Shown here: piece after piece, positions 1-64,000 of the stretch
Numbering within the stretch: the first letter of the stretch is position 1
Layout of the letters: the number at the start of each line of letters is the position of its first letter
Sequence record: OZ035799.1
Reading direction: 5' to 3' (one strand)
DNA from: Justusliebigvirus alia
Length of the DNA stretch: 64,000 nucleotides
Notes under the pieces: generated by a model
What the model saw: the letters and a program-made list of their open reading frames with translations, nothing else
Told to the model about the DNA's origin: nothing
Database searches by the model: none
Position numbers and translations under genes: made by a program

Positions 1-18306: not shown

Positions 18307-21182
18307 TGTCAAGAATTAAGCACAGAATTGACAATGTTTTTCAACTGATCGATGGACATATTCAGTTCTTAGATCGTAATACAGGTTTAACTGTAGATCC
18401 TACAGTGCAACACTATGTATTAAACCCACAAAACGTTCTAGCTAATAACAGACACTTTATAAACTGGACTGCTCAAGAAGGGCAACCAAACGGGGATGCT
18501 ACAACAGAAGGTCAATCCGTGCTTATTCTTGGTTGCGCTTATGCATACCTAGCTTCCGGCGATACAAAGTATTTAGACTCTGCTAAAAAATATTGGCAAG
18601 CCTATATAGATTACTTCTTTGGTGGTCAACCTATCCCAGATCCGCCAGCAAAATATCGCCCTAACTGGATTATTAACGGTAAAGAACCACGTCTTGCACA
18701 CTACCCTCTTACAGATGATGGCTACCCTACACACGGAGGTTTTAAGGGTAGCTTAATGACGTGGACTAACGGTAGAACAGTTATTCCTCATGGTGCTCCT
18801 CATTGGGGAGAATACCTTGACAAAGCATGGTTTGCTTTTAATGGTAATCTAGGATGGAACTCTGTAAACGCTACAGTATATGCTGTTAATGCAGATGGTA
18901 CAACAGATTGGTCTAAGAAGGGAGATCAATGGGATGTTGATTGGATCATTGATCGTCTAGGACGTAAAGTTGATTGGGATGGAAATATCTTAGAAGAAGG
19001 TTTTCCAACATCTCAATACGGAACAGTTCAACTAAAAAATACTTCTGTAAACGGTACATATAAATTTAACTACGCGACTTGTAACCCTGTTGAACACGGT
19101 GGTTATTTAATGGAGCGTAACACTATGTGGCATAACAGACCAGTTAACGTTCCGGTAGAAATGGGCTTTCAGGATAATGCGTCAGATGCTGAAACTTGGT
19201 GGTGTGATGCTAATTACCTGATGTACCAAATTACAGGAGAAAGAAAATATTGGCTATGCTGGCAGTCTTCACTGTTAGTGTGTCAAGATTACTCAAACAT
19301 TGATATGTTTGATAAATTCTTCCGTAAGTCTACATATGCAACTATCCCGTTTACAGATGGCATCTCTTACGATTATTCATATCCATCTACAGCAATACCT
19401 AAATATTCAAGAGATACTTTAGGCTATATTGTTATTAGACAAGATGTTGCTGCTCAAACAACATTAGAACAGCAAGCCATTTGGTTTAAAGTTGATCAGA
19501 ACTCTAAGTTACGAGTCCAGTTTCAAGGTGTAGATGACGCAGGACATGGTATTCTTTTCCGTCCAGAGTTGGAATTAAGTAAGACCAAAGATGAAAATAA
19601 CACAGTAACTTACCGCTGTGGCTTACCACTAGGTACAGCTAATATGACAAGCATGGATATTCCACTATCCAGCTTTATGAGAAGTACCCCTCCTAGTGGT
19701 GGAACATATATTATTGCAGATCCGCGAATTATTGTTGACTGGGGTGACAATACTGTGGTACAATATAAGTATGTAACAGGTATTGCTGGAACTAATAATG
19801 ACCAGATTGTTACTGCATCAATGGATACGGATGGTGGTGTTACTGTTGGTTTTTGGTTAACTCCTACATCAAAAGCTAATGTTAAGTCTATTACATATAG
19901 AACATATGAAGATGACTTTAACATGACTATCACGGATGCTCAAGGTTGGAGATGGTGGGCTATGCTGCCTAAAACGCAAGGGGCATGGAGTACGAAGACT
20001 TTATCAGCCTCTGCTTTTAAGTTAAGTGCTTACCAGCCTAATCATCCAGAAACAGATCCTAAACCTTCAGCAATAAATCTTACTGCTGTAGATCAGGTAA
20101 ATTTAGTTCTTGATACGGCTCCTGTCAATGGTTTAACAGGAACAATAGATTTCTATTGTATTAACGATGTACCTGAAAGATATTCGTCATCTTCTGGTGA
20201 TGATTATACCATGTACTTCCGTATTACTGTACAGGCTTCAAGTCCTCATACTGCTAAGTTAGGTGATTGTACTATTATTGACTATAAGTTAAATAGTCTT
20301 AATTACACACCAGGAATAATTCCATTCTCTAATATCAGTGACCCAAACACTGCATTATACGATGGATGGCGTGGTATTCCATACCCAGGATACCAGTATC
20401 CTTCCTTATACTGTTTCGCAGGTAGGGATATTGATTGGACACGTTTAAACAACAGTATTGATTTCTTGTATGATGCTCAAATGTGGTTTTATAACACGTT
20501 TGATCCTGTGATGCCTGGGCCTATGGCACAAGCATATGTGTGGGATCGTTGGGATGCAAGAAAATACGGTGAACCTAATACGTTTACAATGAAACACTGG
20601 AATGAAAAAGCGTGGGATGGTTATGAAGCTCGTGCATTCTATTGTGCTTGTCATGCTGTATACGAACTTGTACAAAGAGGAGAAACACCTCCTGAAAAAC
20701 TAGTAACTGTTTGTAAAAATTGGATCAACTACCTTAAATGGTTCCAAGACAATAATGATGGAAGAACACCAACTATCTTTAATCCAGATGGTACAGTTCT
20801 TGCACCTATAGATGACTTTACTAGTCATATGTCTGCACTGTTTATGGCGGGTTGTTCAATCATGGGCTTGGCAGGTTATGATTCACAAATTCCAAACATT
20901 GGTATTGTAGCAGACAGATGTTTTGATCTGATTCAGCAAAACTATATTGTGCTTTCCCCTAACCATCCGATGAATGGTTCCTGGAGTGTTGCACCACGCC
21001 CAGATTCAGATAACGGAATGTTCTTTGGTTTCCATGCTGGAGAACTATTACGTGGTTTTGGTTTATATGCCTTGTATCGTAAACTAAACCCTCAAAACGC
21101 TTTACCAATTTTGGATAATAGTAACATACCGACACTAACTGTTCTAACTATGAATGATATTAGTGTTGATGTAACCAAATAA
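18306..21182 (+). CDS. Large baseplate/structural protein
   Basis: 958 aa ORF in the baseplate operon; Trp/Tyr-rich. Confidence 0.4.
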   Translation: MSRIKHRIDNVFQLIDGHIQFLDRNTGLTVDPTVQHYVLNPQNVLANNRHFINWTAQEGQPNGDATTEGQSVLILGCAYAYLASGDTKYLDSAKKYWQAYIDYFFGGQPIPDPPAKYRPNWIINGKEPRLAHYPLTDDGYPTHGGFKGSLMTWTNGRTVIPHGAPHWGEYLDKAWFAFNGNLGWNSVNATVYAVNADGTTDWSKKGDQWDVDWIIDRLGRKVDWDGNILEEGFPTSQYGTVQLKNTSVNGTYKFNYATCNPVEHGGYLMERNTMWHNRPVNVPVEMGFQDNASDAETWWCDANYLMYQITGERKYWLCWQSSLLVCQDYSNIDMFDKFFRKSTYATIPFTDGISYDYSYPSTAIPKYSRDTLGYIVIRQDVAAQTTLEQQAIWFKVDQNSKLRVQFQGVDDAGHGILFRPELELSKTKDENNTVTYRCGLPLGTANMTSMDIPLSSFMRSTPPSGGTYIIADPRIIVDWGDNTVVQYKYVTGIAGTNNDQIVTASMDTDGGVTVGFWLTPTSKANVKSITYRTYEDDFNMTITDAQGWRWWAMLPKTQGAWSTKTLSASAFKLSAYQPNHPETDPKPSAINLTAVDQVNLVLDTAPVNGLTGTIDFYCINDVPERYSSSSGDDYTMYFRITVQASSPHTAKLGDCTIIDYKLNSLNYTPGIIPFSNISDPNTALYDGWRGIPYPGYQYPSLYCFAGRDIDWTRLNNSIDFLYDAQMWFYNTFDPVMPGPMAQAYVWDRWDARKYGEPNTFTMKHWNEKAWDGYEARAFYCACHAVYELVQRGETPPEKLVTVCKNWINYLKWFQDNNDGRTPTIFNPDGTVLAPIDDFTSHMSALFMAGCSIMGLAGYDSQIPNIGIVADRCFDLIQQNYIVLSPNHPMNGSWSVAPRPDSDNGMFFGFHAGELLRGFGLYALYRKLNPQNALPILDNSNIPTLTVLTMNDISVDVTK

Positions 21183-21190
21183 GGAAAATA

Positions 21191-23350
21191 ATGAAACAGG
21201 CTATTTTTACTGTAACTCGAAATACGAGAGTAAATGCCAGTTCATTCAGCTATAAGACCGTCGATGGAACGGCGGTCGCTGGTAGAGATTATGTAGCTAA
21301 ACAGGGAACAGTAACGTTCCCTTCTGATGCAGATTCTGCTACTGTAGTGGTTGATGTATATGAACGTCCGGCAAACTCTTTAGATCTTTATTTTACTCTT
21401 GAGATTACTAGCATAAGTCAAAATAACATGATGATCAATGAAGAAATTCGTTGTGTTATTACGACTGATCAATCGAATACAACCCCGCTAACTTGGCCTG
21501 TTGTGAAGTCTAGAATGTTTGATCCTAAGTTTTGGACAATAGATTCTCAAGCAACAGAGAGTTGTTCTATTATCTCTAATGGTGATTCTTTCACAGCAAG
21601 AATGGTTAATAGGACAGTGGCTGGTCTTGCTGGGATTATTTGGTCAACTTACGATAAATATGATCACAAAGGATTAGGCTACCAAGAACATTCTGACTTA
21701 AGTAAAGAGAAACTTTGGTTTAAAATGGAACTTAGTCAAGGTGTTCCTGGATTAAAAGAAGAAAAATTAATACCATCCTTAACAGTGACACTGAAGGATG
21801 AAACAGTTCATTATGTATCTCTAAACTTTTATGCAGAAGAAGTTTCAGAAGATGGTAAGACAGCAACAATCAAACTAGATTTCTCAAATTTAAAATCTGG
21901 GCCAGAAAATGATATTGTTGTTGACACTACACAGATAGATAATATGTTCTTCTCCTTGATCTCCACAAGGTATCAAGAAATTGAAGATATTATTCCTGTA
22001 GACAATGTGGATCTTTCCTTTAAGTTTACCATACTGGAGCCTGATACTGGTTACAGTATGATGAATATGGGTAATTTAAATGTTCCGGCGCACACCATAA
22101 GAATGTGTACATCTTATGATGATATGTATAACCTAACCCCGGAGCGAGTTATTTCTAACACCTATAGATTAGGTTATAGAGATATGATTAACCATTATAA
22201 TGGTATGTCACACTATTATCAATTTAGTTGGGATGCTGGCTCTAATAAATGGGCTTTGAACAGAACAGAATATTTAAACCCAGCAACAGAAGCCTGGTTT
22301 GATAATTTCCACGCTAATGCAAAAGCTATGGGCTACACAGTAATGAACTCCTTAAGTTTTGAACTTATGAGTACAGTGTGTCCTGTAGAATGGGTACAAC
22401 ATACTTGGAATGATGATCTGGCTGCTACAGGTTATGAGCCACCAAGTTATGTTTTATCGCCTTCAATTGATGAAGGGATGAATTATTTACAAGGTGTAAT
22501 AAATAAGATAGCTTCTATATCCGCTGCTAATGATCTTCCGGTTATTATTCAGGTTGGTGAACCGTGGTGGTGGTATAACACAGCTACCAATCTACCGTGT
22601 ATTTATGATTATACAACCAAAGTTGCATTTAATAATGAAACTGGATTATATGCACAAGATGTTGGTACAGTTAAGAATTATAAAACTGGTACACCATATG
22701 ATGAATATTATGCATTCCTATCTAAAACATTAGGACTGCGTGTTGCTAAATTTGCAACAGATACTAGATTAGCATATCCTGGAGCAAAAGTTACATTGTT
22801 ACCATTTGTACCATCCATCTTAGGTAACGGTATGATGGAATTTGTTAACTTCCCTAAAGATTATTATATCCCAGAAAACTTTGACTTTTATTGTTCAGAA
22901 TGTTATGATTGGTTGTTGGAAGGTAAGATGGAAAGATCTTTTGACGCTATCACAATACCTAATGAGCAACTAGGTTTTAGTTATGATAAGATACATTATC
23001 TTGCAGGGTTTGTTCCAGATGCAACTCTAGCACCATTATATGGCTTTGATCCTGAATCAAACTATAGGACATATTTGTGGAAAATGATTATAGGTAATAT
23101 TGTATTGAATGACCAGAAGTTTGTTGGTTTATATCAATACATATGGGCTTATCCACAAATAATGCATGATTCAATAACTGTTCTTAATTCAAAATCCCAA
23201 GTTTTTTATATGGGTAATGTGCCTTTGAATTGCTATTTGCAAGATATCACTCTTAAACAGGTAAATGTTACGATTGCCACCATAAGTGGAATTACATTAG
23301 CCACTAAATCTGGAGAAGATTTAGTAACAACACAAAAATTTTATATATAG
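21191..23350 (+). CDS. Large structural protein (baseplate or fibre-associated)
   Basis: 719 aa ORF between baseplate genes and the first tailspike. Confidence 0.4.
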   Translation: MKQAIFTVTRNTRVNASSFSYKTVDGTAVAGRDYVAKQGTVTFPSDADSATVVVDVYERPANSLDLYFTLEITSISQNNMMINEEIRCVITTDQSNTTPLTWPVVKSRMFDPKFWTIDSQATESCSIISNGDSFTARMVNRTVAGLAGIIWSTYDKYDHKGLGYQEHSDLSKEKLWFKMELSQGVPGLKEEKLIPSLTVTLKDETVHYVSLNFYAEEVSEDGKTATIKLDFSNLKSGPENDIVVDTTQIDNMFFSLISTRYQEIEDIIPVDNVDLSFKFTILEPDTGYSMMNMGNLNVPAHTIRMCTSYDDMYNLTPERVISNTYRLGYRDMINHYNGMSHYYQFSWDAGSNKWALNRTEYLNPATEAWFDNFHANAKAMGYTVMNSLSFELMSTVCPVEWVQHTWNDDLAATGYEPPSYVLSPSIDEGMNYLQGVINKIASISAANDLPVIIQVGEPWWWYNTATNLPCIYDYTTKVAFNNETGLYAQDVGTVKNYKTGTPYDEYYAFLSKTLGLRVAKFATDTRLAYPGAKVTLLPFVPSILGNGMMEFVNFPKDYYIPENFDFYCSECYDWLLEGKMERSFDAITIPNEQLGFSYDKIHYLAGFVPDATLAPLYGFDPESNYRTYLWKMIIGNIVLNDQKFVGLYQYIWAYPQIMHDSITVLNSKSQVFYMGNVPLNCYLQDITLKQVNVTIATISGITLATKSGEDLVTTQKFYI

Positions 23351-23358
23351 GAGTAAAA

Positions 23359-25608
23359 ATGTCAACTACAATTACTAATTTACCCGAAACATCAAAAGTT
23401 AATGGTTCTGATTACCTGGTTTTAGACCAACCTGATAAGACTGTTAAAAGCACAGTTTCCAACTTTCTTACTGACACTGGGGTGGTTTTAGCCACCCAGC
23501 TAAAAGATGTTTCTGGAGCTACCAAGTATCCAGAACTTCAGATTGCACGCTGGCGAGACGAGGGAGATATCAGAGGGTGGGGCACGGAAACGAACGGTGA
23601 TGTTACCGAAGCAATCATTAAGGCGGTAGCGGCGACAAGCGGCACTATCATTGTGCCTTCAGGCAATTATACGGCCACGCCAACCTTGGAGCAGGTTCCT
23701 TCTGTACTGAAATTGCTTTCACAAGCAGAGTTTCGAGGATCATTAGATATCAATCTCCCTGCGGGAACAGTTAACCTTTCTGAAAAAACGGTAATACGTT
23801 CGCAAAATGTCCATAACCTGTCTATCTCTGGGGTTAAATACTCGACATCCCTAACCGGTCTGGTAAGTGTTAGTGGCAGTCCAAAGGCATATCTGGTAAC
23901 TATCTCTCTGGCAGATGCATCGAATGTTTCTGTCGGCGACGTGGTGATGATTCGCCACGACATCTCAGGAACTGGAGGGTATCACATTCACTGTGGTGGG
24001 TGGGTTGTGGATGCGGTATCTGGTAATAATGTCACCGTAAAAAATACCTGCCACCTTTCTGCATTCCCGACATCAACGATTACTAGTGGGTCGGTAGTCA
24101 TTCTTAAAAGCATTCTGAAATACACTGGCTGTGATGGTATTGTGGCTGCTGGCTCGGGATGTATTAAGACGATAAATGGTGTCGCTATTGTCGGTGATTA
24201 TGATCTGGCAACAGGCTCTGGAACTATCGGGGCACACGGCTTCTCCCTTACTACTCCAGACATAACCGTTGCTAGTCCAGACCCATCCAATGAAGTTTTT
24301 GATGCATCAGGCTGCATAGCTATTGGGCCTGATTTGGCGATTGTTGGGTTCGGTGAGCAGGGGTTTGTAGCGTCAGAGAGATCTGGTGTGGTTTCAAACT
24401 TTATATCTTCATGCTCTAACCGCAAGCGCGGTGTATATTCTGAAGGCGCTCATATACGCGGTAAATTTATGCTTTGCTCAGGGAATGGTGAGGATGGGAT
24501 TATTTCAGACATTGGTGGCGCAATTCAGGCTAACGGTTCAGTTTGCTCAGGAAATGGACTTAACGGTTTTTGGTCATTCAACCACAGTCTCTTGAGTGCT
24601 CCTGGCGGGATTTCGTGTGGTAACTTCACGAATGGTGCGGAAGCGCGCGGACCAGGTGCATTAAATCTGCAAAATGGGAAGAGCTATTTAAACAGGCTAA
24701 TTGGTGTAACCGCGTCAAATGGTGGGACGGTTATTTTTACTGGCTCAACATCAACGCAGAATGGCACGGATGGACTGGTTGCAGTTTATGATGGTTTGAT
24801 CTCTGCCGCCAATGCCAGCTCAGTGGGCAACGGACGCTATGGGGTTGCCGTAACTCACGCAAAAATTGTGCTTACAGGCTCAGGAAGCGTAAGCGGAAAT
24901 TCAACTGTAGATTTCATCGATAACGGCGAGGGTACTATAATTAAGCCGGATGGAACGATGCTGCCAAGAAAGGCTGCCCCGCAAAGCATCCTTTCTATTC
25001 GTAACGCCAATCTTTCCGGTGCTGATGTTACGGCATCATCAATTGGTGATATTACCGTCTCGCAAAGAAACACATCCTCGGGTGCATTAACCCCCCTGTA
25101 TGTATTCAAATCTGACGGAACCCAGCATCCAGTCAATGATGCCACGCAGAACCTTGGCAGGGCAAGCAATCGCTACAATGTTGGTTTCTTCGCTGGCGGA
25201 ACACAGTCAACTTCAGATGCCACACTTAAAGACCCTATCCGAGAGTTCAATCAGGCCGAACTCAATGCAGCAATGCGCATCTCGAAAATGTTTGGATTCT
25301 GGACGTGGCTTGATGATGACAATAAGCGTTTGCATGCAGGGACTACGGTTCAAGCAGTGTTAGCTGTTCTGGAAGAGGAAGGTCTAGACTGGCGTAGCTA
25401 TGGATTTATCTGTTTTGATGAATGGGATGATGAATATACCCCAGTAACCATTGAGGTAGATGGCGAAGTCGTTGAAACAGGGGAAATGAAATTAGTGCGT
25501 GAGGCTGGTTCTGTCTGGCAACTGCGCGATCAGGAATTTGACCGTTTCGTTATGCGTGGACTTTCTGAAAGGCTGAGTATTATAGAAAGTAAGCTGGATT
25601 TACTGTAA
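23359..25608 (+). CDS. Tailspike/tail fibre with parallel beta-helix and C-terminal intramolecular chaperone (peptidase S74-like)
   Basis: Gly/Ser/Asn-rich beta-helix repeats (SGNGEDGIISDIGGAIQANGSVCSGNGLNGF). C-terminal ~130 aa begins at TSDATLKDPIREFNQAELNAAMRISKMFGF, resembling the autocleaving chaperone domain of T5 L-shaped fibre and endosialidases. GC content rises sharply within the gene. Confidence 0.7.
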   Translation: MSTTITNLPETSKVNGSDYLVLDQPDKTVKSTVSNFLTDTGVVLATQLKDVSGATKYPELQIARWRDEGDIRGWGTETNGDVTEAIIKAVAATSGTIIVPSGNYTATPTLEQVPSVLKLLSQAEFRGSLDINLPAGTVNLSEKTVIRSQNVHNLSISGVKYSTSLTGLVSVSGSPKAYLVTISLADASNVSVGDVVMIRHDISGTGGYHIHCGGWVVDAVSGNNVTVKNTCHLSAFPTSTITSGSVVILKSILKYTGCDGIVAAGSGCIKTINGVAIVGDYDLATGSGTIGAHGFSLTTPDITVASPDPSNEVFDASGCIAIGPDLAIVGFGEQGFVASERSGVVSNFISSCSNRKRGVYSEGAHIRGKFMLCSGNGEDGIISDIGGAIQANGSVCSGNGLNGFWSFNHSLLSAPGGISCGNFTNGAEARGPGALNLQNGKSYLNRLIGVTASNGGTVIFTGSTSTQNGTDGLVAVYDGLISAANASSVGNGRYGVAVTHAKIVLTGSGSVSGNSTVDFIDNGEGTIIKPDGTMLPRKAAPQSILSIRNANLSGADVTASSIGDITVSQRNTSSGALTPLYVFKSDGTQHPVNDATQNLGRASNRYNVGFFAGGTQSTSDATLKDPIREFNQAELNAAMRISKMFGFWTWLDDDNKRLHAGTTVQAVLAVLEEEGLDWRSYGFICFDEWDDEYTPVTIEVDGEVVETGEMKLVREAGSVWQLRDQEFDRFVMRGLSERLSIIESKLDLL

Positions 25609-25673
25609 TTAAGAGCCGCTATCTCCTACTATGATGGCGGCAACCTTAAAATATTTAAGTGGGGAGCCACCTA

Positions 25674-25919
25674 ATGAGAAAATTTTTAATAGGTATGTTT
25701 TGTACATATCCTAATAATAAAGTCAGTTCTACTAAAGTTTGGAATGCTATTGGTATGATTGTTATGTCCAGTATGTTTATTTATTTGGGAATTGATAAAG
25801 AAATTCCTGAATGGATGGGCTGGGCTTTTGTTTTTATGATCACACCATCCAGATTAATGAAGAATTTAATAGATTTACGTTGGGGCAGATCACCTGCCCC
25901 TGATAAGGAGGATAATTAA
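25674..25919 (+). CDS. Small membrane protein (two predicted TM helices)
   Basis: Start moved to the ATG at 25674 (RBS GGGGAG). Hydrophobic segments FLIGMFCTY and IGMIVMSSMFIYLGI / WMGWAFVFMI. Confidence 0.4.
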   Translation: MRKFLIGMFCTYPNNKVSSTKVWNAIGMIVMSSMFIYLGIDKEIPEWMGWAFVFMITPSRLMKNLIDLRWGRSPAPDKEDN

Positions 25920-27406
25920 TGGCAGATTATGGTTTAACAGATGCTGGTTTTGTAATTCCAACGTTTGATGATATTTTAAATAATTATATGACAGCATTGA
26001 AAAACACTTTCGGTGCAGATACAGCTACATCTGAAGATACTGTCTTTGGTCAACTGTTCCGTATTATTGCATACACAGATTACACCCTTTGGGAAGGTAT
26101 GCAAGGTGTTTACAATACCCAAACCTTAGATGGTGCAGAAGGTATTTACCTTGATGAAATCTTCTCTAAAAGAGGTTTTTATCGTAAAGCTGCTTCTGCT
26201 GGTAGTGGTTATGCTTATGTTAAATCTAACAATAAGGCAGCTTGGACTTATGAGCTAAGCACAGATGTTTATTTTAATGCCGATAACGATTTGACATATT
26301 ATGTCAGTGCACCAACAATGTTGAATGCTAAGATTGGAGCATATACCATTTCTAAAGCAAACGCAACAGCTTCTGGTGAAACTTCTATTACTTTCTACAT
26401 TCAAAGTGCTATTGATGGTGGTCTTAACAGTAAAACATTAAGTCCTAGCAATACAAACTTTATTTTAGATCTCACGAATTTCATTAAAGCTAACGTATCA
26501 ACAACAGATCGTGCTTTAGTATGGAATGATGCTAGTAATGTTTATATGGGTTATAATCCAGAAGATAATGTTAACCCAATAGGTCTAGTAACACCAGTGA
26601 AATTTTACGCATCTATTGCAATTGGTACAAAATGGAGTGAAATTCCAGTTACGTGTTCAGACGTTGGTTATAATCCAGTAGGTACAGAAAGTATCACAGG
26701 TATTTCTTCAACGTTTACAGGCTTTTTAGATACAGGTAACTTCTATCCATTCTCTCCAGGTACAGATGTTGAAACAGATGCAGAATTCCGTTCTCGTTTC
26801 AATGATAATATGGATGAAGCTAATGCTGCTACTCGTGCTGCTATTGTTAAAGCTCTGCTACTGACAGATGGTGTGACAAAGGTTAAGATTTATGATAACC
26901 CTACATTACATGATCAGGAACATGCTCCAGCTATGACATTCCAGACTATTGTGTATGGTGGTACAGCAGAAGAAGTTGCACGGGTTATTTATAATACTAA
27001 GCCTATTAACACCTTAACTTATGGTACAACAGCAATTACTATCATAACAGAAGACGGCGGTCAAGAAGTAATTCGTTTTTCTCCTGGTGACAATGCTGAA
27101 TATTCACTTAGACTAGTATATCAAACTGGCAATGGTAGTGTGTTAAGTACAACAGAAAGAGAAAATATTGTTTCTGCTCTTTCAAATCTACAGGCTTATT
27201 TTGAGCTAGGGTCAACAGTAACTAACGATCAGATAAAAGGTGTAATTTATTCTGCACTTGCGTTCGGACGCTTGACTTCTCTCCGTGTTTATGTTAAACT
27301 TAATACTGAGGATGACAGTAAATATAATGAGGGAGATATCACTCCAGCGTACAATGTTGTACCATCCTTTGACCTTGATAATATTTCCTACGAGTACGGA
27401 GTCTAA
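25919..27406 (+). CDS. Tail fibre/baseplate-associated structural protein
   Basis: 495 aa ORF with overlapping stop/start; position only. Confidence 0.4.
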   Translation: MADYGLTDAGFVIPTFDDILNNYMTALKNTFGADTATSEDTVFGQLFRIIAYTDYTLWEGMQGVYNTQTLDGAEGIYLDEIFSKRGFYRKAASAGSGYAYVKSNNKAAWTYELSTDVYFNADNDLTYYVSAPTMLNAKIGAYTISKANATASGETSITFYIQSAIDGGLNSKTLSPSNTNFILDLTNFIKANVSTTDRALVWNDASNVYMGYNPEDNVNPIGLVTPVKFYASIAIGTKWSEIPVTCSDVGYNPVGTESITGISSTFTGFLDTGNFYPFSPGTDVETDAEFRSRFNDNMDEANAATRAAIVKALLLTDGVTKVKIYDNPTLHDQEHAPAMTFQTIVYGGTAEEVARVIYNTKPINTLTYGTTAITIITEDGGQEVIRFSPGDNAEYSLRLVYQTGNGSVLSTTERENIVSALSNLQAYFELGSTVTNDQIKGVIYSALAFGRLTSLRVYVKLNTEDDSKYNEGDITPAYNVVPSFDLDNISYEYGV

Positions 27407-27408
27407 AA

Positions 27409-28038
27409 ATGGCAGTGAGTGTTGACCATGTGACAACGTGGGATAGTATCAATGAAGATGTTAAAGACCTACTGATTGAAGATTTTAAATCTTCTCCGAA
27501 CATTGTCAAACTACTCTATATCATTTCTAGCGAAAAACAAAAGATAGATCAGGCAATGATCTATCTTGCCAAACACCGCTTAATCTCTACTGCAACTGGT
27601 AAGTATTTAGATCTTATTGGTGAAGAGATGGGGATGGAAAGAAATGGTGCTACAGATGAAGAGTATCGTACAATATTAAAAATCAGGGCTTATCGTGTTG
27701 CGTCTTCTGGTACGCGAGATGATATCATTGATATGTTCGCTCGTTTTACAGGAACAGAAAAAGAAACGATTAATACATACGTTGGATTAAATAAAACATT
27801 CGACGTATTCTTTTATAATTTGTGTCTACAATCCGATCAGGCAGTAGCACAGTTACTTAACGTTTTCCCGATCCTAAGTAGTTATCGCTTAGGTGCGAAA
27901 GCGGGTGCAGCCTTTGGTTTCACTTCCTATTATGCCACAACTCCACCTCATGGTATAGGTGGTTTAGGTTCTCTTTACACAGAGGCTGAAGGAGATGATA
28001 CAGGGCGAATGACTATGCTGATAGCTCAAATAGAATAA
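27409..28038 (+). CDS. Hypothetical structural protein
   Basis: ORF in the fibre module. Confidence 0.35.
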   Translation: MAVSVDHVTTWDSINEDVKDLLIEDFKSSPNIVKLLYIISSEKQKIDQAMIYLAKHRLISTATGKYLDLIGEEMGMERNGATDEEYRTILKIRAYRVASSGTRDDIIDMFARFTGTEKETINTYVGLNKTFDVFFYNLCLQSDQAVAQLLNVFPILSSYRLGAKAGAAFGFTSYYATTPPHGIGGLGSLYTEAEGDDTGRMTMLIAQIE

Positions 28039-28051
28039 GGAGTTACTCTTA

Positions 28052-29035
28052 ATGGCAAAGCCACAATACTACCCTGACTGGGCGACACAAACAGTAACCC
28101 TCCCAGGAACGGGAAACACAAACAAAATTAGACCAAAAGAAACCATCCGTAATGTTGGTATGGACTTTGGTCAGATTATGACTTGTGAAGAAATGAACTG
28201 GATCTTAAACAATATTGGGTCTTGGATTCGCTATATGCAAGATGAATTCTTCCCAACATTGCCTACTACATATCTTCCTATAGTCGGTACTAAAATTACA
28301 ATGGCAGGTGATGCTACAGGTGAAGTTACATGGAATGGTAATGCTGCTGTAACATTATCTATTCAAGTCGTAGATAACAGCCATAATCACTTATCAGCTA
28401 ACATTACAGACGCAACATCAAACCAAGTTGTAGGGAATGTCCTTGTTAAGCGTGATAATGGTGGTGCTATCTATGCAGGTGATATTTACACTTGTGGTAC
28501 AGGTGCTACAGATCCTGCAACATTATTTTTTAGAAACTATAATGGACAAACAGTAGGCAATATGTCTTCTGAACCAGGTGCAGGTGGTCAACTCTATATT
28601 TATAGAATAAATCCATCTACTGGAGGAACATCTTGTGGAGTCCGTTTGTATGATGCAGGTTATGTTTTAATAGACAATCCTCGTTCTAATTCTGGTCAAG
28701 ATACTGGCAATGGTAATGCTCTTGTAAGATTAGATTATCTTAACTCAAGACTAAACTCATTGCAAAGTACACTGCAAAATAATATTAACAACGTTAATAG
28801 CAACTTGCAAGGCCAAATTAATAGCATTAACAATAGAGTTTCTTCTGTTGTGTCTGCTATCCGTCTTGGAACACGTATCCAAGCTGGTGTATCTGAATCT
28901 CCTTTCTATGCTGGTCACGTGATCACAGGTTGGGGTTTTGGTGACAAGAAAGAACTTCGTGGTGCTTGGTATTGGTCAGCCCCGCTACAATATTATATTA
29001 ATGGTAGCTGGATAACAGTAACCAACGTTTCGTAA
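28052..29035 (+). CDS. Side tail fibre protein
   Basis: Central coiled coil rich in Asn/Ser/Gln heptads (LDYLNSRLNSLQSTLQNNINNVNSNLQGQINSINNRV). Followed directly by a fibre assembly chaperone. Confidence 0.55.
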   Translation: MAKPQYYPDWATQTVTLPGTGNTNKIRPKETIRNVGMDFGQIMTCEEMNWILNNIGSWIRYMQDEFFPTLPTTYLPIVGTKITMAGDATGEVTWNGNAAVTLSIQVVDNSHNHLSANITDATSNQVVGNVLVKRDNGGAIYAGDIYTCGTGATDPATLFFRNYNGQTVGNMSSEPGAGGQLYIYRINPSTGGTSCGVRLYDAGYVLIDNPRSNSGQDTGNGNALVRLDYLNSRLNSLQSTLQNNINNVNSNLQGQINSINNRVSSVVSAIRLGTRIQAGVSESPFYAGHVITGWGFGDKKELRGAWYWSAPLQYYINGSWITVTNVS

Positions 29036-29044
29036 GGAGAGTCT

Positions 29045-29596
29045 ATGAAAAAAGACGTTATTTTTACAGGTTTTGAATTGTATGAACCAGAATTAACAGA
29101 AGAAAATATTCTTTATCTTTCTGTTGGTGGTGGTTTTTTGCAAGACAAAGATGGTAACGACTGGTATCAGCTTCAAAAAACTTTGATGGTAGAATATCCC
29201 GACGCTTATTTTATTACCTTAGATGATAATAATATTGTACGTGGTGCTACTAAAGATGTTACTACCTATTTCCCTGCCGGACAATCTATTTTAGTTACAT
29301 ATAATGTACCAGATAAAATAGAAGATGAAAGTAATATTGGCTCTTGGCAATATGTTGAAGGTAAGTTTGTTCCTCACAATAATCTTGCTATTGAAGATGC
29401 TACTCTTAAGTTAGAAAAGGAGCTAACTTGGGCTACGAATCAAGTGTCTGCGATTCAAGATTTAGAGGAATTACAAGGTTTATCTGAAGAACAAAAAGAT
29501 TGGTTAGGAAAAGTTAAACTCTATCGTGCAACATTAATTCAAATTAACGTTGAAGATGCACCTAATATAACTTGGCCTACAAGACCTAAGAAATAG
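29045..29596 (+). CDS. Tail fibre assembly protein (Tfa-like chaperone)
   Basis: C-terminal motif EEQKDWLGKVKLYRATLIQINVEDAPNITWPTRP matches the conserved Tfa C-terminal signature (...W..Y...L..vd...ap.i.WP..P). Confidence 0.65.
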   Translation: MKKDVIFTGFELYEPELTEENILYLSVGGGFLQDKDGNDWYQLQKTLMVEYPDAYFITLDDNNIVRGATKDVTTYFPAGQSILVTYNVPDKIEDESNIGSWQYVEGKFVPHNNLAIEDATLKLEKELTWATNQVSAIQDLEELQGLSEEQKDWLGKVKLYRATLIQINVEDAPNITWPTRPKK

Positions 29597-29605
29597 GGGC
29601 AATGT

Positions 29606-29947
29606 ATGGAGCTAACAGAAGTATGGGATATCGCTAAAGAGGCGATTATCCCTCTTATTGGCGTAATCTGGGTGGTCTTCAAACAGAAGATAGATGATAT
29701 GGCAAGTGATTTGGATAAAATGGAAGACAAATACCGCGAACTAGAAAAGAAGTTGGTGTTTGTTGAATCCACTTATGCTACCAAAGCAGAACTTGCTCAA
29801 ATGCTTAACCAGATCAACTCTACATTAATGGCAAATAATACTGCCTTAGAACAGAAGATTGAAAAAATAATGGATTTAAAAAATGCTCCTGTTCAATTAA
29901 TGTTAGAGGAGATTACGAAGCGCACACAAAGTAAGGACAAAAATTAA
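29606..29947 (+). CDS. Membrane-anchored coiled-coil protein
   Basis: N-terminal hydrophobic helix IIPLIGVIWVVF followed by a predicted coiled coil; sits inside the fibre module. Confidence 0.4.
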   Translation: MELTEVWDIAKEAIIPLIGVIWVVFKQKIDDMASDLDKMEDKYRELEKKLVFVESTYATKAELAQMLNQINSTLMANNTALEQKIEKIMDLKNAPVQLMLEEITKRTQSKDKN

Positions 29948-32361
29948 TGGCGAATTTTCCAACATATCCTGCTACGACACTAGAACAAGGTGTTGATCTG
30001 GTTATATTCTCGTCTAACCAGATGCATGATGTTATTAATGGGGATGCTACAGCAACTGTAGAAACCGAAACAGGTTTAATACCTACACTGCGTAAAGCAC
30101 TTGTTGATAACTTCTTCTTTAAGAGTCCTGTTGCTTGGTCAGCAGGATCAACTGAAACTGTATTTAACCAGTTACGTTATTTTGAAAACGGTATCTTGAG
30201 TGGATACTATTATGCCCCATCTGCCACTACTGCTAACCCTGTACCTATGCAGGGTACACCTGTAGGAGATAGTAACTGGACTCTGTACGCTCTTAAAACT
30301 GAACAGTTAGCTTCAGATGTGTATCCTTGGTATTTTAAAGGTGCTACAGGATATGAAACAGAAATCAGTCCTCCTTATATCTTTGATAATGCTATTGTCA
30401 CCATTAACGGTGTAATTCAGATTCAAGGTGAAGCATTTACTATCAAAGATAGTAAAATTATTCTGGCAGAACCATTAGGTTTAGATCCGTCTACTGGTCT
30501 ACCTAACAAATTGTTTGCTTTTATTGGTAAAACAACAGCCTCTACTTCTTACGTAGAAAAAAACCTTTTGTCATCTACCACTGGTGCAGCAATGGTTGGT
30601 CTTCCATCTGGAGGCAACCTGTTACAAGCTCAATACTTTGTAACGCCTGAGCAGTTTGGTGCAATTGGTGATGGAGTTACCGATGATACCCAAGCAATTT
30701 TAAAAACCATTACTTTCGCTAACACGAATAACATTCAAGTACGTGCAGATAAGAATTATAGATTCACAAGCTCAATTGCTATGTCTGGTATTCGTTGGTA
30801 TGGTGGTACATTCACTGGTAACGGTGGAACAATGATTTCTACTGTGTCCTGTTGGATGGAAAACGTTCGCTTTGAAAAATGTTATGTTAAGATGTTAGGT
30901 GGTGATTGCCGATTCTATCGTAATATCTTCTCCAACGCAACATCTACAGCAGCATTCTTAATGCAAGCAATGACAAGTGAAGGTACGTTGGACTTCAGTT
31001 ACAACGAAATGTATGGTTGTAAATATGCGATCCTGCAACAAGGTACTGGAGAAGTAATGACCTACGGGCGTTACTCTAACAACTATATTCACGATATTAA
31101 AGGTGATGCTATTGAACTTAACGTAGTTCAAAAACACTACACTGAAGGTTTGATTATCGAGAATAACCACATTGCTAACGTAGATGCTTCTGGACAAGGG
31201 GCAAACTGGGGTATTGGTATTGGTGTAGCAGGTAGTGGCCCATATGGTGTTGATGTTCCTGATTCACAATATGTACGTAACTTCAGTATCGTTGGGAATA
31301 GGGTTTACAATTGCCGTCAATGTTTACACGTTGAAATGGGTAAAAACTTCACAATACGTGATAATGAAGTTTATCCTAACACAGCAGTTTCAACAGGTAC
31401 AGGTTTAACTACTTGTGGTGTTGCATTATACGGATGCCAAGATTTTGAAGTTGATGGTTTAACTGGTTATCTGCTTAATGATCCGTCTGTTTCAACACGC
31501 ATGGTCTTTATTGACTGGGGTGTTAACAGTGGAAGATATGCGGGGCCACCAATTAACTTTACAATTAAGAATTTGGATATTCCAGAATCTTCAATTGAGA
31601 TTGCAACATCTGGATCAGATGACTGGGAAAACTCTACAATTGTTAGTAATATCAATTGTAATGTTTTTAAATGGCGTGGGCTACCATCTAGCTCTACCTT
31701 TAATAATATTCGTTGCCGTAGTATTGACTTTATTGGTCAACACGGAAGCGGAGAAGGAAGTGGTGGCGGTTTCTATACTCGCAGCCAATTCACGTATATG
31801 AAGTGGGTAGGATGTACAGCACTTAGCGGAGATGAAACAACAGTTTCTTTTGCTAAAATCTACACTGATCGTTGCGATCAGGTTGGAAATAACTTTGGTG
31901 TTCCAACTGCTGTTGATGGAACAGGTCATCGTGGGCCAGTTTTAACTACTATCTCTGAACAATATTTTACAGCTTATGATGAATTCCCAGGTGGGCGTGA
32001 ATTCCCTACTGGAACAGTTATTCATTGTGCAAGCGGTAAAAAACATGTTGTTACAGTAGGTGGTGCTTTCTTTAGTGCCAACGAGAAAATAAAAGCAACT
32101 GTTACAGGTCAAACCTATCTACAGTCTAATGCTTTAAACTGGGCTAGTAATGGCTACGCTAAAGCAGCAGGTACTAAGATTGTTATTCCAGGTGCAGGTG
32201 CAAATGGCGGCGATCTTGTGACAACTATAGCACGTGCTACATATGTGACAAATAGTTTGTACACAATAGATATTGCAGATCCAATTGTAACACCTACAGC
32301 AGAGAATACACAAATTAAAGCTCTGAATCCTGTTACTTTTGTTACTGTCAACAATGCTTAA
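29947..32361 (+). CDS. Tailspike with pectate-lyase-like right-handed beta-helix (putative depolymerase)
   Basis: Motif TPEQFGAIGDGVTDDTQAILKTI resembles the N-terminal signature of pectate lyase superfamily / polysaccharide-degrading tailspikes. 804 aa. Confidence 0.65.
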   Translation: MANFPTYPATTLEQGVDLVIFSSNQMHDVINGDATATVETETGLIPTLRKALVDNFFFKSPVAWSAGSTETVFNQLRYFENGILSGYYYAPSATTANPVPMQGTPVGDSNWTLYALKTEQLASDVYPWYFKGATGYETEISPPYIFDNAIVTINGVIQIQGEAFTIKDSKIILAEPLGLDPSTGLPNKLFAFIGKTTASTSYVEKNLLSSTTGAAMVGLPSGGNLLQAQYFVTPEQFGAIGDGVTDDTQAILKTITFANTNNIQVRADKNYRFTSSIAMSGIRWYGGTFTGNGGTMISTVSCWMENVRFEKCYVKMLGGDCRFYRNIFSNATSTAAFLMQAMTSEGTLDFSYNEMYGCKYAILQQGTGEVMTYGRYSNNYIHDIKGDAIELNVVQKHYTEGLIIENNHIANVDASGQGANWGIGIGVAGSGPYGVDVPDSQYVRNFSIVGNRVYNCRQCLHVEMGKNFTIRDNEVYPNTAVSTGTGLTTCGVALYGCQDFEVDGLTGYLLNDPSVSTRMVFIDWGVNSGRYAGPPINFTIKNLDIPESSIEIATSGSDDWENSTIVSNINCNVFKWRGLPSSSTFNNIRCRSIDFIGQHGSGEGSGGGFYTRSQFTYMKWVGCTALSGDETTVSFAKIYTDRCDQVGNNFGVPTAVDGTGHRGPVLTTISEQYFTAYDEFPGGREFPTGTVIHCASGKKHVVTVGGAFFSANEKIKATVTGQTYLQSNALNWASNGYAKAAGTKIVIPGAGANGGDLVTTIARATYVTNSLYTIDIADPIVTPTAENTQIKALNPVTFVTVNNA

Positions 32362-32365
32362 TTAA

Positions 32366-32390
32366 AAAGGGGCGAAAGCCCCTTTATAAA
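32366..32390 (+). terminator. Hairpin terminator after the tailspike gene
   Basis: AAAGGGGC-GAAA-GCCCCTTT, then ATAAAAGG (weak U tract). Confidence 0.45.
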
Positions 32391-32402
32391 AGGAGTAGTA
32401 AA

Positions 32403-34364
32403 GTGATTTTAACACGTCCAAATAGTGCCATTGCAGACATGGTAGAGTCTCGCTATAGAAAGCGTAGAAGTTTTGCAAGTGGTTTTACCTTAAGAGATGC
32501 TCGTGAAGCATTGCTCTTTGAAACTGACGGTAACTACTATCAGTGGAAAGGTTCTCTACCTAAAGTTGTACCTGCTAACTCTACTCCTACATCTACTGGA
32601 GGGATTTCAGATACAGCTTGGAAAAATGTGGGTAATGCAGATGACATTGCTCAAATAGAATCAGAATTAGATGCTATTGAAGCTGAAATTGAAGATCTTA
32701 GAGAATCCATTCCAGAAGCTGGTAAATCAGCTTACCAGATTGCCGTAGACAATGGTTTCCAAGGTACTGAGACAGAGTGGTTGGCTTCTTTAAAAGGTGA
32801 TCCAGGTGCTCCATTAAAGCTGCTAGGGACACTATCTAATACCAACCAATTACCTACAACTGGAAACAATGCAGGAGATGCATGGATTGTAGGCGAGAAT
32901 ATGTATGCTTGGGATGGTACTGCTTGGAGAAAAGTAAACTCACAGGGGCCAGAAGGTAAATCAGCTTATCAAGTTTGGCTTGCAGCAGGAAACCAAGGTA
33001 CAGAACTAGATTATCTTGCTTCAATTAAAGGTGATAAAGGGGAACCTGGCCCAGAGGGGCCACAAGGTGTACCAGGTAATAATGCTAATGGTTTTGATTA
33101 CCAAGGTGCAGCTAATTCCGTTTCAGATCTTCCTTCTGCATCTCCTGGAAACACATCTCAAGCATGGAGTATTGGTACATATCTATACGTGTCAAACGGT
33201 GTAGAATGGATCAATATGGGCGCTATAGTGGGGCCAAAAGGAGATAAAGGCGACAAAGGAGATAAGGGTAACACTGGTGATTCTGCTTATCAAGTCTGGT
33301 TAAATGCTGGTAACGTTGGTACTATTGACGAATATATTGCCTCTCTGAAAGGAGAAAAAGGTGATAAGGGAGACAAGGGTGATCAAGGTGAGCAGGGTAT
33401 ACAAGGCTTGACGGGGCCAACTGGTGCAGGGTTGACAATTATTGATATTCTGACTGACACTTCTGAACTACCACAAACTGGAGAAGATGGTGATGGTTAT
33501 CTGATCAATAATGAACTTTGGGTCTGGTTGCAAGGAGCCACAGAGTGGACAAACGTTGGTCGTTTAGCTGGTACTCCAATCACTGCAAAAGGACACGTTG
33601 CGTCTGCAAGTGCACTTCCTCCTACATCCAATTACGGTGATGCTTATTTGACGGAAGATACAGGTCATCTTTACATTTACACCTATGATGAACAAACTCA
33701 AACTGCTGAATATGTAGATATGGGTAGTTTGAAAGGTGATAAGGGTGAGAAAGGTGACGCTGGTACTAACGGTACGGATGGTGCAACTTGGATTGTTAAA
33801 ACAACAGATCCAATTTCTAGTGATGGTAAACAAGGTGATTATGCCTTTAATATCTCCACTGGTGAGGTGTTCTTAAAAACATCTGCAACTGCCTGGACTT
33901 CTCAAGGTACACTGCCTAGCATCACAGATGCACCTAGTGACGGTAAGATCTATGCTCGTAAAGATGGAGCATGGGAAGAACTCACTAGTTCTGTAGATGG
34001 TCAAGATATAGTTCCAACAAAAGTAACAACTAATTTTATAGAGGTTACAGCATACACCAACAACTCTGTTACAGGTGACTGGACACCTCCAGGAACACAT
34101 AACATGAATGTGTTGAATCTTACTGGTAACGCTACTATAAAAGCATGGCCTGGTGTCGAAGATAGTACAAAACCTAAACCATTCTCTGCAATAGTTTATC
34201 TTATCCAAGATGCCACTGGAGGTCGTACTGTTACTTTAGATCCATCTTACAAAGTAATTGGTTCTAGTGATATTAATACAGATCCTAACGGAGTAACAAT
34301 ACTACAACTAACATATTGTGGTGTTGGCGATTACGTGGATGCTATTGTTGCTAAACGCACATAA
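32403..34364 (+). CDS. Tail fibre with collagen-like G-X-Y repeats and phage fibre repeats
   Basis: Three copies of a ~30 aa module (KSAYQIAVDNGFQGTETEWLASLKG, KSAYQVWLAAGNQGTELDYLASIKG, DSAYQVWLNAGNVGTIDEYIASLKG), each followed by collagen-like GDKGDKGDKG or GEKGDKGDKGDQGEQGIQG. Confidence 0.6.
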   Translation: MILTRPNSAIADMVESRYRKRRSFASGFTLRDAREALLFETDGNYYQWKGSLPKVVPANSTPTSTGGISDTAWKNVGNADDIAQIESELDAIEAEIEDLRESIPEAGKSAYQIAVDNGFQGTETEWLASLKGDPGAPLKLLGTLSNTNQLPTTGNNAGDAWIVGENMYAWDGTAWRKVNSQGPEGKSAYQVWLAAGNQGTELDYLASIKGDKGEPGPEGPQGVPGNNANGFDYQGAANSVSDLPSASPGNTSQAWSIGTYLYVSNGVEWINMGAIVGPKGDKGDKGDKGNTGDSAYQVWLNAGNVGTIDEYIASLKGEKGDKGDKGDQGEQGIQGLTGPTGAGLTIIDILTDTSELPQTGEDGDGYLINNELWVWLQGATEWTNVGRLAGTPITAKGHVASASALPPTSNYGDAYLTEDTGHLYIYTYDEQTQTAEYVDMGSLKGDKGEKGDAGTNGTDGATWIVKTTDPISSDGKQGDYAFNISTGEVFLKTSATAWTSQGTLPSITDAPSDGKIYARKDGAWEELTSSVDGQDIVPTKVTTNFIEVTAYTNNSVTGDWTPPGTHNMNVLNLTGNATIKAWPGVEDSTKPKPFSAIVYLIQDATGGRTVTLDPSYKVIGSSDINTDPNGVTILQLTYCGVGDYVDAIVAKRT

Positions 34365-34366
34365 TC

Positions 34367-34392
34367 AAAGCCCCTTCGGGGGCTTATTATTT
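34367..34392 (+). terminator. Rho-independent terminator
   Basis: AAGCCCC-TTCG-GGGGCTT followed by ATTATTT. Confidence 0.6.
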
Positions 34393-34403
34393 AAGGAGAT
34401 TAA

Positions 34404-37217
34404 ATGTATCCTATTCCTTTATTTATGTCAACAACATCAGCTTCAGTAGTAACAGCTACATCTATAACCACTTCATCTATTGGTATTGCAATAGTTGGTA
34501 GTAAAAAGCAACTGACATACACAGTTTCACCGGAAGATGGTGCGTTATTTGATATAGCTTTTTCATCTTCAGATAATACCAAAATGGTTATAGATAATAG
34601 TGGTATGATGGAGTTTGTTGCCGAAGGTGGTTTTGATGCAATAATGACAGCTAAAAATAATTTAGGTGCTGTCTTAACTGATCAATCTGGGGGTTATGCT
34701 TCAGAATTAAGCGTGTACACTGAAAGTCTATCAGCTATGGATGTAGGCACTACTCAACAGTTGGTTGCTACAATCAGTCCAGAAGGTGCTAAAGATCTTC
34801 CAGACATGGTAATTACGTACACCACAACAGATCCAGAAGTAGCTACTGTAAGCCCTACAGGATTAATAACTGCTCTTAAAGATGGCAATTGCCGTATAGG
34901 TTGTACTGCAACGTATCAAGGAACAGTTGTGGCCTCTGATAGTTCTTATTTAGGTGTTAATGCTATTCCTGTTATTTCTAATGTAACAGCCGTGGCAAAC
35001 AGCTATGGAGACGTTCGTGTTGCTTGGGATGTAACTGATCCTCTAGATGGTGATACTTATACTGTAGAAGTATTAGATTTAAGTAATAACAGTGTCCAGT
35101 GGACTACAACAACCACGAATACTTACGCCTACTTTGATATCTCTGACTCTATTCCTCTTTATGGGTTTGCTCCAACATACCTTAAAATTAGCGTTAAGAG
35201 CACCAAAGCAGCAGCCGTTATCTTTAATAACTCAATAGCTACAGATGATTCATTCATTAAAGAAGTTATTGTCTTTGCTGGACAAGATAACGTAAATGCA
35301 CACTTTACAGAACTATCTGGTGCAAATAAAGCAGCAATGAGTAGCACAACAGCCCGTAATGCATATGCTACGCAACGTGGTTTAGCAAATGCTGAAGTTC
35401 TTCCGTTAAATACAGCTTCTGGATCATCAGCAGCAGATAAATATGCTGACGATAAAGCTGGAACAGGTACACCAGACAACTACTGGTATGATCTGGATAA
35501 CACAGCAGATGGGCCATGCTTAACTAACTTTATCACTAAAGTCACACCTTATGCAAGTAAGGTTAAAGCCATTATTTGGGGACAAGGTGAAAATGATGCT
35601 GTATCAGCATCTTCAACTGTTGCAGGTAGATACAGTAACACTACACGTTACCATGATGCTACGATAGCTATCTTTGATAAGATGCGTACAATAGTTCCTG
35701 CTTCTCAAGCAAAAATTGTTTGGCAGATCCTGGGACGTTCTTATTTATATGGTGTAGAAGTTAATGGTGTGGATTGGCAGAAGTACAGAAATGTACAAAG
35801 AACCATCTCTACAGCACGTGATGATGTTATCATTGGTTCTTGGGTAGATGGTGCTGAACGTTACAGTGGTTATGTTTATGAAGAAGGTATTGATGGTCGT
35901 ATCCATTATATTTCTTCTGTATACCAAACAGCAGCTACAAAACTTGCTAAATCAGCAGCAGACGGTACAGACTTAACATCAACGTCACCTGTTTGGGTTG
36001 ATATGGCTGTTCCAACTGGAGCAACAGCTACTTCCCAACCTAATCAAGATACAATTTTAGCATGGGATGCTCAAGGCTATAGTAAACACTACTTCCGTAA
36101 TATTAACGTCTTAACCGCATCTGTATTAACTGAACAAACGCTTAATACGAACAGTTATACGTTTACCTATGCAGATCAAGTAGAACAATATGGTTTTGCA
36201 GCAGGAACTACTGTATTTGATGTTGCATATTATGACGAAGCAAATGATGTGTTATCTCCTTTAGTACGTTTTAATGTTAATGTTACACCAGGAACTGTCG
36301 TGATGGATTATGATTTGACACAAGAAACTCTTCCAGCAGATGTGCGCGTAAACAGGAGCAACCATTATGCTAGGGCTTCTGGAGATATCCTTGTACCGAC
36401 AGAGGTTTCTGCTCCTATAGCACCTTTAGAATATATTGGTACAACGCCACAAGGTAGACGTGTTGTAGCAGCCAGCCGTACATATATCTTTATCAACAAT
36501 AACTTGACAACAGCTTCCCCGTGGTTGAAGACGAACTTGACAGTTACAGCATCAACAATCAACTCTCCGGTTGGAACTACAGCTAACACTTACAAGTTAA
36601 CACCTTCTACAACTTCAGGACAACATATTTTATCAGCGGTGAATACAGCTTCTGATATTACAGCAGGTAAACAATGGGCTGCATCTGTATTCTTGAAACC
36701 AGACGGGATCACTAAAGTCAAGCTCAAATTGACTTCAGGAGATGAGGTTAACGAAGGGACTTATGATCTTGAAGCTGGAACATTTACAGGCACAGATGCA
36801 AATATGATCGACATGGGGAATGGTTGGTATCGTGTAATCTTACATAAAGTAACGATTGCTAAACAAGCCTCTATGACTTATGAGATTATAGCTTTGAATG
36901 CCAGTGGATCAGACACTTTTGCAGGAGACGGCACTGGAGGTCTTATTGCTTGGGTTCCACAACTTGAAATGGGTGATATGACAAACCCAGTTTGGGCGGG
37001 GACACCATTTGTTTGTACTTATGCACGAGACACAGATAGTGCTGCCACCTTCACTATTCCTAAGAACGGACACACTGGCGTGGATATTTACCACACAGAT
37101 GGAACTGTGCAAAGAGAGATTTTCACTGGCACAGCTACTACTTGGATGTTGTCATTCAACGCCGCAAGTGCGGATTGGGGATCGAAATTCATTTCTGGTT
37201 TGAAATATTACGACTAA
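34404..37217 (+). CDS. Receptor-binding protein with Ig-like (Big_2) domain and SASA-like carbohydrate esterase domain
   Basis: Big_2-like segment (VATVSPTGLITALKDGNCRIGCTA). Esterase motifs FAGQDNVNAHF (GQSN-like) and IIWGQGENDA (WxQGExD-like), typical of sialate O-acetylesterase (SASA) family. 937 aa. Confidence 0.55.
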   Translation: MYPIPLFMSTTSASVVTATSITTSSIGIAIVGSKKQLTYTVSPEDGALFDIAFSSSDNTKMVIDNSGMMEFVAEGGFDAIMTAKNNLGAVLTDQSGGYASELSVYTESLSAMDVGTTQQLVATISPEGAKDLPDMVITYTTTDPEVATVSPTGLITALKDGNCRIGCTATYQGTVVASDSSYLGVNAIPVISNVTAVANSYGDVRVAWDVTDPLDGDTYTVEVLDLSNNSVQWTTTTTNTYAYFDISDSIPLYGFAPTYLKISVKSTKAAAVIFNNSIATDDSFIKEVIVFAGQDNVNAHFTELSGANKAAMSSTTARNAYATQRGLANAEVLPLNTASGSSAADKYADDKAGTGTPDNYWYDLDNTADGPCLTNFITKVTPYASKVKAIIWGQGENDAVSASSTVAGRYSNTTRYHDATIAIFDKMRTIVPASQAKIVWQILGRSYLYGVEVNGVDWQKYRNVQRTISTARDDVIIGSWVDGAERYSGYVYEEGIDGRIHYISSVYQTAATKLAKSAADGTDLTSTSPVWVDMAVPTGATATSQPNQDTILAWDAQGYSKHYFRNINVLTASVLTEQTLNTNSYTFTYADQVEQYGFAAGTTVFDVAYYDEANDVLSPLVRFNVNVTPGTVVMDYDLTQETLPADVRVNRSNHYARASGDILVPTEVSAPIAPLEYIGTTPQGRRVVAASRTYIFINNNLTTASPWLKTNLTVTASTINSPVGTTANTYKLTPSTTSGQHILSAVNTASDITAGKQWAASVFLKPDGITKVKLKLTSGDEVNEGTYDLEAGTFTGTDANMIDMGNGWYRVILHKVTIAKQASMTYEIIALNASGSDTFAGDGTGGLIAWVPQLEMGDMTNPVWAGTPFVCTYARDTDSAATFTIPKNGHTGVDIYHTDGTVQREIFTGTATTWMLSFNAASADWGSKFISGLKYYD

Positions 37218-37250
37218 TAAAAAAGGAGCCTATTGGCTCCTTTTCTTTTA
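37216..37250. terminator. Bidirectional terminator at the point where the two gene blocks converge
   Basis: AGGAGCC-TATT-GGCTCCT flanked by an A-run upstream and a T-run downstream. Genes switch from plus to minus strand here. Confidence 0.7.
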
Positions 37251-37252
37251 TC

Positions 37253-37684
37253 TTAATCAGTGAAAATTACGCTTACATCTTCTTTAGAAAAGAGTTTATG
37301 ATCTTCACCTTTTGTCTCAAGAGTTTCATACAGGTTAAGAAGTTCTGAAACATCTTTCTCTACCAGTTTCTTCAATGTTGCAATTTTCTGTTTGCGACTC
37401 TTAATACGTTCAGCTACAACCTTACGTTGGTATCCAGCAGTACGATAACCTGAGAAAGTTACACCAGTGAGACTTGCAGTTACAGGATCGTAATGACGTT
37501 CAATCTGAAATTTATTAAAAGGTACAGCGTCATCACGAATAATCTTCCCGCCATTACTTACTTGACGAAGACCAGTAACTTGTTCTAGTCGTGCCATAGA
37601 AATCTTTGGAGACAGACCAGAGTCCAGGTTCATACCATTGTTAATCAGTGCTTTCAGGGTGATTTTGCTGTTCAGTGTACTCAT
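37253..37684 (-). CDS. Hypothetical protein
   Basis: 143 aa ORF with GGAGGA RBS located inside the 3' end of the methyltransferase gene; no recognised motif. Confidence 0.45.
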   Translation of the reverse strand: MSTLNSKITLKALINNGMNLDSGLSPKISMARLEQVTGLRQVSNGGKIIRDDAVPFNKFQIERHYDPVTASLTGVTFSGYRTAGYQRKVVAERIKSRKQKIATLKKLVEKDVSELLNLYETLETKGEDHKLFSKEDVSVIFTD

Positions 37685-38372
37685 TTAGTCGTTCCTCCGC
37701 TTGCTTAAAAATATTTACATCGGCTTCACAGCCTAAGTATTCTCTACCTGTTAAAAGTGCCGCAACTTGTGTTGTTGCACTTCCAGAGAAGAAGTCTAAG
37801 ACTACATCTCCTTCGTTGGTGTGTATATTAATAAGGTCACAAAACAAAGTCAAGTGTTTTTGTGTTGGATGAAAACGATCTGCTCCTTGATAGATAGGAT
37901 ACTCAAACACACCCTTATGGTAGGAAGCATTGAAGGTTGGCTTAGAACCTTTAACACAAACAATAGCCATTTCTTTAGCGTTACTAAGATAGTTAACACC
38001 ACTGTTGATGGGTACAGGGTTTGTTTTAATCCATTCGATAGTACGGAACATACGAAAACCAAGCGGTTCAAGGATTTCACGTAGCTCCTGGATCTTCCAG
38101 ATATCATACCAAACTATGCAAGTACCACCTTTTCTAAGCACCCTATAGGCTTCTTTGAATACTTCTTTAAAGTAAGGAATATCTACAACATCCCAATCAC
38201 CAAAGTTGTAAGATACACGGAATCTATCCGTATCTTTTCCAGTAGGCTCTCCAGACTGAAAATTTGTGTCACGAGAAATAGCATATGGTGGGTCAGTAAG
38301 AATCAAATCTACACTATTGCTTTCGAGGGTTTGCAGGTAGTTTAATGCAGTGTTGTTTACAAATTCGCTCAT
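37641..38372 (-). CDS. DNA methyltransferase (amino-methyltransferase, DPPY motif; N6-adenine or N4-cytosine)
   Basis: Motif IV LILTDPPYA precedes motif I VVLDFFSGSATT (beta-class order). No restriction endonuclease partner seen, so it looks like an orphan methyltransferase. Confidence 0.8.
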   Translation of the reverse strand: MSEFVNNTALNYLQTLESNSVDLILTDPPYAISRDTNFQSGEPTGKDTDRFRVSYNFGDWDVVDIPYFKEVFKEAYRVLRKGGTCIVWYDIWKIQELREILEPLGFRMFRTIEWIKTNPVPINSGVNYLSNAKEMAIVCVKGSKPTFNASYHKGVFEYPIYQGADRFHPTQKHLTLFCDLINIHTNEGDVVLDFFSGSATTQVAALLTGREYLGCEADVNIFKQAEERLNEYTEQQNHPESTD

Positions 38373-38377
38373 TATAT

Positions 38378-38410
38378 CTCCTTCAAAGAAAAGGAGCCGT
38401 TAGGCTCCTT
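38378..38410 (-). terminator. Hairpin terminator between the SSB-like gene and the methyltransferase gene
   Basis: On the minus strand: AAGGAGCC-TAAC-GGCTCCTT followed by TTCTTTG. Near-identical stem to the bidirectional terminator at 37224. Confidence 0.5.
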
Positions 38411-38432
38411 ATATTCACACAATACTTAACTA

Positions 38433-39380
38433 TTAGAAACAGTGCAGGAAGTTTCGACCATACTGCAAACCAATAGGAGCAAATGGGATATCATCATCGA
38501 AATCTTGAACAACAGGTTCTGGTTCTTTCGGTGCTGGCTCTTTCTTCTCTACTTTTTTAGTTTCTTTCTTAACTTCTTGTACTGGGGTAGACATTCCACG
38601 GATAGCAGCAGCTACTTTATCAGACAAAGCAAGAACTTCACGAGCAGCTTCAATAATCTCTTCTGCCGTTACAGTTTTACCTGTATGATCACGACAAGCG
38701 TTAAGAATTGCGTGTCCAACTGAAGCACCAAGATCATAGTCAGTCACATCAACGCCACGATCTTTAGCAATTTCTGCTTTCAGAGTAACAGTTGCAGATT
38801 GTACCACACCAGCCAAGTCGAAAGCATCACCTTTCACACCAGCACGTAGAAGCTCCAGAGCGCCGTTTACAGCGTGTCCTGTTTCAATCCCTACGGTATC
38901 ACGTTTTTTGTAGTTAGGCTTGCTACCTTCGTTATTAGATGGCTTGTTTCCACCTTTTGAAGAAGATTGTGCTTGCTGAACACCTTCTGTTGAAAGAATA
39001 GTGATTTTACCTTTAGAGGAATTGTAGTATGTTTTGCCATTCCATTCAGAAGGTTTAACATCCATAGTTAGTTCTACACCTTTTTCGATAGTAACCCACT
39101 TGTCACCATCTTTAACTTGCAGGTTTTCATGTTCTGGATGCAGTTTAACTTCACCTAGGCTAACCCAAACACCTTTATCATCAGCACTAGCACCTTTCTC
39201 TTTAATAAGCAGAGATGCTTTGTGAGTTGATTCAATTTTCTTATCTGGCTGACCTGCAACCTTAATATAAGAGACTTTCATTTCATCAAACTTATCCAGT
39301 TTGACATATTCAACGATACCTTCAGCCCAGAATGCTTCTTTTTTAGTACGACGGTCAATTTCAGAATTAATTACTGGCAT
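38433..39380 (-). CDS. SSB-like protein with an internalised DDDIPF motif (putative single-stranded DNA-binding protein)
   Basis: Acidic tail EPEPVVQDFDDDIPF matches the bacterial SSB C-terminal partner-binding motif, but here it is followed by 15 more residues (APIGLQYGRNFLHCF). Gly/Ser/Asn-rich linker. Sits in the replication block. Confidence 0.4.
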   Translation of the reverse strand: MPVINSEIDRRTKKEAFWAEGIVEYVKLDKFDEMKVSYIKVAGQPDKKIESTHKASLLIKEKGASADDKGVWVSLGEVKLHPEHENLQVKDGDKWVTIEKGVELTMDVKPSEWNGKTYYNSSKGKITILSTEGVQQAQSSSKGGNKPSNNEGSKPNYKKRDTVGIETGHAVNGALELLRAGVKGDAFDLAGVVQSATVTLKAEIAKDRGVDVTDYDLGASVGHAILNACRDHTGKTVTAEEIIEAAREVLALSDKVAAAIRGMSTPVQEVKKETKKVEKKEPAPKEPEPVVQDFDDDIPFAPIGLQYGRNFLHCF

Positions 39381-39396
39381 AAATTCTCCTCTATAA

Positions 39397-39795
39397 TTAC
39401 ATTACTTTAACACAAAACTCTCGTAAAAGAGTAGCGTCAGTTTCTTCCAACAGGTATTTACCAAGACCAATACCAAATCCTATTTCACCACTTTCAAAAT
39501 GGAGGATTTGTATCTTTTCTCCACCAAGGTTAATTACTTTTGCTTTTCCAGGATTATCCAAAACATCTCGTATTGTATCCTGTAGTAGCATTAGTTCACG
39601 TTTTGTGATAGTGGTTTCAGATATCTCTTTGTTTTCTACTCTCACTGTTAAACGGTTGTATCCACCAAAGAGACATAGTATTTGAATAAAAAAGGTATTA
39701 TCTTGAGGTTCAACATCTTTTTTAGTTAGCTCAAGACGATTAGTTTCTCTACTGTAGAACGTCTCGACTAAGATTTTAGAACGATTATCTATCAT
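39397..39795 (-). CDS. Hypothetical protein
   Basis: 132 aa ORF; no motif recognised. Confidence 0.45.
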   Translation of the reverse strand: MIDNRSKILVETFYSRETNRLELTKKDVEPQDNTFFIQILCLFGGYNRLTVRVENKEISETTITKRELMLLQDTIRDVLDNPGKAKVINLGGEKIQILHFESGEIGFGIGLGKYLLEETDATLLREFCVKVM

Positions 39796-39838
39796 TCAAG
39801 TCCTCATAATAACACATAATTATAATGTTTGTCAACAC

Positions 39839-40432
39839 TTAAATCTTAAATTCTTCACTGTTAAATGAATCCAGTGTACGTACTTCTGGTTCTTTGGGAA
39901 TGAAAACGTCTTTTACAAAGCGGAACATAGGGAAACGTTCTGCCATTTTACGGACGTGTGCTTCTTTACCTGTGTATCGGTGATTAATAGTACAAATATT
40001 AGTTTTCAGTGCAAATTCAAAATCTGGATGATATACATAATTTTGACCATCCCAGTAACACAGGCAAATAGCTACATCAAAGTTCCATACGATTTCACTG
40101 CGTACACCCTCTTCCATGATCATAAAGTTAAACTTAAGATCTTTATAGTATGCTTCAAATACCCATTTCAAATGTGGTAGTTCGGCATAAGTGTGTTCTG
40201 TTTGCTTAGTAAGTTGTTTAACATTACGTGCACCAACACCCAACATCAAAAATTTCTCTACTAGTACGAGTGTATTGTGGTTAGGCATACGCAAGTAAAT
40301 GTCAATATCTTGCGCAGGTTTCTCTAATCGCCAGTCACGTACAGCGCCGCCAGCTACAATTGCAAACGGATCTACCAGTTGGCACATACGTAATACTTCT
40401 AAAGCTCGTACTTTTTGATCTTCAATATTCAT
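39839..40432 (-). CDS. Pol-beta superfamily nucleotidyltransferase (CCA-adding enzyme / poly(A) polymerase head-domain-like)
   Basis: Motif IVAGGAVRDWRL...DIDIY matches the GGxVRD...DxD signature of class II tRNA nucleotidyltransferases. Only ~200 aa, so head domain only. Start moved to the ATG at 40432 (RBS TAGGAG). Confidence 0.55.
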   Translation of the reverse strand: MNIEDQKVRALEVLRMCQLVDPFAIVAGGAVRDWRLEKPAQDIDIYLRMPNHNTLVLVEKFLMLGVGARNVKQLTKQTEHTYAELPHLKWVFEAYYKDLKFNFMIMEEGVRSEIVWNFDVAICLCYWDGQNYVYHPDFEFALKTNICTINHRYTGKEAHVRKMAERFPMFRFVKDVFIPKEPEVRTLDSFNSEEFKI

Positions 40433-40440
40433 ATTTTCTC

Positions 40441-41037
40441 CTATCGTTTCCACTCTTTGTGTTGTTCTACATGCTCAAGCATTTCATTATATAGTGCTTT
40501 AAGATGTGGAACAACTCTTTCATCTTCAATTTCAAAGAATTTTGTAAGCTGTTCTGCCTTAGCCTTCAACCAACAAAGATGCGCTTCAATTTCAGTATTA
40601 AAACGTCCCAGCGTTTTCATGCGACCGTCTACTTTTATGTTGGCTTTATACTTTTTACGATCTTTCTCGTAACTACAGCCTACCATAGTCCCATGAGATC
40701 TTTTACTTACCCTATAAGCTAAGAACTTATTAAGATCTCCTGTTACTAAAAGACAGGTATTGGGAGAGTAAACTCTCCCTCCTATAATATCTTTATCAAG
40801 TTCTAAGTTTTCCCAGTTATCCCAAGTTTGCAACCAGGAGTAGAAATTGGAGAACAGTTTCCATTCTTCACAAACCGTCACCCCCTTATAACAAGGATCA
40901 CGTTCTTGTTGACAAGGGGAGTAACACCTCCCCAACATAGCCATCCATTTCATATAATGCGGCGTTAGTTTCTTACTACCAGGTAGCGTACTCTCGCCTT
41001 CCAAATCATTAATACCTTCACCATATACGGTAAGCAT
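40441..41037 (-). CDS. AP2-domain protein, putative free-standing homing endonuclease (HNH-like N-terminal region)
   Basis: C-terminal YKANIKVDGRMKTLGRFNTEIEAHLCWLKA fits the AP2 DNA-binding domain pattern. N-terminal Cys/Trp-rich region (WMAMLGRCY...VCEEW) is of the type seen in phage HNH-AP2 endonucleases. Confidence 0.5.
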   Translation of the reverse strand: MLTVYGEGINDLEGESTLPGSKKLTPHYMKWMAMLGRCYSPCQQERDPCYKGVTVCEEWKLFSNFYSWLQTWDNWENLELDKDIIGGRVYSPNTCLLVTGDLNKFLAYRVSKRSHGTMVGCSYEKDRKKYKANIKVDGRMKTLGRFNTEIEAHLCWLKAKAEQLTKFFEIEDERVVPHLKALYNEMLEHVEQHKEWKR

Positions 41038-41064
41038 AAAAACTCCTTTAAAATCAAAGAGTTG

Positions 41065-43644
41065 TCAGTGACAACTGGCCCATGAGTTACCAACATCGTA
41101 ACCAGCAGTGAGAGGTACATTAAGATTGTAATACTCACCAGCTTTATTAACAGCGATAGATGCTAATTCTCCAGCACGACTGTAGGCTGTAAACCAACCA
41201 CCTTTTGGAGATTCATGTACGTTAGCCCAAATCTTGCCAGTACGTTTCTCTTCCTCTTCTTTCCAAGCATTAACTTTATCCAAACATTCTTTATCAATTT
41301 TCTTTTGTTCTTCTGGATCATCAACTTGAGTCCAACCTAAAGATTCTTTAGAGAACCATTTAAAATGCACCAGATCACGAGTTACTTCAAGCTGTGCTTC
41401 ATCGTGATATGCAATCATTTGTTGAACGAATGACTTATTTTTCCAGTCATCAACAAAAAAGTCAACAGCTAATCCTTCTTCTTCGATAAGATCGTCGTAG
41501 ATAACCATTGCTCTTTTTGCACAAATAACACCACCACTCTGGAACAGAGAGTTAAGTATTGCGTGTGCAGATCGTGTAGGTACTTTTCTACCATCAATAC
41601 CAAGAATGTATTTCTTACCTGTTTTAACCCAAAAATCATGCAGACGTTCTTTAAGAAGCGCAAGAGGTTTTGCAGCTTCCCAGAAAGCATCGTATACAAG
41701 CTGTCCTGTATACATATCACTACCTATAGTTTTTGCTACTTTTGCAGCTTGAGCACCATAAGTAATACCATACTTAACAGATTTAGCAGGGCTTCGTTCA
41801 AACTTACGACCAATAGTGTCAGAAATACGTCGAGCCATCATTGTATGAACATCATTAGGTTTTTCCAACAATAGAGCATTACAATATTCGTGTGGTTCCT
41901 GCTCGTACCGCCAACAGTAGTGGGATTCTATTTTTGCCTCAAGAGAATCAAAGTCATAACCAATTTGGAAGTATTTTGGAACTTCTACACCAAATAAGTT
42001 ACGCATTTCATATCCGTACAGAGATGTTACACGTGGGATATTTGCTACTAACCTATGTTTCATACGAGATGTAGCCGCATCACACGTTGCAGCAGGAGTT
42101 GGTATACGACCATCAGCCCTTACTGCTGCCAGATAACCCTTATCGTAATCCTCTTCATCTTCTTCCCAATCAGCACCACCTCCTAGAATAGAGTTCCTAC
42201 GGTGTTTATACGTAAGATACTGCACAATCTGCGTAGCATAAGGAAACTTTTCACCCAGTGCTTCCAAGTTAGGACAAATATCTTTCTCTTGCCCTTTTGT
42301 AAAGGAAGGGTTAGTAAGCACTTTAACACCACGACCTTTAGCTTTAGCAATACGATCTCTTAGTTTCCATTCCAAAGTTTCTGGTGTGCACTCCAGATGA
42401 TCACATCTGTCCTGGCAGAAGTTAGATGCTAACGTTTGATCAACATAGTCACGAATAGCTTTCTCCATCTGTGCTTCATCTTTCTTAATCTTAGTGCCAG
42501 ATTTAAGAGTGATATCTTTATCTTTATATTCAGATGGACTCCAACCTAAACCAACTAACCAGTTTTTAATATGTGTAGTGTCGTCTAAAGTAGCAGGTAC
42601 TGTAGGATCACAAATAGGTTCTTCTGCTGGAATAGGGAGTTTAAACTCTTTACCTAATGCAAATAACCACCAACCATCTTCTTTTTGTACAAGTTCACCA
42701 GAATGTTTCTCTGCAAACTTTATCATGTTACTTGAAGGTTCACCATTCTTTTTAAACTGTAGTTTAGGTGGAATGAATGATTTCAAATAACCTTTAGTAG
42801 CAGGTTTAGGAGGTAGCACAGGTTCTGCCTCTAAACGACATGCTTCCATTCGAGCATCCAGATCACGAATATTATCTTCTGCTTGTTTCATATTGAAAGC
42901 AAAGCCACGGTGCTCTTGACGTGTAATAATATCCGCTACACGTTGTTCTAAGTTAAATGGTTCAGACCACTTATTATAATCACCCCACTCTTCCATCAAA
43001 TAACGGAACACTGCGGTGTTAGCTTTGTTATCGTAAATACAGTAATACAGCATATCTGCTGCAAATGTTTTAAATCTTTCAGTTTCAGGAATGTTTTTTC
43101 TAAAATCAATTTTAACATCCCCTCCAGCTTTTTTAGATAACTCTGCCAGACTATGACCACCGAAGCGATCAGGGTTTAGTGTCTTACTTAAGATCATAGT
43201 ATCACAAATTTCAATGTTACTATTACCCCAAGTATTGTACTTAATACTGTAGTTGAGTTTAAAAAATAATTTAATTGCCAGTAAGTCGAAGTTAATGATG
43301 TTGTGTCCAACTACTTTGGTAATTTTATAGTTTGAATTACCTTTAAATTTACCTGTTCCGTTTACAAAATCAGGAAAATCTTTAAGAGGGAAATGGGTAT
43401 ATTCTAAATGCTCATATTCCTCCAGTCGGTATTCATACTTTCCGTCAGTCTCAATATACGGACGACCATCGAAAAGATATTTATCACCATCATGGAAAGC
43501 AATAATCTCTCCAGTATCATGACTTTCGCACACAATACAGTGCATTGCAAAACTATCTTTTAAACGATATGGACTTGCCAAGTAATCTACACTTTCGTCA
43601 TTAAGCAAGTTGTTACTTTCAATGTCGAAAGTAAAAGCTCCCAT
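41065..43644 (-). CDS. DNA polymerase, family A (with 3'-5' exonuclease domain)
   Basis: 859 aa. Exo I-like motif FTFDIESNN at the N-terminus. Length and position next to the primase-helicase fit a T7/T5-type replicative Pol I. Confidence 0.85.
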   Translation of the reverse strand: MGAFTFDIESNNLLNDESVDYLASPYRLKDSFAMHCIVCESHDTGEIIAFHDGDKYLFDGRPYIETDGKYEYRLEEYEHLEYTHFPLKDFPDFVNGTGKFKGNSNYKITKVVGHNIINFDLLAIKLFFKLNYSIKYNTWGNSNIEICDTMILSKTLNPDRFGGHSLAELSKKAGGDVKIDFRKNIPETERFKTFAADMLYYCIYDNKANTAVFRYLMEEWGDYNKWSEPFNLEQRVADIITRQEHRGFAFNMKQAEDNIRDLDARMEACRLEAEPVLPPKPATKGYLKSFIPPKLQFKKNGEPSSNMIKFAEKHSGELVQKEDGWWLFALGKEFKLPIPAEEPICDPTVPATLDDTTHIKNWLVGLGWSPSEYKDKDITLKSGTKIKKDEAQMEKAIRDYVDQTLASNFCQDRCDHLECTPETLEWKLRDRIAKAKGRGVKVLTNPSFTKGQEKDICPNLEALGEKFPYATQIVQYLTYKHRRNSILGGGADWEEDEEDYDKGYLAAVRADGRIPTPAATCDAATSRMKHRLVANIPRVTSLYGYEMRNLFGVEVPKYFQIGYDFDSLEAKIESHYCWRYEQEPHEYCNALLLEKPNDVHTMMARRISDTIGRKFERSPAKSVKYGITYGAQAAKVAKTIGSDMYTGQLVYDAFWEAAKPLALLKERLHDFWVKTGKKYILGIDGRKVPTRSAHAILNSLFQSGGVICAKRAMVIYDDLIEEEGLAVDFFVDDWKNKSFVQQMIAYHDEAQLEVTRDLVHFKWFSKESLGWTQVDDPEEQKKIDKECLDKVNAWKEEEEKRTGKIWANVHESPKGGWFTAYSRAGELASIAVNKAGEYYNLNVPLTAGYDVGNSWASCH

Positions 43645-43737
43645 TCTCCCTCCTTAAAATATTTCTAAAGTCTTAATTTGTTAATACTGTACCACAAATT
43701 AATTGTTTTGTAAAGGGGCTTTCGCCCCTTCTTGTTA

Positions 43738-44130
43738 TTAATTGTCAGCACTTAGTTGTACTTTAATAAGGCAATTAGGGACACCATTGGTATTTCTCAA
43801 GCCTACACGTTCGATTTTAACAGTGCCTGTCAAACCATTAAAAGTGGAAACAATGTTATTAATGTTTTCATCCTTACTAGTGATATCAAGAACAACTTTA
43901 TCACTAACATTTTTCAACATACGATCTACAAGCTCTCCCACAAAACCACTGGTAGTTTGAATGAGAAGGTATAGACAACCATCCTCAAACCACAAATGTT
44001 CACCATAAGCATAACCGTATGGTTCTAATTCCGATCCGTCTTGGAATTTAAACTTAGCAATAGTTTTCGTATAATCATACGCTAAAGCAGAAGGGGATAC
44101 CCCATAGAGGATGTTTTCGTTGTCTTTCAT
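43738..44130 (-). CDS. Hypothetical protein
   Basis: 130 aa ORF between primase-helicase and polymerase; hairpin at 43713-43730 follows its stop. Confidence 0.45.
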   Translation of the reverse strand: MKDNENILYGVSPSALAYDYTKTIAKFKFQDGSELEPYGYAYGEHLWFEDGCLYLLIQTTSGFVGELVDRMLKNVSDKVVLDITSKDENINNIVSTFNGLTGTVKIERVGLRNTNGVPNCLIKVQLSADN

Positions 44131-44141
44131 ATTTTTTCTCC

Positions 44142-45914
44142 TTAATAAGAACCAGCAGGAATATTCTCTGGGTTACTTGTGTATTGATCGTAATCGTGAA
44201 GTGTAGCTGTTTTAATCTCATAGAAGAAACTACCTGCTGCACCAGTCTCTGAGAACTCACGGTTCTTTAGAATGTAGCAATATGTGCGGTTACGTTCCAT
44301 AGGATCTTCAGCTTGTTTATCACGCTCCAGCGCAATTGTGATACCAGCACCTTTAGCAAGGAAGCTACTACCCATTGCATCATCTTCTACAATATGTTCA
44401 TTACTATTGTTAGAAGACTTTTTAACGTGTGAAATTACAACAATGGTTATTGCATACTCTTTCATAATGCGTTTCAGCCACGTCGCAAGTTCCTCTTGTT
44501 GTGACACGTCCATACCAGAAAGCAAATCAGAATAAGGGTCGATAACAAGAATGGTTACTCCGAAATAAATAATCATTTCCAGAACCTTCTCTTTAATCAC
44601 ATCTACGTTAGCTCCACGATCATCACAAACATAGAAACGTGGTGTTCCATCTTCCCGTTCGTAAAAATCACGAATCTTTTCTTCATTATCTTTTAAAATC
44701 TTTTCCTTCTCTTCTTTCGTTTTACGGTGAAGAGGGATATGCAAGAATGAAGACAGTAAGTTACGAGAATACTTCTTATACGTTGCCTCCAAAGATAAAA
44801 TACCAAGAGTATGTTCTGGGTGTGCAAGAATAATGTGTTTCGTAATCTCGTTAACCAACAGTGTCTTACCGATACTTGTTTTTGCAAGTATAACAGTAAT
44901 TTCTTCTTCTACCAAGCCTCCACCTAACATATTAGAAGCAACACGCATGAATGGAGGAAGGGTAATCATTTTAGCTTCCAGGCATTCCAAGGCTGCTTCA
45001 TACAGTACGTTAGAAGCGTAAACACCAGCAGGTGTGTATAGTTTAGCTTTGAAAAAGCGATCAATAAAATGATCAATTTTTCCTTCTACTAGTGCCTGGT
45101 TAGGATCTTTAACATCAGTTAGCTCCATCACGTAAACTTTATTACGTGGTAAGATTTTAACACATTTCTCAACTGCTGCACGTCCAGCTTCATCATTGTC
45201 CATACATAGAACAATCTTTTTAAATTGGTCTAAGAATTTATAACGATGTTGAAGCTGTTTATGCAGAGATGTTTCGCCACAAGTACCAGATACTACAGCA
45301 GGAACAGGATATTTACCACCCTTGTTATAATCTTTTAGCATCTGTGTTGCAGCCAGCATATCGTGTTCACCACCAACGATTAGAATAGTACCGCTGTGGT
45401 TACGATATTTAAACTCCCCAAAAAGATCACAATCCTTTCCTGTTTCACCGATAGGATGCGAGAAATCTTTTGGATCGATACGTTGTTTATACCCAGCAAT
45501 ATTGTAATCTTTAGTTGTAGGGTATAGTGTTGAAATTACTTCGCCAGTAGCTTCATCGTACATATAGCGTACACCGAAAGGTTTAGAGATATCTTCACGA
45601 ATACCGCGATAACCTTTTGGATTAGTTCCAGTGCTGGCTTTTAGTTTATCATGTACTTCTGGATTAAACTCACTACCCAAGATATCCTCCTCTTCAATTT
45701 CTTCGCCGTGTGCATTTAACCATTTTTGATCAGGGATAGTAAAGCCACAAGAAAAACAATGTGCGCCTCGATGGTCTTCATCGGCATCTAAGCCATATAC
45801 CATCAAATTGTTTTGTGATCGATCACGCCCTCCTTTCATACAACGAGGACACCCAGTATGTCCTTCTTGACTTAGATCAATGTTATACCCATATTTATTT
45901 ACAACATAAGACAC
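44142..45914 (-). CDS. Primase-helicase (T7 gp4-like: zinc finger, primase, DnaB-type helicase)
   Basis: N-terminal zinc ribbon CPRC...CFSCGF. Helicase Walker A SIGKT and Walker B-like VIDPY. Confidence 0.8.
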   Translation of the reverse strand: MSYVVNKYGYNIDLSQEGHTGCPRCMKGGRDRSQNNLMVYGLDADEDHRGAHCFSCGFTIPDQKWLNAHGEEIEEEDILGSEFNPEVHDKLKASTGTNPKGYRGIREDISKPFGVRYMYDEATGEVISTLYPTTKDYNIAGYKQRIDPKDFSHPIGETGKDCDLFGEFKYRNHSGTILIVGGEHDMLAATQMLKDYNKGGKYPVPAVVSGTCGETSLHKQLQHRYKFLDQFKKIVLCMDNDEAGRAAVEKCVKILPRNKVYVMELTDVKDPNQALVEGKIDHFIDRFFKAKLYTPAGVYASNVLYEAALECLEAKMITLPPFMRVASNMLGGGLVEEEITVILAKTSIGKTLLVNEITKHIILAHPEHTLGILSLEATYKKYSRNLLSSFLHIPLHRKTKEEKEKILKDNEEKIRDFYEREDGTPRFYVCDDRGANVDVIKEKVLEMIIYFGVTILVIDPYSDLLSGMDVSQQEELATWLKRIMKEYAITIVVISHVKKSSNNSNEHIVEDDAMGSSFLAKGAGITIALERDKQAEDPMERNRTYCYILKNREFSETGAAGSFFYEIKTATLHDYDQYTSNPENIPAGSY

Positions 45915-45926
45915 ATGATTCTCCTA

Positions 45927-46196
45927 CTAAAATGATTCGTTTGTCTCCATAATATATTGCATTTCCAAATCTTCCATATGTTTCTTAAATTGGTAAACAA
46001 TTTCCGATGGGGAAATATCTATATCAAAAAGTTCTTTTGTACCAGAATAAAACCTAATACCATCAACAATAAGACCACCATAATAATCCCAATCACTTTC
46101 TCGTGAGAAAGGGTTAGGTTCTTCATAATAGTAATCTACTTCAACAATAATAGGTTCTTTATTATCTTGTTTATACTCAAAATCAAAAGTGTTCAT
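45927..46196 (-). CDS. Hypothetical acidic protein
   Basis: 89 aa ORF, stop overlaps start of the downstream gene. Confidence 0.4.
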   Translation of the reverse strand: MNTFDFEYKQDNKEPIIVEVDYYYEEPNPFSRESDWDYYGGLIVDGIRFYSGTKELFDIDISPSEIVYQFKKHMEDLEMQYIMETNESF

Positions 46197-47140
46197 TATA
46201 AATCCTCGATAAGCAGTCTGCGGGTTTCATTTAAATCATCAATATTGTAGTTATCTCTTACATACTTAGCAAGAGCCAATCCTTTCTCAATACAAACATC
46301 AGGAGATTCGATTAAGTATTCTACAATATCTTTCCACTCTTTAACTGAATCAGCAAAGAAGATTAGATCTTTAAATTCTTCAGTATAATAGTTCTCTCGT
46401 GGCGAACAAACGAGTGGCAAACCTTTAGCACCAGCTTCAAGAATTTTTAAATTACTTTTGGCATTATTAAAATGATTATTTACTAACGGAGCTATGGAGA
46501 TTTGATGACCATCGTATGCTTCCATATAACACTCATAAGGACGAATACCTTCATAAACACAATCTGGTTGAATATCTTCTTTAATTTGCAACCATTGAGC
46601 ACTACTTAACTCTTCGTGATCTCTACGAAATCCACATAAAGTTAAATCTTTACCAAAACCAGGAAGAATAGCTAAATCATGTTTATGTGTTTCACTTCCC
46701 GCCCAAACCAGTGGACTTTTAGAATAACGGTCTTTTGTCAAAGTAAATTGACCTTCGTCGTAAGGTAGTGCGTTTCTAATAACGACAACATTACGATTTA
46801 AATGACGAATTTTGTAAGCTAGGTATTCTGTTGTTACAGTAACAACATCTGCTAACTTGACCATCTCTACGATAGTCTTTGAGTGATTAGCAAATACGCC
46901 AGCCATATAATGTTCAGGATTAAGTGAATAAAAGTCATCTAAATCAACAATAATCTTAACACCTTGTGCCTTGAGGCGTTTAACCTCGTCTGCTCCATGA
47001 GAATACACTCTATTAAAAACCAAAACGTCTTTCTTAGGTTTAAACGTATTTCCAGCAAATGGCATTACAATACGATGGTAATCACAACCACTGCCTAACT
47101 TATTATCACACTTAAGTACAGGAGTATTAGGATTTACCAT
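46196..47140 (-). CDS. Glycosyltransferase, GT-B fold (family 1-like)
   Basis: C-terminal motif SNLKILEAGAKGLPLVCS resembles the GT1 signature (K..EA.A.G.PvV). Start moved to the ATG at 47140 (RBS GAGGAGG). Confidence 0.6.
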   Translation of the reverse strand: MVNPNTPVLKCDNKLGSGCDYHRIVMPFAGNTFKPKKDVLVFNRVYSHGADEVKRLKAQGVKIIVDLDDFYSLNPEHYMAGVFANHSKTIVEMVKLADVVTVTTEYLAYKIRHLNRNVVVIRNALPYDEGQFTLTKDRYSKSPLVWAGSETHKHDLAILPGFGKDLTLCGFRRDHEELSSAQWLQIKEDIQPDCVYEGIRPYECYMEAYDGHQISIAPLVNNHFNNAKSNLKILEAGAKGLPLVCSPRENYYTEEFKDLIFFADSVKEWKDIVEYLIESPDVCIEKGLALAKYVRDNYNIDDLNETRRLLIEDL

Positions 47141-47813
47141 GTTTTTGAGCCTCCTCATAAGAGATAAAAGTTTTACCATTGCGAAGATCCTCCAGTGATT
47201 GTTTATATTGTTCCCAGTTTACACCAATCCCCTGTTCTTTCTCTTCTTTTGACAGATTCGCAAAAGGTAAAGGATTGTCTCCAAACACATCGTCAGGATG
47301 GATAAACGCCATAATTCGAATAGGACATGGTACGCCTTGAATACCTCGGTTCAAACCTGCCAGTGGAACGCGATGAATCCACTCTGCATCTTCATATCCA
47401 TAACCGTGGGTGTATGAGCGGAAATAGCCAGCTTTCTCAATAACTGCACGGGAATACATACCAAACTGGCACATTCCTAGCTCCCAAATAACCACTTCCC
47501 CTTCAATACCTTTTACTTTATCTTTAAAGTATTCAGGCATACCAAAGAAATCCCAACCATTTTCCTTCGCCTGTTTTACAAAATATGTTTCCCAACCTTG
47601 AACAACAGGATAGCAATCATCATCAAAAATAAACCAGTAATCATACCCTTCATCATAAAACTTTTTCATCAGTTCATTACGGGCATATGCAACACCTTTT
47701 CGTTCACGATCATACTGCACAACAAAAGTAGCATTAGGATCAGTCACAAGATAATCTTTAAGAGGACGCTTACCTACAGTAATAACACCAACACCGATTT
47801 TTGTATTTTCCAA
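47127..47813 (-). CDS. Glycosyltransferase-like protein (GT-A fold, DxD motif)
   Basis: FIFDDDCYP acidic motif and GYGYEDAEW; general GT-A-like layout. Weak, motif-only call. Confidence 0.4.
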   Translation of the reverse strand: MENTKIGVGVITVGKRPLKDYLVTDPNATFVVQYDRERKGVAYARNELMKKFYDEGYDYWFIFDDDCYPVVQGWETYFVKQAKENGWDFFGMPEYFKDKVKGIEGEVVIWELGMCQFGMYSRAVIEKAGYFRSYTHGYGYEDAEWIHRVPLAGLNRGIQGVPCPIRIMAFIHPDDVFGDNPLPFANLSKEEKEQGIGVNWEQYKQSLEDLRNGKTFISYEEAQKHGKS

Positions 47814-47822
47814 AATAACTCC

Positions 47823-48386
47823 TTAAATAATTTTATTCATGTCTTGACAATGTAAAAGGTGTGAAACAGCTTTCCTAGGATCATCACTACCTAAACGGTA
47901 TGTGTGAAATAAATATAACCCACGTAATAAACCTAGCCTTTTGTTGTTAGCATGTAATGCTTTAGAGAAAATTATATCAAACTGTATTGACCTTTCCTCA
48001 AAAGGTATTTCATTCCACAGGCTCTTACGAAAGAGAAGAAAGAATCCTGCTAAGATAGCATCTGTAGGTACTTCCTCTATTGAGTTTCCCCATTCTAGAT
48101 GTGCTCTTTTTGCAATCTCAATGTGGTGTAATATATTTGGATCTTCACTTCTTTCATTATTAAATAATTGATATGTTGATCCCAATCTATTACAAGATGC
48201 ACCAAGAACATCAAAATCAGGATTTGAACGGACTATTGATTCCAACCAAGCAGGTTGTTCTGGAAGAAGAAACATTGTATCAATGTCTCTTAGGCAAATC
48301 CAACTATCTTCTGGTAAGACACTTATTGTGTCATTGATACCTTTTCCAATATCTCCAGAAAGATAGGGAGTTATGTGAAATATCAT
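47823..48386 (-). CDS. Putative glycosyltransferase-like protein
   Basis: ICLRDIDTMF (DxD-like). Adjacent to two other glycosyltransferase candidates. Low-confidence motif call. Confidence 0.3.
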   Translation of the reverse strand: MIFHITPYLSGDIGKGINDTISVLPEDSWICLRDIDTMFLLPEQPAWLESIVRSNPDFDVLGASCNRLGSTYQLFNNERSEDPNILHHIEIAKRAHLEWGNSIEEVPTDAILAGFFLLFRKSLWNEIPFEERSIQFDIIFSKALHANNKRLGLLRGLYLFHTYRLGSDDPRKAVSHLLHCQDMNKII

Positions 48387-48443
48387 ACTCCCTCCGTATT
48401 ATTACTTTAGCATTTTTAGACTAAAAAGTCCAAATGGTTTTAC

Positions 48444-48638
48444 CTATTGATTACGTTTTGCGAGTTCCATTTGGATAGCTAAACTGTGATCTCGTGCTTC
48501 CATATACTCTTTATATGTTTCATTAAGATGATCACGACAAACATCACGCAGTTTAATCAGTTTATCTGTAGGGATACCACTAAGATCATCCCAAGATTTT
48601 ACAACTTCACCAGTATCATTGATCCCAATGGTTTTCAT
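48444..48638 (-). CDS. Hypothetical small protein
   Basis: 64 aa ORF in a run of tightly packed small genes. Confidence 0.3.
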   Translation of the reverse strand: MKTIGINDTGEVVKSWDDLSGIPTDKLIKLRDVCRDHLNETYKEYMEARDHSLAIQMELAKRNQ

Positions 48639-48846
48639 CTACAACCTCCTTAATTGCTACAGCACAGTTTTTGCAGATACACTGCCCTTTACCTTTAGAA
48701 ATCTGGATGTAAGGTTCATTTTCATTTTCGCCCTTACGTGAGTCATATATTACAGAATTGAAGCACACAACGCAAATATTTTTTAAGATTGTATACTTAT
48801 CAACTTTCTTTTTTGTTTTAAAGTTAACTTCAATAACATCAGCCAT
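48616..48846 (-). CDS. Zinc-ribbon small protein
   Basis: Two CxxC pairs (CVVCF ... CICKNC). Start probably the internal ATG at 48846, coupled to the upstream stop. Confidence 0.35.
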   Translation of the reverse strand: MADVIEVNFKTKKKVDKYTILKNICVVCFNSVIYDSRKGENENEPYIQISKGKGQCICKNCAVAIKEVVDENHWDQ

Positions 48847-49124
48847 CAGTGTAACACTCCCAGTATGTTGCTTTGTGACATAACCATAGAACATTCAACA
48901 TTATCGTGACTACGTGAAAAACGTTCCCAAACATCTTCATCGACTCGTAAAGCTATACAAGGATAGACGTTATCATTGATCATTTCAATTGAATAAACAT
49001 CTATATTGTCTTCGTCTTCGATGAACATCATTGCAAACTGTTCTAAATGTTTCCTAATGTAATGTACATCCTCTTCTGTAAGACCAATAACAAGATAACT
49101 TGCAACGATAACGCCATCTTTCAT
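48846..49124 (-). CDS. Hypothetical small protein
   Basis: 92 aa ORF. Confidence 0.3.
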   Translation of the reverse strand: MKDGVIVASYLVIGLTEEDVHYIRKHLEQFAMMFIEDEDNIDVYSIEMINDNVYPCIALRVDEDVWERFSRSHDNVECSMVMSQSNILGVLH

Positions 49125-49134
49125 CTATATCTCC

Positions 49135-49644
49135 TTAGCGATAGAATTGATGTTCTTTGTAGCGGTACACTAGAACCATATCTTTTTCCCAGTGTGCTCT
49201 TATTGTAGATTTTTTAAAGTATAATGCTCCTTTTGTAATATCTAATGCAATTCGTAATTCTGGAAAATGCGTATCGAGATAAAGTAGACGTTCTGCTATA
49301 GCCTTAGCTTCCTTCCACTTATCACGTTCCATAACGTTGAATGTCTTTGTGTAAGAGAATTGTCCTTTTTGAAACAAAACTTCTTTTATAGTATCAGGGA
49401 AATATGAATCTCTAGCCCTATTTAATACTACATTACCAACAGCAGACATACCGCGCTTTCCTTGATTACGACTTTCTGCATAGATTGCACAAGCTAATAG
49501 ATTTTCTTTACTATCACGCTTTGTACACTTGTGAACTACTTTAGCAGTTTTTACGTTTGCAGCTTCGGCTTGCGCCACAACAGGTGTAAATGTAAAAGCA
49601 GTTAAGGATAGTAACGCAATTGCGACAAAGGTTTTTATTGACAA
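49135..49644 (-). CDS. Secreted cell-wall hydrolase (SleB/CwlJ Hydrolase_2-like), putative endolysin
   Basis: N-terminal signal peptide (IALLSLTAFTFTPVVAQA). Motifs LLACAIYAESRNQG, AVGNVVLNRARDS, FPDTIKEVLFQKGQFS match the SleB-type hydrolase family. TTG start with AGGAGG RBS. Confidence 0.6.
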   Translation of the reverse strand: MSIKTFVAIALLSLTAFTFTPVVAQAEAANVKTAKVVHKCTKRDSKENLLACAIYAESRNQGKRGMSAVGNVVLNRARDSYFPDTIKEVLFQKGQFSYTKTFNVMERDKWKEAKAIAERLLYLDTHFPELRIALDITKGALYFKKSTIRAHWEKDMVLVYRYKEHQFYR

Positions 49645-49675
49645 ACTTGCCTCCTATTTTGTTAAACGAACTTTT

Positions 49676-49704
49676 ATTGTAACACAGAAGAGGCTGTTTT
49701 GCAA
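49676..49704 (-). promoter_or_regulatory. Sigma70-like promoter (minus strand) for the hydrolase gene
   Basis: On the minus strand: TTGCAA - 17 nt - TACAAT, located just after a hairpin and 30 nt upstream of the RBS. Confidence 0.5.
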
Positions 49705-49735
49705 GTGGAGGGGGATAATCCCCTCTTACACCCTG

Positions 49736-50338
49736 TTAGATGTTGTAAACCTTCGTATGAGTTACTACACCATCTTCTACAAAATCAATACGTTCTTGAT
49801 CCGTAACTAGTGCAGACAATACTTTAAATTTAATTGTTACACGTTCAAAAGCTGGTTGACCATCTTTAAGATAATTATGTTCAGTTGTTACTGTCTTGTT
49901 TACAAAATCAACTTTTGCTTTACCGTTTTCACGCAAGTGGAATGTTTTTCCTGCTTTATACACAATTTCAACATTACCTTCGAGAGTAATTCCTTCGAAA
50001 AGTTCACCCTCTTCTTCATTTTCTTCACTTTTGAACAGACGACGAAACTCTTCCATATCAAGATAAACAACATCTTCAGAATAACTATCAGTAAGGTATG
50101 TCTTACCATCCATTAACCCGAAATATTGCCAGATCGCAGAATAAACATCACTAGTTGATCCAAGGGTATCTCTGAGTTTAGTTCCACGGATTACTTCATA
50201 AACTTCAAAATTGAAACCAGACTGCAAAGCATTAAACAGTACATCACTAACTTCTAAAGCATAATCTTCATTGTTGTCAATATCCACAAGAAAATTGCCG
50301 CTACGAATAAGTTTTTGACCTTCTAAAGTAATACTCAT
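49736..50338 (-). CDS. Hypothetical protein
   Basis: 200 aa ORF with AAGAGGAG RBS, downstream of TerD. Confidence 0.45.
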   Translation of the reverse strand: MSITLEGQKLIRSGNFLVDIDNNEDYALEVSDVLFNALQSGFNFEVYEVIRGTKLRDTLGSTSDVYSAIWQYFGLMDGKTYLTDSYSEDVVYLDMEEFRRLFKSEENEEEGELFEGITLEGNVEIVYKAGKTFHLRENGKAKVDFVNKTVTTEHNYLKDGQPAFERVTIKFKVLSALVTDQERIDFVEDGVVTHTKVYNI

Positions 50339-50349
50339 TGTTTTCTCCT

Positions 50350-50383
50350 CTTCTATTTAAAATATGCGCCCCGAAGGGCGCTA
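50350..50383 (-). terminator. Hairpin terminator after TerD (minus strand)
   Basis: GCGCCC-TTCG-GGGCGC followed by an A/T-rich tail. Confidence 0.45.
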
Positions 50384-50390
50384 TGATTTA

Positions 50391-50987
50391 TTACTCGAAC
50401 CAATCGTCGCCAGCGCCAAACGCTTTAACTACATCATAAATGTCAAGTCCAGCTTTACCTACACCATATGCTTTCAGTTTCCATTCGTTATCTTCCCGCA
50501 CCAGGGAGGCAACGTGGCAAATGGTATTACCTGCAAGTTCTGGAGCCAAGAAGTCAAAGTCCAGCAGTTCAACGTTACGTTCATCATCGAAGATTTTAAG
50601 GAAACCTTCGGTAGCGTGACCAAGGCGTTTCTTACCCGTTTCGTCATCAATAGTAATTACGAATGCAATTTCCTGTGCTTCAGCAGAGATATTATCCAGT
50701 GTAACATCAATCTGCTCCATTTGCCCTACACCGTCACGAACATCTTCACCTGCAAAAGTAGAACGTTCAGGATCAAATTTCTGTGCGTAGCATACCAAGT
50801 GGCGAGGAGACAACAGTTCCGGCAGACCAGATGCATTGTGTCGGCAAATCAGAGCACTAACATCCAGATCCAGTTTTTCGTTAGATTTCCAAGAGAATTC
50901 CAGACGAATGCGTTTCAGTGCTGGTGCAATCTTTTTCAGAGAAACTTTTTCGCTAGAACCTTTTTTCAGGGAAATTTTCTGAGTCAT
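50391..50987 (-). CDS. terD: TerD-family stress protein (tellurite resistance TerD/TerE/TerZ-like)
   Basis: Matches TerD across its length when compared by eye with E. coli TerD as recalled: ISLKKGSSEKVSLKK, LDLDVSALIC, Ca-site-like FAGEDVRDGVG, IAFVITIDD, and C-terminal NEWKLKAYGVGKAGL. Confidence 0.85.
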   Translation of the reverse strand: MTQKISLKKGSSEKVSLKKIAPALKRIRLEFSWKSNEKLDLDVSALICRHNASGLPELLSPRHLVCYAQKFDPERSTFAGEDVRDGVGQMEQIDVTLDNISAEAQEIAFVITIDDETGKKRLGHATEGFLKIFDDERNVELLDFDFLAPELAGNTICHVASLVREDNEWKLKAYGVGKAGLDIYDVVKAFGAGDDWFE

Positions 50988-51059
50988 AATTTATTATCTC
51001 CTTTGTTGTTAATTTACGTTGTCTATTTTACTAATCTTTTCTACAAAGTCAAGCGTTTT

Positions 51060-51854
51060 TTACGCTTTTGCTCCAAATTTTTTAACCCACTCGCCAAACT
51101 CTTCAGATAGCAGTTTATCGTAAAGTTCTTCGTCAGACAAGGACAAATCTGCAATACCGATAAAATCAACATTATCGTATTCTTTTGCCAAGTCTTTCAG
51201 GAATTTAAAGTTTGCATTACCTACACCAACCATAAACCAGTAAACAGGAGTGTTGCGGTGTTTGTTCAGCAAACTACGTACTGCTGAAGTATCCATGTTC
51301 TCCCCGTCAGTTTGGAAGAAAATCATTGCAGGAGTACGATCAACTTGTGCATCAGTATCTACAACCTGTTCTACAACAGTACGTGTAACTTCTACACGTT
51401 CTTTTTTACCAGTTAGTTTAGCAAGGAAACCCTTAGCCGGAACTTCTTCATATTCAACGACTTCGCGTGTAATATTTTTCGTAGGTACACTACCGAAGTA
51501 TGTACCATAGATCTCTTGCATTACTGGAGCATAAGCTGTACCACCATTGATGCAAACATTAGACATGCAAGAGCCGACATAATCATCATATACATCAGCC
51601 GTTGCAGGAGGCAGTTCAAAAGAAGAACTATTGAAAGCCCACATGTCAATCTGTGCATTATCATCAAACTTCATACCAAACGGCAGCAGCTTACCTACAA
51701 AATCACTAACAGTGCCATCACGATACAGCTCACACATACTCCCCGAAATATCTAAGGCGCTACCGACACGAAGAACAACATCGTTAATCTTTTTCTTACG
51801 CAGAGATACAGTAAGAGTTTCTTGACGTTTTTTAAGACTGATTTTATTGGACAT
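51060..51854 (-). CDS. von Willebrand factor A domain protein (TerY-like)
   Basis: MIDAS motif DISGSM near the N-terminus, downstream Thr/Asp ligand candidates; adjacent to TerD. Confidence 0.65.
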   Translation of the reverse strand: MSNKISLKKRQETLTVSLRKKKINDVVLRVGSALDISGSMCELYRDGTVSDFVGKLLPFGMKFDDNAQIDMWAFNSSSFELPPATADVYDDYVGSCMSNVCINGGTAYAPVMQEIYGTYFGSVPTKNITREVVEYEEVPAKGFLAKLTGKKERVEVTRTVVEQVVDTDAQVDRTPAMIFFQTDGENMDTSAVRSLLNKHRNTPVYWFMVGVGNANFKFLKDLAKEYDNVDFIGIADLSLSDEELYDKLLSEEFGEWVKKFGAKA

Positions 51855-51855
51855 A

Positions 51856-52125
51856 TTATTTCTCCTTTCTGAGTGTAATGTTAGTAACTTCTAAATCCAC
51901 TTCTACCATTTCTGTATCATATGAAATACAGCTAAGTTGACCTCTTTGTGAACCGTTCAGACACATTGCTTGGTTTGTATTAACCTTAATAAACACTAAG
52001 TTTCTGAACGTATCTAAACCAGAATCTTGATAGGCAACATAATATACAAATGTATCACCTACGTCAAGTTCTCCAAAACATTTAGGTTCATCTGATTTGT
52101 CGTCTTTGATATTAAATTTAAGCAC
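51856..52125 (-). CDS. Hypothetical protein
   Basis: 89 aa ORF, coupled to neighbours. Confidence 0.35.
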   Translation of the reverse strand: MLKFNIKDDKSDEPKCFGELDVGDTFVYYVAYQDSGLDTFRNLVFIKVNTNQAMCLNGSQRGQLSCISYDTEMVEVDLEVTNITLRKEK

Positions 52126-52681
52126 TATCTCCTCCTTTACCTACTTTCCAACCTAAATAGAAAGCCTCTCTAGTGATTTTTTGCAACTCGTTTAAAGAGA
52201 TAGTTACAACTAAATCATCTTCAATTTCTAGCTTTGAGTCTTCTTCTGTCTCAATGCAAGTATTATGCACTTTGTGGTAAGGATTGTCAACACGTTTAAA
52301 TTTATTATTTTCAGTGCTGAAGAAGCAATCTGGATCTTCTTCCCCATCACCCCAACCCTGGTTAGGATCTTCTTCAGATCTTTCTGTTGGGATCTCGCCT
52401 GTAAAGTGCTCTTCTAATACCAGAGCAATCCCATCTCCAAGATCGGAAGAGAACATCAAATTACAAACTTCTTCCCAAGGCATAGACCACTTAAATCTTT
52501 TACGATTGCCATGTTTATCTTCTTCGTTAGAGAAAACACTACCATAACTATCATAATTCCCATACATCTCTTCGACAACCTTACCACCTTTCAAAAGAAA
52601 TAGGTAGCAAGGAGAGCCATCGAAAGAGGTAGAAAGAGCAGCATTACCAGACTCTTTGCACAAGAAACTAAAACACCCCAT
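52118..52681 (-). CDS. Hypothetical acidic protein
   Basis: 187 aa. C-terminal motif SLNELQKITREAFYLGWKVGKG is repeated in the next small ORF. Confidence 0.4.
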   Translation of the reverse strand: MGCFSFLCKESGNAALSTSFDGSPCYLFLLKGGKVVEEMYGNYDSYGSVFSNEEDKHGNRKRFKWSMPWEEVCNLMFSSDLGDGIALVLEEHFTGEIPTERSEEDPNQGWGDGEEDPDCFFSTENNKFKRVDNPYHKVHNTCIETEEDSKLEIEDDLVVTISLNELQKITREAFYLGWKVGKGGDSA

Positions 52682-52881
52682 TATACACCAGCCTTAAGAT
52701 CAATTAAGGCCAAAGTTGTTTCAGAGTGTGTTTGCTCGTCTACAGGTGCAGTCATATGATAATACAAAAAATCTTCGGCATCATACCAATCTGATTCTTG
52801 ACCTTGTTTCCAACCATCAATGAAAGCATCTTCCATAATGGTTTGCAATTCTTCACGAGTTAAGTGAATATCTTTACTCAT
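52681..52881 (-). CDS. Hypothetical small protein (paralogous motif)
   Basis: LTREELQTIMEDAFIDGWKQGQ repeats the motif at the C-terminus of the 52118 ORF. Confidence 0.3.
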   Translation of the reverse strand: MSKDIHLTREELQTIMEDAFIDGWKQGQESDWYDAEDFLYYHMTAPVDEQTHSETTLALIDLKAGV

Positions 52882-53087
52882 TACACATTCTCCTCTTTTA
52901 CCAATTCCATCGTTGAATTGTCAAAACCATCTTTAGAAGAATAGGTATAGACAGAACGTAGTTCTCGCAGGACAGTGAATACATTAGGATCATCTAACCA
53001 AGTATCCTGGAGGAGAACATAACGATCTTCATTGTCATACTGAACAGCAATCATAGAACCAGACAGTTTGTAAATTTTAATATTCAT
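52881..53087 (-). CDS. Hypothetical small protein
   Basis: Small ORF coupled to the TelA-like gene; start uncertain. Confidence 0.3.
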   Translation of the reverse strand: MNIKIYKLSGSMIAVQYDNEDRYVLLQDTWLDDPNVFTVLRELRSVYTYSSKDGFDNSTMELVKEENV

Positions 53088-53100
53088 AATATATTTCTCC

Positions 53101-54204
53101 TTAAAGTAGACCACGTTTAACAGTTTGAATCATACCATCTTCAAGAGATTGCACTTCTTGAATGTAATCAATACGAGCAGCACGGGCTTCAGTGTTGATT
53201 CGGTTAGTTTCTTCCAACATTTTAACTAAGTTTTCTTGATCACGACGCAATGTTTCAATATCCAATACTTGACGATTAGCAAGTTGTGTAGCTTCAATTT
53301 GGTTTTGTGCAGCCAGATCACTACCCATTGCAATAGCAGCATTAAATTCATTCAGTACATTGTTCTGCGTATCGGCTGCTTTCTTCTGGCGTAGACTTTC
53401 AATATACATAGAAAAGTTTGCAGAGTAAGCAGGAATAACATTATTCACAATATTACGGGCTGATCGCATCAAACTTGCAGATACTTTCTGCATACTTTGT
53501 ACACGTGGCCCCATCTGAACACACAGTAAGCGTAAGGCTTTCAGGTCTGCAATACGAATTTCAAGCAGATCCATAGTATCACGAGTACGTTGACGCTCTT
53601 CTACCTCATTTTCAGGTAGTGTATTAAGGCGAATTTCTTCTTTTTCATAAGTAGCTGTTAGAAGCTCTATATCCCTGTTTAAGCTAAGAGCATATTTTGC
53701 AATAGCTTCTTCTAAACGTTGCAGATATCGTAAAGAATCTTCTTCTTTTTTCAAGTCTGTTTGGAGTGTCTTTACCAAACCTTCAATACGGTTATTGATG
53801 GTGTCAAATTCTCCAAACAAATCTTCTTTCATACCTAAAACTTTCTTAACTAGTTTACCTAAACCTTTAGATTGTTTAATAGAGTTAGGATCAAGTTGCT
53901 TTGCTTGCTTAATAAGTGCAGTTAAACGTTCACTCATTTCATCTCCCTGAGATGAACGCTGGTGTTTAAGCACTTCAGCATTAAGGTTACGAAGAGTAAG
54001 TCCTGCATCAGCACCAACCTGTTCAATCTCTTCACGAGACATTGGAGGCAGCATTTGTACAGGTCGTGCAACAGCAGGGGCATATACAGGGCTTGCATCC
54101 ATAGCACTTGGAGCAAACAAAGACTTACTTTTTTCTGTTGTTGCCGTGAATACACTCATTTCAGACGGTTTGCTTTTTACGGCACTGATAAAAGGACTGG
54201 ACAT
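53101..54204 (-). CDS. TelA-like (toxic anion resistance family) coiled-coil protein, putative
   Basis: 367 aa with a disordered N-terminus and long coiled-coil body. Size and architecture fit TelA/KlaA proteins and the Ter gene context. No strict motif was verified. Confidence 0.4.
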   Translation of the reverse strand: MSSPFISAVKSKPSEMSVFTATTEKSKSLFAPSAMDASPVYAPAVARPVQMLPPMSREEIEQVGADAGLTLRNLNAEVLKHQRSSQGDEMSERLTALIKQAKQLDPNSIKQSKGLGKLVKKVLGMKEDLFGEFDTINNRIEGLVKTLQTDLKKEEDSLRYLQRLEEAIAKYALSLNRDIELLTATYEKEEIRLNTLPENEVEERQRTRDTMDLLEIRIADLKALRLLCVQMGPRVQSMQKVSASLMRSARNIVNNVIPAYSANFSMYIESLRQKKAADTQNNVLNEFNAAIAMGSDLAAQNQIEATQLANRQVLDIETLRRDQENLVKMLEETNRINTEARAARIDYIQEVQSLEDGMIQTVKRGLL

Positions 54205-54272
54205 TCAATTTCCTCCATATTCTTTAGTAGATGGTGATACCTCTGTACCACCATCATAACACAAATTAAGTA

Positions 54273-55124
54273 TTAAACAAACATATCTAAATAATTTGTA
54301 GTAATAAATGCTCCATCTGCTTCCAGATTAACATAACCAGTAGCATTAGTGGTTAAGAAATCCAGATCGAAGGACTCTTTAACACCCCGTACCTCAATAC
54401 GAGAGATATCGAATACAGGTAGTGTAACAGCCTCTTCGTGCAATACCGTACCTTTGTATGTTGCCTTAATGATAAACTTGATATTACCCGTTCCAGCATC
54501 ATACAAAACACTTTCAAACCCTTTGAGAGTATACTTATCACCAGAAGTGAAGTGCAAAGTTGCTTTGTTTACAGTACGTTTCTTACGAGGAGTTCCTTTC
54601 ACACGTTTATGATCACTACGTTTTTTGTACTTAGGAATGAATACAAACGATACATTCTGAAGAAAGGTATCAACATCCAGGATTTTAATATCCTCTGTTG
54701 CAGCAAATTTTGAAGTCGTTGCATCAAAATGCTTTTCCCTGCGATCATACATAAAGATATCAAACCGATCTTCTAAATCAAACAAATTATGTATTTTAAT
54801 TTCAGAATGCTTGCGCATTGCAGCAACCTTGAACTCTTCAAAACGTGGGTGTTCTACAAGTTCTTCAAGTTTTACACCAAAGACAGTATATTGTTTCGAA
54901 GTTTTTTCTGGCGTTGGCATTACAGAAGCATAATCACCGATTGCGCTTTTAAAGCAAAATTGTTCTTGACCTGTATTTTTACCAACGAATTTACAGTATT
55001 CGTCATCGTGCATACTTTCTTTGGTAGTACCAACAAACTCAAAACCATCTTTATTCTTCTCAAGAATTTCTTGATTAAAGATCCAACCTTCCAGGCGATA
55101 CACTTTACCAACTTCTAGTTTCAT
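54273..55124 (-). CDS. Hypothetical protein
   Basis: 283 aa ORF with AAGGAG RBS in the Ter island. Confidence 0.45.
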   Translation of the reverse strand: MKLEVGKVYRLEGWIFNQEILEKNKDGFEFVGTTKESMHDDEYCKFVGKNTGQEQFCFKSAIGDYASVMPTPEKTSKQYTVFGVKLEELVEHPRFEEFKVAAMRKHSEIKIHNLFDLEDRFDIFMYDRREKHFDATTSKFAATEDIKILDVDTFLQNVSFVFIPKYKKRSDHKRVKGTPRKKRTVNKATLHFTSGDKYTLKGFESVLYDAGTGNIKFIIKATYKGTVLHEEAVTLPVFDISRIEVRGVKESFDLDFLTTNATGYVNLEADGAFITTNYLDMFV

Positions 55125-55159
55125 CTGTTTCTCCTTCTTATTTAATCTGTATTAAATTA

Positions 55160-55750
55160 TTAACGACGACGTGAGCTACTAAAACTACGTTTCGACGAAG
55201 AATAACTTTTCGAAGACTTACTATAAGAGCTAATAGGGCTTGAGTAAGACTTACGAGCAGAGTAATCACTATTCACTTTTGTTGTTGACGGGCGTGAATA
55301 CGTTTGTACACTTTGCTGCTTAATTGTGTTTTGTTTAGTGGTTGTATATGTATTTCCTTGTTTATCATAAAAACTATGCTTTTGTGTTGTATATGCTTTA
55401 CTGTTAGTTGTAGGAGCAGCGTTGTTATTAATAATTGTTGTGCTGCTACCACCATCTCTATAACCGCCACCGCCACTATTACCACTCAACATATGACCAA
55501 GAAGCATACCTGTAGCAAACTCACCTACGCCAGAAGAACCACTGCCGCCTCCTTGCACAACAACTGTTGAAGGTTGTGCAGGTGCTGCTTGAACAACTTG
55601 AGGTGCAGGCTGATTTACATATTGTTCATCTACCATCTGATTTGGTGTTTGTTGGTAACGTTGATTTTGTACATTTTCAGAATCATCACAACCTACCAGC
55701 AATGCACTACCTAATACAACTGCAACAATAAAAGATTTAATGTTTTTCAT
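55160..55750 (-). CDS. Lipoprotein with Gly-rich and Ser/Tyr/Thr-rich low-complexity regions
   Basis: Signal peptide plus lipobox (VVLGSALLVGC). Start moved to the ATG at 55750 (RBS GAGAGG). Gln/Pro-rich linker, GGGSGSSG, then S/Y/K repeats. Confidence 0.5.
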   Translation of the reverse strand: MKNIKSFIVAVVLGSALLVGCDDSENVQNQRYQQTPNQMVDEQYVNQPAPQVVQAAPAQPSTVVVQGGGSGSSGVGEFATGMLLGHMLSGNSGGGGYRDGGSSTTIINNNAAPTTNSKAYTTQKHSFYDKQGNTYTTTKQNTIKQQSVQTYSRPSTTKVNSDYSARKSYSSPISSYSKSSKSYSSSKRSFSSSRRR

Positions 55751-55943
55751 TTGTAACCCTCTCATTTAAAGTCTCAACACAATTTTTAAAATCCCTAGAG
55801 AAACAATACATCTGTTCTCCGTTCCTGTTGATAGTAATTGTATGGTTATCAATATATGTTGTCAAGATAAAAATCAAACAAAACAACCCTAGAGCAAAAC
55901 AAATATTTTCAAACAGAATCCAAAGAACACGTAAAACCACCAT
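55737..55943 (-). CDS. Small membrane protein
   Basis: Single hydrophobic helix LWILFENICFALGLFCLIFIL. Confidence 0.3.
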   Translation of the reverse strand: MVVLRVLWILFENICFALGLFCLIFILTTYIDNHTITINRNGEQMYCFSRDFKNCVETLNERVTNEKH

Positions 55944-55956
55944 CAGATCACCTCAA

Positions 55957-55978
55957 CAAAGCCCCCGAAGGGGCTTAA
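55957..55978 (-). terminator. Hairpin after TerC (minus strand)
   Basis: AAGCCCC-TTCG-GGGGCTT; weak U tail. Confidence 0.4.
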
Positions 55979-55982
55979 TGAA

Positions 55983-56960
55983 TTAAGCAACAGTCTGGTC
56001 TTCTTTTTCAGGGAAGATTAAACTTGCAATAACACCCAGCCCAAGAGTACCTAACACAATATACATACTGATCGTCGGATCAATGTGTGCTGGCAGGAAA
56101 CTCACTTTTGCGTGCAGAGTTTCTGCAAACGGGTGATACATCAGTTTTACACCCACAAATACCAGGACTACGATAACTGCTTTCTCCAGATGAACCAAAT
56201 ACTTCAGTGCAACACTAAGAACAAAGAACAGAGCACGTAAACCTAAGATTGCACAGAGCATCGAAGAGAACACCAGCAGAGGTTCTTGTGTCACCGCAAT
56301 TACTGCTGGAACAGAGTCTACTGCAAAGATTACGTCAACCATTTCCATTACAAACACACAAACCAGAGCCGGAGTTGCTACACGAACACCATTTTTGATT
56401 GTGAAGAACTTCTCACCATCCATCTGATCAGATACAGGGAACAGCTTACGAACAATGCGAGTAGCCCAGTGTTTAGAGTAATCAACTTCTGCATCATTAT
56501 CCCCAGCGAATACCATTTTAGCCGCACAGAAAAGGATGACAGCACCGAAGAAGATATTAACATACCAGCCCAAACTCAACAAGTAAGTGCCTACTGCTAC
56601 AAACACACCTCGGAAGACAATCGCACCTGCAATACCCCAAAGTAGAATTTTGTGCTGCAAGTGTGTGCTTTTAATACCAAAACTTGCGAAGACTGCCACA
56701 AATACTACTAAGTTATCTACAGAAAGAGATTTCTCCAACACATACCCACTCAAGAACAAGCTCGCAAAATCAGCACCGTGTTGGAAGTATACAAAACCAT
56801 AGTAGGCTAATGATACCCCAATCCAGAAAATTGACCAGCCAATTGCAGATTTAAATGAAATTTCTTTGTTTTCTCTGTGTCCAAAGAAGTCAATACAAAT
56901 CGACAAGACTAAAATACCCACTAAAACAACCACATCAATAATTGGGAAACCCAGTTGCAT
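55983..56960 (-). CDS. terC: TerC-family integral membrane protein
   Basis: Multi-pass membrane protein with the TerC signature YVLEKSLSVDNLVVF and a second-half repeat VDVIFAVDSVPAVIAV. Confidence 0.8.
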   Translation of the reverse strand: MQLGFPIIDVVVLVGILVLSICIDFFGHRENKEISFKSAIGWSIFWIGVSLAYYGFVYFQHGADFASLFLSGYVLEKSLSVDNLVVFVAVFASFGIKSTHLQHKILLWGIAGAIVFRGVFVAVGTYLLSLGWYVNIFFGAVILFCAAKMVFAGDNDAEVDYSKHWATRIVRKLFPVSDQMDGEKFFTIKNGVRVATPALVCVFVMEMVDVIFAVDSVPAVIAVTQEPLLVFSSMLCAILGLRALFFVLSVALKYLVHLEKAVIVVLVFVGVKLMYHPFAETLHAKVSFLPAHIDPTISMYIVLGTLGLGVIASLIFPEKEDQTVA

Positions 56961-57037
56961 TCTTTTCTCCTCTTTAATGCGGAGGACAATCCTCCGCTCT
57001 ATGTCTTATACTATAAACTGTTTTTAAAGAAAGTCAA

Positions 57038-57286
57038 CTAGTTCAGTTCTGTAATTTTAAGTTTATCTTCTTTGTTAATGATAGGGAAAGCTACAGCATC
57101 ACCTACGTCATCAATAAAGCAAATAGCAAGACCACCTTCCACTTTGCTAATCTGACCATTAAAGGCGTGATACGGGGCAGGAACTTGATCTCCATCTTCA
57201 AGGAGAATAGCCTCGTAAACCTTGCCGATAGTACAATCACGAGTGTTTCTAAATTTTTCAAGCACTTCAACATTTACTTTACGCAT
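57038..57286 (-). CDS. Hypothetical protein
   Basis: 82 aa ORF; hairpin GCGGAGG-N5-CCTCCGC at 56979-56997 lies between it and the TerC RBS. Confidence 0.35.
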   Translation of the reverse strand: MRKVNVEVLEKFRNTRDCTIGKVYEAILLEDGDQVPAPYHAFNGQISKVEGGLAICFIDDVGDAVAFPIINKEDKLKITELN

Positions 57287-57300
57287 ATAAAAATCCTCTC

Positions 57301-57507
57301 TTATTTGTTAGATTGAAAGATACCACGAAGTACCGCAAGAATGAACGTCACACAGACTACACTCCAAAACGTTACAGGAACATGATGCCAGTCTAAGCCG
57401 ATAATGTCAATCATATAATTGTATGCTAAAAGCAGTAGCCAACTAGGGATTAACACAATCAAGAACACAACAATAAAACAACCTAATACTGCTAAAACAC
57501 CTGCCAT
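57301..57507 (-). CDS. Small two-TM membrane protein
   Basis: Hydrophobic segments VLAVLGCFIVVFLIVLIPSWLLLL and VTFWSVVCVTFILAVL. Confidence 0.35.
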   Translation of the reverse strand: MAGVLAVLGCFIVVFLIVLIPSWLLLLAYNYMIDIIGLDWHHVPVTFWSVVCVTFILAVLRGIFQSNK

Positions 57508-57516
57508 ACTTTCTCC

Positions 57517-58233
57517 TTATTTCAGTTTGTAAACAATTACATTTAAACCTTTGTTTACTAGAGTTTCTTCGATCATAAGTTTTACAATATTCCAAGAACC
57601 TCCAGCCAAACCACAACCAAGCATTGGTAAACCTACAATTTTACCGCCTGAAGATACAACATCGTCTCCCATACTATCTAACGCATTATAGATAGCTTCA
57701 TAATTCAGGTCACGCTTGCCTTCCTCACGACGACTATAACCATATTGTCCATATAAATTATAAATTGTCAAATTGTTTTCTGTATACTTGGTAAACGTAC
57801 CTAATTTTTTATAATCACCACGTTTAGTGGCACAATCTGCTTTAAACGCACCAGGCCACTTGCTTTTAATTTTTGGTGCAATACCACTACCCATAGTGCA
57901 AAAACAGTTACAGCAGTGTGCTATAGCGTCTATATCGCCTCTCTCGGCTGCTGCTAAAAGATCACCGTATACCTCAATGATACCTGCTGGATAACTTGTT
58001 ACAATTTCATCTTCCCAGTACATTTTCTCTACACCACCGATCAGTGCAAAGTTTTGTGTAATGCGATCATCAATATAGTTAAGACCTGAAACATACACAG
58101 CGTATTCATCCTGTGCTGTAATACCTTGCACACGAATTCTTAAGACACCATCTTTATCTGTTGCTACACGCCCAAAATCTTTTTCTGTAATATTGGTGAT
58201 AGGATCTCCGAAAGTCATTACTTTATTAGACAT
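57517..58233 (-). CDS. Macro-domain protein (putative ADP-ribose / ADP-ribose-derivative binding or processing)
   Basis: Compared by eye with MacroD-type proteins: GDLLAAAERGDIDAIAHCCNC (DAIVNAAN-like), MGSGIAPKI (GGGV..AI-like), KIVGLPMLGCGLAGGS (IAFP.ISTGIYG-like). ATG overlaps the PRTase stop (ATGTCTAA). Confidence 0.5.
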   Translation of the reverse strand: MSNKVMTFGDPITNITEKDFGRVATDKDGVLRIRVQGITAQDEYAVYVSGLNYIDDRITQNFALIGGVEKMYWEDEIVTSYPAGIIEVYGDLLAAAERGDIDAIAHCCNCFCTMGSGIAPKIKSKWPGAFKADCATKRGDYKKLGTFTKYTENNLTIYNLYGQYGYSRREEGKRDLNYEAIYNALDSMGDDVVSSGGKIVGLPMLGCGLAGGSWNIVKLMIEETLVNKGLNVIVYKLK

Positions 58234-59083
58234 AATAATCCCCTTTAACATTAGATTTGTTGATAATGTTGCTTTCAAAAAATTGACGTAGGAAATCAAA
58301 GTTCTCTTTATATTTTTCAATGTTATTGTAGCCTTCTGCAAGGCAACCAAAGAACAGTTGTTCTACATAATACAAAGGAAGTTGTGAAAGTGCAATTTTA
58401 AAATCAACTTCGCTTTGACTCATTAGATACTTAATAGGACGAACCAAACATTTAGCATCAGTTTCTTGCTTAATCATTTTAATAAAAGCTGCCAGGTTAT
58501 TGATATAGTTGAAGTTAAGTGCAGCTTCGGTATTGGCTTCTGTACCTTCATACTTTGCAAAGTACAGGAAAAACGTATCGTTTTCAACACCTTCTTTGTC
58601 TAAAATTTCAATAAGTTTTTCTTCGTGCGTTCCTGTAATATTAACATCATCAATGAAAATCAGAGTTTTATTACCCCAGAAATCACGATTGATAGAGAAA
58701 GTGTCACCATCGATCAAAGCCTTACGATCTTCTTTGCTAAGAAATCCATAATCATTGATATAGCTCACTTTACGATGAACGATATCCCACTCCACTGGTT
58801 TACCACCTTTGATAGAGATTAGGTAGTTGAGGTGGTCTACAAAATGTTCAGATAACACTGTAGCTGCATTTTTCACATAGTTATATGGAGATGGAATAAC
58901 AACAAAACTTTCATTTACCAGTCGTTCTTCATACTTAGAAAAGAAACTTTCAGCCAGAATGCGCCCCATTCTTTTTGCTGCCTGGTTACTACCAAACTTT
59001 AGTTTGGAATAATCTGCAATGTTAAATTTTGCTTCCTTCAGGTTAGTAAAAGTATTAGCAAAATGTTGAATTTGATTACGCAT
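58226..59083 (-). CDS. Phosphoribosyltransferase-like protein (type I PRTase fold) with C-terminal helical extension
   Basis: PRPP-binding loop motif KTLIFIDDVNITGTHEE (hydrophobic-DD-xxTG-T). Start overlaps the stop of the upstream HAD gene. Confidence 0.55.
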   Translation of the reverse strand: MRNQIQHFANTFTNLKEAKFNIADYSKLKFGSNQAAKRMGRILAESFFSKYEERLVNESFVVIPSPYNYVKNAATVLSEHFVDHLNYLISIKGGKPVEWDIVHRKVSYINDYGFLSKEDRKALIDGDTFSINRDFWGNKTLIFIDDVNITGTHEEKLIEILDKEGVENDTFFLYFAKYEGTEANTEAALNFNYINNLAAFIKMIKQETDAKCLVRPIKYLMSQSEVDFKIALSQLPLYYVEQLFFGCLAEGYNNIEKYKENFDFLRQFFESNIINKSNVKGDYYV

Positions 59084-59732
59084 TAATAAGTTCCTCTTTT
59101 TTAAGTTTAGCCAACAAGTCTTCTGGATTAATAATATGACAGAACTTCATCCCTATGTCAACAGCTTTTCCATCATAGATCAAACTATCTCCAACGTGTA
59201 AGATCTCCTCTGGTGCGAGATCAAACGTTACCATTTCATCAAAAGAGAGTTTAAAAAACCTAGGATCTGGTTTACACAAGCAAAACTCATCAGAAAAATG
59301 CATAAAGTCAAATGGTAATTTTGTCAAGCCAGAATATACAGCTAAGAAACTACCAGGTACAAAATTGGTATTGCTCTTAATACTCAAAGAATAGGTTGAA
59401 CTTAGCTCTTCCAACTTCTTGCAAAGTTCAGGGTTTAATGTTGGAGGATGTTTTATAAACATTGCTAAACAGTCTCTTTTTAACCCATCTACTTTATCAA
59501 GATCAATGTTCAAACGAGCAGAAAGTGTTTCCCAAGCATTTCTAGATGTTCCACAAATGCCTTTTTCTGCTTTTAAATCCAGGAGAGTTTTTACCTCTTT
59601 ATATACGGTAGCTGCTTCTACCTCAGAACAAGAGGCATACTCGGCAATAACCTTGTTGCGTTCTTCTGCATACAAAGGATTAGCAGTAATAAGAGTATTC
59701 CATACATCAAAAGAAATATGCTTAACAGTCAT
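59076..59732 (-). CDS. HAD-superfamily hydrolase (phosphatase/dehalogenase-like)
   Basis: Motif I-like HISFDVWNTLI (DxxxTL) and motif IV HVGDSLIYDGKA. Start moved to the ATG at 59732 (RBS GGAGGA). Confidence 0.55.
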   Translation of the reverse strand: MTVKHISFDVWNTLITANPLYAEERNKVIAEYASCSEVEAATVYKEVKTLLDLKAEKGICGTSRNAWETLSARLNIDLDKVDGLKRDCLAMFIKHPPTLNPELCKKLEELSSTYSLSIKSNTNFVPGSFLAVYSGLTKLPFDFMHFSDEFCLCKPDPRFFKLSFDEMVTFDLAPEEILHVGDSLIYDGKAVDIGMKFCHIINPEDLLAKLKKEELINA

Positions 59733-59901
59733 TTTTAATCCTCCGTCCAAAAGAATATCATCTGCTTAATTTTATTGATCTCTTGATGTAGTAACTTTCC
59801 AGCATGTGATTGATCTTTAATATTGACAGCAAGAATTTCAAGCTCCGTCAGTTTTTCTTGGATAGCTTTATATTCATCATCTGTAAGCATTTTCTTCCCC
59901 T

Positions 59902-60093
59902 TTAGAATGGTAATCTTTGTATGTCACTTATCCCCACACCAAGAAGTCTAGCAATATCCTTATCTAAAAGCAACTCTTTTTGTTCTAAAATGTTAATCAG
60001 ATCTCCTAATACTTCTTTAATGTCACGATCATTTTTAGCAACGTGACCACCTGCCGTATCAACTTTATCTTTAAAAACAAAGTAATGATCCAT
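59902..60093 (-). CDS. Hypothetical small protein
   Basis: Short ORF after the AAA+ ATPase terminator; start likely at the internal ATG with GGAGGG RBS. Confidence 0.3.
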   Translation of the reverse strand: MDHYFVFKDKVDTAGGHVAKNDRDIKEVLGDLINILEQKELLLDKDIARLLGVGISDIQRLPF

Positions 60094-60099
60094 AATACC

Positions 60100-60133
60100 C
60101 TCCATATAAATAAAGGAGGCTTTCGCCTCCTTT
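60100..60133 (-). terminator. Rho-independent terminator after the AAA+ ATPase gene (minus strand)
   Basis: AAAGGAGGC-GAAA-GCCTCCTTT followed by ATTTATAT. Confidence 0.55.
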
Positions 60134-60139
60134 TATCAC

Positions 60140-61300
60140 TTAGTAAGAACGACCACCAAACACATACTCTGTGTAGTTTTTACGTTCTTTGTTTTTAATA
60201 ACAACTTCAATGTTGTTGCCTTTATCATCGGTGAACACAAAGTGATAACCGTCACCACCCATTGTACGGATGTGTTTTTCATCATACGTCAGCAAGATAC
60301 GGTCTACACCCCAGTAGTAGTCACCTTCTTCATCTTTGTCTTCTACTGTAACGACCCCTTCCATTTCAGGAAGATGCTCTTCTCCTAGCTTATGGTCTAC
60401 AGCTACAACATAACGATTACCGCTAAACAAACCCTGTGCTGTCATACCGTCAATATCGGTATCTGCCGAAACATCTCCTGTACGATCTACACCGTTGACT
60501 TTCAGAAGTTTAACTTCTTTTGCAGCATAGCGGTGTTCAGTAATACTGATACCCATTAATGCAAGTGCATCAGAGAATTTGTCATTAGGGTAACGGTTAA
60601 GTTCTTCTACTAATGACTGAACAATATCAAAGTTCAAGTCCACGGACAGATTATAAAGCGTTTCAAAATCTGGTAAAAAGGCTTTGTTCTCCAGATTTTT
60701 AGCCAGATAGTCATCCATAGTAGCTTTAGGTAGTTTCTTATAGCTAAAGCTGTAGAAAATACGGCTAGGGCGATTACGCAAAAATTCTGATACATAACCA
60801 TCATTTTTAGTCAATACAAACAGCTTGTCATAGCCACCAACACCATCCAGCAGGGTAAGCAAACCATCCTGTGCATCTTTTTCAGCATACAGTTTATCAA
60901 ATTCATCGATCATAATCATCACAGGTTGTGTGATTTTAGACATAAAATTGATAAAGCCTTCACCATTAAAAGCACTACCGATAGAAATAGTAGGAATACC
61001 CATTTCACGAAGAGCAGAAGACAGCATTTTAGCTTGCAAAGTTTTACCGCTACCCTTCGTACCCTCAAGGAGAACACCTGTGTTTTTACCTTTACGGCTA
61101 AGGAACGTCTTGATAATACGTTCTGATTTATCATCAGTATCACCGTATGTTACTGAAGGGACTTCCATATCGTTTTTAGGATACAGGAAGAACTCACCAC
61201 TTTGAGTAACACCTACACCAAAAGTTCCTGCTGGAATTTCTTCAATATCTGTGCCAGACTTCTGACGCAGGAAGATTTGATTGCCGAATACTGTAAACAT
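60140..61300 (-). CDS. AAA+ ATPase
   Basis: Walker A GTKGSGKT, Walker B VMIMIDEFD, sensor-1-like VLTKN, Arg-finger-like RNRPSR. Confidence 0.55.
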   Translation of the reverse strand: MFTVFGNQIFLRQKSGTDIEEIPAGTFGVGVTQSGEFFLYPKNDMEVPSVTYGDTDDKSERIIKTFLSRKGKNTGVLLEGTKGSGKTLQAKMLSSALREMGIPTISIGSAFNGEGFINFMSKITQPVMIMIDEFDKLYAEKDAQDGLLTLLDGVGGYDKLFVLTKNDGYVSEFLRNRPSRIFYSFSYKKLPKATMDDYLAKNLENKAFLPDFETLYNLSVDLNFDIVQSLVEELNRYPNDKFSDALALMGISITEHRYAAKEVKLLKVNGVDRTGDVSADTDIDGMTAQGLFSGNRYVVAVDHKLGEEHLPEMEGVVTVEDKDEEGDYYWGVDRILLTYDEKHIRTMGGDGYHFVFTDDKGNNIEVVIKNKERKNYTEYVFGGRSY

Positions 61301-61320
61301 AGTTTTCTCCTCTGTTTAAT

Positions 61321-61791
61321 TTAGTCAGATTCCCAAATGTTGTCTTTCTTAATCCACATTCGTTGATTATCTGAACCTCTATAACGTTTCGTTGTTGGTT
61401 GATTCATATCATACTTACCATCTATCACTATGTCAACCAGTTTTTTAATTTTTTCTGGAATTTCTTCAAAAAGATATCCTGTATATAAGACAATATCTTT
61501 TTTGTTTCCAAAACAATCTCTTACCTTTTCAAGAACATACTCTACAGTGTCAATGTTCTCTTTGTCAAGAGGTTCACCACCTAAAACGGTTAATCCTTTA
61601 ATGAAAGGTCGAGATAAATCTTTCAAGATAAGATCTAATGTTTCAGTAGTGAACTCTTGTCCGTAGTTATACGACCAGGCTTTCTGGTTAAAGCAGCCAC
61701 GGCAACCGTGGCTACAACCGCTCACCCACAAAGAGCATCTTACACCGTCACCGTTGAGCATGTCAACAGGTTCATATCCGGCGTAATTCAA
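61321..61791 (-). CDS. nrdG: Anaerobic ribonucleotide reductase activating protein (radical SAM)
   Basis: Cys cluster CSLWVSGCSHGCRGC (CxxxCxxC) near the N-terminus, ~156 aa, directly downstream of and overlapping nrdD. Confidence 0.8.
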   Translation of the reverse strand: MNYAGYEPVDMLNGDGVRCSLWVSGCSHGCRGCFNQKAWSYNYGQEFTTETLDLILKDLSRPFIKGLTVLGGEPLDKENIDTVEYVLEKVRDCFGNKKDIVLYTGYLFEEIPEKIKKLVDIVIDGKYDMNQPTTKRYRGSDNQRMWIKKDNIWESD

Positions 61792-62729
61792 AAATGTTTC
61801 TCCCTTTCTAATACTTCTTGCATTTTACCTTTATTATAAGGGCGAGAGTTAGGGGCAGAAAGGTATCCTGACACTCTTCTGATTACAGATATAGATTCTT
61901 CCTCATGATTGCCACAACTTGGACACTCGAAGCCTTTAGCTGTTGCCTTAAATTCACCATGAAAACCACATTTGAAACACTGATCTACAGGTTGGTTCAC
62001 GCCAAAATAAGGAATTTTGTTGTAGGCATAATCTACAAGAGTTTCCAGTGCTTGCAAGTTATTTTTAAGGTTTGGTGTTTCTACATAACCTATGTTCCCA
62101 CCATTACTGATTTGTGCAAAACCTTCCTCATAATCCCACTTTTGGAACGGGGTAGTGTGCATCCACACAGGTTGATGGAAAGAGTTTGTCAAGTAGTCAC
62201 GATCAATAGAACCTGGATAGCGATCATTTAATGCTTTGGCAAATTTATAGCACAAGGATTCTGCTGGTGTTCCATACAAACTAAAAGCTAAACCAGAACG
62301 TTCTTTAAATGTGCCACAGATATCCTTCATATATTGAAGGATGTTTTTACCCATTGCTTTTGGATTGGTGTTACCTGGGTATAAAATCTCCATAGCTTCT
62401 GCTAAACCTACATAACCGATACTAATAGAGGCATAACCACCTTCGAATAGCTTACCAATCTCTTCATTAGCTTCTAGTCGAGCTAAAGCCCCTTCCATAA
62501 ACAATGTAGGGTTTTGAGATGCTTTGGTATGTCTAATACGGTTAACACGTAGTATATGTGCCTTATACGCCATCTCCATATGTTGTTCCAACAGTTCAGT
62601 AAATAAGATGCCCTTTTCACGGGACTCTGCTGCAATGATAGGTAAGTTTAAAGAAACCACGCCTAAGTTGAAACGACCATCATATTTTTCACCTTGCTCT
62701 GTTGCATAGTATGACAAGAAACTTCTACA
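61788..62729 (-). CDS. nrdD: Anaerobic ribonucleoside-triphosphate reductase, exon 2
   Basis: Glycyl-radical motif RRVSGYL and C-terminal Zn ribbon CFKCGFHG...CPSCG. The ORF-track N-terminus MALRATLNIM is intron-derived; the exon probably starts at the CRSFLS codon. Confidence 0.8.
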   Translation of the reverse strand, partial: CRSFLSYYATEQGEKYDGRFNLGVVSLNLPIIAAESREKGILFTELLEQHMEMAYKAHILRVNRIRHTKASQNPTLFMEGALARLEANEEIGKLFEGGYASISIGYVGLAEAMEILYPGNTNPKAMGKNILQYMKDICGTFKERSGLAFSLYGTPAESLCYKFAKALNDRYPGSIDRDYLTNSFHQPVWMHTTPFQKWDYEEGFAQISNGGNIGYVETPNLKNNLQALETLVDYAYNKIPYFGVNQPVDQCFKCGFHGEFKATAKGFECPSCGNHEEESISVIRRVSGYLSAPNSRPYNKGKMQEVLEREKHF

Positions 62730-63009
62730 CATTATGTTCAAAGTGGCTCGCAAGGCCACTCCCGCACCATTACGTGCTGCTGCATGTCACCATGCAGATC
62801 AGACTATATCTTCATGCTTAAAGCATGTCTACCATTTGGGGTGTCATAGGCTTACACCCTACGCTGCTACATTCATCACAGCTAGTCGTTAGGCATTTCG
62901 TAATAGTACCCCCCTTCTTCTGTGTTGGGAGTTCTGTTACGTTTAGCACGGGATTGTCTCGTTGAGAGTTCCCCCGTTTAGGCAGATTTTACATGAGCAG
63001 TTATAGTTT
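62730..63009 (-). ncRNA. Group I self-splicing intron in nrdD (~280 nt, no internal ORF)
   Basis: Minus-strand sequence contains the conserved core elements in order: P-like AAACGGGGGAAC, Q-like ACAATCCCGTGC, R CCTAACGACTAGC, S AAGATATAGTCTG. 5' exon ends in U, intron ends in G. Reading frame is interrupted by a stop just inside the intron. Confidence 0.75.
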
Positions 63010-63867
63010 ACCCATGCTTGTGACGCGACCATCTGAAGATCCTGTAACTTCTTTGTTTAAAGGTACAGAGATAAAATCAGGATAAATGCGTTCAGCACAA
63101 CACTCCATTGCCAGTTGCTTCAAATCATAGTTTGGATCGCCAGCTTTCATGTTAACACCATCTTCCAAGAAGAAGATAACTTTAGGAAACACAGGAGTTA
63201 CCCTATCTTTTCCTAATCCTTGTTTGTGCACCATTAGGTAGTTTTTAGTGATCATTCTACCAAAAGCAGAGGTATCCAAACCTAAACTAATTGTTATAAA
63301 AGGTGACTGACCATTTACACTCATTAGAGTGTTCACTTGGTAGATTAAAGTTTGCATTGCATCATAGACCTGTTTATCTACCATACGCATAGCAATATCA
63401 TAATCACCAACATCAGCATATATTTTATTAAAACTTGCTTTAACGTATTGACTAAGCCCAGTATCAACATGTGCACAAGTTTGTCCACCATATTGGCTAG
63501 AAGCTACTGCTTGAATAATTTGAGTTAGGACAGTAGTCGCTACACCGATAGATTTTGGTTTTTCAATATGTGCATTACCAATACGGAAACCGTTCTCAAG
63601 CATATCTTGGTAATTTACCAGGCAACAATTAGTTAAAGGTGAGAGTAAATAATCTAAATCGTGGATGTGACCATACCCACTTTTATGCCATTCTGCCAGA
63701 TCTTCCGGTAAAATATGGGTCATTGCCATGTGCTTGCTTAGGATACCTGCTAGTAAATCTCGGTGAGTATTAACAATCATTGCAGGTTTGTTTGCATTTT
63801 CACGAGTAAATTCTTCGGATGTTTGTTCGAGGAATCCGATTACATCCTCATATAGTTTTTGGGTCAT
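63010..63867 (-). CDS. nrdD: Anaerobic ribonucleoside-triphosphate reductase, exon 1
   Basis: 288 aa N-terminal part ending ...DGRVTSMG; joined to exon 2 gives a ~602 aa NrdD. RBS GGAGGA before the ATG at 63867. Confidence 0.8.
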
Positions 63868-63875
63868 TAATCCTC

Positions 63876-63910
63876 CGTGGAAAATAAAAGCCAGCTTAAT
63901 GCTGGCTTTA
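63876..63910 (-). terminator. Hairpin terminator/attenuator immediately upstream of the nrdD RBS
   Basis: AAAGCCAGC-ATTA-AGCTGGCTTT followed by TATTTTCC, then RBS GGAGGA. Confidence 0.5.
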
Positions 63911-64000
63911 GGGTGGATCTTTATTTTAAATCTTTTTCGTAAGATTGTCCTTGATCTTAGTCAAGGTTTTTGGTAATACGTGTACAACCGTCAGAAGTCA

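Follow-up and report, generated by a model that had tools for sequence, protein, structure and literature searches.

A GC-rich stretch in the tailspike gene of a phi92-like phage is very probably a horizontally exchanged receptor-binding module with a built-in chaperone

The window analysed here is a stretch of 64,000 nt from sequence record OZ035799.1. Within it, the open reading frame at 23359-25608 (+ strand, 749 aa) encodes a tailspike, and its GC-rich stretch is very likely a horizontally exchanged receptor-binding module with a built-in chaperone, occupying the tailspike slot, a variable one, of a phi92-like E. coli phage. Sequence comparison places the gene, in a phi92-like myovirus (Justusliebigvirus), at the site that the endosialidase gp143 occupies in phi92. 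The gene would thus be a chimera consisting of an anchor, a linker and then, in codons 80-743, a module of foreign composition. The direct evidence comprises composition, junctions, distribution, fold and the chaperone motif.

Position of the tailspike gene and its junctions

The features of the gene and its surroundings are as follows.

21191..23350, + strand: phi92 gp142 homologue, upstream flank and conserved backbone gene; tail-sheath-like fibre with Calx-beta, NCTSP_N and NCTSP TIM-barrel domains
23348..23352, + strand: AGGAG ribosome-binding site, read from the sequence; 6 nt before the ATG, overlapping the upstream gene's stop codon
23359..23508, + strand: universal N-terminal anchor, aa 1-50; AT-rich (GC 0.373), kept across phages with different spike bodies
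23509..23595, + strand: GC-rich linker, aa 51-79 (VSGATKYPELQIARWRDEGDIRGWGTETN), common to 'long-anchor' alleles including the phi92 endosialidase
23596..25586, + strand: mobile module, aa 80-743, comprising the beta-helix body and the chaperone; other phage types carry it downstream of unrelated N-terminal adaptors
23596..25212, + strand: mature receptor-binding, presumed glycan-degrading part, aa 80-618; right-handed parallel beta-helix, then stalk
25213..25605, + strand: C-terminal intramolecular chaperone (Peptidase_S74), aa 619-749; PF13884, with sequence and fold matches
25587..25673, + strand: last 7 codons, stop codon and 65-nt intergenic spacer, specific to an allele group in Stephanstirmvirinae
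25674..25919, + strand: phi92 gp144 homologue, small membrane protein, downstream flank; backbone homology restarts at its ATG (blastn restart 25674-25679)

The product of the upstream gene matched Pfam PF23845 at 1e-81, as well as PF23844 and PF03160, and phi92, alia and KKE7M carry the gene at ~98% identity; gp142 of phi92 has been cited as the NGR-glycan binder. The identical AGGAG motif is annotated in the phi92 record. Downstream, the VEcB record annotates the gp144-homologue coding sequence at the position equivalent to 25674; the list of open reading frames also holds an earlier GTG start for this gene, at 25659.

Synteny between the gp142 and gp144 homologues, together with the N-terminal anchor that the two proteins have in common, supports positional orthology to phi92 gp143. 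Comparison with related Justusliebigvirus genomes showed that in most of them only the N-terminal 43-75 codons (129-224 nt) are conserved, with both flanks ~98% identical. Homology ends at 23487 in alia, at 23508 in KKE7M and at 23582 in phi92, and restarts at 25674-25679 in all three. Of the 83-132 phage records that matched, only 5-6 contained the cassette. In 52 relatives the remainder of the fibre cluster (28000-38000) is conserved, indicating that the tailspike slot is the variable one. The segment 25587-25673 is absent from phi92, alia, KKE7M and the carriers outside the lineage, but is identical in ETEC-TG despite a body with only ~60% protein identity. In the Phapecoctavirus 536P1, ~23303-25738, which includes the whole gene, is 99% identical, whereas the flanks are ~75% identical. 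Deviant composition, presence or absence with sharp junctions, and identity incongruent with the backbone mark the gene as a horizontal cassette. An assembly artefact was rejected as an explanation, since genomes deposited independently of one another contain the cassette (for example VEcB, from Russian sewage, and several separate OZ03577x/OZ035728 records).

Composition of the gene, its anchor and its linker

An earlier note on this DNA had described a GC-rich island from 23520 to the stop codon, with codon preferences shifted towards GGC, GCG and CGC. The computed values bore this out. The GC content of 23520-25608 was 0.475, compared to 0.379 in the rest of the window, which corresponds to a z of 5.4 against windows of 2,089 nt elsewhere (n = 1,152; mean 0.380, sd 0.018, maximum 0.437). 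Sliding 300-nt windows showed that the profile is not uniform, with a plateau of 0.46-0.50 from ~23450 to ~25550 and flanks of 0.30-0.37. The rise is therefore real, while the noted value of 'roughly 50%' was a slight overestimate. Maximum-likelihood GC change points fell at 23473 and 25577. The GC3 of the gene was 0.402 (0.20-0.31 in nearly all other long open reading frames), and the mobile module itself (23596-25586) had a GC of 0.474 and a GC3 of 0.406. GGC accounted for 24% of Gly codons in the gene versus 8% in the rest, GCG for 18% of Ala codons versus 4%, and CGC for 37% of Arg codons versus 9%, and codon usage as a whole differed strongly (summed chi-square 252, 41 df, p = 3e-32).

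The anchor (23359-23508) showed 98-100% nucleotide identity in phi92, KKE7M, alia, ETEC-TG and 536P1. It is borne by 41 protein clusters, on at least 36 different bodies, and the long form (anchor plus linker) is found in 13 protein clusters. Codons 1-50 would dock the spike to an invariant baseplate or fibre scaffold, a role presumed here, and codons 51-79 would form a GC-rich linker found in a subset of alleles. In gene nt 151-224 the linker has a GC of 0.541 and is identical to phi92 gp143 at 59 of 74 nt, after which homology collapses; at the protein level, its motif is seen again in PDB 9vvr_A, at aa 212-261. The earlier note had proposed an AT-rich anchor of ~50 codons. The first 150 nt are indeed AT-rich and genome-like, but the anchor of this allele is ~79 aa long, made up of the universal aa 1-50 and the GC-rich linker. 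Because the linker lies within the anchor, the GC rise begins inside the anchor, before the imported body; it starts at ~23473, upstream of the module junction at 23596, and part of the 'island' is therefore linker and not imported body.

The module outside the lineage

The results of blastn showed that the module matches the Sashavirus 536P12 (a 9NA-like siphovirus) at 86.4%, a prophage of E. coli FORC_031 at 85.0% and a 40.6-kb siphovirus-like contig, L010, at 90.3%. The module end points agree within 1 nt in these three carriers, and it is at the same positions (23596/7 and 25586/7) that the module joins three left flanks and three right flanks, each unlike the others. Prophage matches came from ETEC strains, at 85-86% nucleotide identity, and two of the records are named O6:H16. 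Among protein homologues, the same body is found on PF18668, PF09008, PF03906 or unassigned N-termini; the alleles form at least 170 clusters. When the body was compared by tblastn with 50,697 phage records, only nine records matched. The module copies had a GC of 0.475 in Sashavirus (backbone 0.42), 0.476 in L010 (backbone 0.43) and 0.466 in the prophage (backbone 0.46-0.51).

Together with the composition and the flank comparison, these matches to enterobacterial phages and prophages support the proposal that the receptor-binding part was swapped onto a conserved N-terminal anchor. That the swap was 'recent', as had been suggested, agrees with the 99% identity within Stephanstirmvirinae and with patches of 98% identity between the cassette and outside carriers, but not with the overall identity of only 85-90% in the sampled outside carriers. 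Exchange takes place at the whole-gene, module and sub-module scales.

Fold and chaperone

The monomer model showed a central domain with a right-handed parallel beta-helix fold, in which aa 354-514 form seven regular coils of 23 residues each. Solved beta-helices all shared only 7-17% sequence identity with it. Invariant acidic and basic columns (D259, D379, D384, R357, K369 and Y360) were found, for which solved homologues are too distant to give a mechanism. The beta-helix body would bind a surface polysaccharide and probably cleave it; alternatively, the spike may bind without cleavage.

The C-terminal domain matched PF13884 with 33.7 bits (cutoff 22) over aa 619-676 of 749. Sequence matches included T5 pb1 4uw8 (1.5e-26), 7y5s, 6eu4 and phi29 gp12 3gud, and Foldseek returned 4uw8 (E = 2.5e-11), 3gw6 and 3gud (TM normalised to target 0.72-0.77). 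The beta-helix and C-terminal intramolecular chaperone expected from the earlier reading were thus confirmed. In the motif SDATLK, Ser619 was present in 45 and Lys624 in 42 of 61 aligned homologues, the rest lacking the domain. We take this pair to be the equivalent of the dyad Ser911/Lys916 of endoNF, and the predicted site of self-cleavage lies between Thr618 and Ser619. The chaperone would drive folding of the trimer, a state suggested by the chaperone family, and would then cut itself off at Thr618|Ser619.

Relation to known systems

The closest known counterpart is the VEcB tail fiber YP_009987349.1 (JR328_gp217), the same gene in the same slot, with 99.4% identity over all 2,250 nt and flanks of 98.8%; the two genes differ by only a few SNPs. 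The VEcB receptor-binding gene is bordered by conserved DNA motifs, and horizontal transfer was reported to link its product to receptor-binding proteins from prophages of O6, O11 and O153 strains (89.8, 66.1 and 61.7% aa identity, respectively) (Witte et al., 2023; PMC10408124). The present record is labelled Justusliebigvirus alia, and the type isolate of that species, MN850632, has a different cassette.

The phi92 gp143 protein (endosialidase endoN92) shares the slot between the gp142 and gp144 homologues, 147 of 150 nt of the anchor and the linker positions given above. It also shares the plan of anchor, enzymatic body and self-cleaving Peptidase_S74 chaperone, and the phi92 record annotates a gp143-CTD. 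However, its body is unrelated to that of the tailspike described here and has a backbone-like GC of 0.374, forming no island, and the target of the present spike is not polysialic acid. A Pfam search of the tailspike protein found none of the endosialidase domains PF12217, PF12218, PF12219 and PF12195, indicating that the gene encodes no endosialidase; such domains are present in two anchor-sharing proteins (P0080 and P0083).

The chaperones of K1F endoNF (3gw6), the T5 L-shaped fibre pb1 (4uw8) and phi29 gp12 (3gud) are homologous in sequence and fold over aa 573-747 and share the C-terminal position and, at the domain start, the Ser with a Lys five positions further on. They differ in that the passenger here is a beta-helix spike and that cleavage here is predicted. 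The tailspikes of P22, HK620, Sf6 and 9NA and the CBA120 TSPs are likewise modular, with an adaptor and a beta-helix, but lack a Peptidase_S74 chaperone, and the adaptor here is a short Stephanstirmvirinae anchor.

Tailspike module swapping is a well-documented route to host-range change in such phages. The present gene offers a clean, quantified case of the retargeting of one of several spikes in phi92-like phages with a broad host range, and the nucleotide-exact module limits (aa 80-743; mature part aa 80-618) may be used to engineer or predict host range. Tailspike modularity, slot variability and the near-identical VEcB cassette were already known (PMC10408124), and current understanding is unchanged.

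Origin of the module and direction of transfer

The module circulates, attached to different adaptors, in E. coli phages and prophages that are unrelated to one another, and would have entered the AT-rich lineage by recombination; through homologous recombination in conserved flanks, the whole gene would then have spread between Justusliebigvirus and Phapecoctavirus. Since the module GC of 0.47 equals that of prophage backbones and not that of the myovirus (0.38), the temperate-phage pool is the likely ultimate source. Outside Stephanstirmvirinae, sampled carriers are at most 90% identical over the whole module; the actual donor is therefore unsampled, and it is composition that gives the transfer its inferred direction.

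That the GC richness is intrinsic, arising from a Gly/Ser/Ala-rich beta-helix and from selection on the codons of an abundant structural protein, with the major capsid gene as a parallel, is hardly credible. The protein is in fact rich in Gly (12.4% versus 8.2%) and Ser, and codon positions 1 and 2 have a GC of 0.503, a level also reached by the native fibre gene at 32439-34364 (0.51). Yet that Gly-rich fibre gene stays at a GC3 of 0.236, whereas the GC3 of the tailspike gene is shifted too. The major capsid gene (5817-6818; GC 0.466) has a GC3 of 0.396 with no sign of transfer, and GC3 alone is therefore no proof. Cassettes in this one slot range in GC from 0.374 (phi92) to 0.517 (ETEC-TG), copies in unrelated phages have the same GC, and the sequence is entirely missing from relatives with 98% identical flanks; on sequence comparison, junction mapping already contradicts an intrinsic origin. 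The reverse direction, in which a module native to Stephanstirmvirinae was exported to siphoviruses and prophages, is unlikely. It would fit the fact that all 99%-identical copies lie in Stephanstirmvirinae, and divergent alleles on the same anchor (ETEC-TG, body ~60% aa; P0034, 50%) suggest some residence time. Against it, the module GC exceeds that of the myovirus backbone by ~10 points and those of the Sashavirus and L010 backbones by 4-5 points but equals that of the prophage backbone (0.46-0.51), and most homologous protein clusters have PF09008 or PF18668 adaptors, many of them on E. coli chromosomal contigs. It seems improbable that, beyond selection on random recombinants, the module boundaries are actively reused recombination joints, with motif-guided or nuclease-assisted swapping across phage families. 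The 5' joint comes after the GC-rich linker 'ARWRDEGDxRGWG', which recurs in other spike families, and in one carrier (L010/L011) the genes on both sides of the spike gene encode DUF723, T5orf172 and MUG113 domains, which we read as homing-endonuclease-like.

Candidate receptor

The body is shared by prophages of O6:H16 ETEC and by a pair of phages, unrelated to each other, that take their names from strain 536 (O6:K15:H31), and the O6 O-antigen is the most likely target, with the K15 capsule as the alternative. The spike is thus a candidate O6- or K15-specific depolymerase, relevant to uropathogenic strain 536 and O6:H16 ETEC. Depolymerization of the K15 capsule, a GlcNAc-Kdo polymer, in place of the O6 O-antigen is possible but doubtful. 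The protein in the same slot of phi92, gp143, is a capsule depolymerase, and Witte et al. (PMC10408124) suggested a non-O-antigen target, such as a K antigen, for this subtype. The K15 locus is present in both strain 536 and ETEC FORC_031 (PMC7387560), and O6 and K15 are therefore confounded. On the other hand, the nearest prophage relatives were reported from O6 strains, and the one study found on the receptors of 536_P1 and 536_P12, which dealt with LPS- and K15-related resistance, mapped 536_P1 resistance to LPS genes (77% of the mutations); K15 over-production blocked 536_P1 adsorption, and a receptor role of K15 could not be demonstrated by its authors (PMC11495123). The phiEB phages depend on O6 (PMC12488582); none was among the nine tblastn matches to the body, and an O6 link was not obtained by this route.

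Other sequence features

Witte et al. (PMC10408124) reported a terminator, 'motif three', after genes of this type. A simple scan found no + strand terminator in 25609-25673; its only hits were a weak site within the gene and another on the minus strand, which does not exceed chance expectation. An inverted repeat, GCCGC...GCGGC, lies at 25616-25646, with a long loop and without a T-run. Three minus-strand open reading frames within the tailspike gene (23667-23963, 24198-24425 and 24855-25169) were set aside as by-products of its GC richness.

Genome and gene slot

The segment 21000-28000 was found to be 100% identical, at the same coordinates, to OZ035770.1 ('Justusliebigvirus alia', 148,442 bp) and 98.8-99.1% identical to phage VEcB, both being phi92-like myoviruses (subfamily Stephanstirmvirinae). 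The genes at the locus are as follows.

21191-23350, + strand: upstream gene, with tail-sheath-like NCTSP domains as in phi92 gp142
23359-25608, + strand: tailspike ORF of 749 aa, with an AGGAG site 6 nt upstream
25659-25919, + strand: small membrane-protein gene, followed by a Baseplate_J wedge-protein gene

In the phi92 record, gp143 lies between the gp142 and gp144 homologues and is an endosialidase precursor whose C-terminal chaperone can be cleaved off; gene order places the gene at 23359 in this slot. The tail-fibre genes at 28000-38000 are conserved in 52 relatives, implying that the gp143-type slot is the hypervariable one of the fibre cluster. By the ORF list, the membrane-protein gene would begin with the GTG at 25659; in annotated relatives the start codon is the ATG at 25674, preceded by a GGAG site. 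Backbone matches also included four to five entries carrying a Campylobacter phage label (host Campylobacter jejuni), plus one entry each for Acinetobacter, Serratia and Citrobacter; such matches to an E. coli phage backbone may reflect mislabelling or contamination.

Composition of the island

The earlier note had described by eye a GC-rich island at 23520-25608, preceded by about 50 AT-rich codons and preferring the codons GGC, GCG and CGC, and computation bore this out. In 300-nt windows, GC content rises from 0.30-0.37 in the flanks to a plateau of 0.46-0.50 between about 23450 and 25550. The GC content of 23520-25608 is 0.475, compared to 0.379 in the remainder of the 64-kb window (z = 5.4; 1,152 equal-length windows elsewhere gave a mean of 0.380, an sd of 0.018 and a maximum of 0.437), and a two-change-point likelihood fit placed the island edges at 23473 and 25577. 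Nucleotides 1-150 of the gene are genome-like (GC 0.373). The GC3 of the whole gene is 0.402, against 0.20-0.31 in nearly all other ORFs of at least 200 aa. All three codons are enriched over background (GGC, 24% versus 8% of Gly codons; GCG, 18% versus 4% of Ala codons; CGC, 37% versus 9% of Arg codons), and the overall shift in codon usage is significant (summed chi-square 252, 41 df, p = 3e-32).

The sole other gene of similar composition, at 5817-6818 (+ strand; GC 0.466, GC3 0.396), encodes the major capsid protein (Phage_cap_E, 1.4e-38), and its composition most likely reflects the codon bias of high expression rather than transfer. High GC3 alone is therefore no proof of foreign origin, and it is the comparative evidence that decides the origin of the island. 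Two further ORFs differ in composition. The fibre gene at 32439-34364 (+ strand), which has a PF18668 TSP1/Gp66-type N-terminal domain and collagen repeats, has a high GC content at codon positions 1+2 (0.51) but, in contrast to the island gene, a native GC3 (0.236). The 248-aa ORF at 50364-51110 (+ strand; GC3 0.569, positions 1+2 GC 0.349) lies in a region whose other genes are on the minus strand and is probably a spurious antisense ORF.

Junctions with close relatives

In most relatives about 69% of 21000-28000 is covered at about 98% identity, and the uncovered piece is the island; the gene is thus not conserved as a whole. Pairwise blastn located the junctions.

Table. Limits of homology with close relatives
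Phage; homology stops; homology restarts
alia (MN850632); 23487 (gene nt 129); 25674
KKE7M; 23508 (gene nt 150); 25674
phi92; 23582 (gene nt 224); 25679

The restart point is the ATG annotated in VEcB for the gp144-like gene. These positions indicate that the replaced unit begins within the anchor-coding sequence and extends right up to the start of the next gene. When the 5' ends were aligned, nt 1-150 proved near-identical in all phages (147/150 versus phi92), as expected if only the N-terminal 50 or so residues were conserved. That limit was too strict for a subset including phi92, which also shares nt 151-224 (59/74 identical) before identity drops to 13/36. The latter stretch encodes VSGATKYPELQIARWRDEGDIRGWG and has a GC content of 0.541; because this linker is itself GC-rich, the compositional change point at 23473 lies upstream of the imported-body junction. 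The VSGATKYPELQIARWRDEGDIRGWG motif recurs at residues 212-261 of 9vvr_A, a solved tail spike of 843 aa, downstream of a far larger N-terminal part, suggesting that it acts as a general linker between modules.

The alia and KKE7M spikes have no fused Peptidase_S74 chaperone, and extra small ORFs lie inside the replaced segment, between the spike gene and the gp144-like gene (50 aa in alia, L007 4749-4898; 103 aa in KKE7M, L008 4978-5286). Cassettes in the slot thus vary not only in sequence but also in the genes they contain.

The module on other backbones

VEcB and Phapecoctavirus 536P1 both carry the entire gene, at 99.1-99.4% identity. The 536P1 alignment stays near-identical across about 23303-25738, with flanking identity of about 75%; judged from this alignment, it is a case of whole-gene transfer between genera via conserved flanks. 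Outside the Stephanstirmvirinae, the match to enterobacterial phages and prophages that had been anticipated was found: 23596-25586 is present on three other backbones, and its end points are identical in all of them.

Table. Carriers of the module (23596-25586)
Carrier; identity to this module; module GC; backbone GC
This window; reference; 0.474; 0.38
Sashavirus 536P12 (9NA-like siphovirus); 86.4%; 0.475; 0.42
Contig L010 (40.6 kb, siphovirus-like); 90.3%; 0.476; 0.43
Prophage adjoining yfgI/pdeF in ETEC FORC_031 (and in seven further genomes); 85.0%; 0.466; 0.46-0.51 (both GC values for the FORC_031 prophage)

Three unrelated left flanks (this window; Sashavirus and L010; the prophage) join the module at 23596/7, and three unrelated right flanks depart from it at 25586/7. 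Protein homologues that are 57-93% identical across the body (aa 80 to about 745) have at their N-terminus a P22 head-binding domain (PF09008), a TSP1/Gp66 N-terminal domain (PF18668) or a part of no assigned family; PF03906 N-termini occur on more distant body homologues (33-40% identity). PF18668, the domain of the fibre gene at 32439-34364, is also the adaptor that bears the island body in Sashavirus. Among the 120 protein clusters listed, 41 have the phi92-type anchor at their start, combined with at least 36 distinct bodies; the long anchor with linker is present in 13 of these 41. The island body itself was found in just 9 of 50,697 phage records. In eight O6:H16 genomes the prophage spike is split by IS100 (IS21-family istA/istB; L005 3453-5971 in strain M9682-C1), and it is intact at the same yfgI/pdeF locus in FORC_031 and the seven others.

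The module is a GC island in all lytic carriers but not in the prophage. As its GC content matches only the prophage backbone, we infer a source in the temperate-phage pool, the closest sampled outside copy being about 90% identical. Other cassettes in the slot range in GC from 0.374 (phi92 endosialidase) to 0.517 (Phapecoctavirus ETEC-TG), which fits diverse origins.

The spike protein and its candidate receptor

The predicted beta-helix and C-terminal intramolecular chaperone were both recovered. Pfam gave a single domain, Peptidase_S74 (aa 619-676), and a PDB sequence search matched aa 573-747 to the chaperone-bearing C-termini of T5 pb1 (4uw8, 1.5e-26), 7y5s, 6eu4 and phi29 gp12 (3gud). 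The chaperone domain begins S619-D-A-T-L-K624, with the Ser and Lys spaced as in the endoNF dyad; 4uw8 differs in having Ala at the position of the Ser. Of 61 homologues, 45 keep the Ser and 42 the Lys, the exceptions being without the domain. Cleavage here is predicted to release 131 aa and leave a mature spike of aa 1-618. The AlphaFold2 model, based on the 61-sequence alignment (mean pLDDT 84.9; mostly >90 at aa 80-600, <50 at aa 1-77), predicts a right-handed parallel beta-helix, and seven coils with a strict 23-residue period and invariant Asn and Gly columns occupy aa 354-514. The protein is thus chimeric: anchor (aa 1-50), linker (aa 51-79), beta-helix (aa 80-618) and chaperone (aa 619-749).

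By analogy with known families, the chaperone would nucleate trimer folding and then cleave itself off, the role and release that the phi92 record annotates for gp143. The anchor would dock the trimer onto the invariant scaffold of a baseplate fibre; cryo-EM work published in 2026 (PMC13450770) locates gp143 at the 'fiber I' tip. The beta-helix would bind, and probably depolymerise, a surface glycan, allowing the phage to reach its terminal receptor.

For this glycan the O6 O-antigen is the leading candidate, with close to an even chance of being correct. The body is carried by the mutually unrelated phages 536P1 and 536P12, both named after strain 536 (O6:K15:H31), and by prophages of O6:H16 ETEC, and the VEcB protein has 89.8% aa identity to a prophage protein of an O6 strain (Witte et al., PMC10408124). 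Resistance of strain 536 to 536_P1 was in LPS genes in 77% of cases and otherwise involved K15 over-production masking the receptor (PMC11495123). It is the LPS-gene resistance together with the O6 carriers that favours O6. The K15 capsule is a less probable candidate: it could not be shown to be a receptor of 536_P1 (PMC11495123), but the K15 locus is present in FORC_031 as well (PMC7387560), so that O6 and K15 are confounded. The remaining probability falls to a receptor other than O6 or K15.

Scales of exchange

Identity within the module is patchy. L010 is about 98% identical at 23610-23918, 24154-24504 and 25045-25208 and 72-84% identical elsewhere; Sashavirus and the prophage reach 98% over 24978-25394; and 24497-24946 is about 80-84% identical in every comparator. 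In the Phapecoctavirus ETEC-TG allele, identity of 98-100% is confined to 23233-23499 and 25408-25712, and the body has about 50-65% DNA and 60% protein identity. These patterns imply exchange at three scales: the entire gene, the module of body plus chaperone, and tracts a few hundred bases long.

The junctions, the carriers and the incongruent flank identity together support the earlier proposal of a receptor-binding part swapped onto a conserved N-terminal anchor, and the island is very probably the product of tailspike module exchange. Exchange of this type is ordinary and has been published before. The literature has already established the multivalent adsorption apparatus of phi92 with its variable spikes. 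In mining receptor-binding proteins of Justusliebigvirus, Witte et al. 2023 (PMC10408124) named the VEcB protein, whose gene is 99.4% identical in DNA to the present one, and linked it by horizontal transfer to prophage proteins. The present analysis adds a quantified GC and codon island, nucleotide-exact module boundaries common to three backbones, the transfer of the entire gene to Phapecoctavirus 536P1, the mosaic make-up of the module and the confounding of O6 with K15. These additions leave the existing picture unchanged.

A metagenomic allele, P0034 (756 aa), has an identical long anchor (aa 1-75) and an identical C-terminal end, SERLSIIESKLDLL, with a body only about 50% identical. It would seem that bodies in phi92-like phages are exchanged between two conserved arms, one formed by anchor and linker and the other by the end of the chaperone. 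Directly 5' of the homologous spike in L010 and in a second contig, L011, lies a gene with DUF723, T5orf172 and MUG113 domains, and another such gene is nearby in L010 (L010 222-791 and 5048-5710; L011 549-1424). We take these genes to be homing-endonuclease-like, and their position next to the spike may be relevant to cassette mobility.

Follow-up and report, generated by a model that had tools for sequence, protein, structure and literature searches.

The region at positions 23359-37217 of the window (the whole stretch of 64,000 nucleotides from Justusliebigvirus alia, record OZ035799.1) is almost certainly the module that encodes the tail fibres and baseplate periphery of a phi92-like myophage (Stephanstirmvirinae, Justusliebigvirus). 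As such, it is a multi-adhesin locus of an already known kind, namely the well-described phi92-type "Swiss army knife" of E. coli phages; what is specific to this genome is one swapped-in tailspike and an esterase-like domain without the catalytic serine. It is established biology that one phage can carry several fibres or spikes, each for a different surface glycan, which are swapped by recombination at conserved anchors, and multi-fibre swapping has already been invoked for the very broad host range of the Justusliebigvirus phages. Our findings leave this current understanding unchanged, and their value is for annotation: they identify the slot holding the host-range-determining cassette; they find this cassette both in E. 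coli prophages, including those of O6:H16 strains, and in a candidate therapeutic phage that was studied on E. coli 536; they place a likely NGR binder just outside 23359-37217; and they indicate that the "esterase" of 34404-37217 should not be taken as active. The gene identities, synteny, predicted folds and cassette boundaries given below come from the present analysis, and the virion positions and receptors from the literature on close relatives. All the features described lie on the + strand.

Identity and synteny of the locus

Nucleotide comparison revealed that 23359-37217 is 100% identical, at equal coordinates, to the Justusliebigvirus record OZ035770.1 ("Justusliebigvirus alia") and that 53 further phage records match it at 95-99% identity. 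Given these matches to deposited phage genomes, the region is not a chance pattern. Comparison of the ORF map with the phi92 annotation, together with tblastn searches, showed that the gene order corresponds one-to-one to that of phi92 gp140-gp153, with the baseplate wedge genes embedded amid the fibre genes in both phages. Amino acid identity to phi92 is 98-100% for the homologues of gp141, gp142, gp145, gp146, gp147, gp149, gp150 and gp151, and 81% for that of gp148; every component of the locus has a family or structure match. The multivalent adsorption apparatus of phi92 was reportedly described by Schwarzer and colleagues in 2012.

In the published view of the phi92-like phages, several co-encoded receptor-binding proteins (RBPs) confer multi-receptor, broad host recognition and polysaccharide degradation, and the BASEL studies (2021/2025) associate co-expressed "Swiss army knife" fibres of the phi92 type with the broadest host range in that collection. 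A preliminary description of the region had arrived at a comparable picture. Its five adhesin ORFs (six genes when the Tfa chaperone is counted) are present, with the coordinates and strand that it gave, and its multi-adhesin reading with broad or multi-receptor recognition matches the published view, polysaccharide degradation included; however, four of its details, taken up below with the genes concerned, call for correction.

The closest relatives differ mainly in two parts of the locus. [quoted passage not shown] Phage VEcB (MT932211) is 98.4% identical over 93% of the region and includes the tailspike cassette at 99.4%, but its match stops at 36287, implying that its last protein has a different C-terminal tip or none. 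The original phage alia (MN850632) has a different tailspike in the gp143 slot.

Fibre genes upstream of 23359

The span of 23359-37217 proposed for the arsenal takes in the five ORFs but is too narrow, as the fibre genes at 18306-21182 and 21191-23350 adjoin it upstream; the arsenal begins about 5 kb upstream of 23359. The gene at 17833-18306 corresponds in position, by synteny, to that of phi92 gp140 and encodes a small tail fibre protein (phrog_9017 "tail fiber protein", E 1.3e-69). It is followed at 18306-21182 by a large conserved tail/fibre protein, the homologue of gp141 (99.8% aa identity; phrog_2871 "tail protein"), which the PaulScherrer annotation lists as a lateral tail fibre. This protein gave no Pfam match, including with relaxed thresholds on sub-segments, and no match in a search of PDB sequences.

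The homologue of gp142 at 21191-23350 (99% identical) combines Calx-beta, NCTSP_N and NCTSP TIM-barrel domains (Pfam PF23845, E 1.2e-81; PF23844, E 4.3e-21; Calx-beta) and matches both gp64 and gp65 of phage N4 among PDB sequences. The NCTSP_N and TIM-barrel domains are those that it has in common with N4 gp65/gp64 (PDB 9LC0, 9YF4), which also match the SGNH-like domain of the 937-aa protein treated below; in N4 all these domains belong to a sheath around the podovirus tail, whereas here they are divided between two myovirus fibre genes, that of the gp142 homologue and that of the 937-aa protein. On grounds of homology, the literature regards gp142 as the NGR-glycan binder, and the deacetylase domain named there lies in the gp142 homologue, outside 23359-37217. 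Encoded immediately upstream of 23359, this protein would be the one that binds the conserved NGR glycan.

Baseplate wedge and short tail fibre

A small membrane protein encoded at 25659-25919 is the gp144 homologue (phrog_1322), whose real start, from alignment with its relatives, is probably the ATG at 25677. Next come two baseplate wedge subunits, the homologues of gp145 at 25919-27406 (Baseplate_J, phrog_6; 99.4% identical) and of gp146 at 27409-28038 (phrog_4056, E 2.5e-81; 100% identical). Cryo-EM of phi92 resolved three fibre sets, of which fibre I is gp143 and fibre III is gp147, both attached to gp145 (Chen et al. 2026). By analogy, the two wedge proteins here would bear several trimeric fibre sets, expressed together.

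The gene at 28052-29035 encodes the homologue of gp147 (phrog_4465, E 1.7e-108; 98% identical), a Mu GpS-like short tail fibre with a coiled coil at about aa 227-270; its N-terminus matches the phiTE short tail fibre (PDB 9CUY). Directly after it, as in pairs of the Mu GpS/GpU type, is the gene at 29045-29596 for the homologue of gp148, a tail fibre assembly chaperone of the Mu GpU/lambda Tfa type (Caudo_TAP, 39.6 bits against a cut-off of 22.1; phrog_136); this fibre and chaperone pair is connected in the literature with both Mu GpS/GpU and fibre III of phi92. The pair had been described as a coiled-coil side fibre with Tfa (28052-29596): the coiled coil and the chaperone are indeed there, but the fibre is the short tail fibre rather than a side fibre, and its identity as fibre III agrees with both the phi92 cryo-EM assignment and the BASEL annotation. 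It would point downward, make the final contact with the LPS core and be linked to the triggering of contraction. The small lipoprotein encoded at 29606-29947 is the gp149 homologue (phrog_15210, E 2.1e-70; "lipoprotein" in the phi92 annotation).

An exchanged tailspike in the gp143 slot

The tailspike encoded at 23359-25608, where phi92 has gp143 (fibre I), consists of a conserved N-terminal anchor (~aa 1-50), a predicted beta-helix (~aa 80-600) and a Peptidase_S74 chaperone (aa 619-749). Pfam detected Peptidase_S74 (PF13884) at aa 619-676 with 33.7 bits against a cut-off of 22, and the residues S619-D-A-T-L-K624 fit the Ser/Lys dyad cleavage-site motif S-D-x-x-x-K, which we take to have been defined from endoNF and T5 pb1. 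The AF2 model of the protein has a pLDDT of 85, rising above 90 over ~aa 80-520 with regular short strands. Foldseek searches recovered AP22 gp54, LKA1 gp49, Klebsiella depolymerases, CBA120 TSP3, Sf6 and HK620 for the beta-helix body (probability 1.00), and 4UW8 (E 4.6e-11), 3GW6 and 3GUD for the chaperone domain (target-normalised TM 0.72-0.77). The body retrieved nothing from Pfam at relaxed thresholds on sub-segments; relatives bear the Pfam domains Beta_helix or Pectate_lyase_3. The protein is predicted to be a right-handed beta-helix tailspike, presumably glycan-degrading, and in its fold, S74 match and cleavage motif it conforms to the beta-helix tailspike with an autocleaving chaperone of the preliminary description. 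Structure prediction, which that description had proposed as a check, yielded this beta-helix fold and an SGNH/GDSL-like fold for the product of 34404-37217.

In its C-terminal S74 domain, the motif and the predicted fold, the protein resembles the chaperone tailspikes of the endosialidase and T5 pb1 type (PDB 3GW6, 4UW8, 3GUD), but its predicted body is a right-handed beta-helix as against the sialidase beta-propeller of the endosialidase or the T5-type fibre. In comparison with phi92 gp143, identity is confined to aa 1-123 (66%) and the chaperone domain (34%); since the body differs from that of phi92 gp143, the protein is not an endosialidase. The spike would fold with the aid of its C-terminal Peptidase_S74 chaperone and then cleave the chaperone off.

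Breakpoints from blastn, boundary alignments and the GC profile delimit an exchanged tailspike cassette of 2.2 kb at 23509-25676, with breakpoints at ~23508 and 25677 and flanks common to all relatives. GC content is 0.445 in the 2 kb bin 24001-26000, which holds most of the cassette, against about 0.38 in the flanking bins. The cassette is also present in a record named Phapecoctavirus 536P1 (99.2% nucleotide identity) and in Sashavirus 536P12 (86%), and 16 E. coli genomes, two with the label O6:H16, have prophages that carry homologues at 85-89% nucleotide identity. On contigs of ~80-150 kb, dozens of protein clusters match the tailspike in no more than its first ~54 aa, beyond which their bodies are unrelated (endosialidase, Beta_helix, Pectate_lyase_3 and GDSL lipase domains among them), and the tailspike body itself is joined to a P22-type Head_binding or a CBA120-type Tail_spike_N anchor in other phages and prophages. 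The gp143 slot may thus be seen as that of an exchangeable tailspike, with host range shifting mainly by recombination, in which the conserved N-terminal anchors would permit module swaps between unrelated phages and prophages.

As to its target, the swapped-in tailspike might be directed at a capsule (K antigen) or some other shared glycan and not at the O antigen, a possibility that is real but that we do not favour. Pas et al., who found tailspike homologues in prophages from strains of types O6, O11 and O153, proposed a receptor distinct from the O antigen, for example the K antigen; moreover, the gp143 slot of phi92 is that of a capsule depolymerase, and the fold matches of the tailspike include capsule depolymerases of Klebsiella and Acinetobacter. 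However, the O11 and O153 homologues are just 62-66% identical, and the closest homologues of the cassette are those of the 536P1 record and of the 16 E. coli genomes, with the two O6:H16 strains among the latter. We take E. coli 536 to be an O6:K15:H31 strain. According to the literature, phage 536_P1 was studied on this strain, and there the K15 capsule acted as a mask rather than a receptor and resistance lay mostly in LPS synthesis. Another reading, specificity for the O6 O antigen, is considered further below together with the last gene of the locus.

Colanidase tailspike and collagen-like fibre

A second tailspike gene at 29947-32361 encodes the homologue of gp150 (99.5% identical), a beta-helix glycoside hydrolase that matches phrog_6117 "colanic acid degradation" (E 4.5e-270) and, over aa 180-804, the crystal structure of phi92 gp150 (PDB 6E0V/6E0W, E = 0). 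In the literature, phi92 gp150 cuts the beta-1,4 Glc-Fuc linkage of colanic acid by hydrolysis. The protein had been described as a pectate-lyase-like tailspike, which is right with respect to the beta-helix but not the chemistry, as it is a hydrolytic colanidase; in this phage, too, it would hydrolyse colanic acid.

The homologue of gp151 at 32403-34364 (98% identical) is a fibre with short collagen-like segments and an N-terminal Tail_spike_N adaptor, which scored above threshold in Pfam. Its earlier designation as a collagen-like fibre is borne out by the Pfam Collagen match (32.5 bits against 27.2) and by four G-X-Y runs of 6-9 triplets each (aa 210-227, 277-294, 317-343 and 445-462); as judged from the sequence, the collagen content is one of short segments, not of a long stalk. 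Fibritin_C fell slightly under its cut-off (19.4 bits against 21).

A candidate pseudo-esterase in the last gene

The last gene at 34404-37217 encodes a 937-aa modular protein, identified by Pfam, Foldseek and tblastn as the intact form of phi92 gp152 and gp153. In phi92 the gene is frameshifted into these two and is without the last ~310 aa, whereas here it is intact; the orthologue is split in ALITA as well. Being broken in these phages, the gene is dispensable, at least on laboratory hosts. The protein comprises Big_2 Ig domains (51.4 bits) and an SGNH/SASA-like domain that lies between two beta-sandwiches, and it ends in a domain like the RcGTA head spike fibre. This last domain forms an allelic tip (aa 629-937; 36288-37217) that matches Rcc01080 (PDB 6TB9, E 5.6e-14); it is 63% identical to most Justusliebigvirus orthologues, as against >98% for the rest of the protein, and is absent from phi92.

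The AF2 model of the 937-aa protein is of moderate confidence (mean pLDDT 65); in it, Foldseek recognised an SGNH/GDSL-like fold with a probability of 1.00 (5JD3, 7E16, 3RJT, Axe2, PatB and the CE20 deacetylase 9H4U). By predicted fold the protein is also like N4 gp65, two tandem domains of which match its SGNH-like domain (profile E 5.4e-38, Foldseek E 1.8e-27). Searched against PDB sequences, a profile of this domain matched N4 gp65 alone and no classical SASA structure; as no solved esterase could be aligned by sequence, we judged the nucleophile by a family-wide motif count. The block-I nucleophile is Asp (GQDN, aa 295) in the 937-aa protein and all aligned Justusliebigvirus orthologues, whereas Ser occupies this position in 46 of the 61 aligned domains (from 80 family representatives) and also in the first domain of N4 gp65 (GES).

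The preliminary description had taken this gene product for a Big_2 plus SASA-esterase protein with deacetylating activity. Big_2 and the SGNH/SASA-like fold stand, but it is unlikely that the protein is an active SASA-type carbohydrate esterase deacetylating host polysaccharide. Such an enzyme would fit the Foldseek matches to the CE20 deacetylase and acetyl-xylan esterases (target-normalised TM 0.5-0.65), the conservation of the "WGQGENDA" block (block III, GxND-like) and of the His in "RIHY", and the annotation of an orthologue as "tail carbohydrate esterase" in one phage record. The Pfam SASA match (PF03629) might be added to these, but it is weak, with 16.2 bits under a cut-off of 24.8 and coverage of profile positions 105-164 only. 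Further, the nearest relatives with "GGDN" have partly lost the His as well (RIQY). With Asp in place of the nucleophile Ser (GQDN versus GQSN), esterase activity is doubtful and a deacetylating activity cannot be assigned.

We infer both the loss of esterase activity in this protein and the target of this genome's own tailspike. In our joint reading, which is tentative and has a chance slightly short of even, the 937-aa protein is a pseudo-esterase adhesin and the swapped-in tailspike is a circulating module specific for the O6 O antigen. The former would derive from an SGNH/SASA esterase domain of the N4 gp65 type, in which Ser would have changed to Asp genus-wide so that it now only binds acetylated host glycan, and the exchangeable tip related to the RcGTA head spike fibre would supply a second, allelic specificity. 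The tailspike module, in turn, would move among myophages, the record classified as Sashavirus and E. coli prophages.

Composition of the baseplate arsenal and end of the structural block

The count of "at least five" distinct RBPs in the preliminary description is uncertain in both directions. Two fibre genes upstream were missed by it; yet the number may be lower, because no more than three fibre sets, fibre II being unassigned, are resolved by cryo-EM in phi92, a phage in which the last gene is disrupted. Only some of the five may then be baseplate RBPs, with these three fibre sets as the functional baseplate arsenal, and at least one of the five, most likely the 32403-34364 product or the 937-aa protein, would serve to decorate the head, neck or tail or be an accessory adhesin that the phage can do without; we give this appreciable weight but lean against it. 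In the phi92 cryo-EM study, gp140, gp150 and gp151 could not be fitted into fibre II, and the models of gp151 and gp140 resemble the Pa223 head spike protein (Chen et al. 2026). Likewise, at its N-terminus the 937-aa protein is similar to major tail or structural proteins with Ig domains (phrog_28902, phrog_215), the phi92 annotation records a "lambda protein V like fold", the C-terminus matches a head spike fibre, and the gene is the one disrupted in phi92 and ALITA. However, the genes are co-oriented with the baseplate genes in one block with a common terminator, the Tail_spike_N adaptor of the gp151 homologue is a module of CBA120 and G7C-type branched tailspike complexes, and proteomics of the related phage rV5 detected several fibre proteins in virions. 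Within the multi-adhesin module as we see it, the 937-aa protein would, like the homologues of gp141 and gp151, be a further glycan-binding or virion-decorating component.

The 937-aa protein was also considered as the phi92 fibre II and was rejected, since phi92 displays fibre II even though its copy of the gene is disrupted.

Scans for promoters and terminators gave counts not above those in shuffled controls, with a single notable element, a strong hairpin terminator at 37221-37244 (10-bp stem followed by a T-run), which closes the rightward structural block and faces convergent leftward genes.

Organization of the adhesin locus

The fibre and chaperone ORFs at 23359-25608 (749 aa), 28052-29035 (327 aa), 29045-29596 (183 aa), 29947-32361 (804 aa), 32403-34364 (653 aa) and 34404-37217 (937 aa) are all present on the plus strand, exactly where the preliminary description had placed them. 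They are part of a single co-oriented structural-gene block closed by a strong hairpin terminator (37221-37244), beyond which the genes run the opposite way. This 13.9 kb region is 100% identical, at the same coordinates, to GenBank OZ035770.1 (‘Justusliebigvirus alia’); another 53 phage records, most of them from Justusliebigvirus and Phapecoctavirus coliphages, match it at 95-99% identity. Thus, the window is the initial 64 kb of a Stephanstirmvirinae myophage of the phi92 type.

Comparison with the phi92 record revealed one-to-one synteny. The gp140 counterpart (17833-18306) was assigned by position; those of gp141 (18306-21182; 99.8% amino acid identity), gp142 (21191-23350; 99%), gp144 (25659-25919; 95%), gp145 (25919-27406; 99.4%), gp146 (27409-28038; 100%), gp147 (28052-29035; 98%), gp148 (29045-29596; 81%), gp149 (29606-29947; 99%), gp150 (29947-32361; 99.5%) and gp151 (32403-34364; 98%) were assigned by sequence. 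The gp143 slot, which holds an exchangeable tailspike, is occupied by 23359-25608, with similarity only in the anchor and chaperone, and 34404-37217 corresponds to gp152 plus gp153, intact here and broken in phi92.

Work citing Schwarzer 2012 credits phi92-like phages with an unusually broad host recognition that stems from a ‘Swiss army knife’ of tailspikes and fibres expressed together, and the BASEL papers annotate six lateral-fibre genes, a short tail fibre and its chaperone in the locus of phage PaulScherrer. In the phi92 cryo-EM study (2026), three sets of six trimeric fibres sit on the wedge: fibre I is assigned to gp143 and fibre III to gp147, while models of gp140, gp150 and gp151 did not fit fibre II, which was left without assignment. 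The observation of multiple adhesins is therefore confirmed and its reading as a basis for broad host recognition is largely right, but it is a rediscovery of a known system. Of modest interest are the features specific to this genome, namely a tailspike cassette of the VEcB/536_P1 type, a last gene that is unbroken and bears another tip allele, and the loss of the nucleophile in its product.

An exchanged tailspike cassette

The description of the 23359-25608 product as a beta-helix tailspike with an autocleaving chaperone is supported by several lines of evidence, with cleavage itself being predicted. Pfam places a Peptidase_S74 domain at aa 619-676, and the S-D-x-x-x-K residues are present as S619-D-A-T-L-K624. 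The AF2 model (62 homologues) has a mean pLDDT of 85, exceeding 90 across about aa 80-520. In Foldseek, its body aligned with tailspikes and depolymerases of the right-handed beta-helix type (AP22 gp54, LKA1 gp49, Klebsiella depolymerases, CBA120 TSP3, Sf6 and HK620), and its C-terminus with intramolecular chaperones from T5 pb1, endoNF and GA-1/phi29-type spikes.

Of all the genes here, it alone is not phi92-like. Similarity to EndoN92 is confined to aa 1-123 (66%) and to the chaperone (34%), and its counterparts in PaulScherrer and ALITA have no more than the first ~54 aa in common with it. At the nucleotide level, the cassette (23509-25676) is bounded by breakpoints near 23508 and 25677; the 2 kb bin holding most of it (24001-26000) has a GC content of 0.445, whereas the flanking bins are at about 0.38. 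Dozens of protein-database clusters, from contigs of about 80-150 kb, share only the N-terminal anchor, with unrelated bodies; conversely, this spike body recurs on anchors of the P22 Head_binding or CBA120 Tail_spike_N type, at 72-93% identity. The spike is thus a classic arrangement of anchor and exchangeable module, a layout already analysed for the same RBP subtype (Pas et al. 2023). The right breakpoint falls at the ATG (25677) of the gp144-like membrane protein gene, next to a small hairpin (25655-25674); the mechanical ORF call starts at GTG 25659, and alignment with relatives suggests that ATG 25677 is the true start.

Among phage records, ‘Phapecoctavirus 536P1’ carries the cassette at 99.2% identity and ‘Sashavirus 536P12’ at 86%. 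It also occurs, at 85-89%, in tail-fibre genes of prophages in 16 E. coli genomes; two of these genomes are labelled O6:H16, and the prophage setting was confirmed for one of them. Strain 536 is O6:K15:H31. Resistance to phage 536_P1 on this strain maps mainly to LPS synthesis, with K15 capsule overproduction acting as a mask. Together, these observations favour the O6 O-antigen as the most likely target of the spike, whereas Pas et al. inclined towards a shared receptor other than the O antigen. The occurrence of the cassette in alia-, 536P1- and 536P12-named records suggests phages of one collection with a common host-specific module. The record matching the window is named ‘Justusliebigvirus alia’, yet it carries a VEcB-type (MT932211) tailspike rather than that of the original phage alia (MN850632); OZ035728.1 and OZ035768.1 are the records to be set beside this observation.

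The esterase-like protein and its variable tip

The 34404-37217 product had been described as a Big_2 plus SASA-esterase protein. Big_2 was recovered and an SGNH-like fold is supported, whereas the assignment of catalysis is not; SASA scores below the Pfam threshold (16.2 versus 24.8 bits). An AF2 model of aa 190-937, of moderate confidence (pLDDT 65), displays an alternating alpha/beta domain, for which Foldseek returned N4 gp65 first (E 1.8e-27), followed by a CE20 deacetylase and many GDSL/SGNH esterases; its profile likewise matches two tandem gp65 domains (E 5.4e-38). The block-I motif, which bears the nucleophile serine as GQSN in the family consensus, is GQDN (35286-35297; aa 295-298) in this protein and all aligned Justusliebigvirus orthologues. 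An exhaustive search of 1.84 billion representatives recovered only 80 related clusters; in an alignment of 61 family domains, 46 carry Ser at this position and 4 carry Asp, the latter all from the Justusliebigvirus clade or its nearest relatives. The protein keeps the ‘WGQGENDA’ block as well as the ‘RIHY’ His, which is partly lost in the nearest ‘GGDN’ relatives. We conclude that catalysis by this ancestral esterase domain has probably been lost, or is at least non-canonical.

Over its last ~310 aa, the protein resembles Rcc01080, the head spike fibre of RcGTA (E 5.6e-14). This tip is 63% identical to other Justusliebigvirus orthologues, versus >98% for the remainder, marking it as a second allelic hotspot. 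In phi92 (record positions 21321-22983) the gene is frameshifted into gp152 and gp153, with a ~218 nt deletion (window 34994-35211) and the last 932 nt, hence the tip, absent; in ALITA it is split into two CDS. The gene is therefore dispensable, at least in the laboratory.

Upstream fibre genes and the remaining adhesins

The preliminary description had overlooked two large fibre genes that immediately precede the tailspike gene: the gp141 homologue at 18306-21182 and the gp142 homologue at 21191-23350. The latter encodes a protein that matches N4 gp64 and gp65 and combines Calx-beta and NCTSP_N domains with an NCTSP TIM barrel. By homology with N4 gp65, phi92 gp142 is regarded as an NGR-binding protein, and the literature links this type of protein to NGR binding while also calling it a glycan deacetylase; hence, the deacetylating activity suggested in the preliminary description probably belongs to this gene, which lies outside the coordinates given there.

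For 28052-29596, a fibre (phrog_4465) with a Tfa-type chaperone (Caudo_TAP) was confirmed; however, it is a short tail fibre rather than a side fibre. The 28052-29035 product, with a coiled-coil-like segment at about aa 227-270, is the counterpart of phi92 gp147, and its N-terminus matches the short tail fibre in the phage phiTE baseplate structure. The gp147 fibre points downward, resembles Mu GpS and has a proposed role in stable adsorption and in helping to trigger contraction; the BASEL work linked the short tail fibre to LPS core glucose.

The 29947-32361 product matches the crystal structure (6E0V) of phi92 gp150, an experimentally characterised colanic-acid hydrolase, with E = 0, and is the colanidase; ‘pectate-lyase-like’ applies to its fold but not to the enzyme type, which is a hydrolase. 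The gene preceding it (29606-29947), located between the chaperone and colanidase genes, encodes a conserved 113-aa lipoprotein. This gp149 homologue (phrog_15210) is weakly similar to Rz-like spanin and lipoprotein families, and superinfection exclusion is one possible role for it in a tail-fibre operon. The 32403-34364 product was correctly called collagen-like, with short collagen segments: Tail_spike_N and Collagen score above the Pfam threshold (Fibritin_C is just under, 19.4 bits versus 21), and four G-X-Y runs of 6-9 triplets each lie between repeated globular units.

A proposed adsorption mechanism

Taking virion position, receptors and triggering from work on relatives, and gene identity, folds and recombination boundaries from our analysis, we propose that the wedge (gp145 and gp146 homologues) would display several fibre types simultaneously. 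Enzymatic or lectin-like spikes would bind reversibly and clear outer glycans, with the cassette spike acting on O antigen or capsule, the colanidase on colanic acid and the gp142 homologue on NGR. Next, the short fibre would bind the LPS core, and the periphery of the baseplate would rearrange, triggering contraction of the sheath.

Genes beyond the terminator

Immediately downstream of the fibre block, on the minus strand, lies 37641-38372, whose PaulScherrer homologue is annotated as a Dam-like N6-adenine methyltransferase. Further along the same strand, the DNA polymerase ORF (41065-43644) encodes 859 aa. Its homologues in PaulScherrer and phi92 measure 3315 nt, with a 735-nt intein annotated in that of PaulScherrer, and this genome appears to carry an intein-free allele.

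Follow-up and report, generated by a model that had tools for sequence, protein, structure and literature searches.

The open reading frame at positions 34404 to 37217 (plus strand) of the window, the 64,000-nucleotide stretch of Justusliebigvirus alia DNA analyzed here, probably encodes a modular, nonessential accessory tail adhesin or fiber with an esterase-derived and probably noncatalytic SGNH module. The source is a phi92-like Escherichia coli myovirus. The protein is predicted to run from two Big_2 domains through a cassette of beta-domain, SGNH-like domain, and beta-domain, homologous to the arm of coliphage N4 gp65, to a swappable, lectin-like C-terminal domain. The SGNH domain appears to descend from carbohydrate O-acetylesterases, with aspartate replacing the nucleophilic serine. 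A catalytic cycle through a serine acyl-enzyme is then most likely impossible, which would make the domain a pseudo-esterase. A sugar-binding or structural module is therefore more likely than a working deacetylase.

Gene boundaries and modular organization

The gene occupies exactly the interval given for it in the preliminary description, begins with ATG, encodes 937 amino acids, and is the last gene of the tail-fiber module. A ribosome-binding site, AAGGAG (34393 to 34398, plus strand), lies 5 nt before the start codon, and phi92 gp152 is annotated with the same AGGAG site. Between the stop codon of the upstream fiber gene (34362 to 34364) and this open reading frame lies a terminator-like hairpin (34368 to 34392, plus strand), in which AAGCCCC-TTCG-GGGGCTT is followed by a T-rich run; it was read by eye and carries no scan score. 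Because this hairpin precedes it, the gene may form an insulated cassette of its own where the tail operon ends. Downstream, a hairpin terminator at 37221 to 37244, common to this gene and the convergent minus-strand genes, closes the tail module, and the sign of the GC skew flips there.

The PHROG family phrog_32204 (tail protein) matched aa 1 to 628 with an E value of 0, and the BASEL “lateral tail fiber protein” bas61_0035 is an orthologue. In GenBank, the gene is already named “tail carbohydrate esterase” (records ALITA and KMB37), and its esterase-like similarity is thus not new. The BME3 paper describes a “tail fiber” of 939 aa and notes that phi92 is different here; no orthologue is mentioned in the rV5 proteomics paper. 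The phi92 copy has undergone a 218-nt deletion and a frameshift and is annotated as two genes, gp152 and gp153, which together correspond to the open reading frame studied here. Because this copy is broken, the gene appears to be dispensable.

Two tandem Ig-like Big_2 domains occupy the N-terminal part of the protein (34452 to 34964, plus strand; aa ~17 to 187). The Pfam Big_2 model (PF02368) scored 51.4 bits against a cutoff of 22.8 (E = 1e-13), matching in two stretches, of which aa 112 to 170 was the better, and PHROG major-tail-protein/Ig families matched aa 10 to 212. For the Ig-like part, the phi92 annotation notes a “lambda protein V like fold.” It had been proposed that the esterase domain is fused behind a Big_2 domain; Big_2 does lie upstream, but a beta-domain (aa ~189 to 276) intervenes.

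The Big_2 module is the most widely shared N-terminal part of the protein and recurs, at 60 to 72% identity, in Phapecoctavirus proteins with a different middle part. One of these, P0037, combines the same Big_2 N terminus and the C-terminal domain with an RCC1 propeller between them. The Big_2 pair is a candidate virion-attachment or weak-adhesion part, and the modular swaps (the RCC1 propeller for the middle and a divergent C-terminal domain) fit an adhesin built of a shaft plus a tip.

A SASA-type SGNH domain with aspartate in place of the nucleophilic serine

The central domain, in which the nucleophile position is substituted, spans 35250 to 35993 (plus strand; aa 283 to 530). An AF2 model of aa 275 to 545 (pLDDT, 83.7; pTM, 0.85) returned 75 PDB matches at an E value of ≤1e-3 with Foldseek, and nearly all of the best 50 were SGNH-fold enzymes. 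Matches with E values of 1e-6 to 1e-4 included 1ZMB, 2APJ, 7KMM, 8F9P, and many GDSL esterases. A word-indexed search for homologues of the isolated domain recovered 2 fragments, and one with a 6-sequence alignment as the query recovered 5 matches; an exhaustive search of representatives yielded 77 relatives. A family profile matched the SASA-type structures 1ZMB (7e-7), 2APJ (1.3e-6), and 7KMM (9e-5). The Pfam SASA model (PF03629) scored this protein itself at 14.3 bits (E = 0.032), under the gathering cutoff of 24.8, and aligned to aa 374 to 433 only (profile positions 106 to 158), but it was found at an E value of ≤1e-3 in 41 of 68 library relatives. The proposed SASA-type membership is thus borne out by the fold and the family profile. 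The model and the alignments together identify the central domain as a divergent member of the SASA-type SGNH group, with a resemblance well beyond chance.

The domain shares its fold with the SASA/CE6/CE20-type esterases (PF03629; 1ZMB, 2APJ, NanS 3PT5, XacXaeA 7KMM, and SIAE 8F9P), as well as their order of blocks: GQxN, a GGS-like block II, QGExD, and the block V histidine. It differs from them in having aspartate for the nucleophilic serine, a subthreshold Pfam score, long insertions, and a phage-tail carrier. Both motifs quoted in the preliminary description are present, FAGQDNVNAHF at aa 291 to 301 (nt 35274 to 35306) and IIWGQGENDA at aa 390 to 399 (nt 35571 to 35600). The former had been taken as the GQSN signature, but in block I (GQDNV; 35280 to 35294, plus strand; aa 293 to 297) the column of the catalytic serine holds Asp295 (GAT, 35286 to 35288) in every alignment made, with more than 70 relatives. 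In SASA, CE6, and CE20 enzymes, the nucleophile is the serine of GQSN(M) (PMC12313940). GQDN was present in all 32 phi92-like cluster representatives. A sequencing error at this codon was rejected, as GAT is at least two nucleotide changes away from any serine codon and the same residue occurs in dozens of independent genomes.

The other blocks are retained. Block II, SGSSAA (35418 to 35435, plus strand; aa 339 to 344), is the region of the oxyanion-hole glycine; its counterparts are SGGTAI in 2APJ and EGGSSI in 1ZMB, in a published SGNH motif table that also covers NanS 3PT5 (PMC10792757). Block III, WGQGEND (35577 to 35597, plus strand; aa 392 to 398), is the sole region caught by the Pfam SASA model. 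The oxyanion-hole elements, that is, the block II glycine and the QGExD of block III, are present and aligned with the family consensus. His501 of block V (RIHY; 35904 to 35906, plus strand) is likewise retained. Upstream of it, Asp497 stands at position −4 rather than the −3 of DxxH, and 4 of the 32 close cluster representatives have alanine in its place; the DxxH aspartate is not known from NanS-type SASA enzymes either. The phi92-like lineage matches the family consensus at Gln294, Asn296, the block II glycine, QGEND, and His501.

Among relatives whose alignment covers block I, nearly all keep the serine, as GQSN; most of those that do not are additional or degenerate copies of the domain. 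In the Av-05-like sister clade, block I reads GGDN. There, the block II glycine is gone, block III carries Q-to-L and N-to-Q changes, and the histidine is glutamine in two of three representatives, a pattern of decay expected after a loss of catalysis. In a neighbor-joining tree, the phi92-like and Av-05-like domains formed one clade nested among serine-bearing relatives (465 of 500 bootstraps), and because of this placement the sequences fit a single ancient Ser-to-Asp event. Independent origins of GQDN and GGDN are less parsimonious given the tree and its bootstraps, which are distance based only.

Since GQDN cannot be equated with GQSN, the proposal that the protein is a virion-borne deacetylase is left unsupported: Asp295 takes the place of the nucleophilic serine, is fixed in the phi92-like representatives, and is shared with the Av-05-like clade. 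An active virion-borne carbohydrate O-acetylesterase, acting on O-antigen, capsule, or the N4 glycan receptor (NGR) with Asp295 as a nucleophile or as a general base activating water, is in our estimate unlikely. It would account for the SGNH/SASA fold, the retention of blocks II, III, and V in the phi92-like lineage, and the GenBank name, and esterase tailspikes such as those of G7C (gp63.1) and Moo19/B2 are an established phage strategy. Aspartate nucleophiles paired with histidine also exist, in the alpha/beta-hydrolase dehalogenases and epoxide hydrolases, which have a different fold. However, the defining nucleophile is missing throughout the clade, the remaining catalytic residues decay in the Av-05-like proteins, the protein falls short of the Pfam SASA cutoff, and the phi92 gene is broken.

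Comparison with characterized proteins bears on the same question. The G7C gp63.1 and Moo19/B2 tailspikes resemble our protein in concept, as each places an SGNH-fold domain on a virion appendage that touches surface polysaccharide. They are reportedly active deacetylases with the catalytic serine intact. They were not among the best 50 of the 75 Foldseek matches, and no sequence relationship to them was found. No SGNH hydrolase is known to us to use aspartate as its nucleophile. Among catalogued cases, a Ser-to-Asp replacement occurs once, in the OSK domain of Oskar (PDB 5A4A), an SGNH-fold pseudoenzyme with aspartate at the nucleophile position (GDDFM), and this domain is noncatalytic (PMC10792757), which argues against an active esterase here. 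OSK and our domain share an SGNH-like fold and the aspartate, but OSK belongs to an unrelated insect germ-plasm RNA-binding lineage and has lost the other catalytic residues, which are kept in the phage domain.

This retention is a counterpoint to a noncatalytic module. The other residues of the catalytic blocks are all kept despite ~50% divergence from serine-bearing relatives, and the site could still do chemistry, with Asp295 as a nucleophile or as a general base with water. Because these residues are strictly retained in the phi92-like lineage, we leave open a further reading, although we consider it very unlikely: that the Asp-for-Ser pocket is functional, either as an Asp/His enzyme on a nonester substrate or as a lectin whose carboxylate recognizes a free amino sugar such as de-N-acetylated ManN or GlcN. 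If so, the deacetylase-like tail protein encoded by the open reading frame at 21191 to 23350 could edit NGR or another glycan and the protein studied here could bind the product.

Relationship to coliphage N4 gp65

N4 gp65 is a noncontractile tail sheath and receptor-binding protein (PDB 9LC0, 9YF4/5, and 9YFT; Pfam NCTSP_N and TIM-barrel_NCTSP). It was the best structural match of the SGNH-like domain (Foldseek TMq, 0.74; E = 3e-12) and also its best profile match (E = 1e-42; 6.8e-37 with another profile), and the PHROG family phrog_15324, “tail sheath and receptor binding protein,” matched aa 452 to 634 (E = 3e-38). Sub-profiles placed aa 189 to 628 collinear with the gp65 arm at ~621 to 1061, in the order beta-domain, SGNH-like domain, beta-domain. 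The first beta-domain (34968 to 35231, plus strand; aa 189 to 276) is homologous to gp65 ~621 to 688, a weak match from a one-sequence search (independent E value, 1.6e-4). The second (36009 to 36287, plus strand; aa 536 to 628) carries the motif FTxxDQxxQYGF and corresponds to the repeated distal domains of gp65, matching residues 994 to 1061, 1085 to 1171, and 1203 to 1271 with independent E values of 1e-10 to 4e-13, again from a one-sequence search. Single-sequence phmmer searches of the protein against the PDB and of gp65 against the open reading frames of the window did not detect the link, which came from profiles and structure only.

Both tail proteins belong to E. coli phages that use NGR. 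They differ in that ours has Big_2 domains and another C-terminal module and belongs to a contractile-tailed phage; neither NCTSP_N nor the NCTSP TIM barrel had a Pfam match in it. The first SGNH copy of gp65 keeps the serine (GES), whereas our protein has aspartate. The second lacks block I, block III, and the histidine, and thus sets a precedent for the noncatalytic use of such a module in phage tails.

The SGNH module could be purely structural. The central cassette would then serve, like the N4 sheath arm, only for rigid spacing or assembly, and any binding would fall to the Big_2 and C-terminal domains. The collinear part of gp65 belongs to a protein that forms a sheath around the tail tube, the Av-05-like proteins keep the domain though most of the pocket residues are gone, and an RCC1 propeller can replace the middle module. 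We nevertheless regard a pure scaffold as rather unlikely, as the pocket residues of the phi92-like lineage remain at consensus while the domain is only ~47 to 50% identical to its nearest serine-bearing relatives (~25 to 40% to more distant ones), a contrast that is difficult to account for unless selection acts on the pocket.

The two proteins also differ in how modules are divided among chains. The TIM-barrel “GMSHY” segment lies within the gp65 chain in N4 and in a separate gp142-like protein here, encoded at 21191 to 23350, and P0038-type sheath proteins fuse the TIM-barrel and SGNH modules directly. The SGNH module could accordingly be a coreceptor for NGR together with the gp142-like TIM-barrel protein, the two chains doing the job that gp65, with its “GMSHY” segment and two SGNH-like domains, does in one. 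The joined modules of P0038-type proteins and the NGR dependence of Justusliebigvirus phages (PMC8669472; PMC11990801; bioRxiv 10.64898/2026.04.02.716166) agree with such an arrangement. We still hold it to be highly improbable. Full-length tblastn matches to aa 1 to 628 came essentially only from phi92-like and a few Av-05-like records, and most NGR-dependent Vequintavirus phages would therefore lack the gene; furthermore, the phi92 copy is broken, and published comparative genomics credits NGR recognition to the gp142 homologue alone.

The C-terminal domain and a proposed role in adsorption

A variable, all-beta C-terminal domain (36288 to 37214, plus strand; aa 629 to 937) is a candidate module for polysaccharide-binding specificity. 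Between alleles, it is ~62% identical, whereas aa 1 to 628 are ~98 to 99% identical, and it is absent from the VEcB, phi92, and Av-05 types. With phmmer, aa 622 to 881 matched the RcGTA head-spike fiber Rcc01080 (E = 5.6e-14), and a profile of the domain matched both the C-terminal appendage of Sf11 gp17 (residues 163 to 455; E = 1.7e-27) and Rcc01080 (6e-16). Rcc01080 has been shown experimentally to bind capsule (PMC10218006). Rcc01080, the C-terminal appendage of gp17 (the distal tail protein of Shigella phage Sf11), and, presumably, aa ~630 to 935 of our protein are all flexible peripheral appendages but on different carriers: the base of the head spike, a siphovirus Dit ring, and a Big_2/SGNH shaft, respectively. 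AF2 modeled the C-terminal domain with low confidence only (pLDDT, 51.8), and Foldseek matches of this model to Pa193 and E217 baseplate chains (TM, ~0.29) were set aside.

Because its variable C-terminal domain is homologous to a capsule-binding fiber, the label “receptor-binding protein” given to the gene in the preliminary description seems plausible, and the position of the gene within the tail-fiber module is another pointer in this direction. In the mechanism that we favor, the C-terminal domain would mainly set host specificity. The SGNH domain, whose pocket is otherwise intact in the phi92-like lineage (the block I glutamine and asparagine, the block II glycine, QGEND, and the histidine) and may for that reason still dock a surface glycan, perhaps acetylated, but leave it uncleaved, would double as a rigid spacer. 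On the virion, the protein would thus contribute reversible polysaccharide binding within a multivalent adsorption apparatus rather than receptor modification.

The name “tail carbohydrate esterase” would wrongly credit phi92-like therapeutic-candidate phages with deacetylase activity. Once the Ser-to-Asp change is recognized, the domain is to be classed as a probable pseudoenzyme, a modest refinement of tail-fiber annotation that opens no major question. Beyond the published “GMSHY” TIM-barrel segment, the SGNH cassette is a second module common to N4 gp65 and the phi92-like and Av-05-like myoviruses, and it may help to dissect how these phages handle surface glycans.

Genomic setting of the last tail-fiber gene

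The final gene of the tail-fiber module (34404-37217, + strand) encodes a 937-aa protein and has a ribosome-binding site, AAGGAG, read from the sequence. The region is identical (100%), at the same coordinates, to the corresponding part of Justusliebigvirus alia OZ035770.1; this species is a phi92-like myovirus that infects E. coli and belongs to the Stephanstirmvirinae. Upstream lie genes for a colanidase-like tailspike and a collagen-repeat fiber, the latter a 653-aa protein of the phi92 gp151 type (32403-34364, + strand) with collagen-like GDKGDKGDKG and GxxGxx repeats and with repeated ~60-aa units to which many PHROG tail-fiber families match. A terminator-like hairpin (34368-34392) is located 5′ of our gene and a hairpin terminator (37221-37244) 3′ of it, where strand and GC skew change. 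Directly downstream on the opposite strand is a Dam-like N6-adenine methyltransferase gene (37641-38372, − strand), which overlaps a 143-aa ORF (37253-37684) at that ORF's start. Bracketed by two hairpins, the gene looks like an insulated add-on cassette that ends the tail operon, and its expression may be lower or under separate control.

Orthologues appear in GenBank as “tail protein,” “lateral tail fiber protein” (BASEL phages), “tail carbohydrate esterase” (ALITA and KMB37), and “non-contractile tail sheath” (KKE7M). Parts of the ORF are also matched by records of Campylobacter phage A110a/A145, Acinetobacter phage vB_AbaM_ABPW7, and Pseudomonas phage PsgM04F, with protein identities of 60-98% depending on the record (95-98% for the Campylobacter records). 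Either the hosts named for these phages are questionable, or contamination may have entered the records.

An esterase-like fold with aspartate at the nucleophile position

The preliminary description had read this product as a receptor-binding protein in which a SASA-type esterase follows a Big_2 domain. Both motifs behind that proposal were found (FAGQDNVNAHF, aa 291-301; IIWGQGENDA, aa 390-399), and Pfam placed Big_2 upstream of the esterase-like domain (E=1e-13). The Pfam SASA profile (PF03629) scored only 14.3 bits (E=0.032) against the ORF itself, below the gathering score of 24.8, with the match confined to the region of block III, one of the SGNH catalytic motifs. The assignment to the SASA/SGNH fold was borne out by more sensitive means. 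An AlphaFold2 model of aa 275-545 (pLDDT 83.7, pTM 0.85) showed beta/alpha alternation, and a Foldseek search of the PDB with this model returned 75 matches at E≤1e-3, the best 50 of which were nearly all enzymes with the SGNH fold, among them 1ZMB, 2APJ, 7KMM, and dog SIAE, which are of the SASA type. An exhaustive HMMER search yielded 77 relatives, and Pfam SASA matched 41 of the 68 that were scanned. A 17-sequence family profile hit 1ZMB (7e-7), 2APJ (1.3e-6), 7KMM (9e-5), and 9H4U (5.5e-3) in the PDB, aligning block I with GQSNM and block III with QGESD. Since model, fold search, relatives, and profile agree, the resemblance is real and far beyond chance.

In SASA/CE6/CE20 enzymes, the nucleophile is the Ser of GQSN(M), the oxyanion hole is formed by the block II Gly and the block III Gln/Asn, and the block V His is the base (PMC12313940); the corresponding motifs are GQSNM/SGGTAI/YQGESD in 2APJ, GQSNM/EGGSSI/HQGESD in 1ZMB, and GQSNA in NanS (PMC10792757). 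All alignments that we made placed Asp295 in the Ser column. Of the 77 relatives, nearly all of those that align over block I have GQSN, the exceptions being mostly extra or degenerate domain copies of multidomain sheath proteins. VFAGQDNVNAHF occurs in every phi92-like cluster representative (32/32). The Asp295 codon, GAT, is at least two changes away from every Ser codon. Because the catalytic Ser is absent, the deacetylating virion enzyme envisaged initially is not supported, and an esterase still active with the Asp in use is distinctly improbable.

The phi92-like lineage retains Gln294, Asn296, block II, QGEND, and His501, suggesting that the pocket is still in use, most plausibly for binding; a purely structural cassette we consider unlikely. 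Av-05-like proteins (645-647 aa, 41-44% identity to the ORF over aa 1-628) have GGDN as block I, have lost the block II Gly (ATSCA), carry SLGEQD at block III, and show His replaced by Gln in two of three representatives. Such decay is the expected mark of lost catalysis. In a neighbor-joining tree, the phi92-like and Av-05-like domains cluster, nested within Ser-bearing relatives (bootstrap 465/500), and the simplest history would be a single ancient Ser-to-Asp change, then decay of the remaining active site in one lineage. A known SGNH-fold pseudoenzyme with Asp at the nucleophile position, GDDFM, is the OSK domain of Oskar (PMC10792757).

Modules shared with N4 gp65

The top structural and profile match of the SGNH-like domain was the coliphage N4 “non-contractile tail sheath” gp65 (9LC0, 9YF4/5, 9YFT; Foldseek TMq 0.74, E 3e-12; profile E 6.8e-37 to 1e-42), the receptor-binding protein of N4. 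It comprises ten domains, holds the tail plug, and in combination with gp64 makes up the sheath (PMC13434306). Sub-profiles showed aa 189-628 to be collinear with gp65, the SGNH-like domain corresponding to gp65 440-598 and 760-977, and the flanking beta-domains a and b to 621-688 and to repeats 994-1364, respectively; the E-values come from a one-sequence search, and for this reason the beta-domain a match is weak. In gp65 (N4 EF056009, 15044-19192), the first SGNH-like copy (aa 440-600) retains a block I Ser in FAGESQ and shows WGQGDQDA; the profile match to this copy stops near residue 600, short of the expected block V His position. The second copy is without block I, block III, and His and thus provides a precedent for a noncatalytic module in tails. 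We found no literature discussion of esterase activity of N4 gp65. Relatives from the homologue search such as P0038, P0039, P0045, and P0046 belong to the N4-type sheath proteins, with the Pfam domains NCTSP_N and TIM-barrel_NCTSP, and keep GQSN/GQSH.

The published link between gp65 and phi92-like/rV5-like phages consists only of a 59-76-aa GMSHY segment in the phi92 gp142 homologue (bioRxiv 10.64898/2026.04.02.716166), for which binding of the N4 glycan receptor (NGR) has been proposed (bioRxiv 10.64898/2026.04.02.716166; background in PMC8669472 and PMC11990801). Here, the gp142-type tail protein (21191-23350, + strand; 719 aa) has GMSHY at nt ~22202 and was matched by N4 gp65 in phmmer (E=1.4e-16), the GMSHY segment being common with the gp65 TIM barrel. 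With the SGNH arm in ORF 34404-37217, gp65 therefore shares two modules with two tail proteins; we did not find this second module discussed in the papers that we read. Full-length matches (aa 1-628) in the phage collection were almost confined to phi92-like and a few Av-05-like records. We infer that the gene is missing from most NGR-dependent Vequintavirus phages, and such an absence would speak against an essential role in NGR use. That the ORF product is an NGR co-receptor partnered with the gp142-like protein has very little likelihood.

Terminal domains, disrupted copies, and proposed role

The N-terminal ~190 aa comprise two Big_2 domains (Pfam, PHROG); the phi92 annotation gives this part a lambda gpV-like fold. 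The C-terminal ~310 aa matched the RcGTA head-spike fiber Rcc01080 (E 5.6e-14), a protein shown by experiment to bind the capsule of R. capsulatus (PMC10218006; PMC7296036). A profile of the C-terminal domain (36288-37214) also matched the C-terminal appendage of distal tail protein gp17 of Shigella phage Sf11 (PDB 9OCC chain C; E 1.7e-27), an unmodelled “large extra appendage” assigned no function by its authors. Homology of the C-terminal domain to both proteins suggests that the Sf11 appendage may bind glycan too. An AlphaFold2 model of the domain was all-beta with low confidence (pLDDT 51.8), and its fold-search hits were therefore set aside. The architecture is modular. Among Justusliebigvirus phages, aa 1-628 are 95-99% identical, whereas the C-terminal domain is only ~62% identical between alleles; the VEcB, phi92, and Av-05 types are without it. 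Phapecoctavirus proteins such as P0037 have the same Big_2 N terminus and C-terminal domain around an RCC1 propeller.

In the orthologue of the type phage phi92 (FR775895.2, 3501-5163), a 218-nt deletion eliminates beta-domain a and causes a frameshift, a second frameshift lies near aa 335, and the sequence stops at aa ~628. The annotation splits it into gp152 and gp153, with the remark “no RBS identified; weak prodigal statistics.” Hence an intact gene is not required, at any rate on the laboratory host of phi92. ALITA (PP359570.1, 9001-11820) has the gene as two coding sequences, “tail carbohydrate esterase” (720 aa) and “tail protein” (172 aa), suggesting a frameshift or a sequencing error in the record.

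We think it fairly probable that the product is an accessory tail adhesin with a pocket that binds but does not cleave glycan and a variable C-terminal specificity domain. Attachment or weak adhesion would fall to the Big_2 domains, a shaft carrying the esterase-derived pocket would be formed by the gp65-like cassette, with glycan bound uncleaved in that pocket, and the lectin-like C-terminal domain would determine specificity. Tail proteins that bear an esterase have been described before, and public records already annotate this gene as one; what is new is its reading as a Ser-to-Asp pseudo-esterase, together with its homology to the arm of N4 gp65.

Follow-up and report, generated by a model that had tools for sequence, protein, structure and literature searches.

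The locus covers positions 49736–61300 of the window, the 64,000-nucleotide stretch of Justusliebigvirus alia DNA analysed here, and every gene call in this island is on the minus strand (Table 1). The source phage is a phi92-like E. coli myophage. The J. alia record OZ035770.1 showed 100% identity to the window, and more than 50 phi92-like phages had an island 98–99% identical to that of the window; carriers of this cassette instance are E. coli phages of the Stephanstirmvirinae with ~147-kb genomes. Pfam profile searches upheld the TerD, TerF-type vWA, TelA, TerC, HAD, phosphoribosyltransferase (PRTase), macrodomain and AAA+ assignments of an earlier sequence-only reading, and both of the stop/start overlaps claimed for the HAD, PRTase and macro genes were read directly as 8-nt overlaps (AATGCGTAA at the HAD/PRTase junction and TATGTCTAA at the PRTase/macro junction). 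Pfam also identified NrdG beside the AAA+ gene and NrdD in two pieces.

Table 1. Features of the locus and its nrdG flank, with positions in the window.
Feature	Position	Strand	Basis or remark
200-aa ORF	49736..50338	minus	
Terminator-like GC hairpin at the end of the Ter block	50366..50381	minus	
TerD-domain protein	50391..50987	minus	Pfam TerD 4.1e-28
Stand-alone vWA domain, TerF C-terminal type	51060..51854	minus	Pfam PF10138 1.6e-38
89-aa ORF	51856..52125	minus	
187-aa ORF	52118..52681	minus	
66-aa ORF	52681..52881	minus	
77-aa ORF	52881..53114	minus	
TelA-like protein	53101..54204	minus	Pfam TelA 7.9e-34
283-aa fast-evolving ORF	54273..55124	minus	
Lipoprotein	55160..55765	minus	Signal peptide and lipobox LLVGC; phrog_21570
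68-aa small hydrophobic membrane protein	55737..55943	minus	Sequence
TerC-family integral membrane protein	55983..56960	minus	Pfam TerC 1.2e-38
GC-rich hairpin GCGGAGGA-TTG-TCCTCCGC, TerC leader	56979..56997	minus	No T-tract after it on this strand
Sigma-70-like promoter TTGACT-16-TATAGT	57010..57037	minus	Predicted; directly upstream of TerC
82-aa ORF	57038..57286	minus	phrog_17459
68-aa hydrophobic membrane protein	57301..57507	minus	Sequence
N-terminal ~88-aa domain fused to macrodomain (residues ~88–238)	57517..58233	minus	Pfam Macro 2.1e-7
PRTase_3 (ComF-like type I phosphoribosyltransferase)	58226..59083	minus	Pfam PF15610 1.5e-41
HAD-superfamily hydrolase	59076..59732	minus	Pfam Hydrolase 6.5e-6; 27.1 bits, cut-off 26.4
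51-aa ORF	59735..59890	minus	Only in phi92-like loci
67-aa ORF (gp189 homologue)	59902..60105	minus	phrog_17780
Terminator-like hairpin after ATPase gene	60112..60133	minus	9-bp stem, then T-rich tail
AAA+ ATPase (phi92 gp190)	60140..61300	minus	Pfam AAA 1.2e-6; phrog_2376 ATPase 3.6e-104
NrdG	61321..61791	minus	Pfam

At least eight ORFs had been described as unannotatable, and the Pfam search found no family above threshold for nine (those of 200, 89, 187, 66, 77, 283, 82, 51 and 67 aa in Table 1), whose sole matches were PHROGs of unknown function. The lipoprotein and small membrane proteins of the same reading were also recovered, as a lipobox ORF with a Gly/Ser-rich, low-complexity body and two hydrophobic ORFs of 68 aa, of which the one after the macro gene is kept at that place in related phages (L007, L033, L036). 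BLASTP showed that the 67-aa ORF is shared by phi92-, phAPEC8- and Klebsiella-type phages (L007, L010, L033, L034, L036), where it precedes HAD. In phAPEC8-type phages a 201-aa ORF (gp047) takes the place of the 51-aa ORF immediately before HAD. The 283-aa ORF had ~30% identity to its phAPEC8- and Klebsiella-type counterparts and just two near-identical clusters among 5.8 billion proteins. The N-terminal ~140 aa of the 187-aa ORF represent a strongly conserved phage family, for which a search detected no fold relatives, and homologues of this ORF are also present in phage contigs without Ter genes. The N-terminus of the 66-aa ORF repeats a C-terminal motif of ~27 aa from the preceding ORF. The 200-aa ORF, for which no homologue was detected in phAPEC8-type loci, is probably outside the cassette.

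The AAA+ ATPase had been listed with these genes in the sequence-only reading; we set it apart, as a terminator-like hairpin cuts the gene off and the phAPEC8-type locus lacks it; a terminator is annotated at the same place in the record of phage Paula. The AAA+ gene is predicted to be a separate transcription unit and a neighbour outside the conserved cassette. A host-dependent promoter is annotated in the phAPEC8 record at the place equivalent to the predicted TerC promoter, and an Rfam search with the TerC-leader hairpin found no riboswitch match. At the far end of the Ter block, the 200-aa ORF lies beyond the terminator-like hairpin.

HAD and PRTase_3 form a fixed two-gene module in which HAD is the obligate partner of the PRTase. 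Of 47 PRTase_3 loci (phage and bacterial), 46 had HAD no more than 10 kb from the PRTase, and in each of the 18 loci that were mapped in detail HAD lay immediately upstream in the same orientation. HAD was present in 155 phage database records in comparison to 156 for the PRTase, with almost identical host distributions. The PRTase has the ComF/type I fold, a helical C-terminal domain and an intact PRPP loop (LIFIDDVNITGTH, residues 141–153) that is invariant in the family alignment together with many further residues. PRTase_3 is outside the ordinary salvage enzyme families. The family alignment of HAD identified motif I FDVWNTL (D9, W11), S120/N121, K154, D182 and D187, and the protein matched PDB 2OM6 (E 2.8e-22), which has the same FDVWNTL motif. 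Because all family members have Trp at the Asp+2 position, where phosphatases have their general acid/base Asp, HAD may not be a simple phosphatase. The 10-kb neighbourhood lacked Ter genes in approximately half of the HAD-PRTase loci (those of rhizobial plasmids, Rhizobium and Caulobacter phages, XaC1 and L003), indicating that the module can function without adjacent Ter genes.

The TerD protein matched Klebsiella TerD (PDB 2KXT; E 8.4e-15), in comparison to which its Ca2+-binding motif looks degenerate. The vWA protein has intact MIDAS residues (DISGS from residue 35, T106, D183), and both TerC signature motifs are intact (EKSLSVDN from residue 76; FAVDSVPA in the stretch starting at residue 206). 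TerD, TelA and TerC were found in 147, 245 and 176 phage records, respectively. Viral contigs showed six different gene orders (the window type, L004/L035/L041, L039, L043, L044 and L048) with Ter genes no more than 10 kb from HAD-PRTase, so that TerD, vWA, TelA and TerC accompany the module in at least six phage lineages of differing arrangement. Bacterial TerD, in some loci with vWA or TerC, was within the same distance of HAD-PRTase in Bacteroidota (L006, L025, L026, L028), a Peribacteria MAG (L029) and an actinomycete (L030, Actinomycetota). Co-localisation of PRTase_3 and TerD across phage and bacterial genomes is strongly suggested.

The macrodomain (Pfam Macro 31.3 bits, cut-off 22) matched the DarG macro region of NCBIfam (E 5.5e-13) and the PADLOC DarG profile (E 1.1e-13), and its best PDB match was SCO6735 (5E3B; 3.2e-15), in comparison to 3e-10 for TARG1 and 9e-4 for DarG. 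Identity was 49% to phAPEC8 gp050, 30% to T4 Tk.4 (E 9e-18) and only 24% to PhiKZ AdfM. The ADP-ribose-binding loops are conserved, and Q163 aligns with SCO6735 Gln85, which is required for dT-ADPr hydrolysis by that enzyme. By sequence comparison the protein falls within the TARG1/DarG/SCO6735 class and is a homologue of T4 Tk.4 (AdfM, anti-DarTG2). SCO6735, DarG and TARG1 remove ADP-ribose from thymidine in DNA (PMC9411070), T4 Tk.4/AdfM is needed against DarTG2 (bioRxiv 10.1101/2025.11.20.689424) and PhiKZ AdfM (gp104) clears DarT2 marks from DNA in vitro (Cell Rep 2026, PMC13309987). The predicted activity here is most likely the stripping of ADP-ribose from DNA. Macro homologues were present in 2,972 phage records in comparison to 156 for the PRTase (~19 times more). 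Only phi92/phAPEC8-like phages had macro and PRTase side by side, and other HAD-PRTase lineages, viral or bacterial, had no macro in the neighbourhood. In the Klebsiella-type relative L033, two other ORFs lie between PRTase and macro. Because one of these, an ORF of 188 aa, has a front half homologous to the N-terminal domain (E 1e-5), the tight PRTase-macro junction appears to be a deletion fusion that joined the macro to the front part of an adjacent gene. A lineage-specific functional link between macro and PRTase is possible, since the two adjoin across two genera (phi92-like and phAPEC8-like).

Overall, the observed domain identities, the intact catalytic motifs, the strict pairing of HAD with the PRTase, their recurrent linkage to Ter genes and the independence of the macro lead us to interpret the 11.5 kb as a composite of three things and not as one single system, an explanation that we regard as moderately probable. 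We infer every biochemical activity and biological role of the locus as follows. A minimal phage-borne Ter system (TerC, TelA, a TerF-type vWA and one TerD, amid a lipoprotein, membrane proteins and fast-evolving ORFs) would be functionally tied to the strictly paired HAD-PRTase_3 module. The PRTase would use PRPP for ribosyl-phosphorylation of a base-like acceptor, HAD would process the product, and the resulting nucleoside-like compound may act on, or be sensed by, a membrane-associated TerD/TelA/vWA/TerC complex, in which TerC, with a sigma-70-like promoter in front, would represent a membrane ion/metal transporter family. This complex would change the envelope or ion state of the infected cell, most likely so that superinfecting phages or colicin-like agents are kept out and envelope and ion balance are preserved until lysis. 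Superinfection exclusion has been proposed for phage Ter systems with a signal-biosynthesis PRTase and HAD (Iyer et al. 2021; PMC7824862), bacterial ter loci confer phage inhibition (PMC12054061), and deletion of terC made K. pneumoniae less resistant to phage, Zn and Mn (PMC12054061). Independently, the AdfM-type macro would remove ADP-ribose from phage-DNA thymidines and counter DarTG2-type defence, and it would be beside the PRTase in phi92-like phages only through the deletion fusion. The AAA+ ATPase would be the third element, in its own transcription unit.

Alternatively, the locus could serve auxiliary metal homeostasis, where TerC exports or delivers Mn2+/Zn2+/Ca2+, TerD, vWA and TelA are metal-binding accessories, the infected cell and phage metalloenzymes such as the neighbouring ribonucleotide reductase are kept working, and HAD-PRTase is a nucleotide-salvage pair with only a loose association to the rest. 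Metal export and metalation are functions of TerC proteins (PMC10550928, PMC12096827), K. pneumoniae terC gives Zn(II) and Mn(II) resistance (PMC12054061), the TerC motifs and vWA MIDAS site are intact, and nrdDG adjoins the locus in phi92-like and phAPEC8-like phages alike. Taken as a whole, we consider this reading unlikely.

Less credible still is the interpretation of the sequence-only reading, whose gene calls stood, that HAD, PRTase and macro are three steps of a single pathway making or destroying a ribose-phosphate or ADP-ribose-derived small molecule and subverting NAD+-depleting or ADPR-signalling defences such as Thoeris, DSR or CBASS-TIR. The stop/start overlaps across all three genes in phi92-like phages, their continued adjacency in phAPEC8-like phages and the ability of macrodomains to act on soluble ADPR derivatives, which phage macros mostly target according to PMC9503650, are consistent with it. 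Against the macro as a third step are its excess over the PRTase in phage records, its absence from every other HAD-PRTase lineage, the L033 arrangement with the fusion-like junction, and the action of its closest characterised relatives on thymidine-linked ADP-ribose in DNA, the T4 homologue protecting against DarTG2. An NAD+/ADPR small-molecule pathway was likewise dropped, as the region has no NAD+ salvage or ADPR-recycling enzyme of the NARP1/2/3 types (Adps, Namat, NadV, NMNAT, NadR and PnuC-type genes were not detected). Chance adjacency of Ter, HAD-PRTase and macro in an accessory region of accumulated unrelated morons is the least probable of all: the stretch between conserved genes does vary by genus (gp047 or the 51-aa ORF; AAA+ present or absent; extra L033 ORFs) and some block ORFs, the 187-aa family for example, are also found in phages that lack Ter genes, yet Ter genes, present in <0.5% of phage records, are next to HAD-PRTase in three bacterial phyla and in no fewer than six viral lineages with independent arrangements.

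In comparison to known systems, the macro is of the same macrodomain class as AdfM (Tk.4, PhiKZ gp104) and DarG/TARG1/SCO6735, but unlike AdfM it begins with an additional domain of ~88 aa, apparently gained by fusion, and unlike DarG it lacks the DarT-binding C-terminal domain (NCBIfam 48.9 bits, cut-off 250). The PRTase shares the type I fold and PRPP-binding loop with ComF (H. pylori, PDB 7P0H) and type I purine/pyrimidine PRTases, but has ~12% identity and an added helical C-terminal domain with invariant residues of its own. HAD is of the same subfamily as Pyrococcus horikoshii 2OM6, with identical motif I; 2OM6, deposited as 'probable phosphoserine phosphatase', is a structural-genomics protein with neither an established function nor a PRTase partner. 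NARP1, NARP2 and NARP3 are likewise phage-encoded nucleotide-metabolite pathways with a counter-defence role, and NARP2 uses PRPP, but their enzymes (Adps/Namat, NadV/NMNAT, PnuC/NadR) are of entirely different families. Bacterial ter loci (terZABCDEF with terXYW and a biosynthetic cluster, on IncHI2 R478, in E. coli O157 and on K. pneumoniae plasmids; Anantharaman, Iyer & Aravind 2012) similarly tie TerC, TerD, TerF-type vWA and TelA-family proteins to PRTase and HAD enzymes, and have known phage-inhibition, colicin and tellurite phenotypes. Unlike them, the phage set lacks TerA/B/E/Z paralogues, the TerY-phosphatase-kinase triad and ATP-grasp enzymes, and no homologue of the phage PRTase was found on ter-bearing enterobacterial plasmids, its plasmid matches being rhizobial and one Hymenobacter. 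Published phage Ter systems, in Acinetobacter phage vB_AbaM_ME3, Caulobacter jumbo phages and, in explicit words, 'certain other related smaller tailed phages' (Iyer, Anantharaman, Krishnan, Burroughs & Aravind 2021, Viruses 13:63), as well as Klebsiella phage phiKp34 (PMC8386662), resemble this locus in placing TerD, TerC, TelA, TerF-type vWA, PRTase and HAD in a virulent tailed phage. Unlike the jumbo-phage systems, this cassette is in ~147-kb phages with a single TerD and no TerB, and unlike published phage Ter systems it has an interspersed lipoprotein and small membrane ORFs and an AdfM-type macro fused next to the PRTase. Small novelties are the HAD Trp at the acid/base Asp position and one conserved ORF without detectable fold relatives; the locus is otherwise largely ordinary, a phage Ter membrane-stress cassette of a kind known from earlier work, together with the enzyme pair that commonly accompanies it.

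Searches with the stretch at 49736-61300 recovered OZ035770.1 (Justusliebigvirus alia) at 100% identity, and over 50 E. coli myophages of the phi92-like group matched it at 98–99%. The minus strand holds every gene considered here, in agreement with the negative GC skew from ~37 kb onwards. Pfam placed all of the domains named from sequence alone at the positions tabulated below, namely TerD, TerF-type vWA, TelA, TerC, Macro, PRTase_3 (PF15610, ComF-like), HAD and AAA, with NrdG and NrdD following AAA. The overlapping stop/start codons could be read in the sequence as 8 nt each at the HAD/PRTase and PRTase/macro junctions, and the lipoprotein and small membrane proteins that had been proposed correspond to one and two ORFs, respectively. 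For nine ORFs no Pfam family passed the threshold, and their matches were confined to PHROGs of unknown function. Annotated relatives already carry the labels tellurite resistance, TerC, phosphoribosyltransferase, HAD-like protein and macrodomain protein. TerD, the vWA protein, PRTase and the ORFs of unknown function were all without an NCBIfam match. Among PADLOC defence models, the macro protein matched DarG, and nothing beyond noise-level Cas12g and mad8 matches came up for the Ter proteins, PRTase or the unknown proteins.

Features of the Ter region and its flanks, in window coordinates
Feature	Position	Strand	Remark
ORFs directly downstream of the island	46196-48386, 49135-49644	-	cell-wall hydrolase/endolysin (PF07486, 6.5e-20); Glyco_trans_1_2 (3.5e-6) at 46196-47179
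Second hairpin	50366-50381		closes block after TerD
TerD	50391-50987	-	
vWA	51060-51854	-	
187-aa ORF	52118-52681	-	
66-aa ORF	52681-52881	-	
TelA	53101-54204	-	
TerC	55983-56960	-	
TerC-leader hairpin	within 56979-57037	-	perfect 8-bp GC stem
Sigma-70-like promoter	57010-57037	-	TTGACT-16-TATAGT, near-consensus, ahead of TerC
Macro	57517-58233	-	
PRTase	58226-59083	-	
HAD	59076-59732	-	
Terminator-like hairpin	60112-60133		after AAA+ gene; terminator annotated in phage Paula
AAA+	60140-61300	-	
nrdD	63001-63867, 61788-62759		two parts
nrdD group I intron	62780-63055	-	RF00028 matched over the full model length, 72.3 bits, E 5e-17

Four GenBank records (MG065645, MG065689, MG065639 and MG065650, 'Campylobacter phage A145, A110a, A150, B15') encode island proteins 98–99.7% identical to those of the E. 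coli phi92-like phages, except for the PRTase of the B15 record, which is at 65% as in phAPEC8-like phages. The Campylobacter host label of these records is probably wrong or derived from contamination.

The PRTase scored 143 bits against PF15610 (Pfam cut-off 28.7) and has ~300 homologues at 45–80% identity, all of them with PF15610 and mostly on phage-sized contigs; no characterised member of the PRTase_3 family was found in the literature searched. Phage records, IMG/VR, GTDB genomes, plasmids and metagenome contigs supplied 47 PRTase_3 loci, whose ORFs were scanned with the window proteins and divergent bacterial queries. In 46 of these 47 loci a HAD gene belonging to one and the same subfamily lay no more than 10 kb from PRTase; detailed mapping of 18 loci placed it immediately upstream in every case, in the same orientation. 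Phage-database records for PRTase (156) and HAD (155) were similarly close in number, with nearly the same host breakdowns. The PRTase has kept its type I PRPP loop (LIFIDDVNITGTH; D145, D146, T150, G151 and H153 invariant) together with ~40 further invariant residues, some in the helical C-terminal domain. Its profile gave noise only against PDB sequences, and a structure was predicted instead.

The HAD protein has an invariant motif I nucleophile (D9), S120 in motif II, K154 in motif III and the acidic pair D182/D187 in motif IV. HAD phosphatases use the Asp+2 residue as general acid/base. At this position a Trp (Trp11) was found in place of the second Asp of a DxD pair in 7 of 7 aligned partners and in PDB 2OM6, and motif I of the PRTase_3-linked HADs (the window protein and its partners in loci L003-L008) reads D-[VL]-W-[NG]-T-L. 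The closest solved structure is 2OM6 from Pyrococcus, which has the identical FDVWNTL motif and is without established function. Because Trp11 is invariant, we describe the protein as a HAD-superfamily hydrolase and not as a proven phosphatase; a phosphatase role is one we could only infer, given this Trp and the 2OM6 match, and the 'phosphatase' label for PRTase_3-linked HADs may be wrong. The invariant Trp might instead reflect a HAD chemistry other than simple dephosphorylation.

The Ter genes themselves were well supported, with 98.6 bits for TerD against PF02342 (cut-off 25.3; PDB 2KXT at 8.4e-15), 133 bits for TerC against PF03741 with both signature motifs kept, 117.6 bits for TelA against PF05816 and 133.3 bits for the TerF-type vWA against PF10138 with its MIDAS residues kept. 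The Ca2+-binding stretch of TerD appears degenerate beside Klebsiella TerD. The linked PRTase and HAD of Ter systems (PF15610, PF00702) are present, and both the pairing and its Ter linkage recur in phages and bacteria. Gene order in the window is HAD-PRT-macro-...-TerC-...-TelA-...-vWA-TerD, and among the collected loci is TelA-vWA-...-TerC-HAD-PRT-TerD (L004, L035 and L041), TerC-vWA-TerD-TerD-TelA-HAD-PRT (L039), TelA-HAD-PRT-vWA-TerC-TerD (L043), TerC-TerD-vWA-HAD-PRT (L044) and TerD-TerD-TerC-HAD-PRT (L048). Bacterial HAD-PRTase pairs adjoin TerD, in some loci with vWA or TerC/DUF475, in Bacteroidota (L006, L025, L026 and L028), a Peribacteria MAG (L029) and an actinomycete (L030), and L006 also carries a PP2C/kinase pair. 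Ter genes are rare among 50,697 phage records (TerD 147, TerC 176, TelA 245), so that their repeated and rearranged co-localisation with HAD-PRTase lies far beyond chance; these gene neighbourhoods support a functional link between the two. The link is not obligatory, as rhizobial plasmids, Rhizobium and Caulobacter phages, XaC1 and others have no Ter gene within 10 kb of HAD-PRTase. In L004, a ~198-kb phage contig with the syntenic TelA-vWA-TerC-HAD-PRT-TerD order, an Acb2/Tad1-hairpin protein of the anti-CBASS/Thoeris sponge family is encoded 9 kb downstream (19368-19592); the cassette in this contig sits in an accessory/counter-defence region.

Analysis of the macro protein identified residues ~88-238 as a macrodomain of the TARG1/DarG/SCO6735 class (PF01661, 31.3 bits, cut-off 22), with 5E3B (SCO6735) as the best PDB match (3.2e-15), followed by 2FG1 (BT1257), TARG1 and DarG. 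Its ADP-ribose-binding loops GSG and GCGLAGG are conserved, and Q163 aligns with SCO6735 Gln85 at the position of TARG1 K84 and DarG K80, which makes it a SCO6735-type variant. SCO6735 hydrolyses thymidine-linked ADP-ribose on DNA, for which Gln85 is needed (PMC9411070). DarG models from NCBIfam and PADLOC cover the protein over its macro part only; the full-length DarG model NF048014 gave 48.9 bits (cut-off 250), aligned over profile positions 4-147 of 338, and no DarT-like gene was found in the region. The protein is 30% identical to T4 Tk.4 over 139 aa (E 9e-18) and weakly similar to PhiKZ gp104 (E 0.002). Tk.4 was required for T4 growth on DarTG2 in a transposon screen and in a clean knockout and was named AdfM (bioRxiv 10.1101/2025.11.20.689424), and PhiKZ AdfM (gp104), studied independently, clears DarT2 marks from DNA in vitro (PMC13309987). 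Homologues of the window protein were counted in 2,972 phage records, spread over many families, consistent with the report that 41% of myoviruses encode a macro domain (PMC9503650).

The macro gene adjoins PRTase only in phi92- and phAPEC8-like phages; it lies 6–8 kb away in XaC1 and L035, and the other loci have none in the neighbourhood. In L033, a Klebsiella-type relative, ORFs of 127 and 188 aa separate PRTase from a 153-aa macro gene, and the window protein begins with an extension of ~88 aa that is homologous to the first ~90 residues of the 188-aa ORF (L033 9505-10071; E 1e-5). This homology to a separate ORF indicates a deletion that joined macro to the first part of a neighbouring gene, and from these sequences the PRTase/macro overlap of phi92-like phages is best explained as a deletion fusion and not as old operonic coupling. 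A MazG-like assignment for the C-terminal half of the 188-aa ORF received no support from Pfam and was dropped. We conclude that the macro gene is probably an independent counter-defence gene, with a predicted anti-DarT2 activity.

The remainder of the region is less uniform. The promoter ahead of TerC has its counterpart in the phAPEC8 record, where a host-dependent promoter is annotated at the equivalent place, suggesting that host RNA polymerase expresses the TerC block. The hairpin in the TerC leader was ruled out as a terminator, as the coding strand is without a T-tract and the hairpin lies downstream of the promoter-like site, and it was treated as a leader hairpin. No riboswitch (Mn2+ yybP-ykoY or other) was found before TerC in a search of 48000-64000, where the nrdD intron was the sole Rfam match. 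The AAA+ gene is absent from the phAPEC8 arrangement. Between genera, the lipoprotein, both small membrane proteins and a 283-aa ORF stay in place but diverge rapidly in sequence (~30–47% identity), which fits envelope-facing proteins; for the 283-aa ORF, all relatives returned by a search of 5.8 billion proteins were near-identical. The 187-aa ORF contains a strongly conserved ~140-aa domain with 294 relatives, invariant GC-FS..C, GNYDSYG and DPNQGWG motifs and a good predicted structure (pLDDT 85.5) for which no structural relative was found in PDB or BFVD; it is probably not Ter-specific, because homologues are also present in phages without Ter genes. Its C-terminal ~27 aa (LNELQKITREAFYLGWKVGKGGD) recur at the N-terminus of the 66-aa ORF (41% identity, E 2e-5), which by sequence is a small duplicated module. 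Further out, nrdD is split by a group I intron in which no ORF was detected, and the nrdD of phage Paula is 1,800 nt and uninterrupted. On the other flank, the ORFs that accompany the hydrolase are called a run of glycosyltransferases in relatives, with a Pfam match for only one.

The best-supported reading of the locus is a composite of Ter with HAD-PRTase_3, an AdfM-type macro gene and an ATPase, for which activities and roles are ones that we infer from the observed domain identities, motif integrity and neighbourhood statistics. In the first part, a minimal Ter system would work with its HAD-PRTase_3 partner, where PRTase would couple PRPP to an acceptor, HAD would process the product, and the resulting nucleoside-like compound would act on a membrane-associated TerD/TelA/vWA/TerC complex and so shift envelope or ion state during infection. 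We consider it rather unlikely that the DxW-type HAD and PRTase_3 make a PRPP-derived ribosylated messenger that switches this complex. The likeliest purpose would be keeping out superinfecting phages or colicin-like agents. In keeping with this, bacterial ter loci inhibit phages, and a K. pneumoniae terC mutant is less resistant to phage, Zn and Mn (PMC12054061). The macro protein would act as a DNA de-ADP-ribosylase, and the ATPase would be unrelated to either part.

The strongest rival to this composite is a metal-homeostasis auxiliary module, in line with the Zn and Mn phenotype of terC. The sequence-only reading had proposed a single pathway for the three overlapping genes, acting on an ADP-ribose or ribose-phosphate small molecule with macro as third enzyme; this is appealing in view of the overlaps but misleading, and is corrected here by the distribution of macro, its spacing in L033 and the deletion-fusion junction. 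An NAD+ metabolite pathway likewise found no support, as the NARP1/2/3 families of phage NAD+ reconstitution (Adps+Namat, NadV+NMNAT, PnuC+NadR) hit no ORF of the region. NARP3 and other NAD+ pathways were compared and are unrelated to the region. Chance co-location of the Ter, HAD-PRTase and macro genes is countered by the way rare Ter genes repeatedly flank HAD-PRTase.

In terms of application, the compact Ter and HAD-PRTase_3 cassette of phi92/phAPEC8-like E. coli phages, several of which have K-12 as their isolation host, could offer a minimal and tractable model in which to study Ter biochemistry. If the messenger reading were true, the Ter product and its mode of action, open for ~30 years, could be solved through a stripped-down six-gene version in a phi92-like phage. 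A testable prediction is that the macro gene of these phages is an anti-DarTG2 factor.

Phage Ter cassettes with PRTase and HAD, and AdfM-type macrodomains, are already published; the window locus is no new kind of system and adds one more member from a phage subfamily that is already well sampled. What is new is modest, and consists of the strict HAD-PRTase_3 pairing, the invariant Trp at Asp+2, the apparent fusion origin of the macro junction and a fold-orphan conserved ORF. The Ter and HAD-PRTase part corresponds to the system that Anantharaman et al. 2012 predicted, and the link of Ter clusters to PRTase and HAD enzymes named in the sequence-only reading agrees with that work as it is cited in later papers (Iyer et al., PMC7824862). 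In Pfam and PADLOC, no ORF of the region matched TerB, the TerY-phosphatase-kinase triad, ATP-grasp or any further biosynthetic enzyme that a full enterobacterial locus carries, and other abbreviated phage Ter operons are also without TerB, the TerY triad and ATP-grasp parts (PMC7824862). A phage terC/terF-vWA/terD/telA cluster was noted in the phiKp34 paper (PMC8386662), and for phage Ter systems Iyer et al. proposed a role in competition with superinfecting phages (PMC7824862).

Follow-up and report, generated by a model that had tools for sequence, protein, structure and literature searches.

A recurrent four-gene Ter module in phages

The locus described here represents, in Stephanstirmvirinae, a module of four Ter genes (TerC, TelA, a TerF-type vWA protein, and TerD) that recurs in phages. 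It lies in a 64,000-nucleotide stretch of sequence record OZ035799.1 (the window), which sequence comparison shows to match OZ035770.1 (Justusliebigvirus alia) at 100% identity. The phage is a virulent, phi92-like myovirus of E. coli. With DNA polymerase and primase/helicase genes to one side and NrdD/NrdG to the other, the phage setting proposed in the initial annotation is confirmed. The interval 50391-56960 extends exactly from the start codon of TerC to the stop codon of TerD and is apparently one minus-strand transcription unit, which a host-type promoter opens and a terminator closes. The four Ter genes occupy 6.6 kb in all, because seven other ORFs are interleaved among them. The features of the operon and its upstream flank are as follows.

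59076..59732, minus strand: HAD-IA hydrolase with an atypical motif I, FDVWNT (Pfam/NCBIfam scans)
58226..59083, minus strand: PRTase_3, ComF-like phosphoribosyltransferase (PF15610, E 1.5e-41)
57517..58233, minus strand: TARG1/DarG-class macro domain protein with an 80-aa N-terminal extension
57301..57507, minus strand: gp184-like small ORF with two TM segments, in the gap separating the macro domain gene from the TerC promoter
57038..57286, minus strand: gp183-like small ORF, in the same gap
57010..57037, minus strand: sigma70-like promoter TTGACT-16-TATAGT, directly after the gp183 stop codon and upstream of TerC
56979..56997, minus strand: stem-loop GCGGAGGA-TTG-TCCTCCGC, about 6 nt downstream of the predicted transcript start and followed by a GAGGAG ribosome-binding site
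55983..56960, minus strand: TerC, Alx-type, predicted integral membrane divalent-cation exporter, 325 aa, about 9 TM segments (PF03741, E 1.2e-38)
55737..55943, minus strand: gp181-like 68-aa protein with a single TM segment (ORF and TM prediction)
55160..55750, minus strand: gp180-like lipoprotein with signal peptide and lipobox LVGC
54273..55124, minus strand: gp179-like ORFan, 283 aa, lineage-specific cargo (homologue clusters)
53101..54204, minus strand: TelA, 367 aa, predicted soluble and all-helical (PF05816, E 7.9e-34)
52881..53087, minus strand: gp177-like small ORF, 68 aa
52681..52881, minus strand: gp176-like small ORF, 66 aa, N terminus resembling the gp175 C terminus
52118..52681, minus strand: gp175-like protein, 187 aa
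51856..52125, minus strand: gp174-like small ORF, 89 aa, with an ORF of similar length at the same position in phAPEC8
51060..51854, minus strand: vWA-TerF-like protein, 264 aa, MIDAS motif intact (PF10138, E 1.6e-38)
51025..51052, minus strand: second sigma70-like site, TTGACT-16-TAAAAT, within the 72-nt gap before TerD
50391..50987, minus strand: TerD, 198 aa, calcium loop shortened and partly de-acidified (PF02342, E 4e-28)
50366..50381, minus strand: terminator-like hairpin GCGCCC-TTCG-GGGCGC followed by ATATTTT, 9 nt past the TerD stop codon

Just downstream of the operon, at 49135-49644, a secreted cell wall hydrolase with a signal peptide is encoded.

Ter genes of phi92-type phages are already annotated and discussed in print and are not new: GenBank labels exist on phi92 gp172, gp178, and gp182, their orthologues go by the names stress protein, toxic anion resistance protein, and TerC, papers of 2021-2024 report phage Ter modules, and one paper remarks on "alx-like ter cluster genes" in such phages, "function unknown." The genes studied here are the same as phi92 gp172, gp173, gp178, and gp182 and their orthologues, with 98-100% identity in Justusliebigvirus and, for TerC, TelA, and TerD at the amino acid level, 71-81% in Phapecoctavirus. 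Phapecoctavirus phages differ in having other cargo between TerC and TelA, such as a SprT-like peptidase.

Beyond these relatives, TerC, TelA, TerF-type vWA, and TerD are also found together in Caulobacter jumbo phages and Acinetobacter phage ME3 (PMC7824862) and in PhiPsa374-like Otagovirus phages (PMC9796965). Whereas seven ORFs separate the Ter genes here, the four are contiguous in the described phage modules, including those of Otagovirus, as they are in a 340 kb metagenomic contig (order TerC-TelA-vWA-TerD) and another phage-like contig (TelA-vWA-TerC-TerD). Two metagenomic modules carry a DUF475-type TerC in place of the Alx type, with 19-21% identity to the TerC described here. The differing gene order and the use of another TerC subfamily in two clusters argue for selection on the set. 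Compared with phage Paula, pN/pS is about 0.07 across the operon and 0.03-0.06 for the four Ter genes, indicating strong purifying selection.

Protein families and comparison with bacterial ter clusters

All four Ter proteins, encoded by minus-strand ORFs, score above the Pfam gathering thresholds of their families; 22 ORFs between 47.1 and 61.3 kb were scanned. Profile confirmation of each family, the check suggested in the initial annotation, bears out its TerD, TerC, and TelA-like calls and its MIDAS-containing vWA protein, although the last passes as TerF-type and not, as labeled there, TerY-like.

TerC also exceeds the NCBIfam TerC/Alx subfamily cutoff (TIGR03718; 322.8 bits versus 246.4) and is 35% identical to E. 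coli Alx. The five acidic residues on which Mn2+ export by Alx depends have aligned counterparts in E76, D82, E206, D209, and D215, so that TerC, as judged by alignment, retains every residue needed for this activity. Plasmid-borne TerC/Alx-family proteins, some annotated "tellurium resistance protein TerC," are 47-49% identical to the phage protein. The TelA match is near full length, spanning 13-330 of 332 profile positions, and the protein is 78.5% identical to its phAPEC8 counterpart. No TM segment is predicted in TelA, and a low-confidence single-sequence AlphaFold2 model (pLDDT 59) is all-helical with three long helices.

In the vWA protein, D35-x-S37-G38-S39 (DxSGS) and, in the TDG motif, D183 do not vary across the family, and the Thr of GGT, replaced in some relatives, is kept. 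PF10138 includes TerD-vWA fusion proteins. A TerY identity is rejected: the protein is TerF-type, and none of the four Ter proteins matches PADLOC defence models, including those for the TerY-P system. That system (TerY vWA, kinase, and PP2C phosphatase) likewise has a vWA protein with a "Ter" name; in contrast, no kinase or phosphatase gene lies near the phage gene.

TerD scores 98.6 bits against a cutoff of 25.3, matches PDB 2kxt (E 8e-15), and is 80.8% identical to the phAPEC8 protein. Its calcium loop is degenerate by alignment, with GEDVRDGVG----QMEQ in place of the consensus GDNRTGxGxGDDEQ and several acidic ligands lost, and is more degraded than in other aligned phage TerDs.

The proposal that these genes reproduce the core of bacterial ter operons holds in part. 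TerD, TerC, TelA, and vWA are present, but there is just one TerD, with none of TerZ, TerA, or TerE, and no TerB is detectable in the 64 kb window. The bacterial and plasmid terZABCDEF clusters (IncHI2 R478, pTE53, and Klebsiella) share with the phage the TerC family, at 47-49% identity, and the TerD fold family; they differ in that the phage has TelA and a TerF-type vWA protein in place of TerB and the TerZ, TerA, and TerE paralogs. In Paenibacillus, the vWA homologue is flanked by the biosynthetic genes ATP-grasp_Ter, C-C lyase, PRTase_2/TRSP, and StiP, whereas ATP-grasp_Ter, C-C lyase, PRTase_2, and StiP are absent among the 22 scanned ORFs. Closer to the phage set than terZABCDEF is the Bacillus subtilis yceCDEFGH stress operon, an envelope-stress operon that carries TelA (YceH) alongside a TerC protein and TerD paralogs; it differs in having three such paralogs and YceG, and no known TerF-type vWA protein. 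The TerD gene is labeled "yceD" in some phage records.

Interleaved genes, transcription signals, and the upstream block

By sequence comparison, the seven interleaved ORFs are lineage-specific cargo or, in the case of gp175, occur elsewhere without Ter linkage: the N-terminal 140 aa of the gp175-like protein are a widespread, unannotated phage domain. For the gp179-like ORF, only two homologue clusters, both Justusliebigvirus-like, are found in 5.8 billion proteins, and there is no Pfam match. The lipoprotein and small membrane proteins noted in the initial annotation are recovered as the gp180-like ORF and as the ORFs with one (55737-55943) and two (57301-57507) TM segments. The gp180-like protein, which has no match in Pfam or NCBIfam and is not found at the corresponding position in phAPEC8, has Asp at +2 and +3 after the lipobox, suggesting retention at the inner membrane, followed by a Gly-rich region and a Ser/Thr/Lys-rich tail.

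Because promoter-like sites show no enrichment as a class relative to shuffled sequence (45 found versus 39.7 expected), the TerC promoter call rests on consensus, position, and conservation. A host-type promoter is annotated at the equivalent position in phAPEC8, where a hairpin of different sequence also occupies the position of the stem-loop. As the sigma70-like promoter and 5' hairpin keep their position in phAPEC8, and the promoter there is annotated as host dependent, the Ter operon is probably early and transcribed by host RNA polymerase. No Rfam riboswitch was found at the stem-loop, and neither a Mn riboswitch nor another metal-responsive element was found upstream of TerC.

The PRTase_3/HAD/macro domain block lies directly upstream of the operon. 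PRTase_3 may be associated with the Ter genes. PRTase and HAD genes are also reported in phage ME3, and NAD/ADP-ribose genes lie beside Ter modules in three other phage lineages (NAMPT and PRPP synthetase; NMNAT-NUDIX and NAMPT; PARP-WGR). The HAD-PRTase_3 pair is present in Rhizobium phages without Ter genes, and macro domain homologues occur in phages without them (phAPEC8 annotation note).

A possible role in superinfection exclusion

By analogy with bacterial systems, we tentatively favor the reading that the operon is a superinfection-exclusion and membrane-protection device acting through an ion-homeostasis complex, and not a tellurite resistance determinant. Transcribed early by host RNA polymerase, the operon would supply four proteins that assemble around TerC at the cytoplasmic face of the inner membrane: TerC as an Alx-type inner-membrane divalent-cation exporter, TelA as a soluble long-helix protein, the TerF-type vWA protein with its intact MIDAS metal site, and TerD as a beta-sandwich sensor with a degraded calcium loop. 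This complex would keep ions balanced and the membrane intact in the infected cell, making the cell refractory to membrane-breaching insults, above all DNA injection by competitor phages and pore-forming colicins. More loosely linked, the PRTase_3/HAD/macro enzymes may synthesize or trim a ribosylated small molecule that serves the complex as ligand. The envelope/ion-homeostasis and superinfection or defence roles raised in the initial annotation agree with the 2021 hypothesis of Iyer et al. (PMC7824862), in which the Ter genes of a phage serve to ward off superinfecting phages.

Superinfection exclusion is consistent with the family matches, the five Alx acidic residues, the intact MIDAS, the low pN/pS, the recurrence of the set, the positional conservation of promoter and hairpin in phAPEC8, and the absence of the operon from complete E. 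coli genomes. By analogy, it is also consistent with the bacterial ter cluster, which loses phage inhibition and colicin resistance when terC, terD, or terZ is disrupted by insertion, and with Klebsiella, in which terC deletion lowers resistance to phage, Zn, and Mn. Against it stand the modest Klebsiella terC phage effect, chiefly a change in plaque size, the lost TerD acidic ligands, the lack of PADLOC matches, and the unenriched promoter-like sites; as TerB and TerE-type paralogs are absent, the bacterial phenotypes may not transfer to the phage set.

Less likely, though with an appreciable share of the probability, the operon manages metals for the phage: TerC would export Mn2+ (or Zn2+/Ca2+), either keeping metal in the cytoplasm at levels that suit phage enzymes or supplying metal to exported phage proteins, while TerD, vWA, and TelA would be metal-sensing regulators. 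Passage of the Alx cutoff with all five export residues fits this reading, as do the metal-binding MIDAS and TerD modules, the Zn and Mn resistance given by Klebsiella TerC, the induction of that ter operon by Zn and Mn, and the signal-peptide hydrolase just downstream. Bacillus TerC proteins load Mn2+ onto exoenzymes, a further point in its favor. However, Alx and MntP are already in the host, no metal-responsive element was found upstream, the TerD calcium loop is degraded, and metal management leaves unexplained why TelA, vWA, and TerD always accompany TerC in phages. We regard counter-defence as improbable; here the complex would shield the cell from membrane-depolarizing or -permeabilizing abortive-infection effectors, or TerD would sequester a nucleotide-like immune signal while the macro, PRTase, and HAD proteins degrade or remake ADP-ribose- or NAD-derived molecules. 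Dictyostelium TerD relatives bind cAMP, and both the adjoining DarG/TARG1-class macro domain, PRTase, and HAD genes and the NAD/ADP-ribose genes of the three other lineages point the same way, yet adjacency may reflect merely a shared auxiliary-gene region, the upstream genes occur in phages without Ter genes, and TerDs of this type have no known ligand.

That the operon is literal resistance cargo, letting a host in a carrier state or pseudolysogeny withstand tellurite or xenobiotics, is very improbable, despite the "tellurite resistance" labels in GenBank and the mention of xenobiotic resistance in pseudolysogeny as a secondary possibility by Iyer et al. (PMC7824862). [quoted passage not shown] Moreover, the operon occurs in 0 of 5,426 complete E. 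coli genomes and is thus carried by virulent phage only. There is scarcely any likelihood that the genes are hitchhikers without function, captured from a bacterium long ago and now decaying. The degenerate calcium loop and the unrelated ORFs inserted between the Ter genes would suit such decay, but it is contradicted by the selection data, by retained catalytic and metal-binding residues, by reading frames intact and conserved across two genera, and by recurrence of the set in unrelated phage lineages.

Ter genes and their operon frame

Four Ter genes, encoding TerC, TelA, a vWA protein and TerD (phi92 orthologues gp182, gp178, gp173 and gp172), occupy the minus strand between 50391 and 56960, within a long minus-strand block seen in the GC skew. 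When the families were checked with HMMs, all four proteins scored well above the Pfam gathering thresholds. The genes and the predicted signals that frame them are as follows.

57037-57010, minus strand: sigma70-like promoter, TTGACT-16-TATAGT, directly after the stop codon of the preceding ORF
About 6 nt past the predicted start, minus strand: leader stem-loop GCGGAGGA-TTG-TCCTCCGC, then a GAGGAG ribosome-binding site and the TerC start codon
55983-56960, minus strand: TerC, Pfam E 1.2e-38
53101-54204, minus strand: TelA, PF05816 E 7.9e-34, nearly the full-length profile (positions 13-330 of 332)
51060-51854, minus strand: TerF-like vWA protein, PF10138 E 1.6e-38
72-nt gap before TerD, minus strand: second promoter-like site
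50391-50987, minus strand: TerD, PF02342 E 4e-28
9 nt past the TerD stop codon, minus strand: terminator-like GC-rich hairpin, then ATATTTT

As a promoter-like site lies upstream of TerC and a terminator-like hairpin follows TerD, the interval constitutes one apparent transcription unit. Taken as a class, promoter-like sites show no enrichment over shuffled sequence (45 found versus 39.7 expected), and the promoters are therefore assigned by position and conservation. The genes from TelA through vWA overlap or abut, which suggests translational coupling. The TerC leader is ~45 nt long with a simple hairpin, and at the equivalent spot the Phapecoctavirus phage phAPEC8 is annotated with a host-dependent promoter and has a hairpin whose sequence differs; what the two phages share is the arrangement rather than the sequence. 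The leader differs from that of alx, whose yybP-ykoY Mn2+-responsive riboswitch is a feature of regulation rather than of the protein. Control of TerC by an alx-type riboswitch was rejected, as no riboswitch or other Rfam family matched at E<=1 in 48000-62000.

The 6.57-kb interval is 100% identical, at the same coordinates, in another Justusliebigvirus alia record (OZ035770.1) and 98 to 99% identical in ~50 phi92-like E. coli phages, with Phapecoctavirus relatives lower. The initial annotation placed the genes in a replication/auxiliary block. This description is right, because in the annotation of the near-identical phage Paula the Ter region is flanked by a DNA polymerase and a T7-like primase/helicase on one side and by NrdG/NrdD on the other.

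TerC belongs to the TerC/Alx subfamily, passing the NCBIfam cutoff (TIGR03718, 322.8 bits versus 246.4), and is 35% identical to E. coli Alx. Mutagenesis has established that Mn2+ export by Alx needs five acidic residues, E86, D92, E213, D216 and D222. These intramembrane positions align with E76, D82, E206, D209 and D215 of the phage protein, and the five columns are invariant across all TerC proteins aligned. Plasmid-borne TerC/Alx-family proteins, some of them annotated "tellurium resistance protein TerC," are 47 to 49% identical to the phage TerC over 98 to 99% of its length.

The vWA protein had been described as TerY-like with a MIDAS. The MIDAS is intact, with D35-x-S37-G38-S39 and D183 of the TDG motif invariant across the family, and the Thr of the GGT motif, replaced in some relatives, is present. 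The TerY label does not stand: the family is the TerF-type PF10138, the protein has no PADLOC match, and its relatives include TerD-vWA fusions with an N-terminal TerD domain, the TerF architecture. No solved relative of the vWA protein or of TerC was found by sequence. TelA, described as a TelA-like coiled-coil protein, has no transmembrane segment and is predicted to be soluble; a single-sequence AlphaFold2 model is all-helical at low confidence (pLDDT 59). A fold could not be assigned to TelA, as no solved relative was found by sequence and that model is too poor for a fold search.

Along its whole length (residues 5-180), TerD can be aligned with 2kxt and 3ibz, two structures solved for TerD proteins. 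Pan et al. 2011 reportedly defined the acidic calcium-binding loop of TerD by the motif GDN(R/L)TG(E/A)GDGDDE, which the phage protein lacks. Its loop, GEDVRDGVG----QMEQ against the consensus GDNRTGxGxGDDEQ, has a 4-residue deletion and D-to-V, D-to-Q and D-to-M changes; more of the loop is kept in the other phage TerD proteins aligned. Since the DxD motif (D40, D42), D82 and E91 are retained, the phage TerD may have residual metal binding.

Relation to other Ter clusters

The initial annotation saw in these genes the core of bacterial ter operons. What it observed is borne out in every particular, and its interpretation is partly supported. TerC is indeed homologous to plasmid TerC of the terZABCDEF operon, whereas that operon has several TerD paralogs (TerZ, A, D, E, and F) and the window has one TerD, the TerD profile matching exactly one ORF in the 64 kb. 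TerB, reported to be essential for tellurite resistance, was not detected: the 20 Pfam-scanned ORFs gave no PF05099 match, and phmmer with Paenibacillus TerB, a single-sequence probe of limited sensitivity, gave 0 matches in any ORF of the 64-kb window. Within the same 64 kb, and with that limit on the TerB probe, no additional TerD or vWA protein and no TerB turned up.

The nearest bacterial relative of the vWA protein lies in a full Ter locus of Paenibacillus pini, ordered vWA, TerB, four TerD, TerC, C-C lyase, PRTase_2/TRSP, StiP, HAD, and ATP-grasp. The Ter-linked module of Paenibacillus for synthesis of a nucleoside-like metabolite comprises ATP-grasp_Ter, a C-C bond lyase, PRTase_2/TRSP, StiP, and a Cof-type HAD, whereas the phage has only a PRTase_3 and a HAD-IA hydrolase. 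The TerY-P defense system consists of a TerY-type vWA protein, a Ser/Thr kinase, and a PP2C phosphatase; Pfam searches found no kinase or phosphatase domain in the neighboring ORFs. TerY-P or any other cataloged defense system was rejected, with 0 PADLOC matches for the four Ter proteins.

A closer likeness is to a recurrent phage module, in which TerC, TelA, a TerF-type vWA protein, and TerD are encoded on one strand in one cluster. More distant phage-like relatives of the vWA protein have the four-gene set only, contiguous, in Pseudomonas phage phiPsa267 (L004) and in two phage-like metagenomic loci (L007, L008). The order is TelA, small ORF, vWA, TerC, TerD in phiPsa267, TerC-TelA-vWA-TerD on a 340-kb metagenomic contig, and TelA-vWA-TerC-TerD on another phage-like contig. 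Because gene order varies in this way and two of the clusters carry a DUF475-type TerC, only 19 to 21% identical to that of the window, selection appears to act on the four-gene set.

Within the phage the Ter genes are under selection, as judged from sequence differences. Between the operon and its counterpart in Paula there are 72 synonymous and 18 nonsynonymous differences (pN/pS 0.07), with values of 0.03 to 0.06 for the four Ter genes individually. Phapecoctavirus orthologues are 78.5% (TelA), 80.8% (TerD), and 71% (TerC) identical, and vWA homologues that are ~73% identical occur on contigs of 143 to 154 kb. A prophage or carrier state in E. coli was rejected, with no match in 5,426 complete genomes.

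Possible roles of the Ter genes

The phage thus co-encodes an Alx-type TerC, a vWA protein with an intact MIDAS, a predicted helical TelA, and a modified TerD, strongly conserved and behind a predicted host-type promoter. The favored reading, which we hold to fall somewhat short of an even chance, is that they form an early-expressed inner-membrane complex that guards ion balance and the membrane, excluding competing phages and pore-forming colicins. The operon would be expressed early, and the soluble TelA, vWA, and TerD proteins would act with TerC at the inner membrane. Together the four would stabilize ion balance and membrane integrity, and a membrane so stabilized would block both the entry of competing phages and killing by pore-forming colicins. 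Phenotypes of the bacterial genes support such protection and exclusion: insertions in terC, terD, and terZ of a bacterial ter cluster abolish phage inhibition and colicin resistance, and a terC deletion makes Klebsiella less resistant to phage, Zn, and Mn. The proteins could instead manage metals for the phage's own enzymes or exported proteins, which we consider unlikely, or they could protect against host abortive-infection effectors or sequester a signal, which seems rather improbable. Literal tellurite resistance is very improbable; Warring et al. 2022, who report terC, terD, terF, and telA in PhiPsa374, judge tellurium resistance unlikely for that phage (PMC9796965). That the genes are functionless remnants is contradicted by the selection data and is scarcely credible.

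A more elaborate proposal draws in the upstream neighbors, a run of genes without a terminator between the TerC promoter and the following signal.

60133-60112, minus strand: terminator-like hairpin after an AAA ATPase gene

Two small ORFs open the run; a HAD-IA hydrolase, a ComF-like phosphoribosyltransferase of the PRTase_3 family (E 1.5e-41), and a macro domain protein come next, and a further pair of small ORFs closes it. Operon and neighbors might form one ligand-gated exclusion device, in which PRTase_3 and HAD (with Trp for the catalytic Asp+2) would build a ribosylated small molecule, the macro domain would trim it, and TerD, with its degraded calcium site, would sense it and switch the TerC/TelA/vWA complex, closing the cell to phage DNA or to host suicide effectors. 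We regard this as a long shot; if true, it would give Ter systems, through a phage, their first mechanistic explanation. In the scheme of Iyer et al., the signal of Ter systems is made by PRTases and HAD enzymes, which they also report from phage ME3 (PMC7824862). The functional link between the PRTase_3/HAD block and the Ter genes is nevertheless weak, because the phage enzymes belong to other families than those of the Paenibacillus locus, because Caulobacter and Xanthomonas phages have PRTase_3 and TerD separated by tens to hundreds of kilobases, and because 11 Rhizobium phage records contain the HAD-PRTase_3 pair, whereas the organism tallies for the TelA and TerD searches include no Rhizobium.

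The feature itself is already known, and no new kind of system is added. The phi92 GenBank record labels gp172 a putative stress protein, gp178 a stress/toxic anion resistance protein, and gp182 a membrane-bound tellurium resistance protein; no transcript-timing data or experiment on any phage Ter gene was found in the literature searched. The detail added here is the operon frame, the TerF-type identity of the vWA protein, the kept Alx export residues, the degraded TerD calcium loop, and evidence that the interleaved ORFs are not Ter specific. Ter systems are among the oldest unexplained bacterial "resistance" determinants, linked for ~30 years to tellurite, colicin, and phage resistance without a mechanism. 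A minimal version of four genes persists under strong selection in several virulent phages that are unrelated to one another, which suggests that the four Ter proteins constitute a functional core. A convenient test system for that core combines a K-12 host with a phage whose operon is easy to delete, an opportunity already evident from published annotation and comparative work.

Interleaved and neighboring genes

The lipoprotein and small membrane proteins that the initial annotation listed are present.

55160-55750, minus strand: lipoprotein with signal peptide and lipobox LVGC, then Asp-Asp
55737-55943, minus strand: small ORF with one hydrophobic segment
57301-57507, minus strand: small ORF with two hydrophobic segments

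By E. coli Lol sorting, Asp-Asp after the lipobox predicts retention in the inner membrane. Comparative evidence indicates that the interleaved ORFs are not part of the four-gene Ter set, because gp179 is confined to one genus, the cargo of phAPEC8 differs, and gp175 occurs elsewhere without Ter neighbors. As hidden Ter components, gp179 was rejected as an ORFan confined to Justusliebigvirus and gp175 as a member of a large phage family that elsewhere does not adjoin Ter genes. In phAPEC8, different genes, including one for an SprT-like peptidase, lie between TerC and TelA.

The gp175 gene (52118-52681, minus strand) encodes a strongly conserved domain in its N-terminal 140 amino acids (52262-52681) that has no match in Pfam, NCBIfam, or PADLOC; the predicted model, although confident, has no match in PDB or BFVD. 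A word-indexed search found 294 homologues; an exhaustive one gave 230 clusters (50% identity). In nearly all cases the domain begins at residue 1. G2-C3-F4-S5...C8 is invariant, as are other motifs, e.g., Y43-x-S45-Y46-G47 and D105-P106-x-Q108-G109-W110-G111. The majority of homologues stand alone, as proteins of 125 to 150 amino acids on phage-like metagenomic contigs, with DnaB/PolA or kinase/phosphoesterase genes rather than Ter genes as neighbors; among isolated phages the domain is found only in Stephanstirmvirinae. The motif L..EL..I...AF..GWK.G is common to the last ~30 residues of gp175 (52118-52210) and the first ~30 of gp176 (52681-52881, both minus strand; BLASTP E 2e-5), and may be a small duplicated module.

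Upstream, the macro domain protein (57517-58233, minus strand) has its nearest matches in Streptomyces SCO6735, BT1257, and human TARG1 (E ~1e-15 to 1e-10), matches DarG antitoxin models well below their cutoffs, and is extended at the N terminus by 80 residues. One possible role is to undo the ADP-ribosylation that host defenses such as DarT impose. The HAD-IA hydrolase (59076-59732, minus strand) has the motif I FDVWNT, with Trp replacing the second catalytic Asp of the superfamily's phosphatases, and may be something other than an ordinary phosphatase. The stretch HISFDVWNTL recurs unchanged in phAPEC8 and in a HAD of 31% overall identity from a Rhizobium phage. In four phage lineages, NAD or ADP-ribose genes are found no more than a few kilobases from the Ter module: macro domain, PRTase_3, and HAD in the window (57517-59732), NAMPT and PRPP synthetase in Otagovirus (phiPsa267), NMNAT-NUDIX and NAMPT in L008, and PARP-WGR in L007. 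This adjacency may reflect merely a shared auxiliary-gene region.

Farther upstream, an ORF-less group I intron (62780-63055, minus strand; RF00028, full-length model, 72.3 bits versus a gathering score of 50, E 6e-18) splits nrdD into ORFs 63001-63867 and 61788-62759; nrdD of Paula is an uninterrupted 1,800-nt gene. Two genes downstream of the Ter operon terminator, 49135-49644 (minus strand) encodes a SleB-type cell wall hydrolase (PF07486, E 6.5e-20) whose N terminus has a hydrophobic segment resembling a signal peptide; the phAPEC8 annotation calls it an endolysin. Three consecutive ORFs at 46196-48386 (minus strand) are orthologous to phAPEC8 genes annotated as glycosyltransferases, and one (47127-47813) has a subthreshold match to a TET-associated glycosyltransferase (24.1 bits versus a cutoff of 27.5), which may hint at DNA or surface sugar modification. 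Finally, five records named "Campylobacter phage" with Campylobacter jejuni as the stated host (MG065639, MG065645, MG065650, MG065656, and MG065689) are 99% identical to E. coli Justusliebigvirus/Phapecoctavirus in the region and are likely mislabeled or contaminated.
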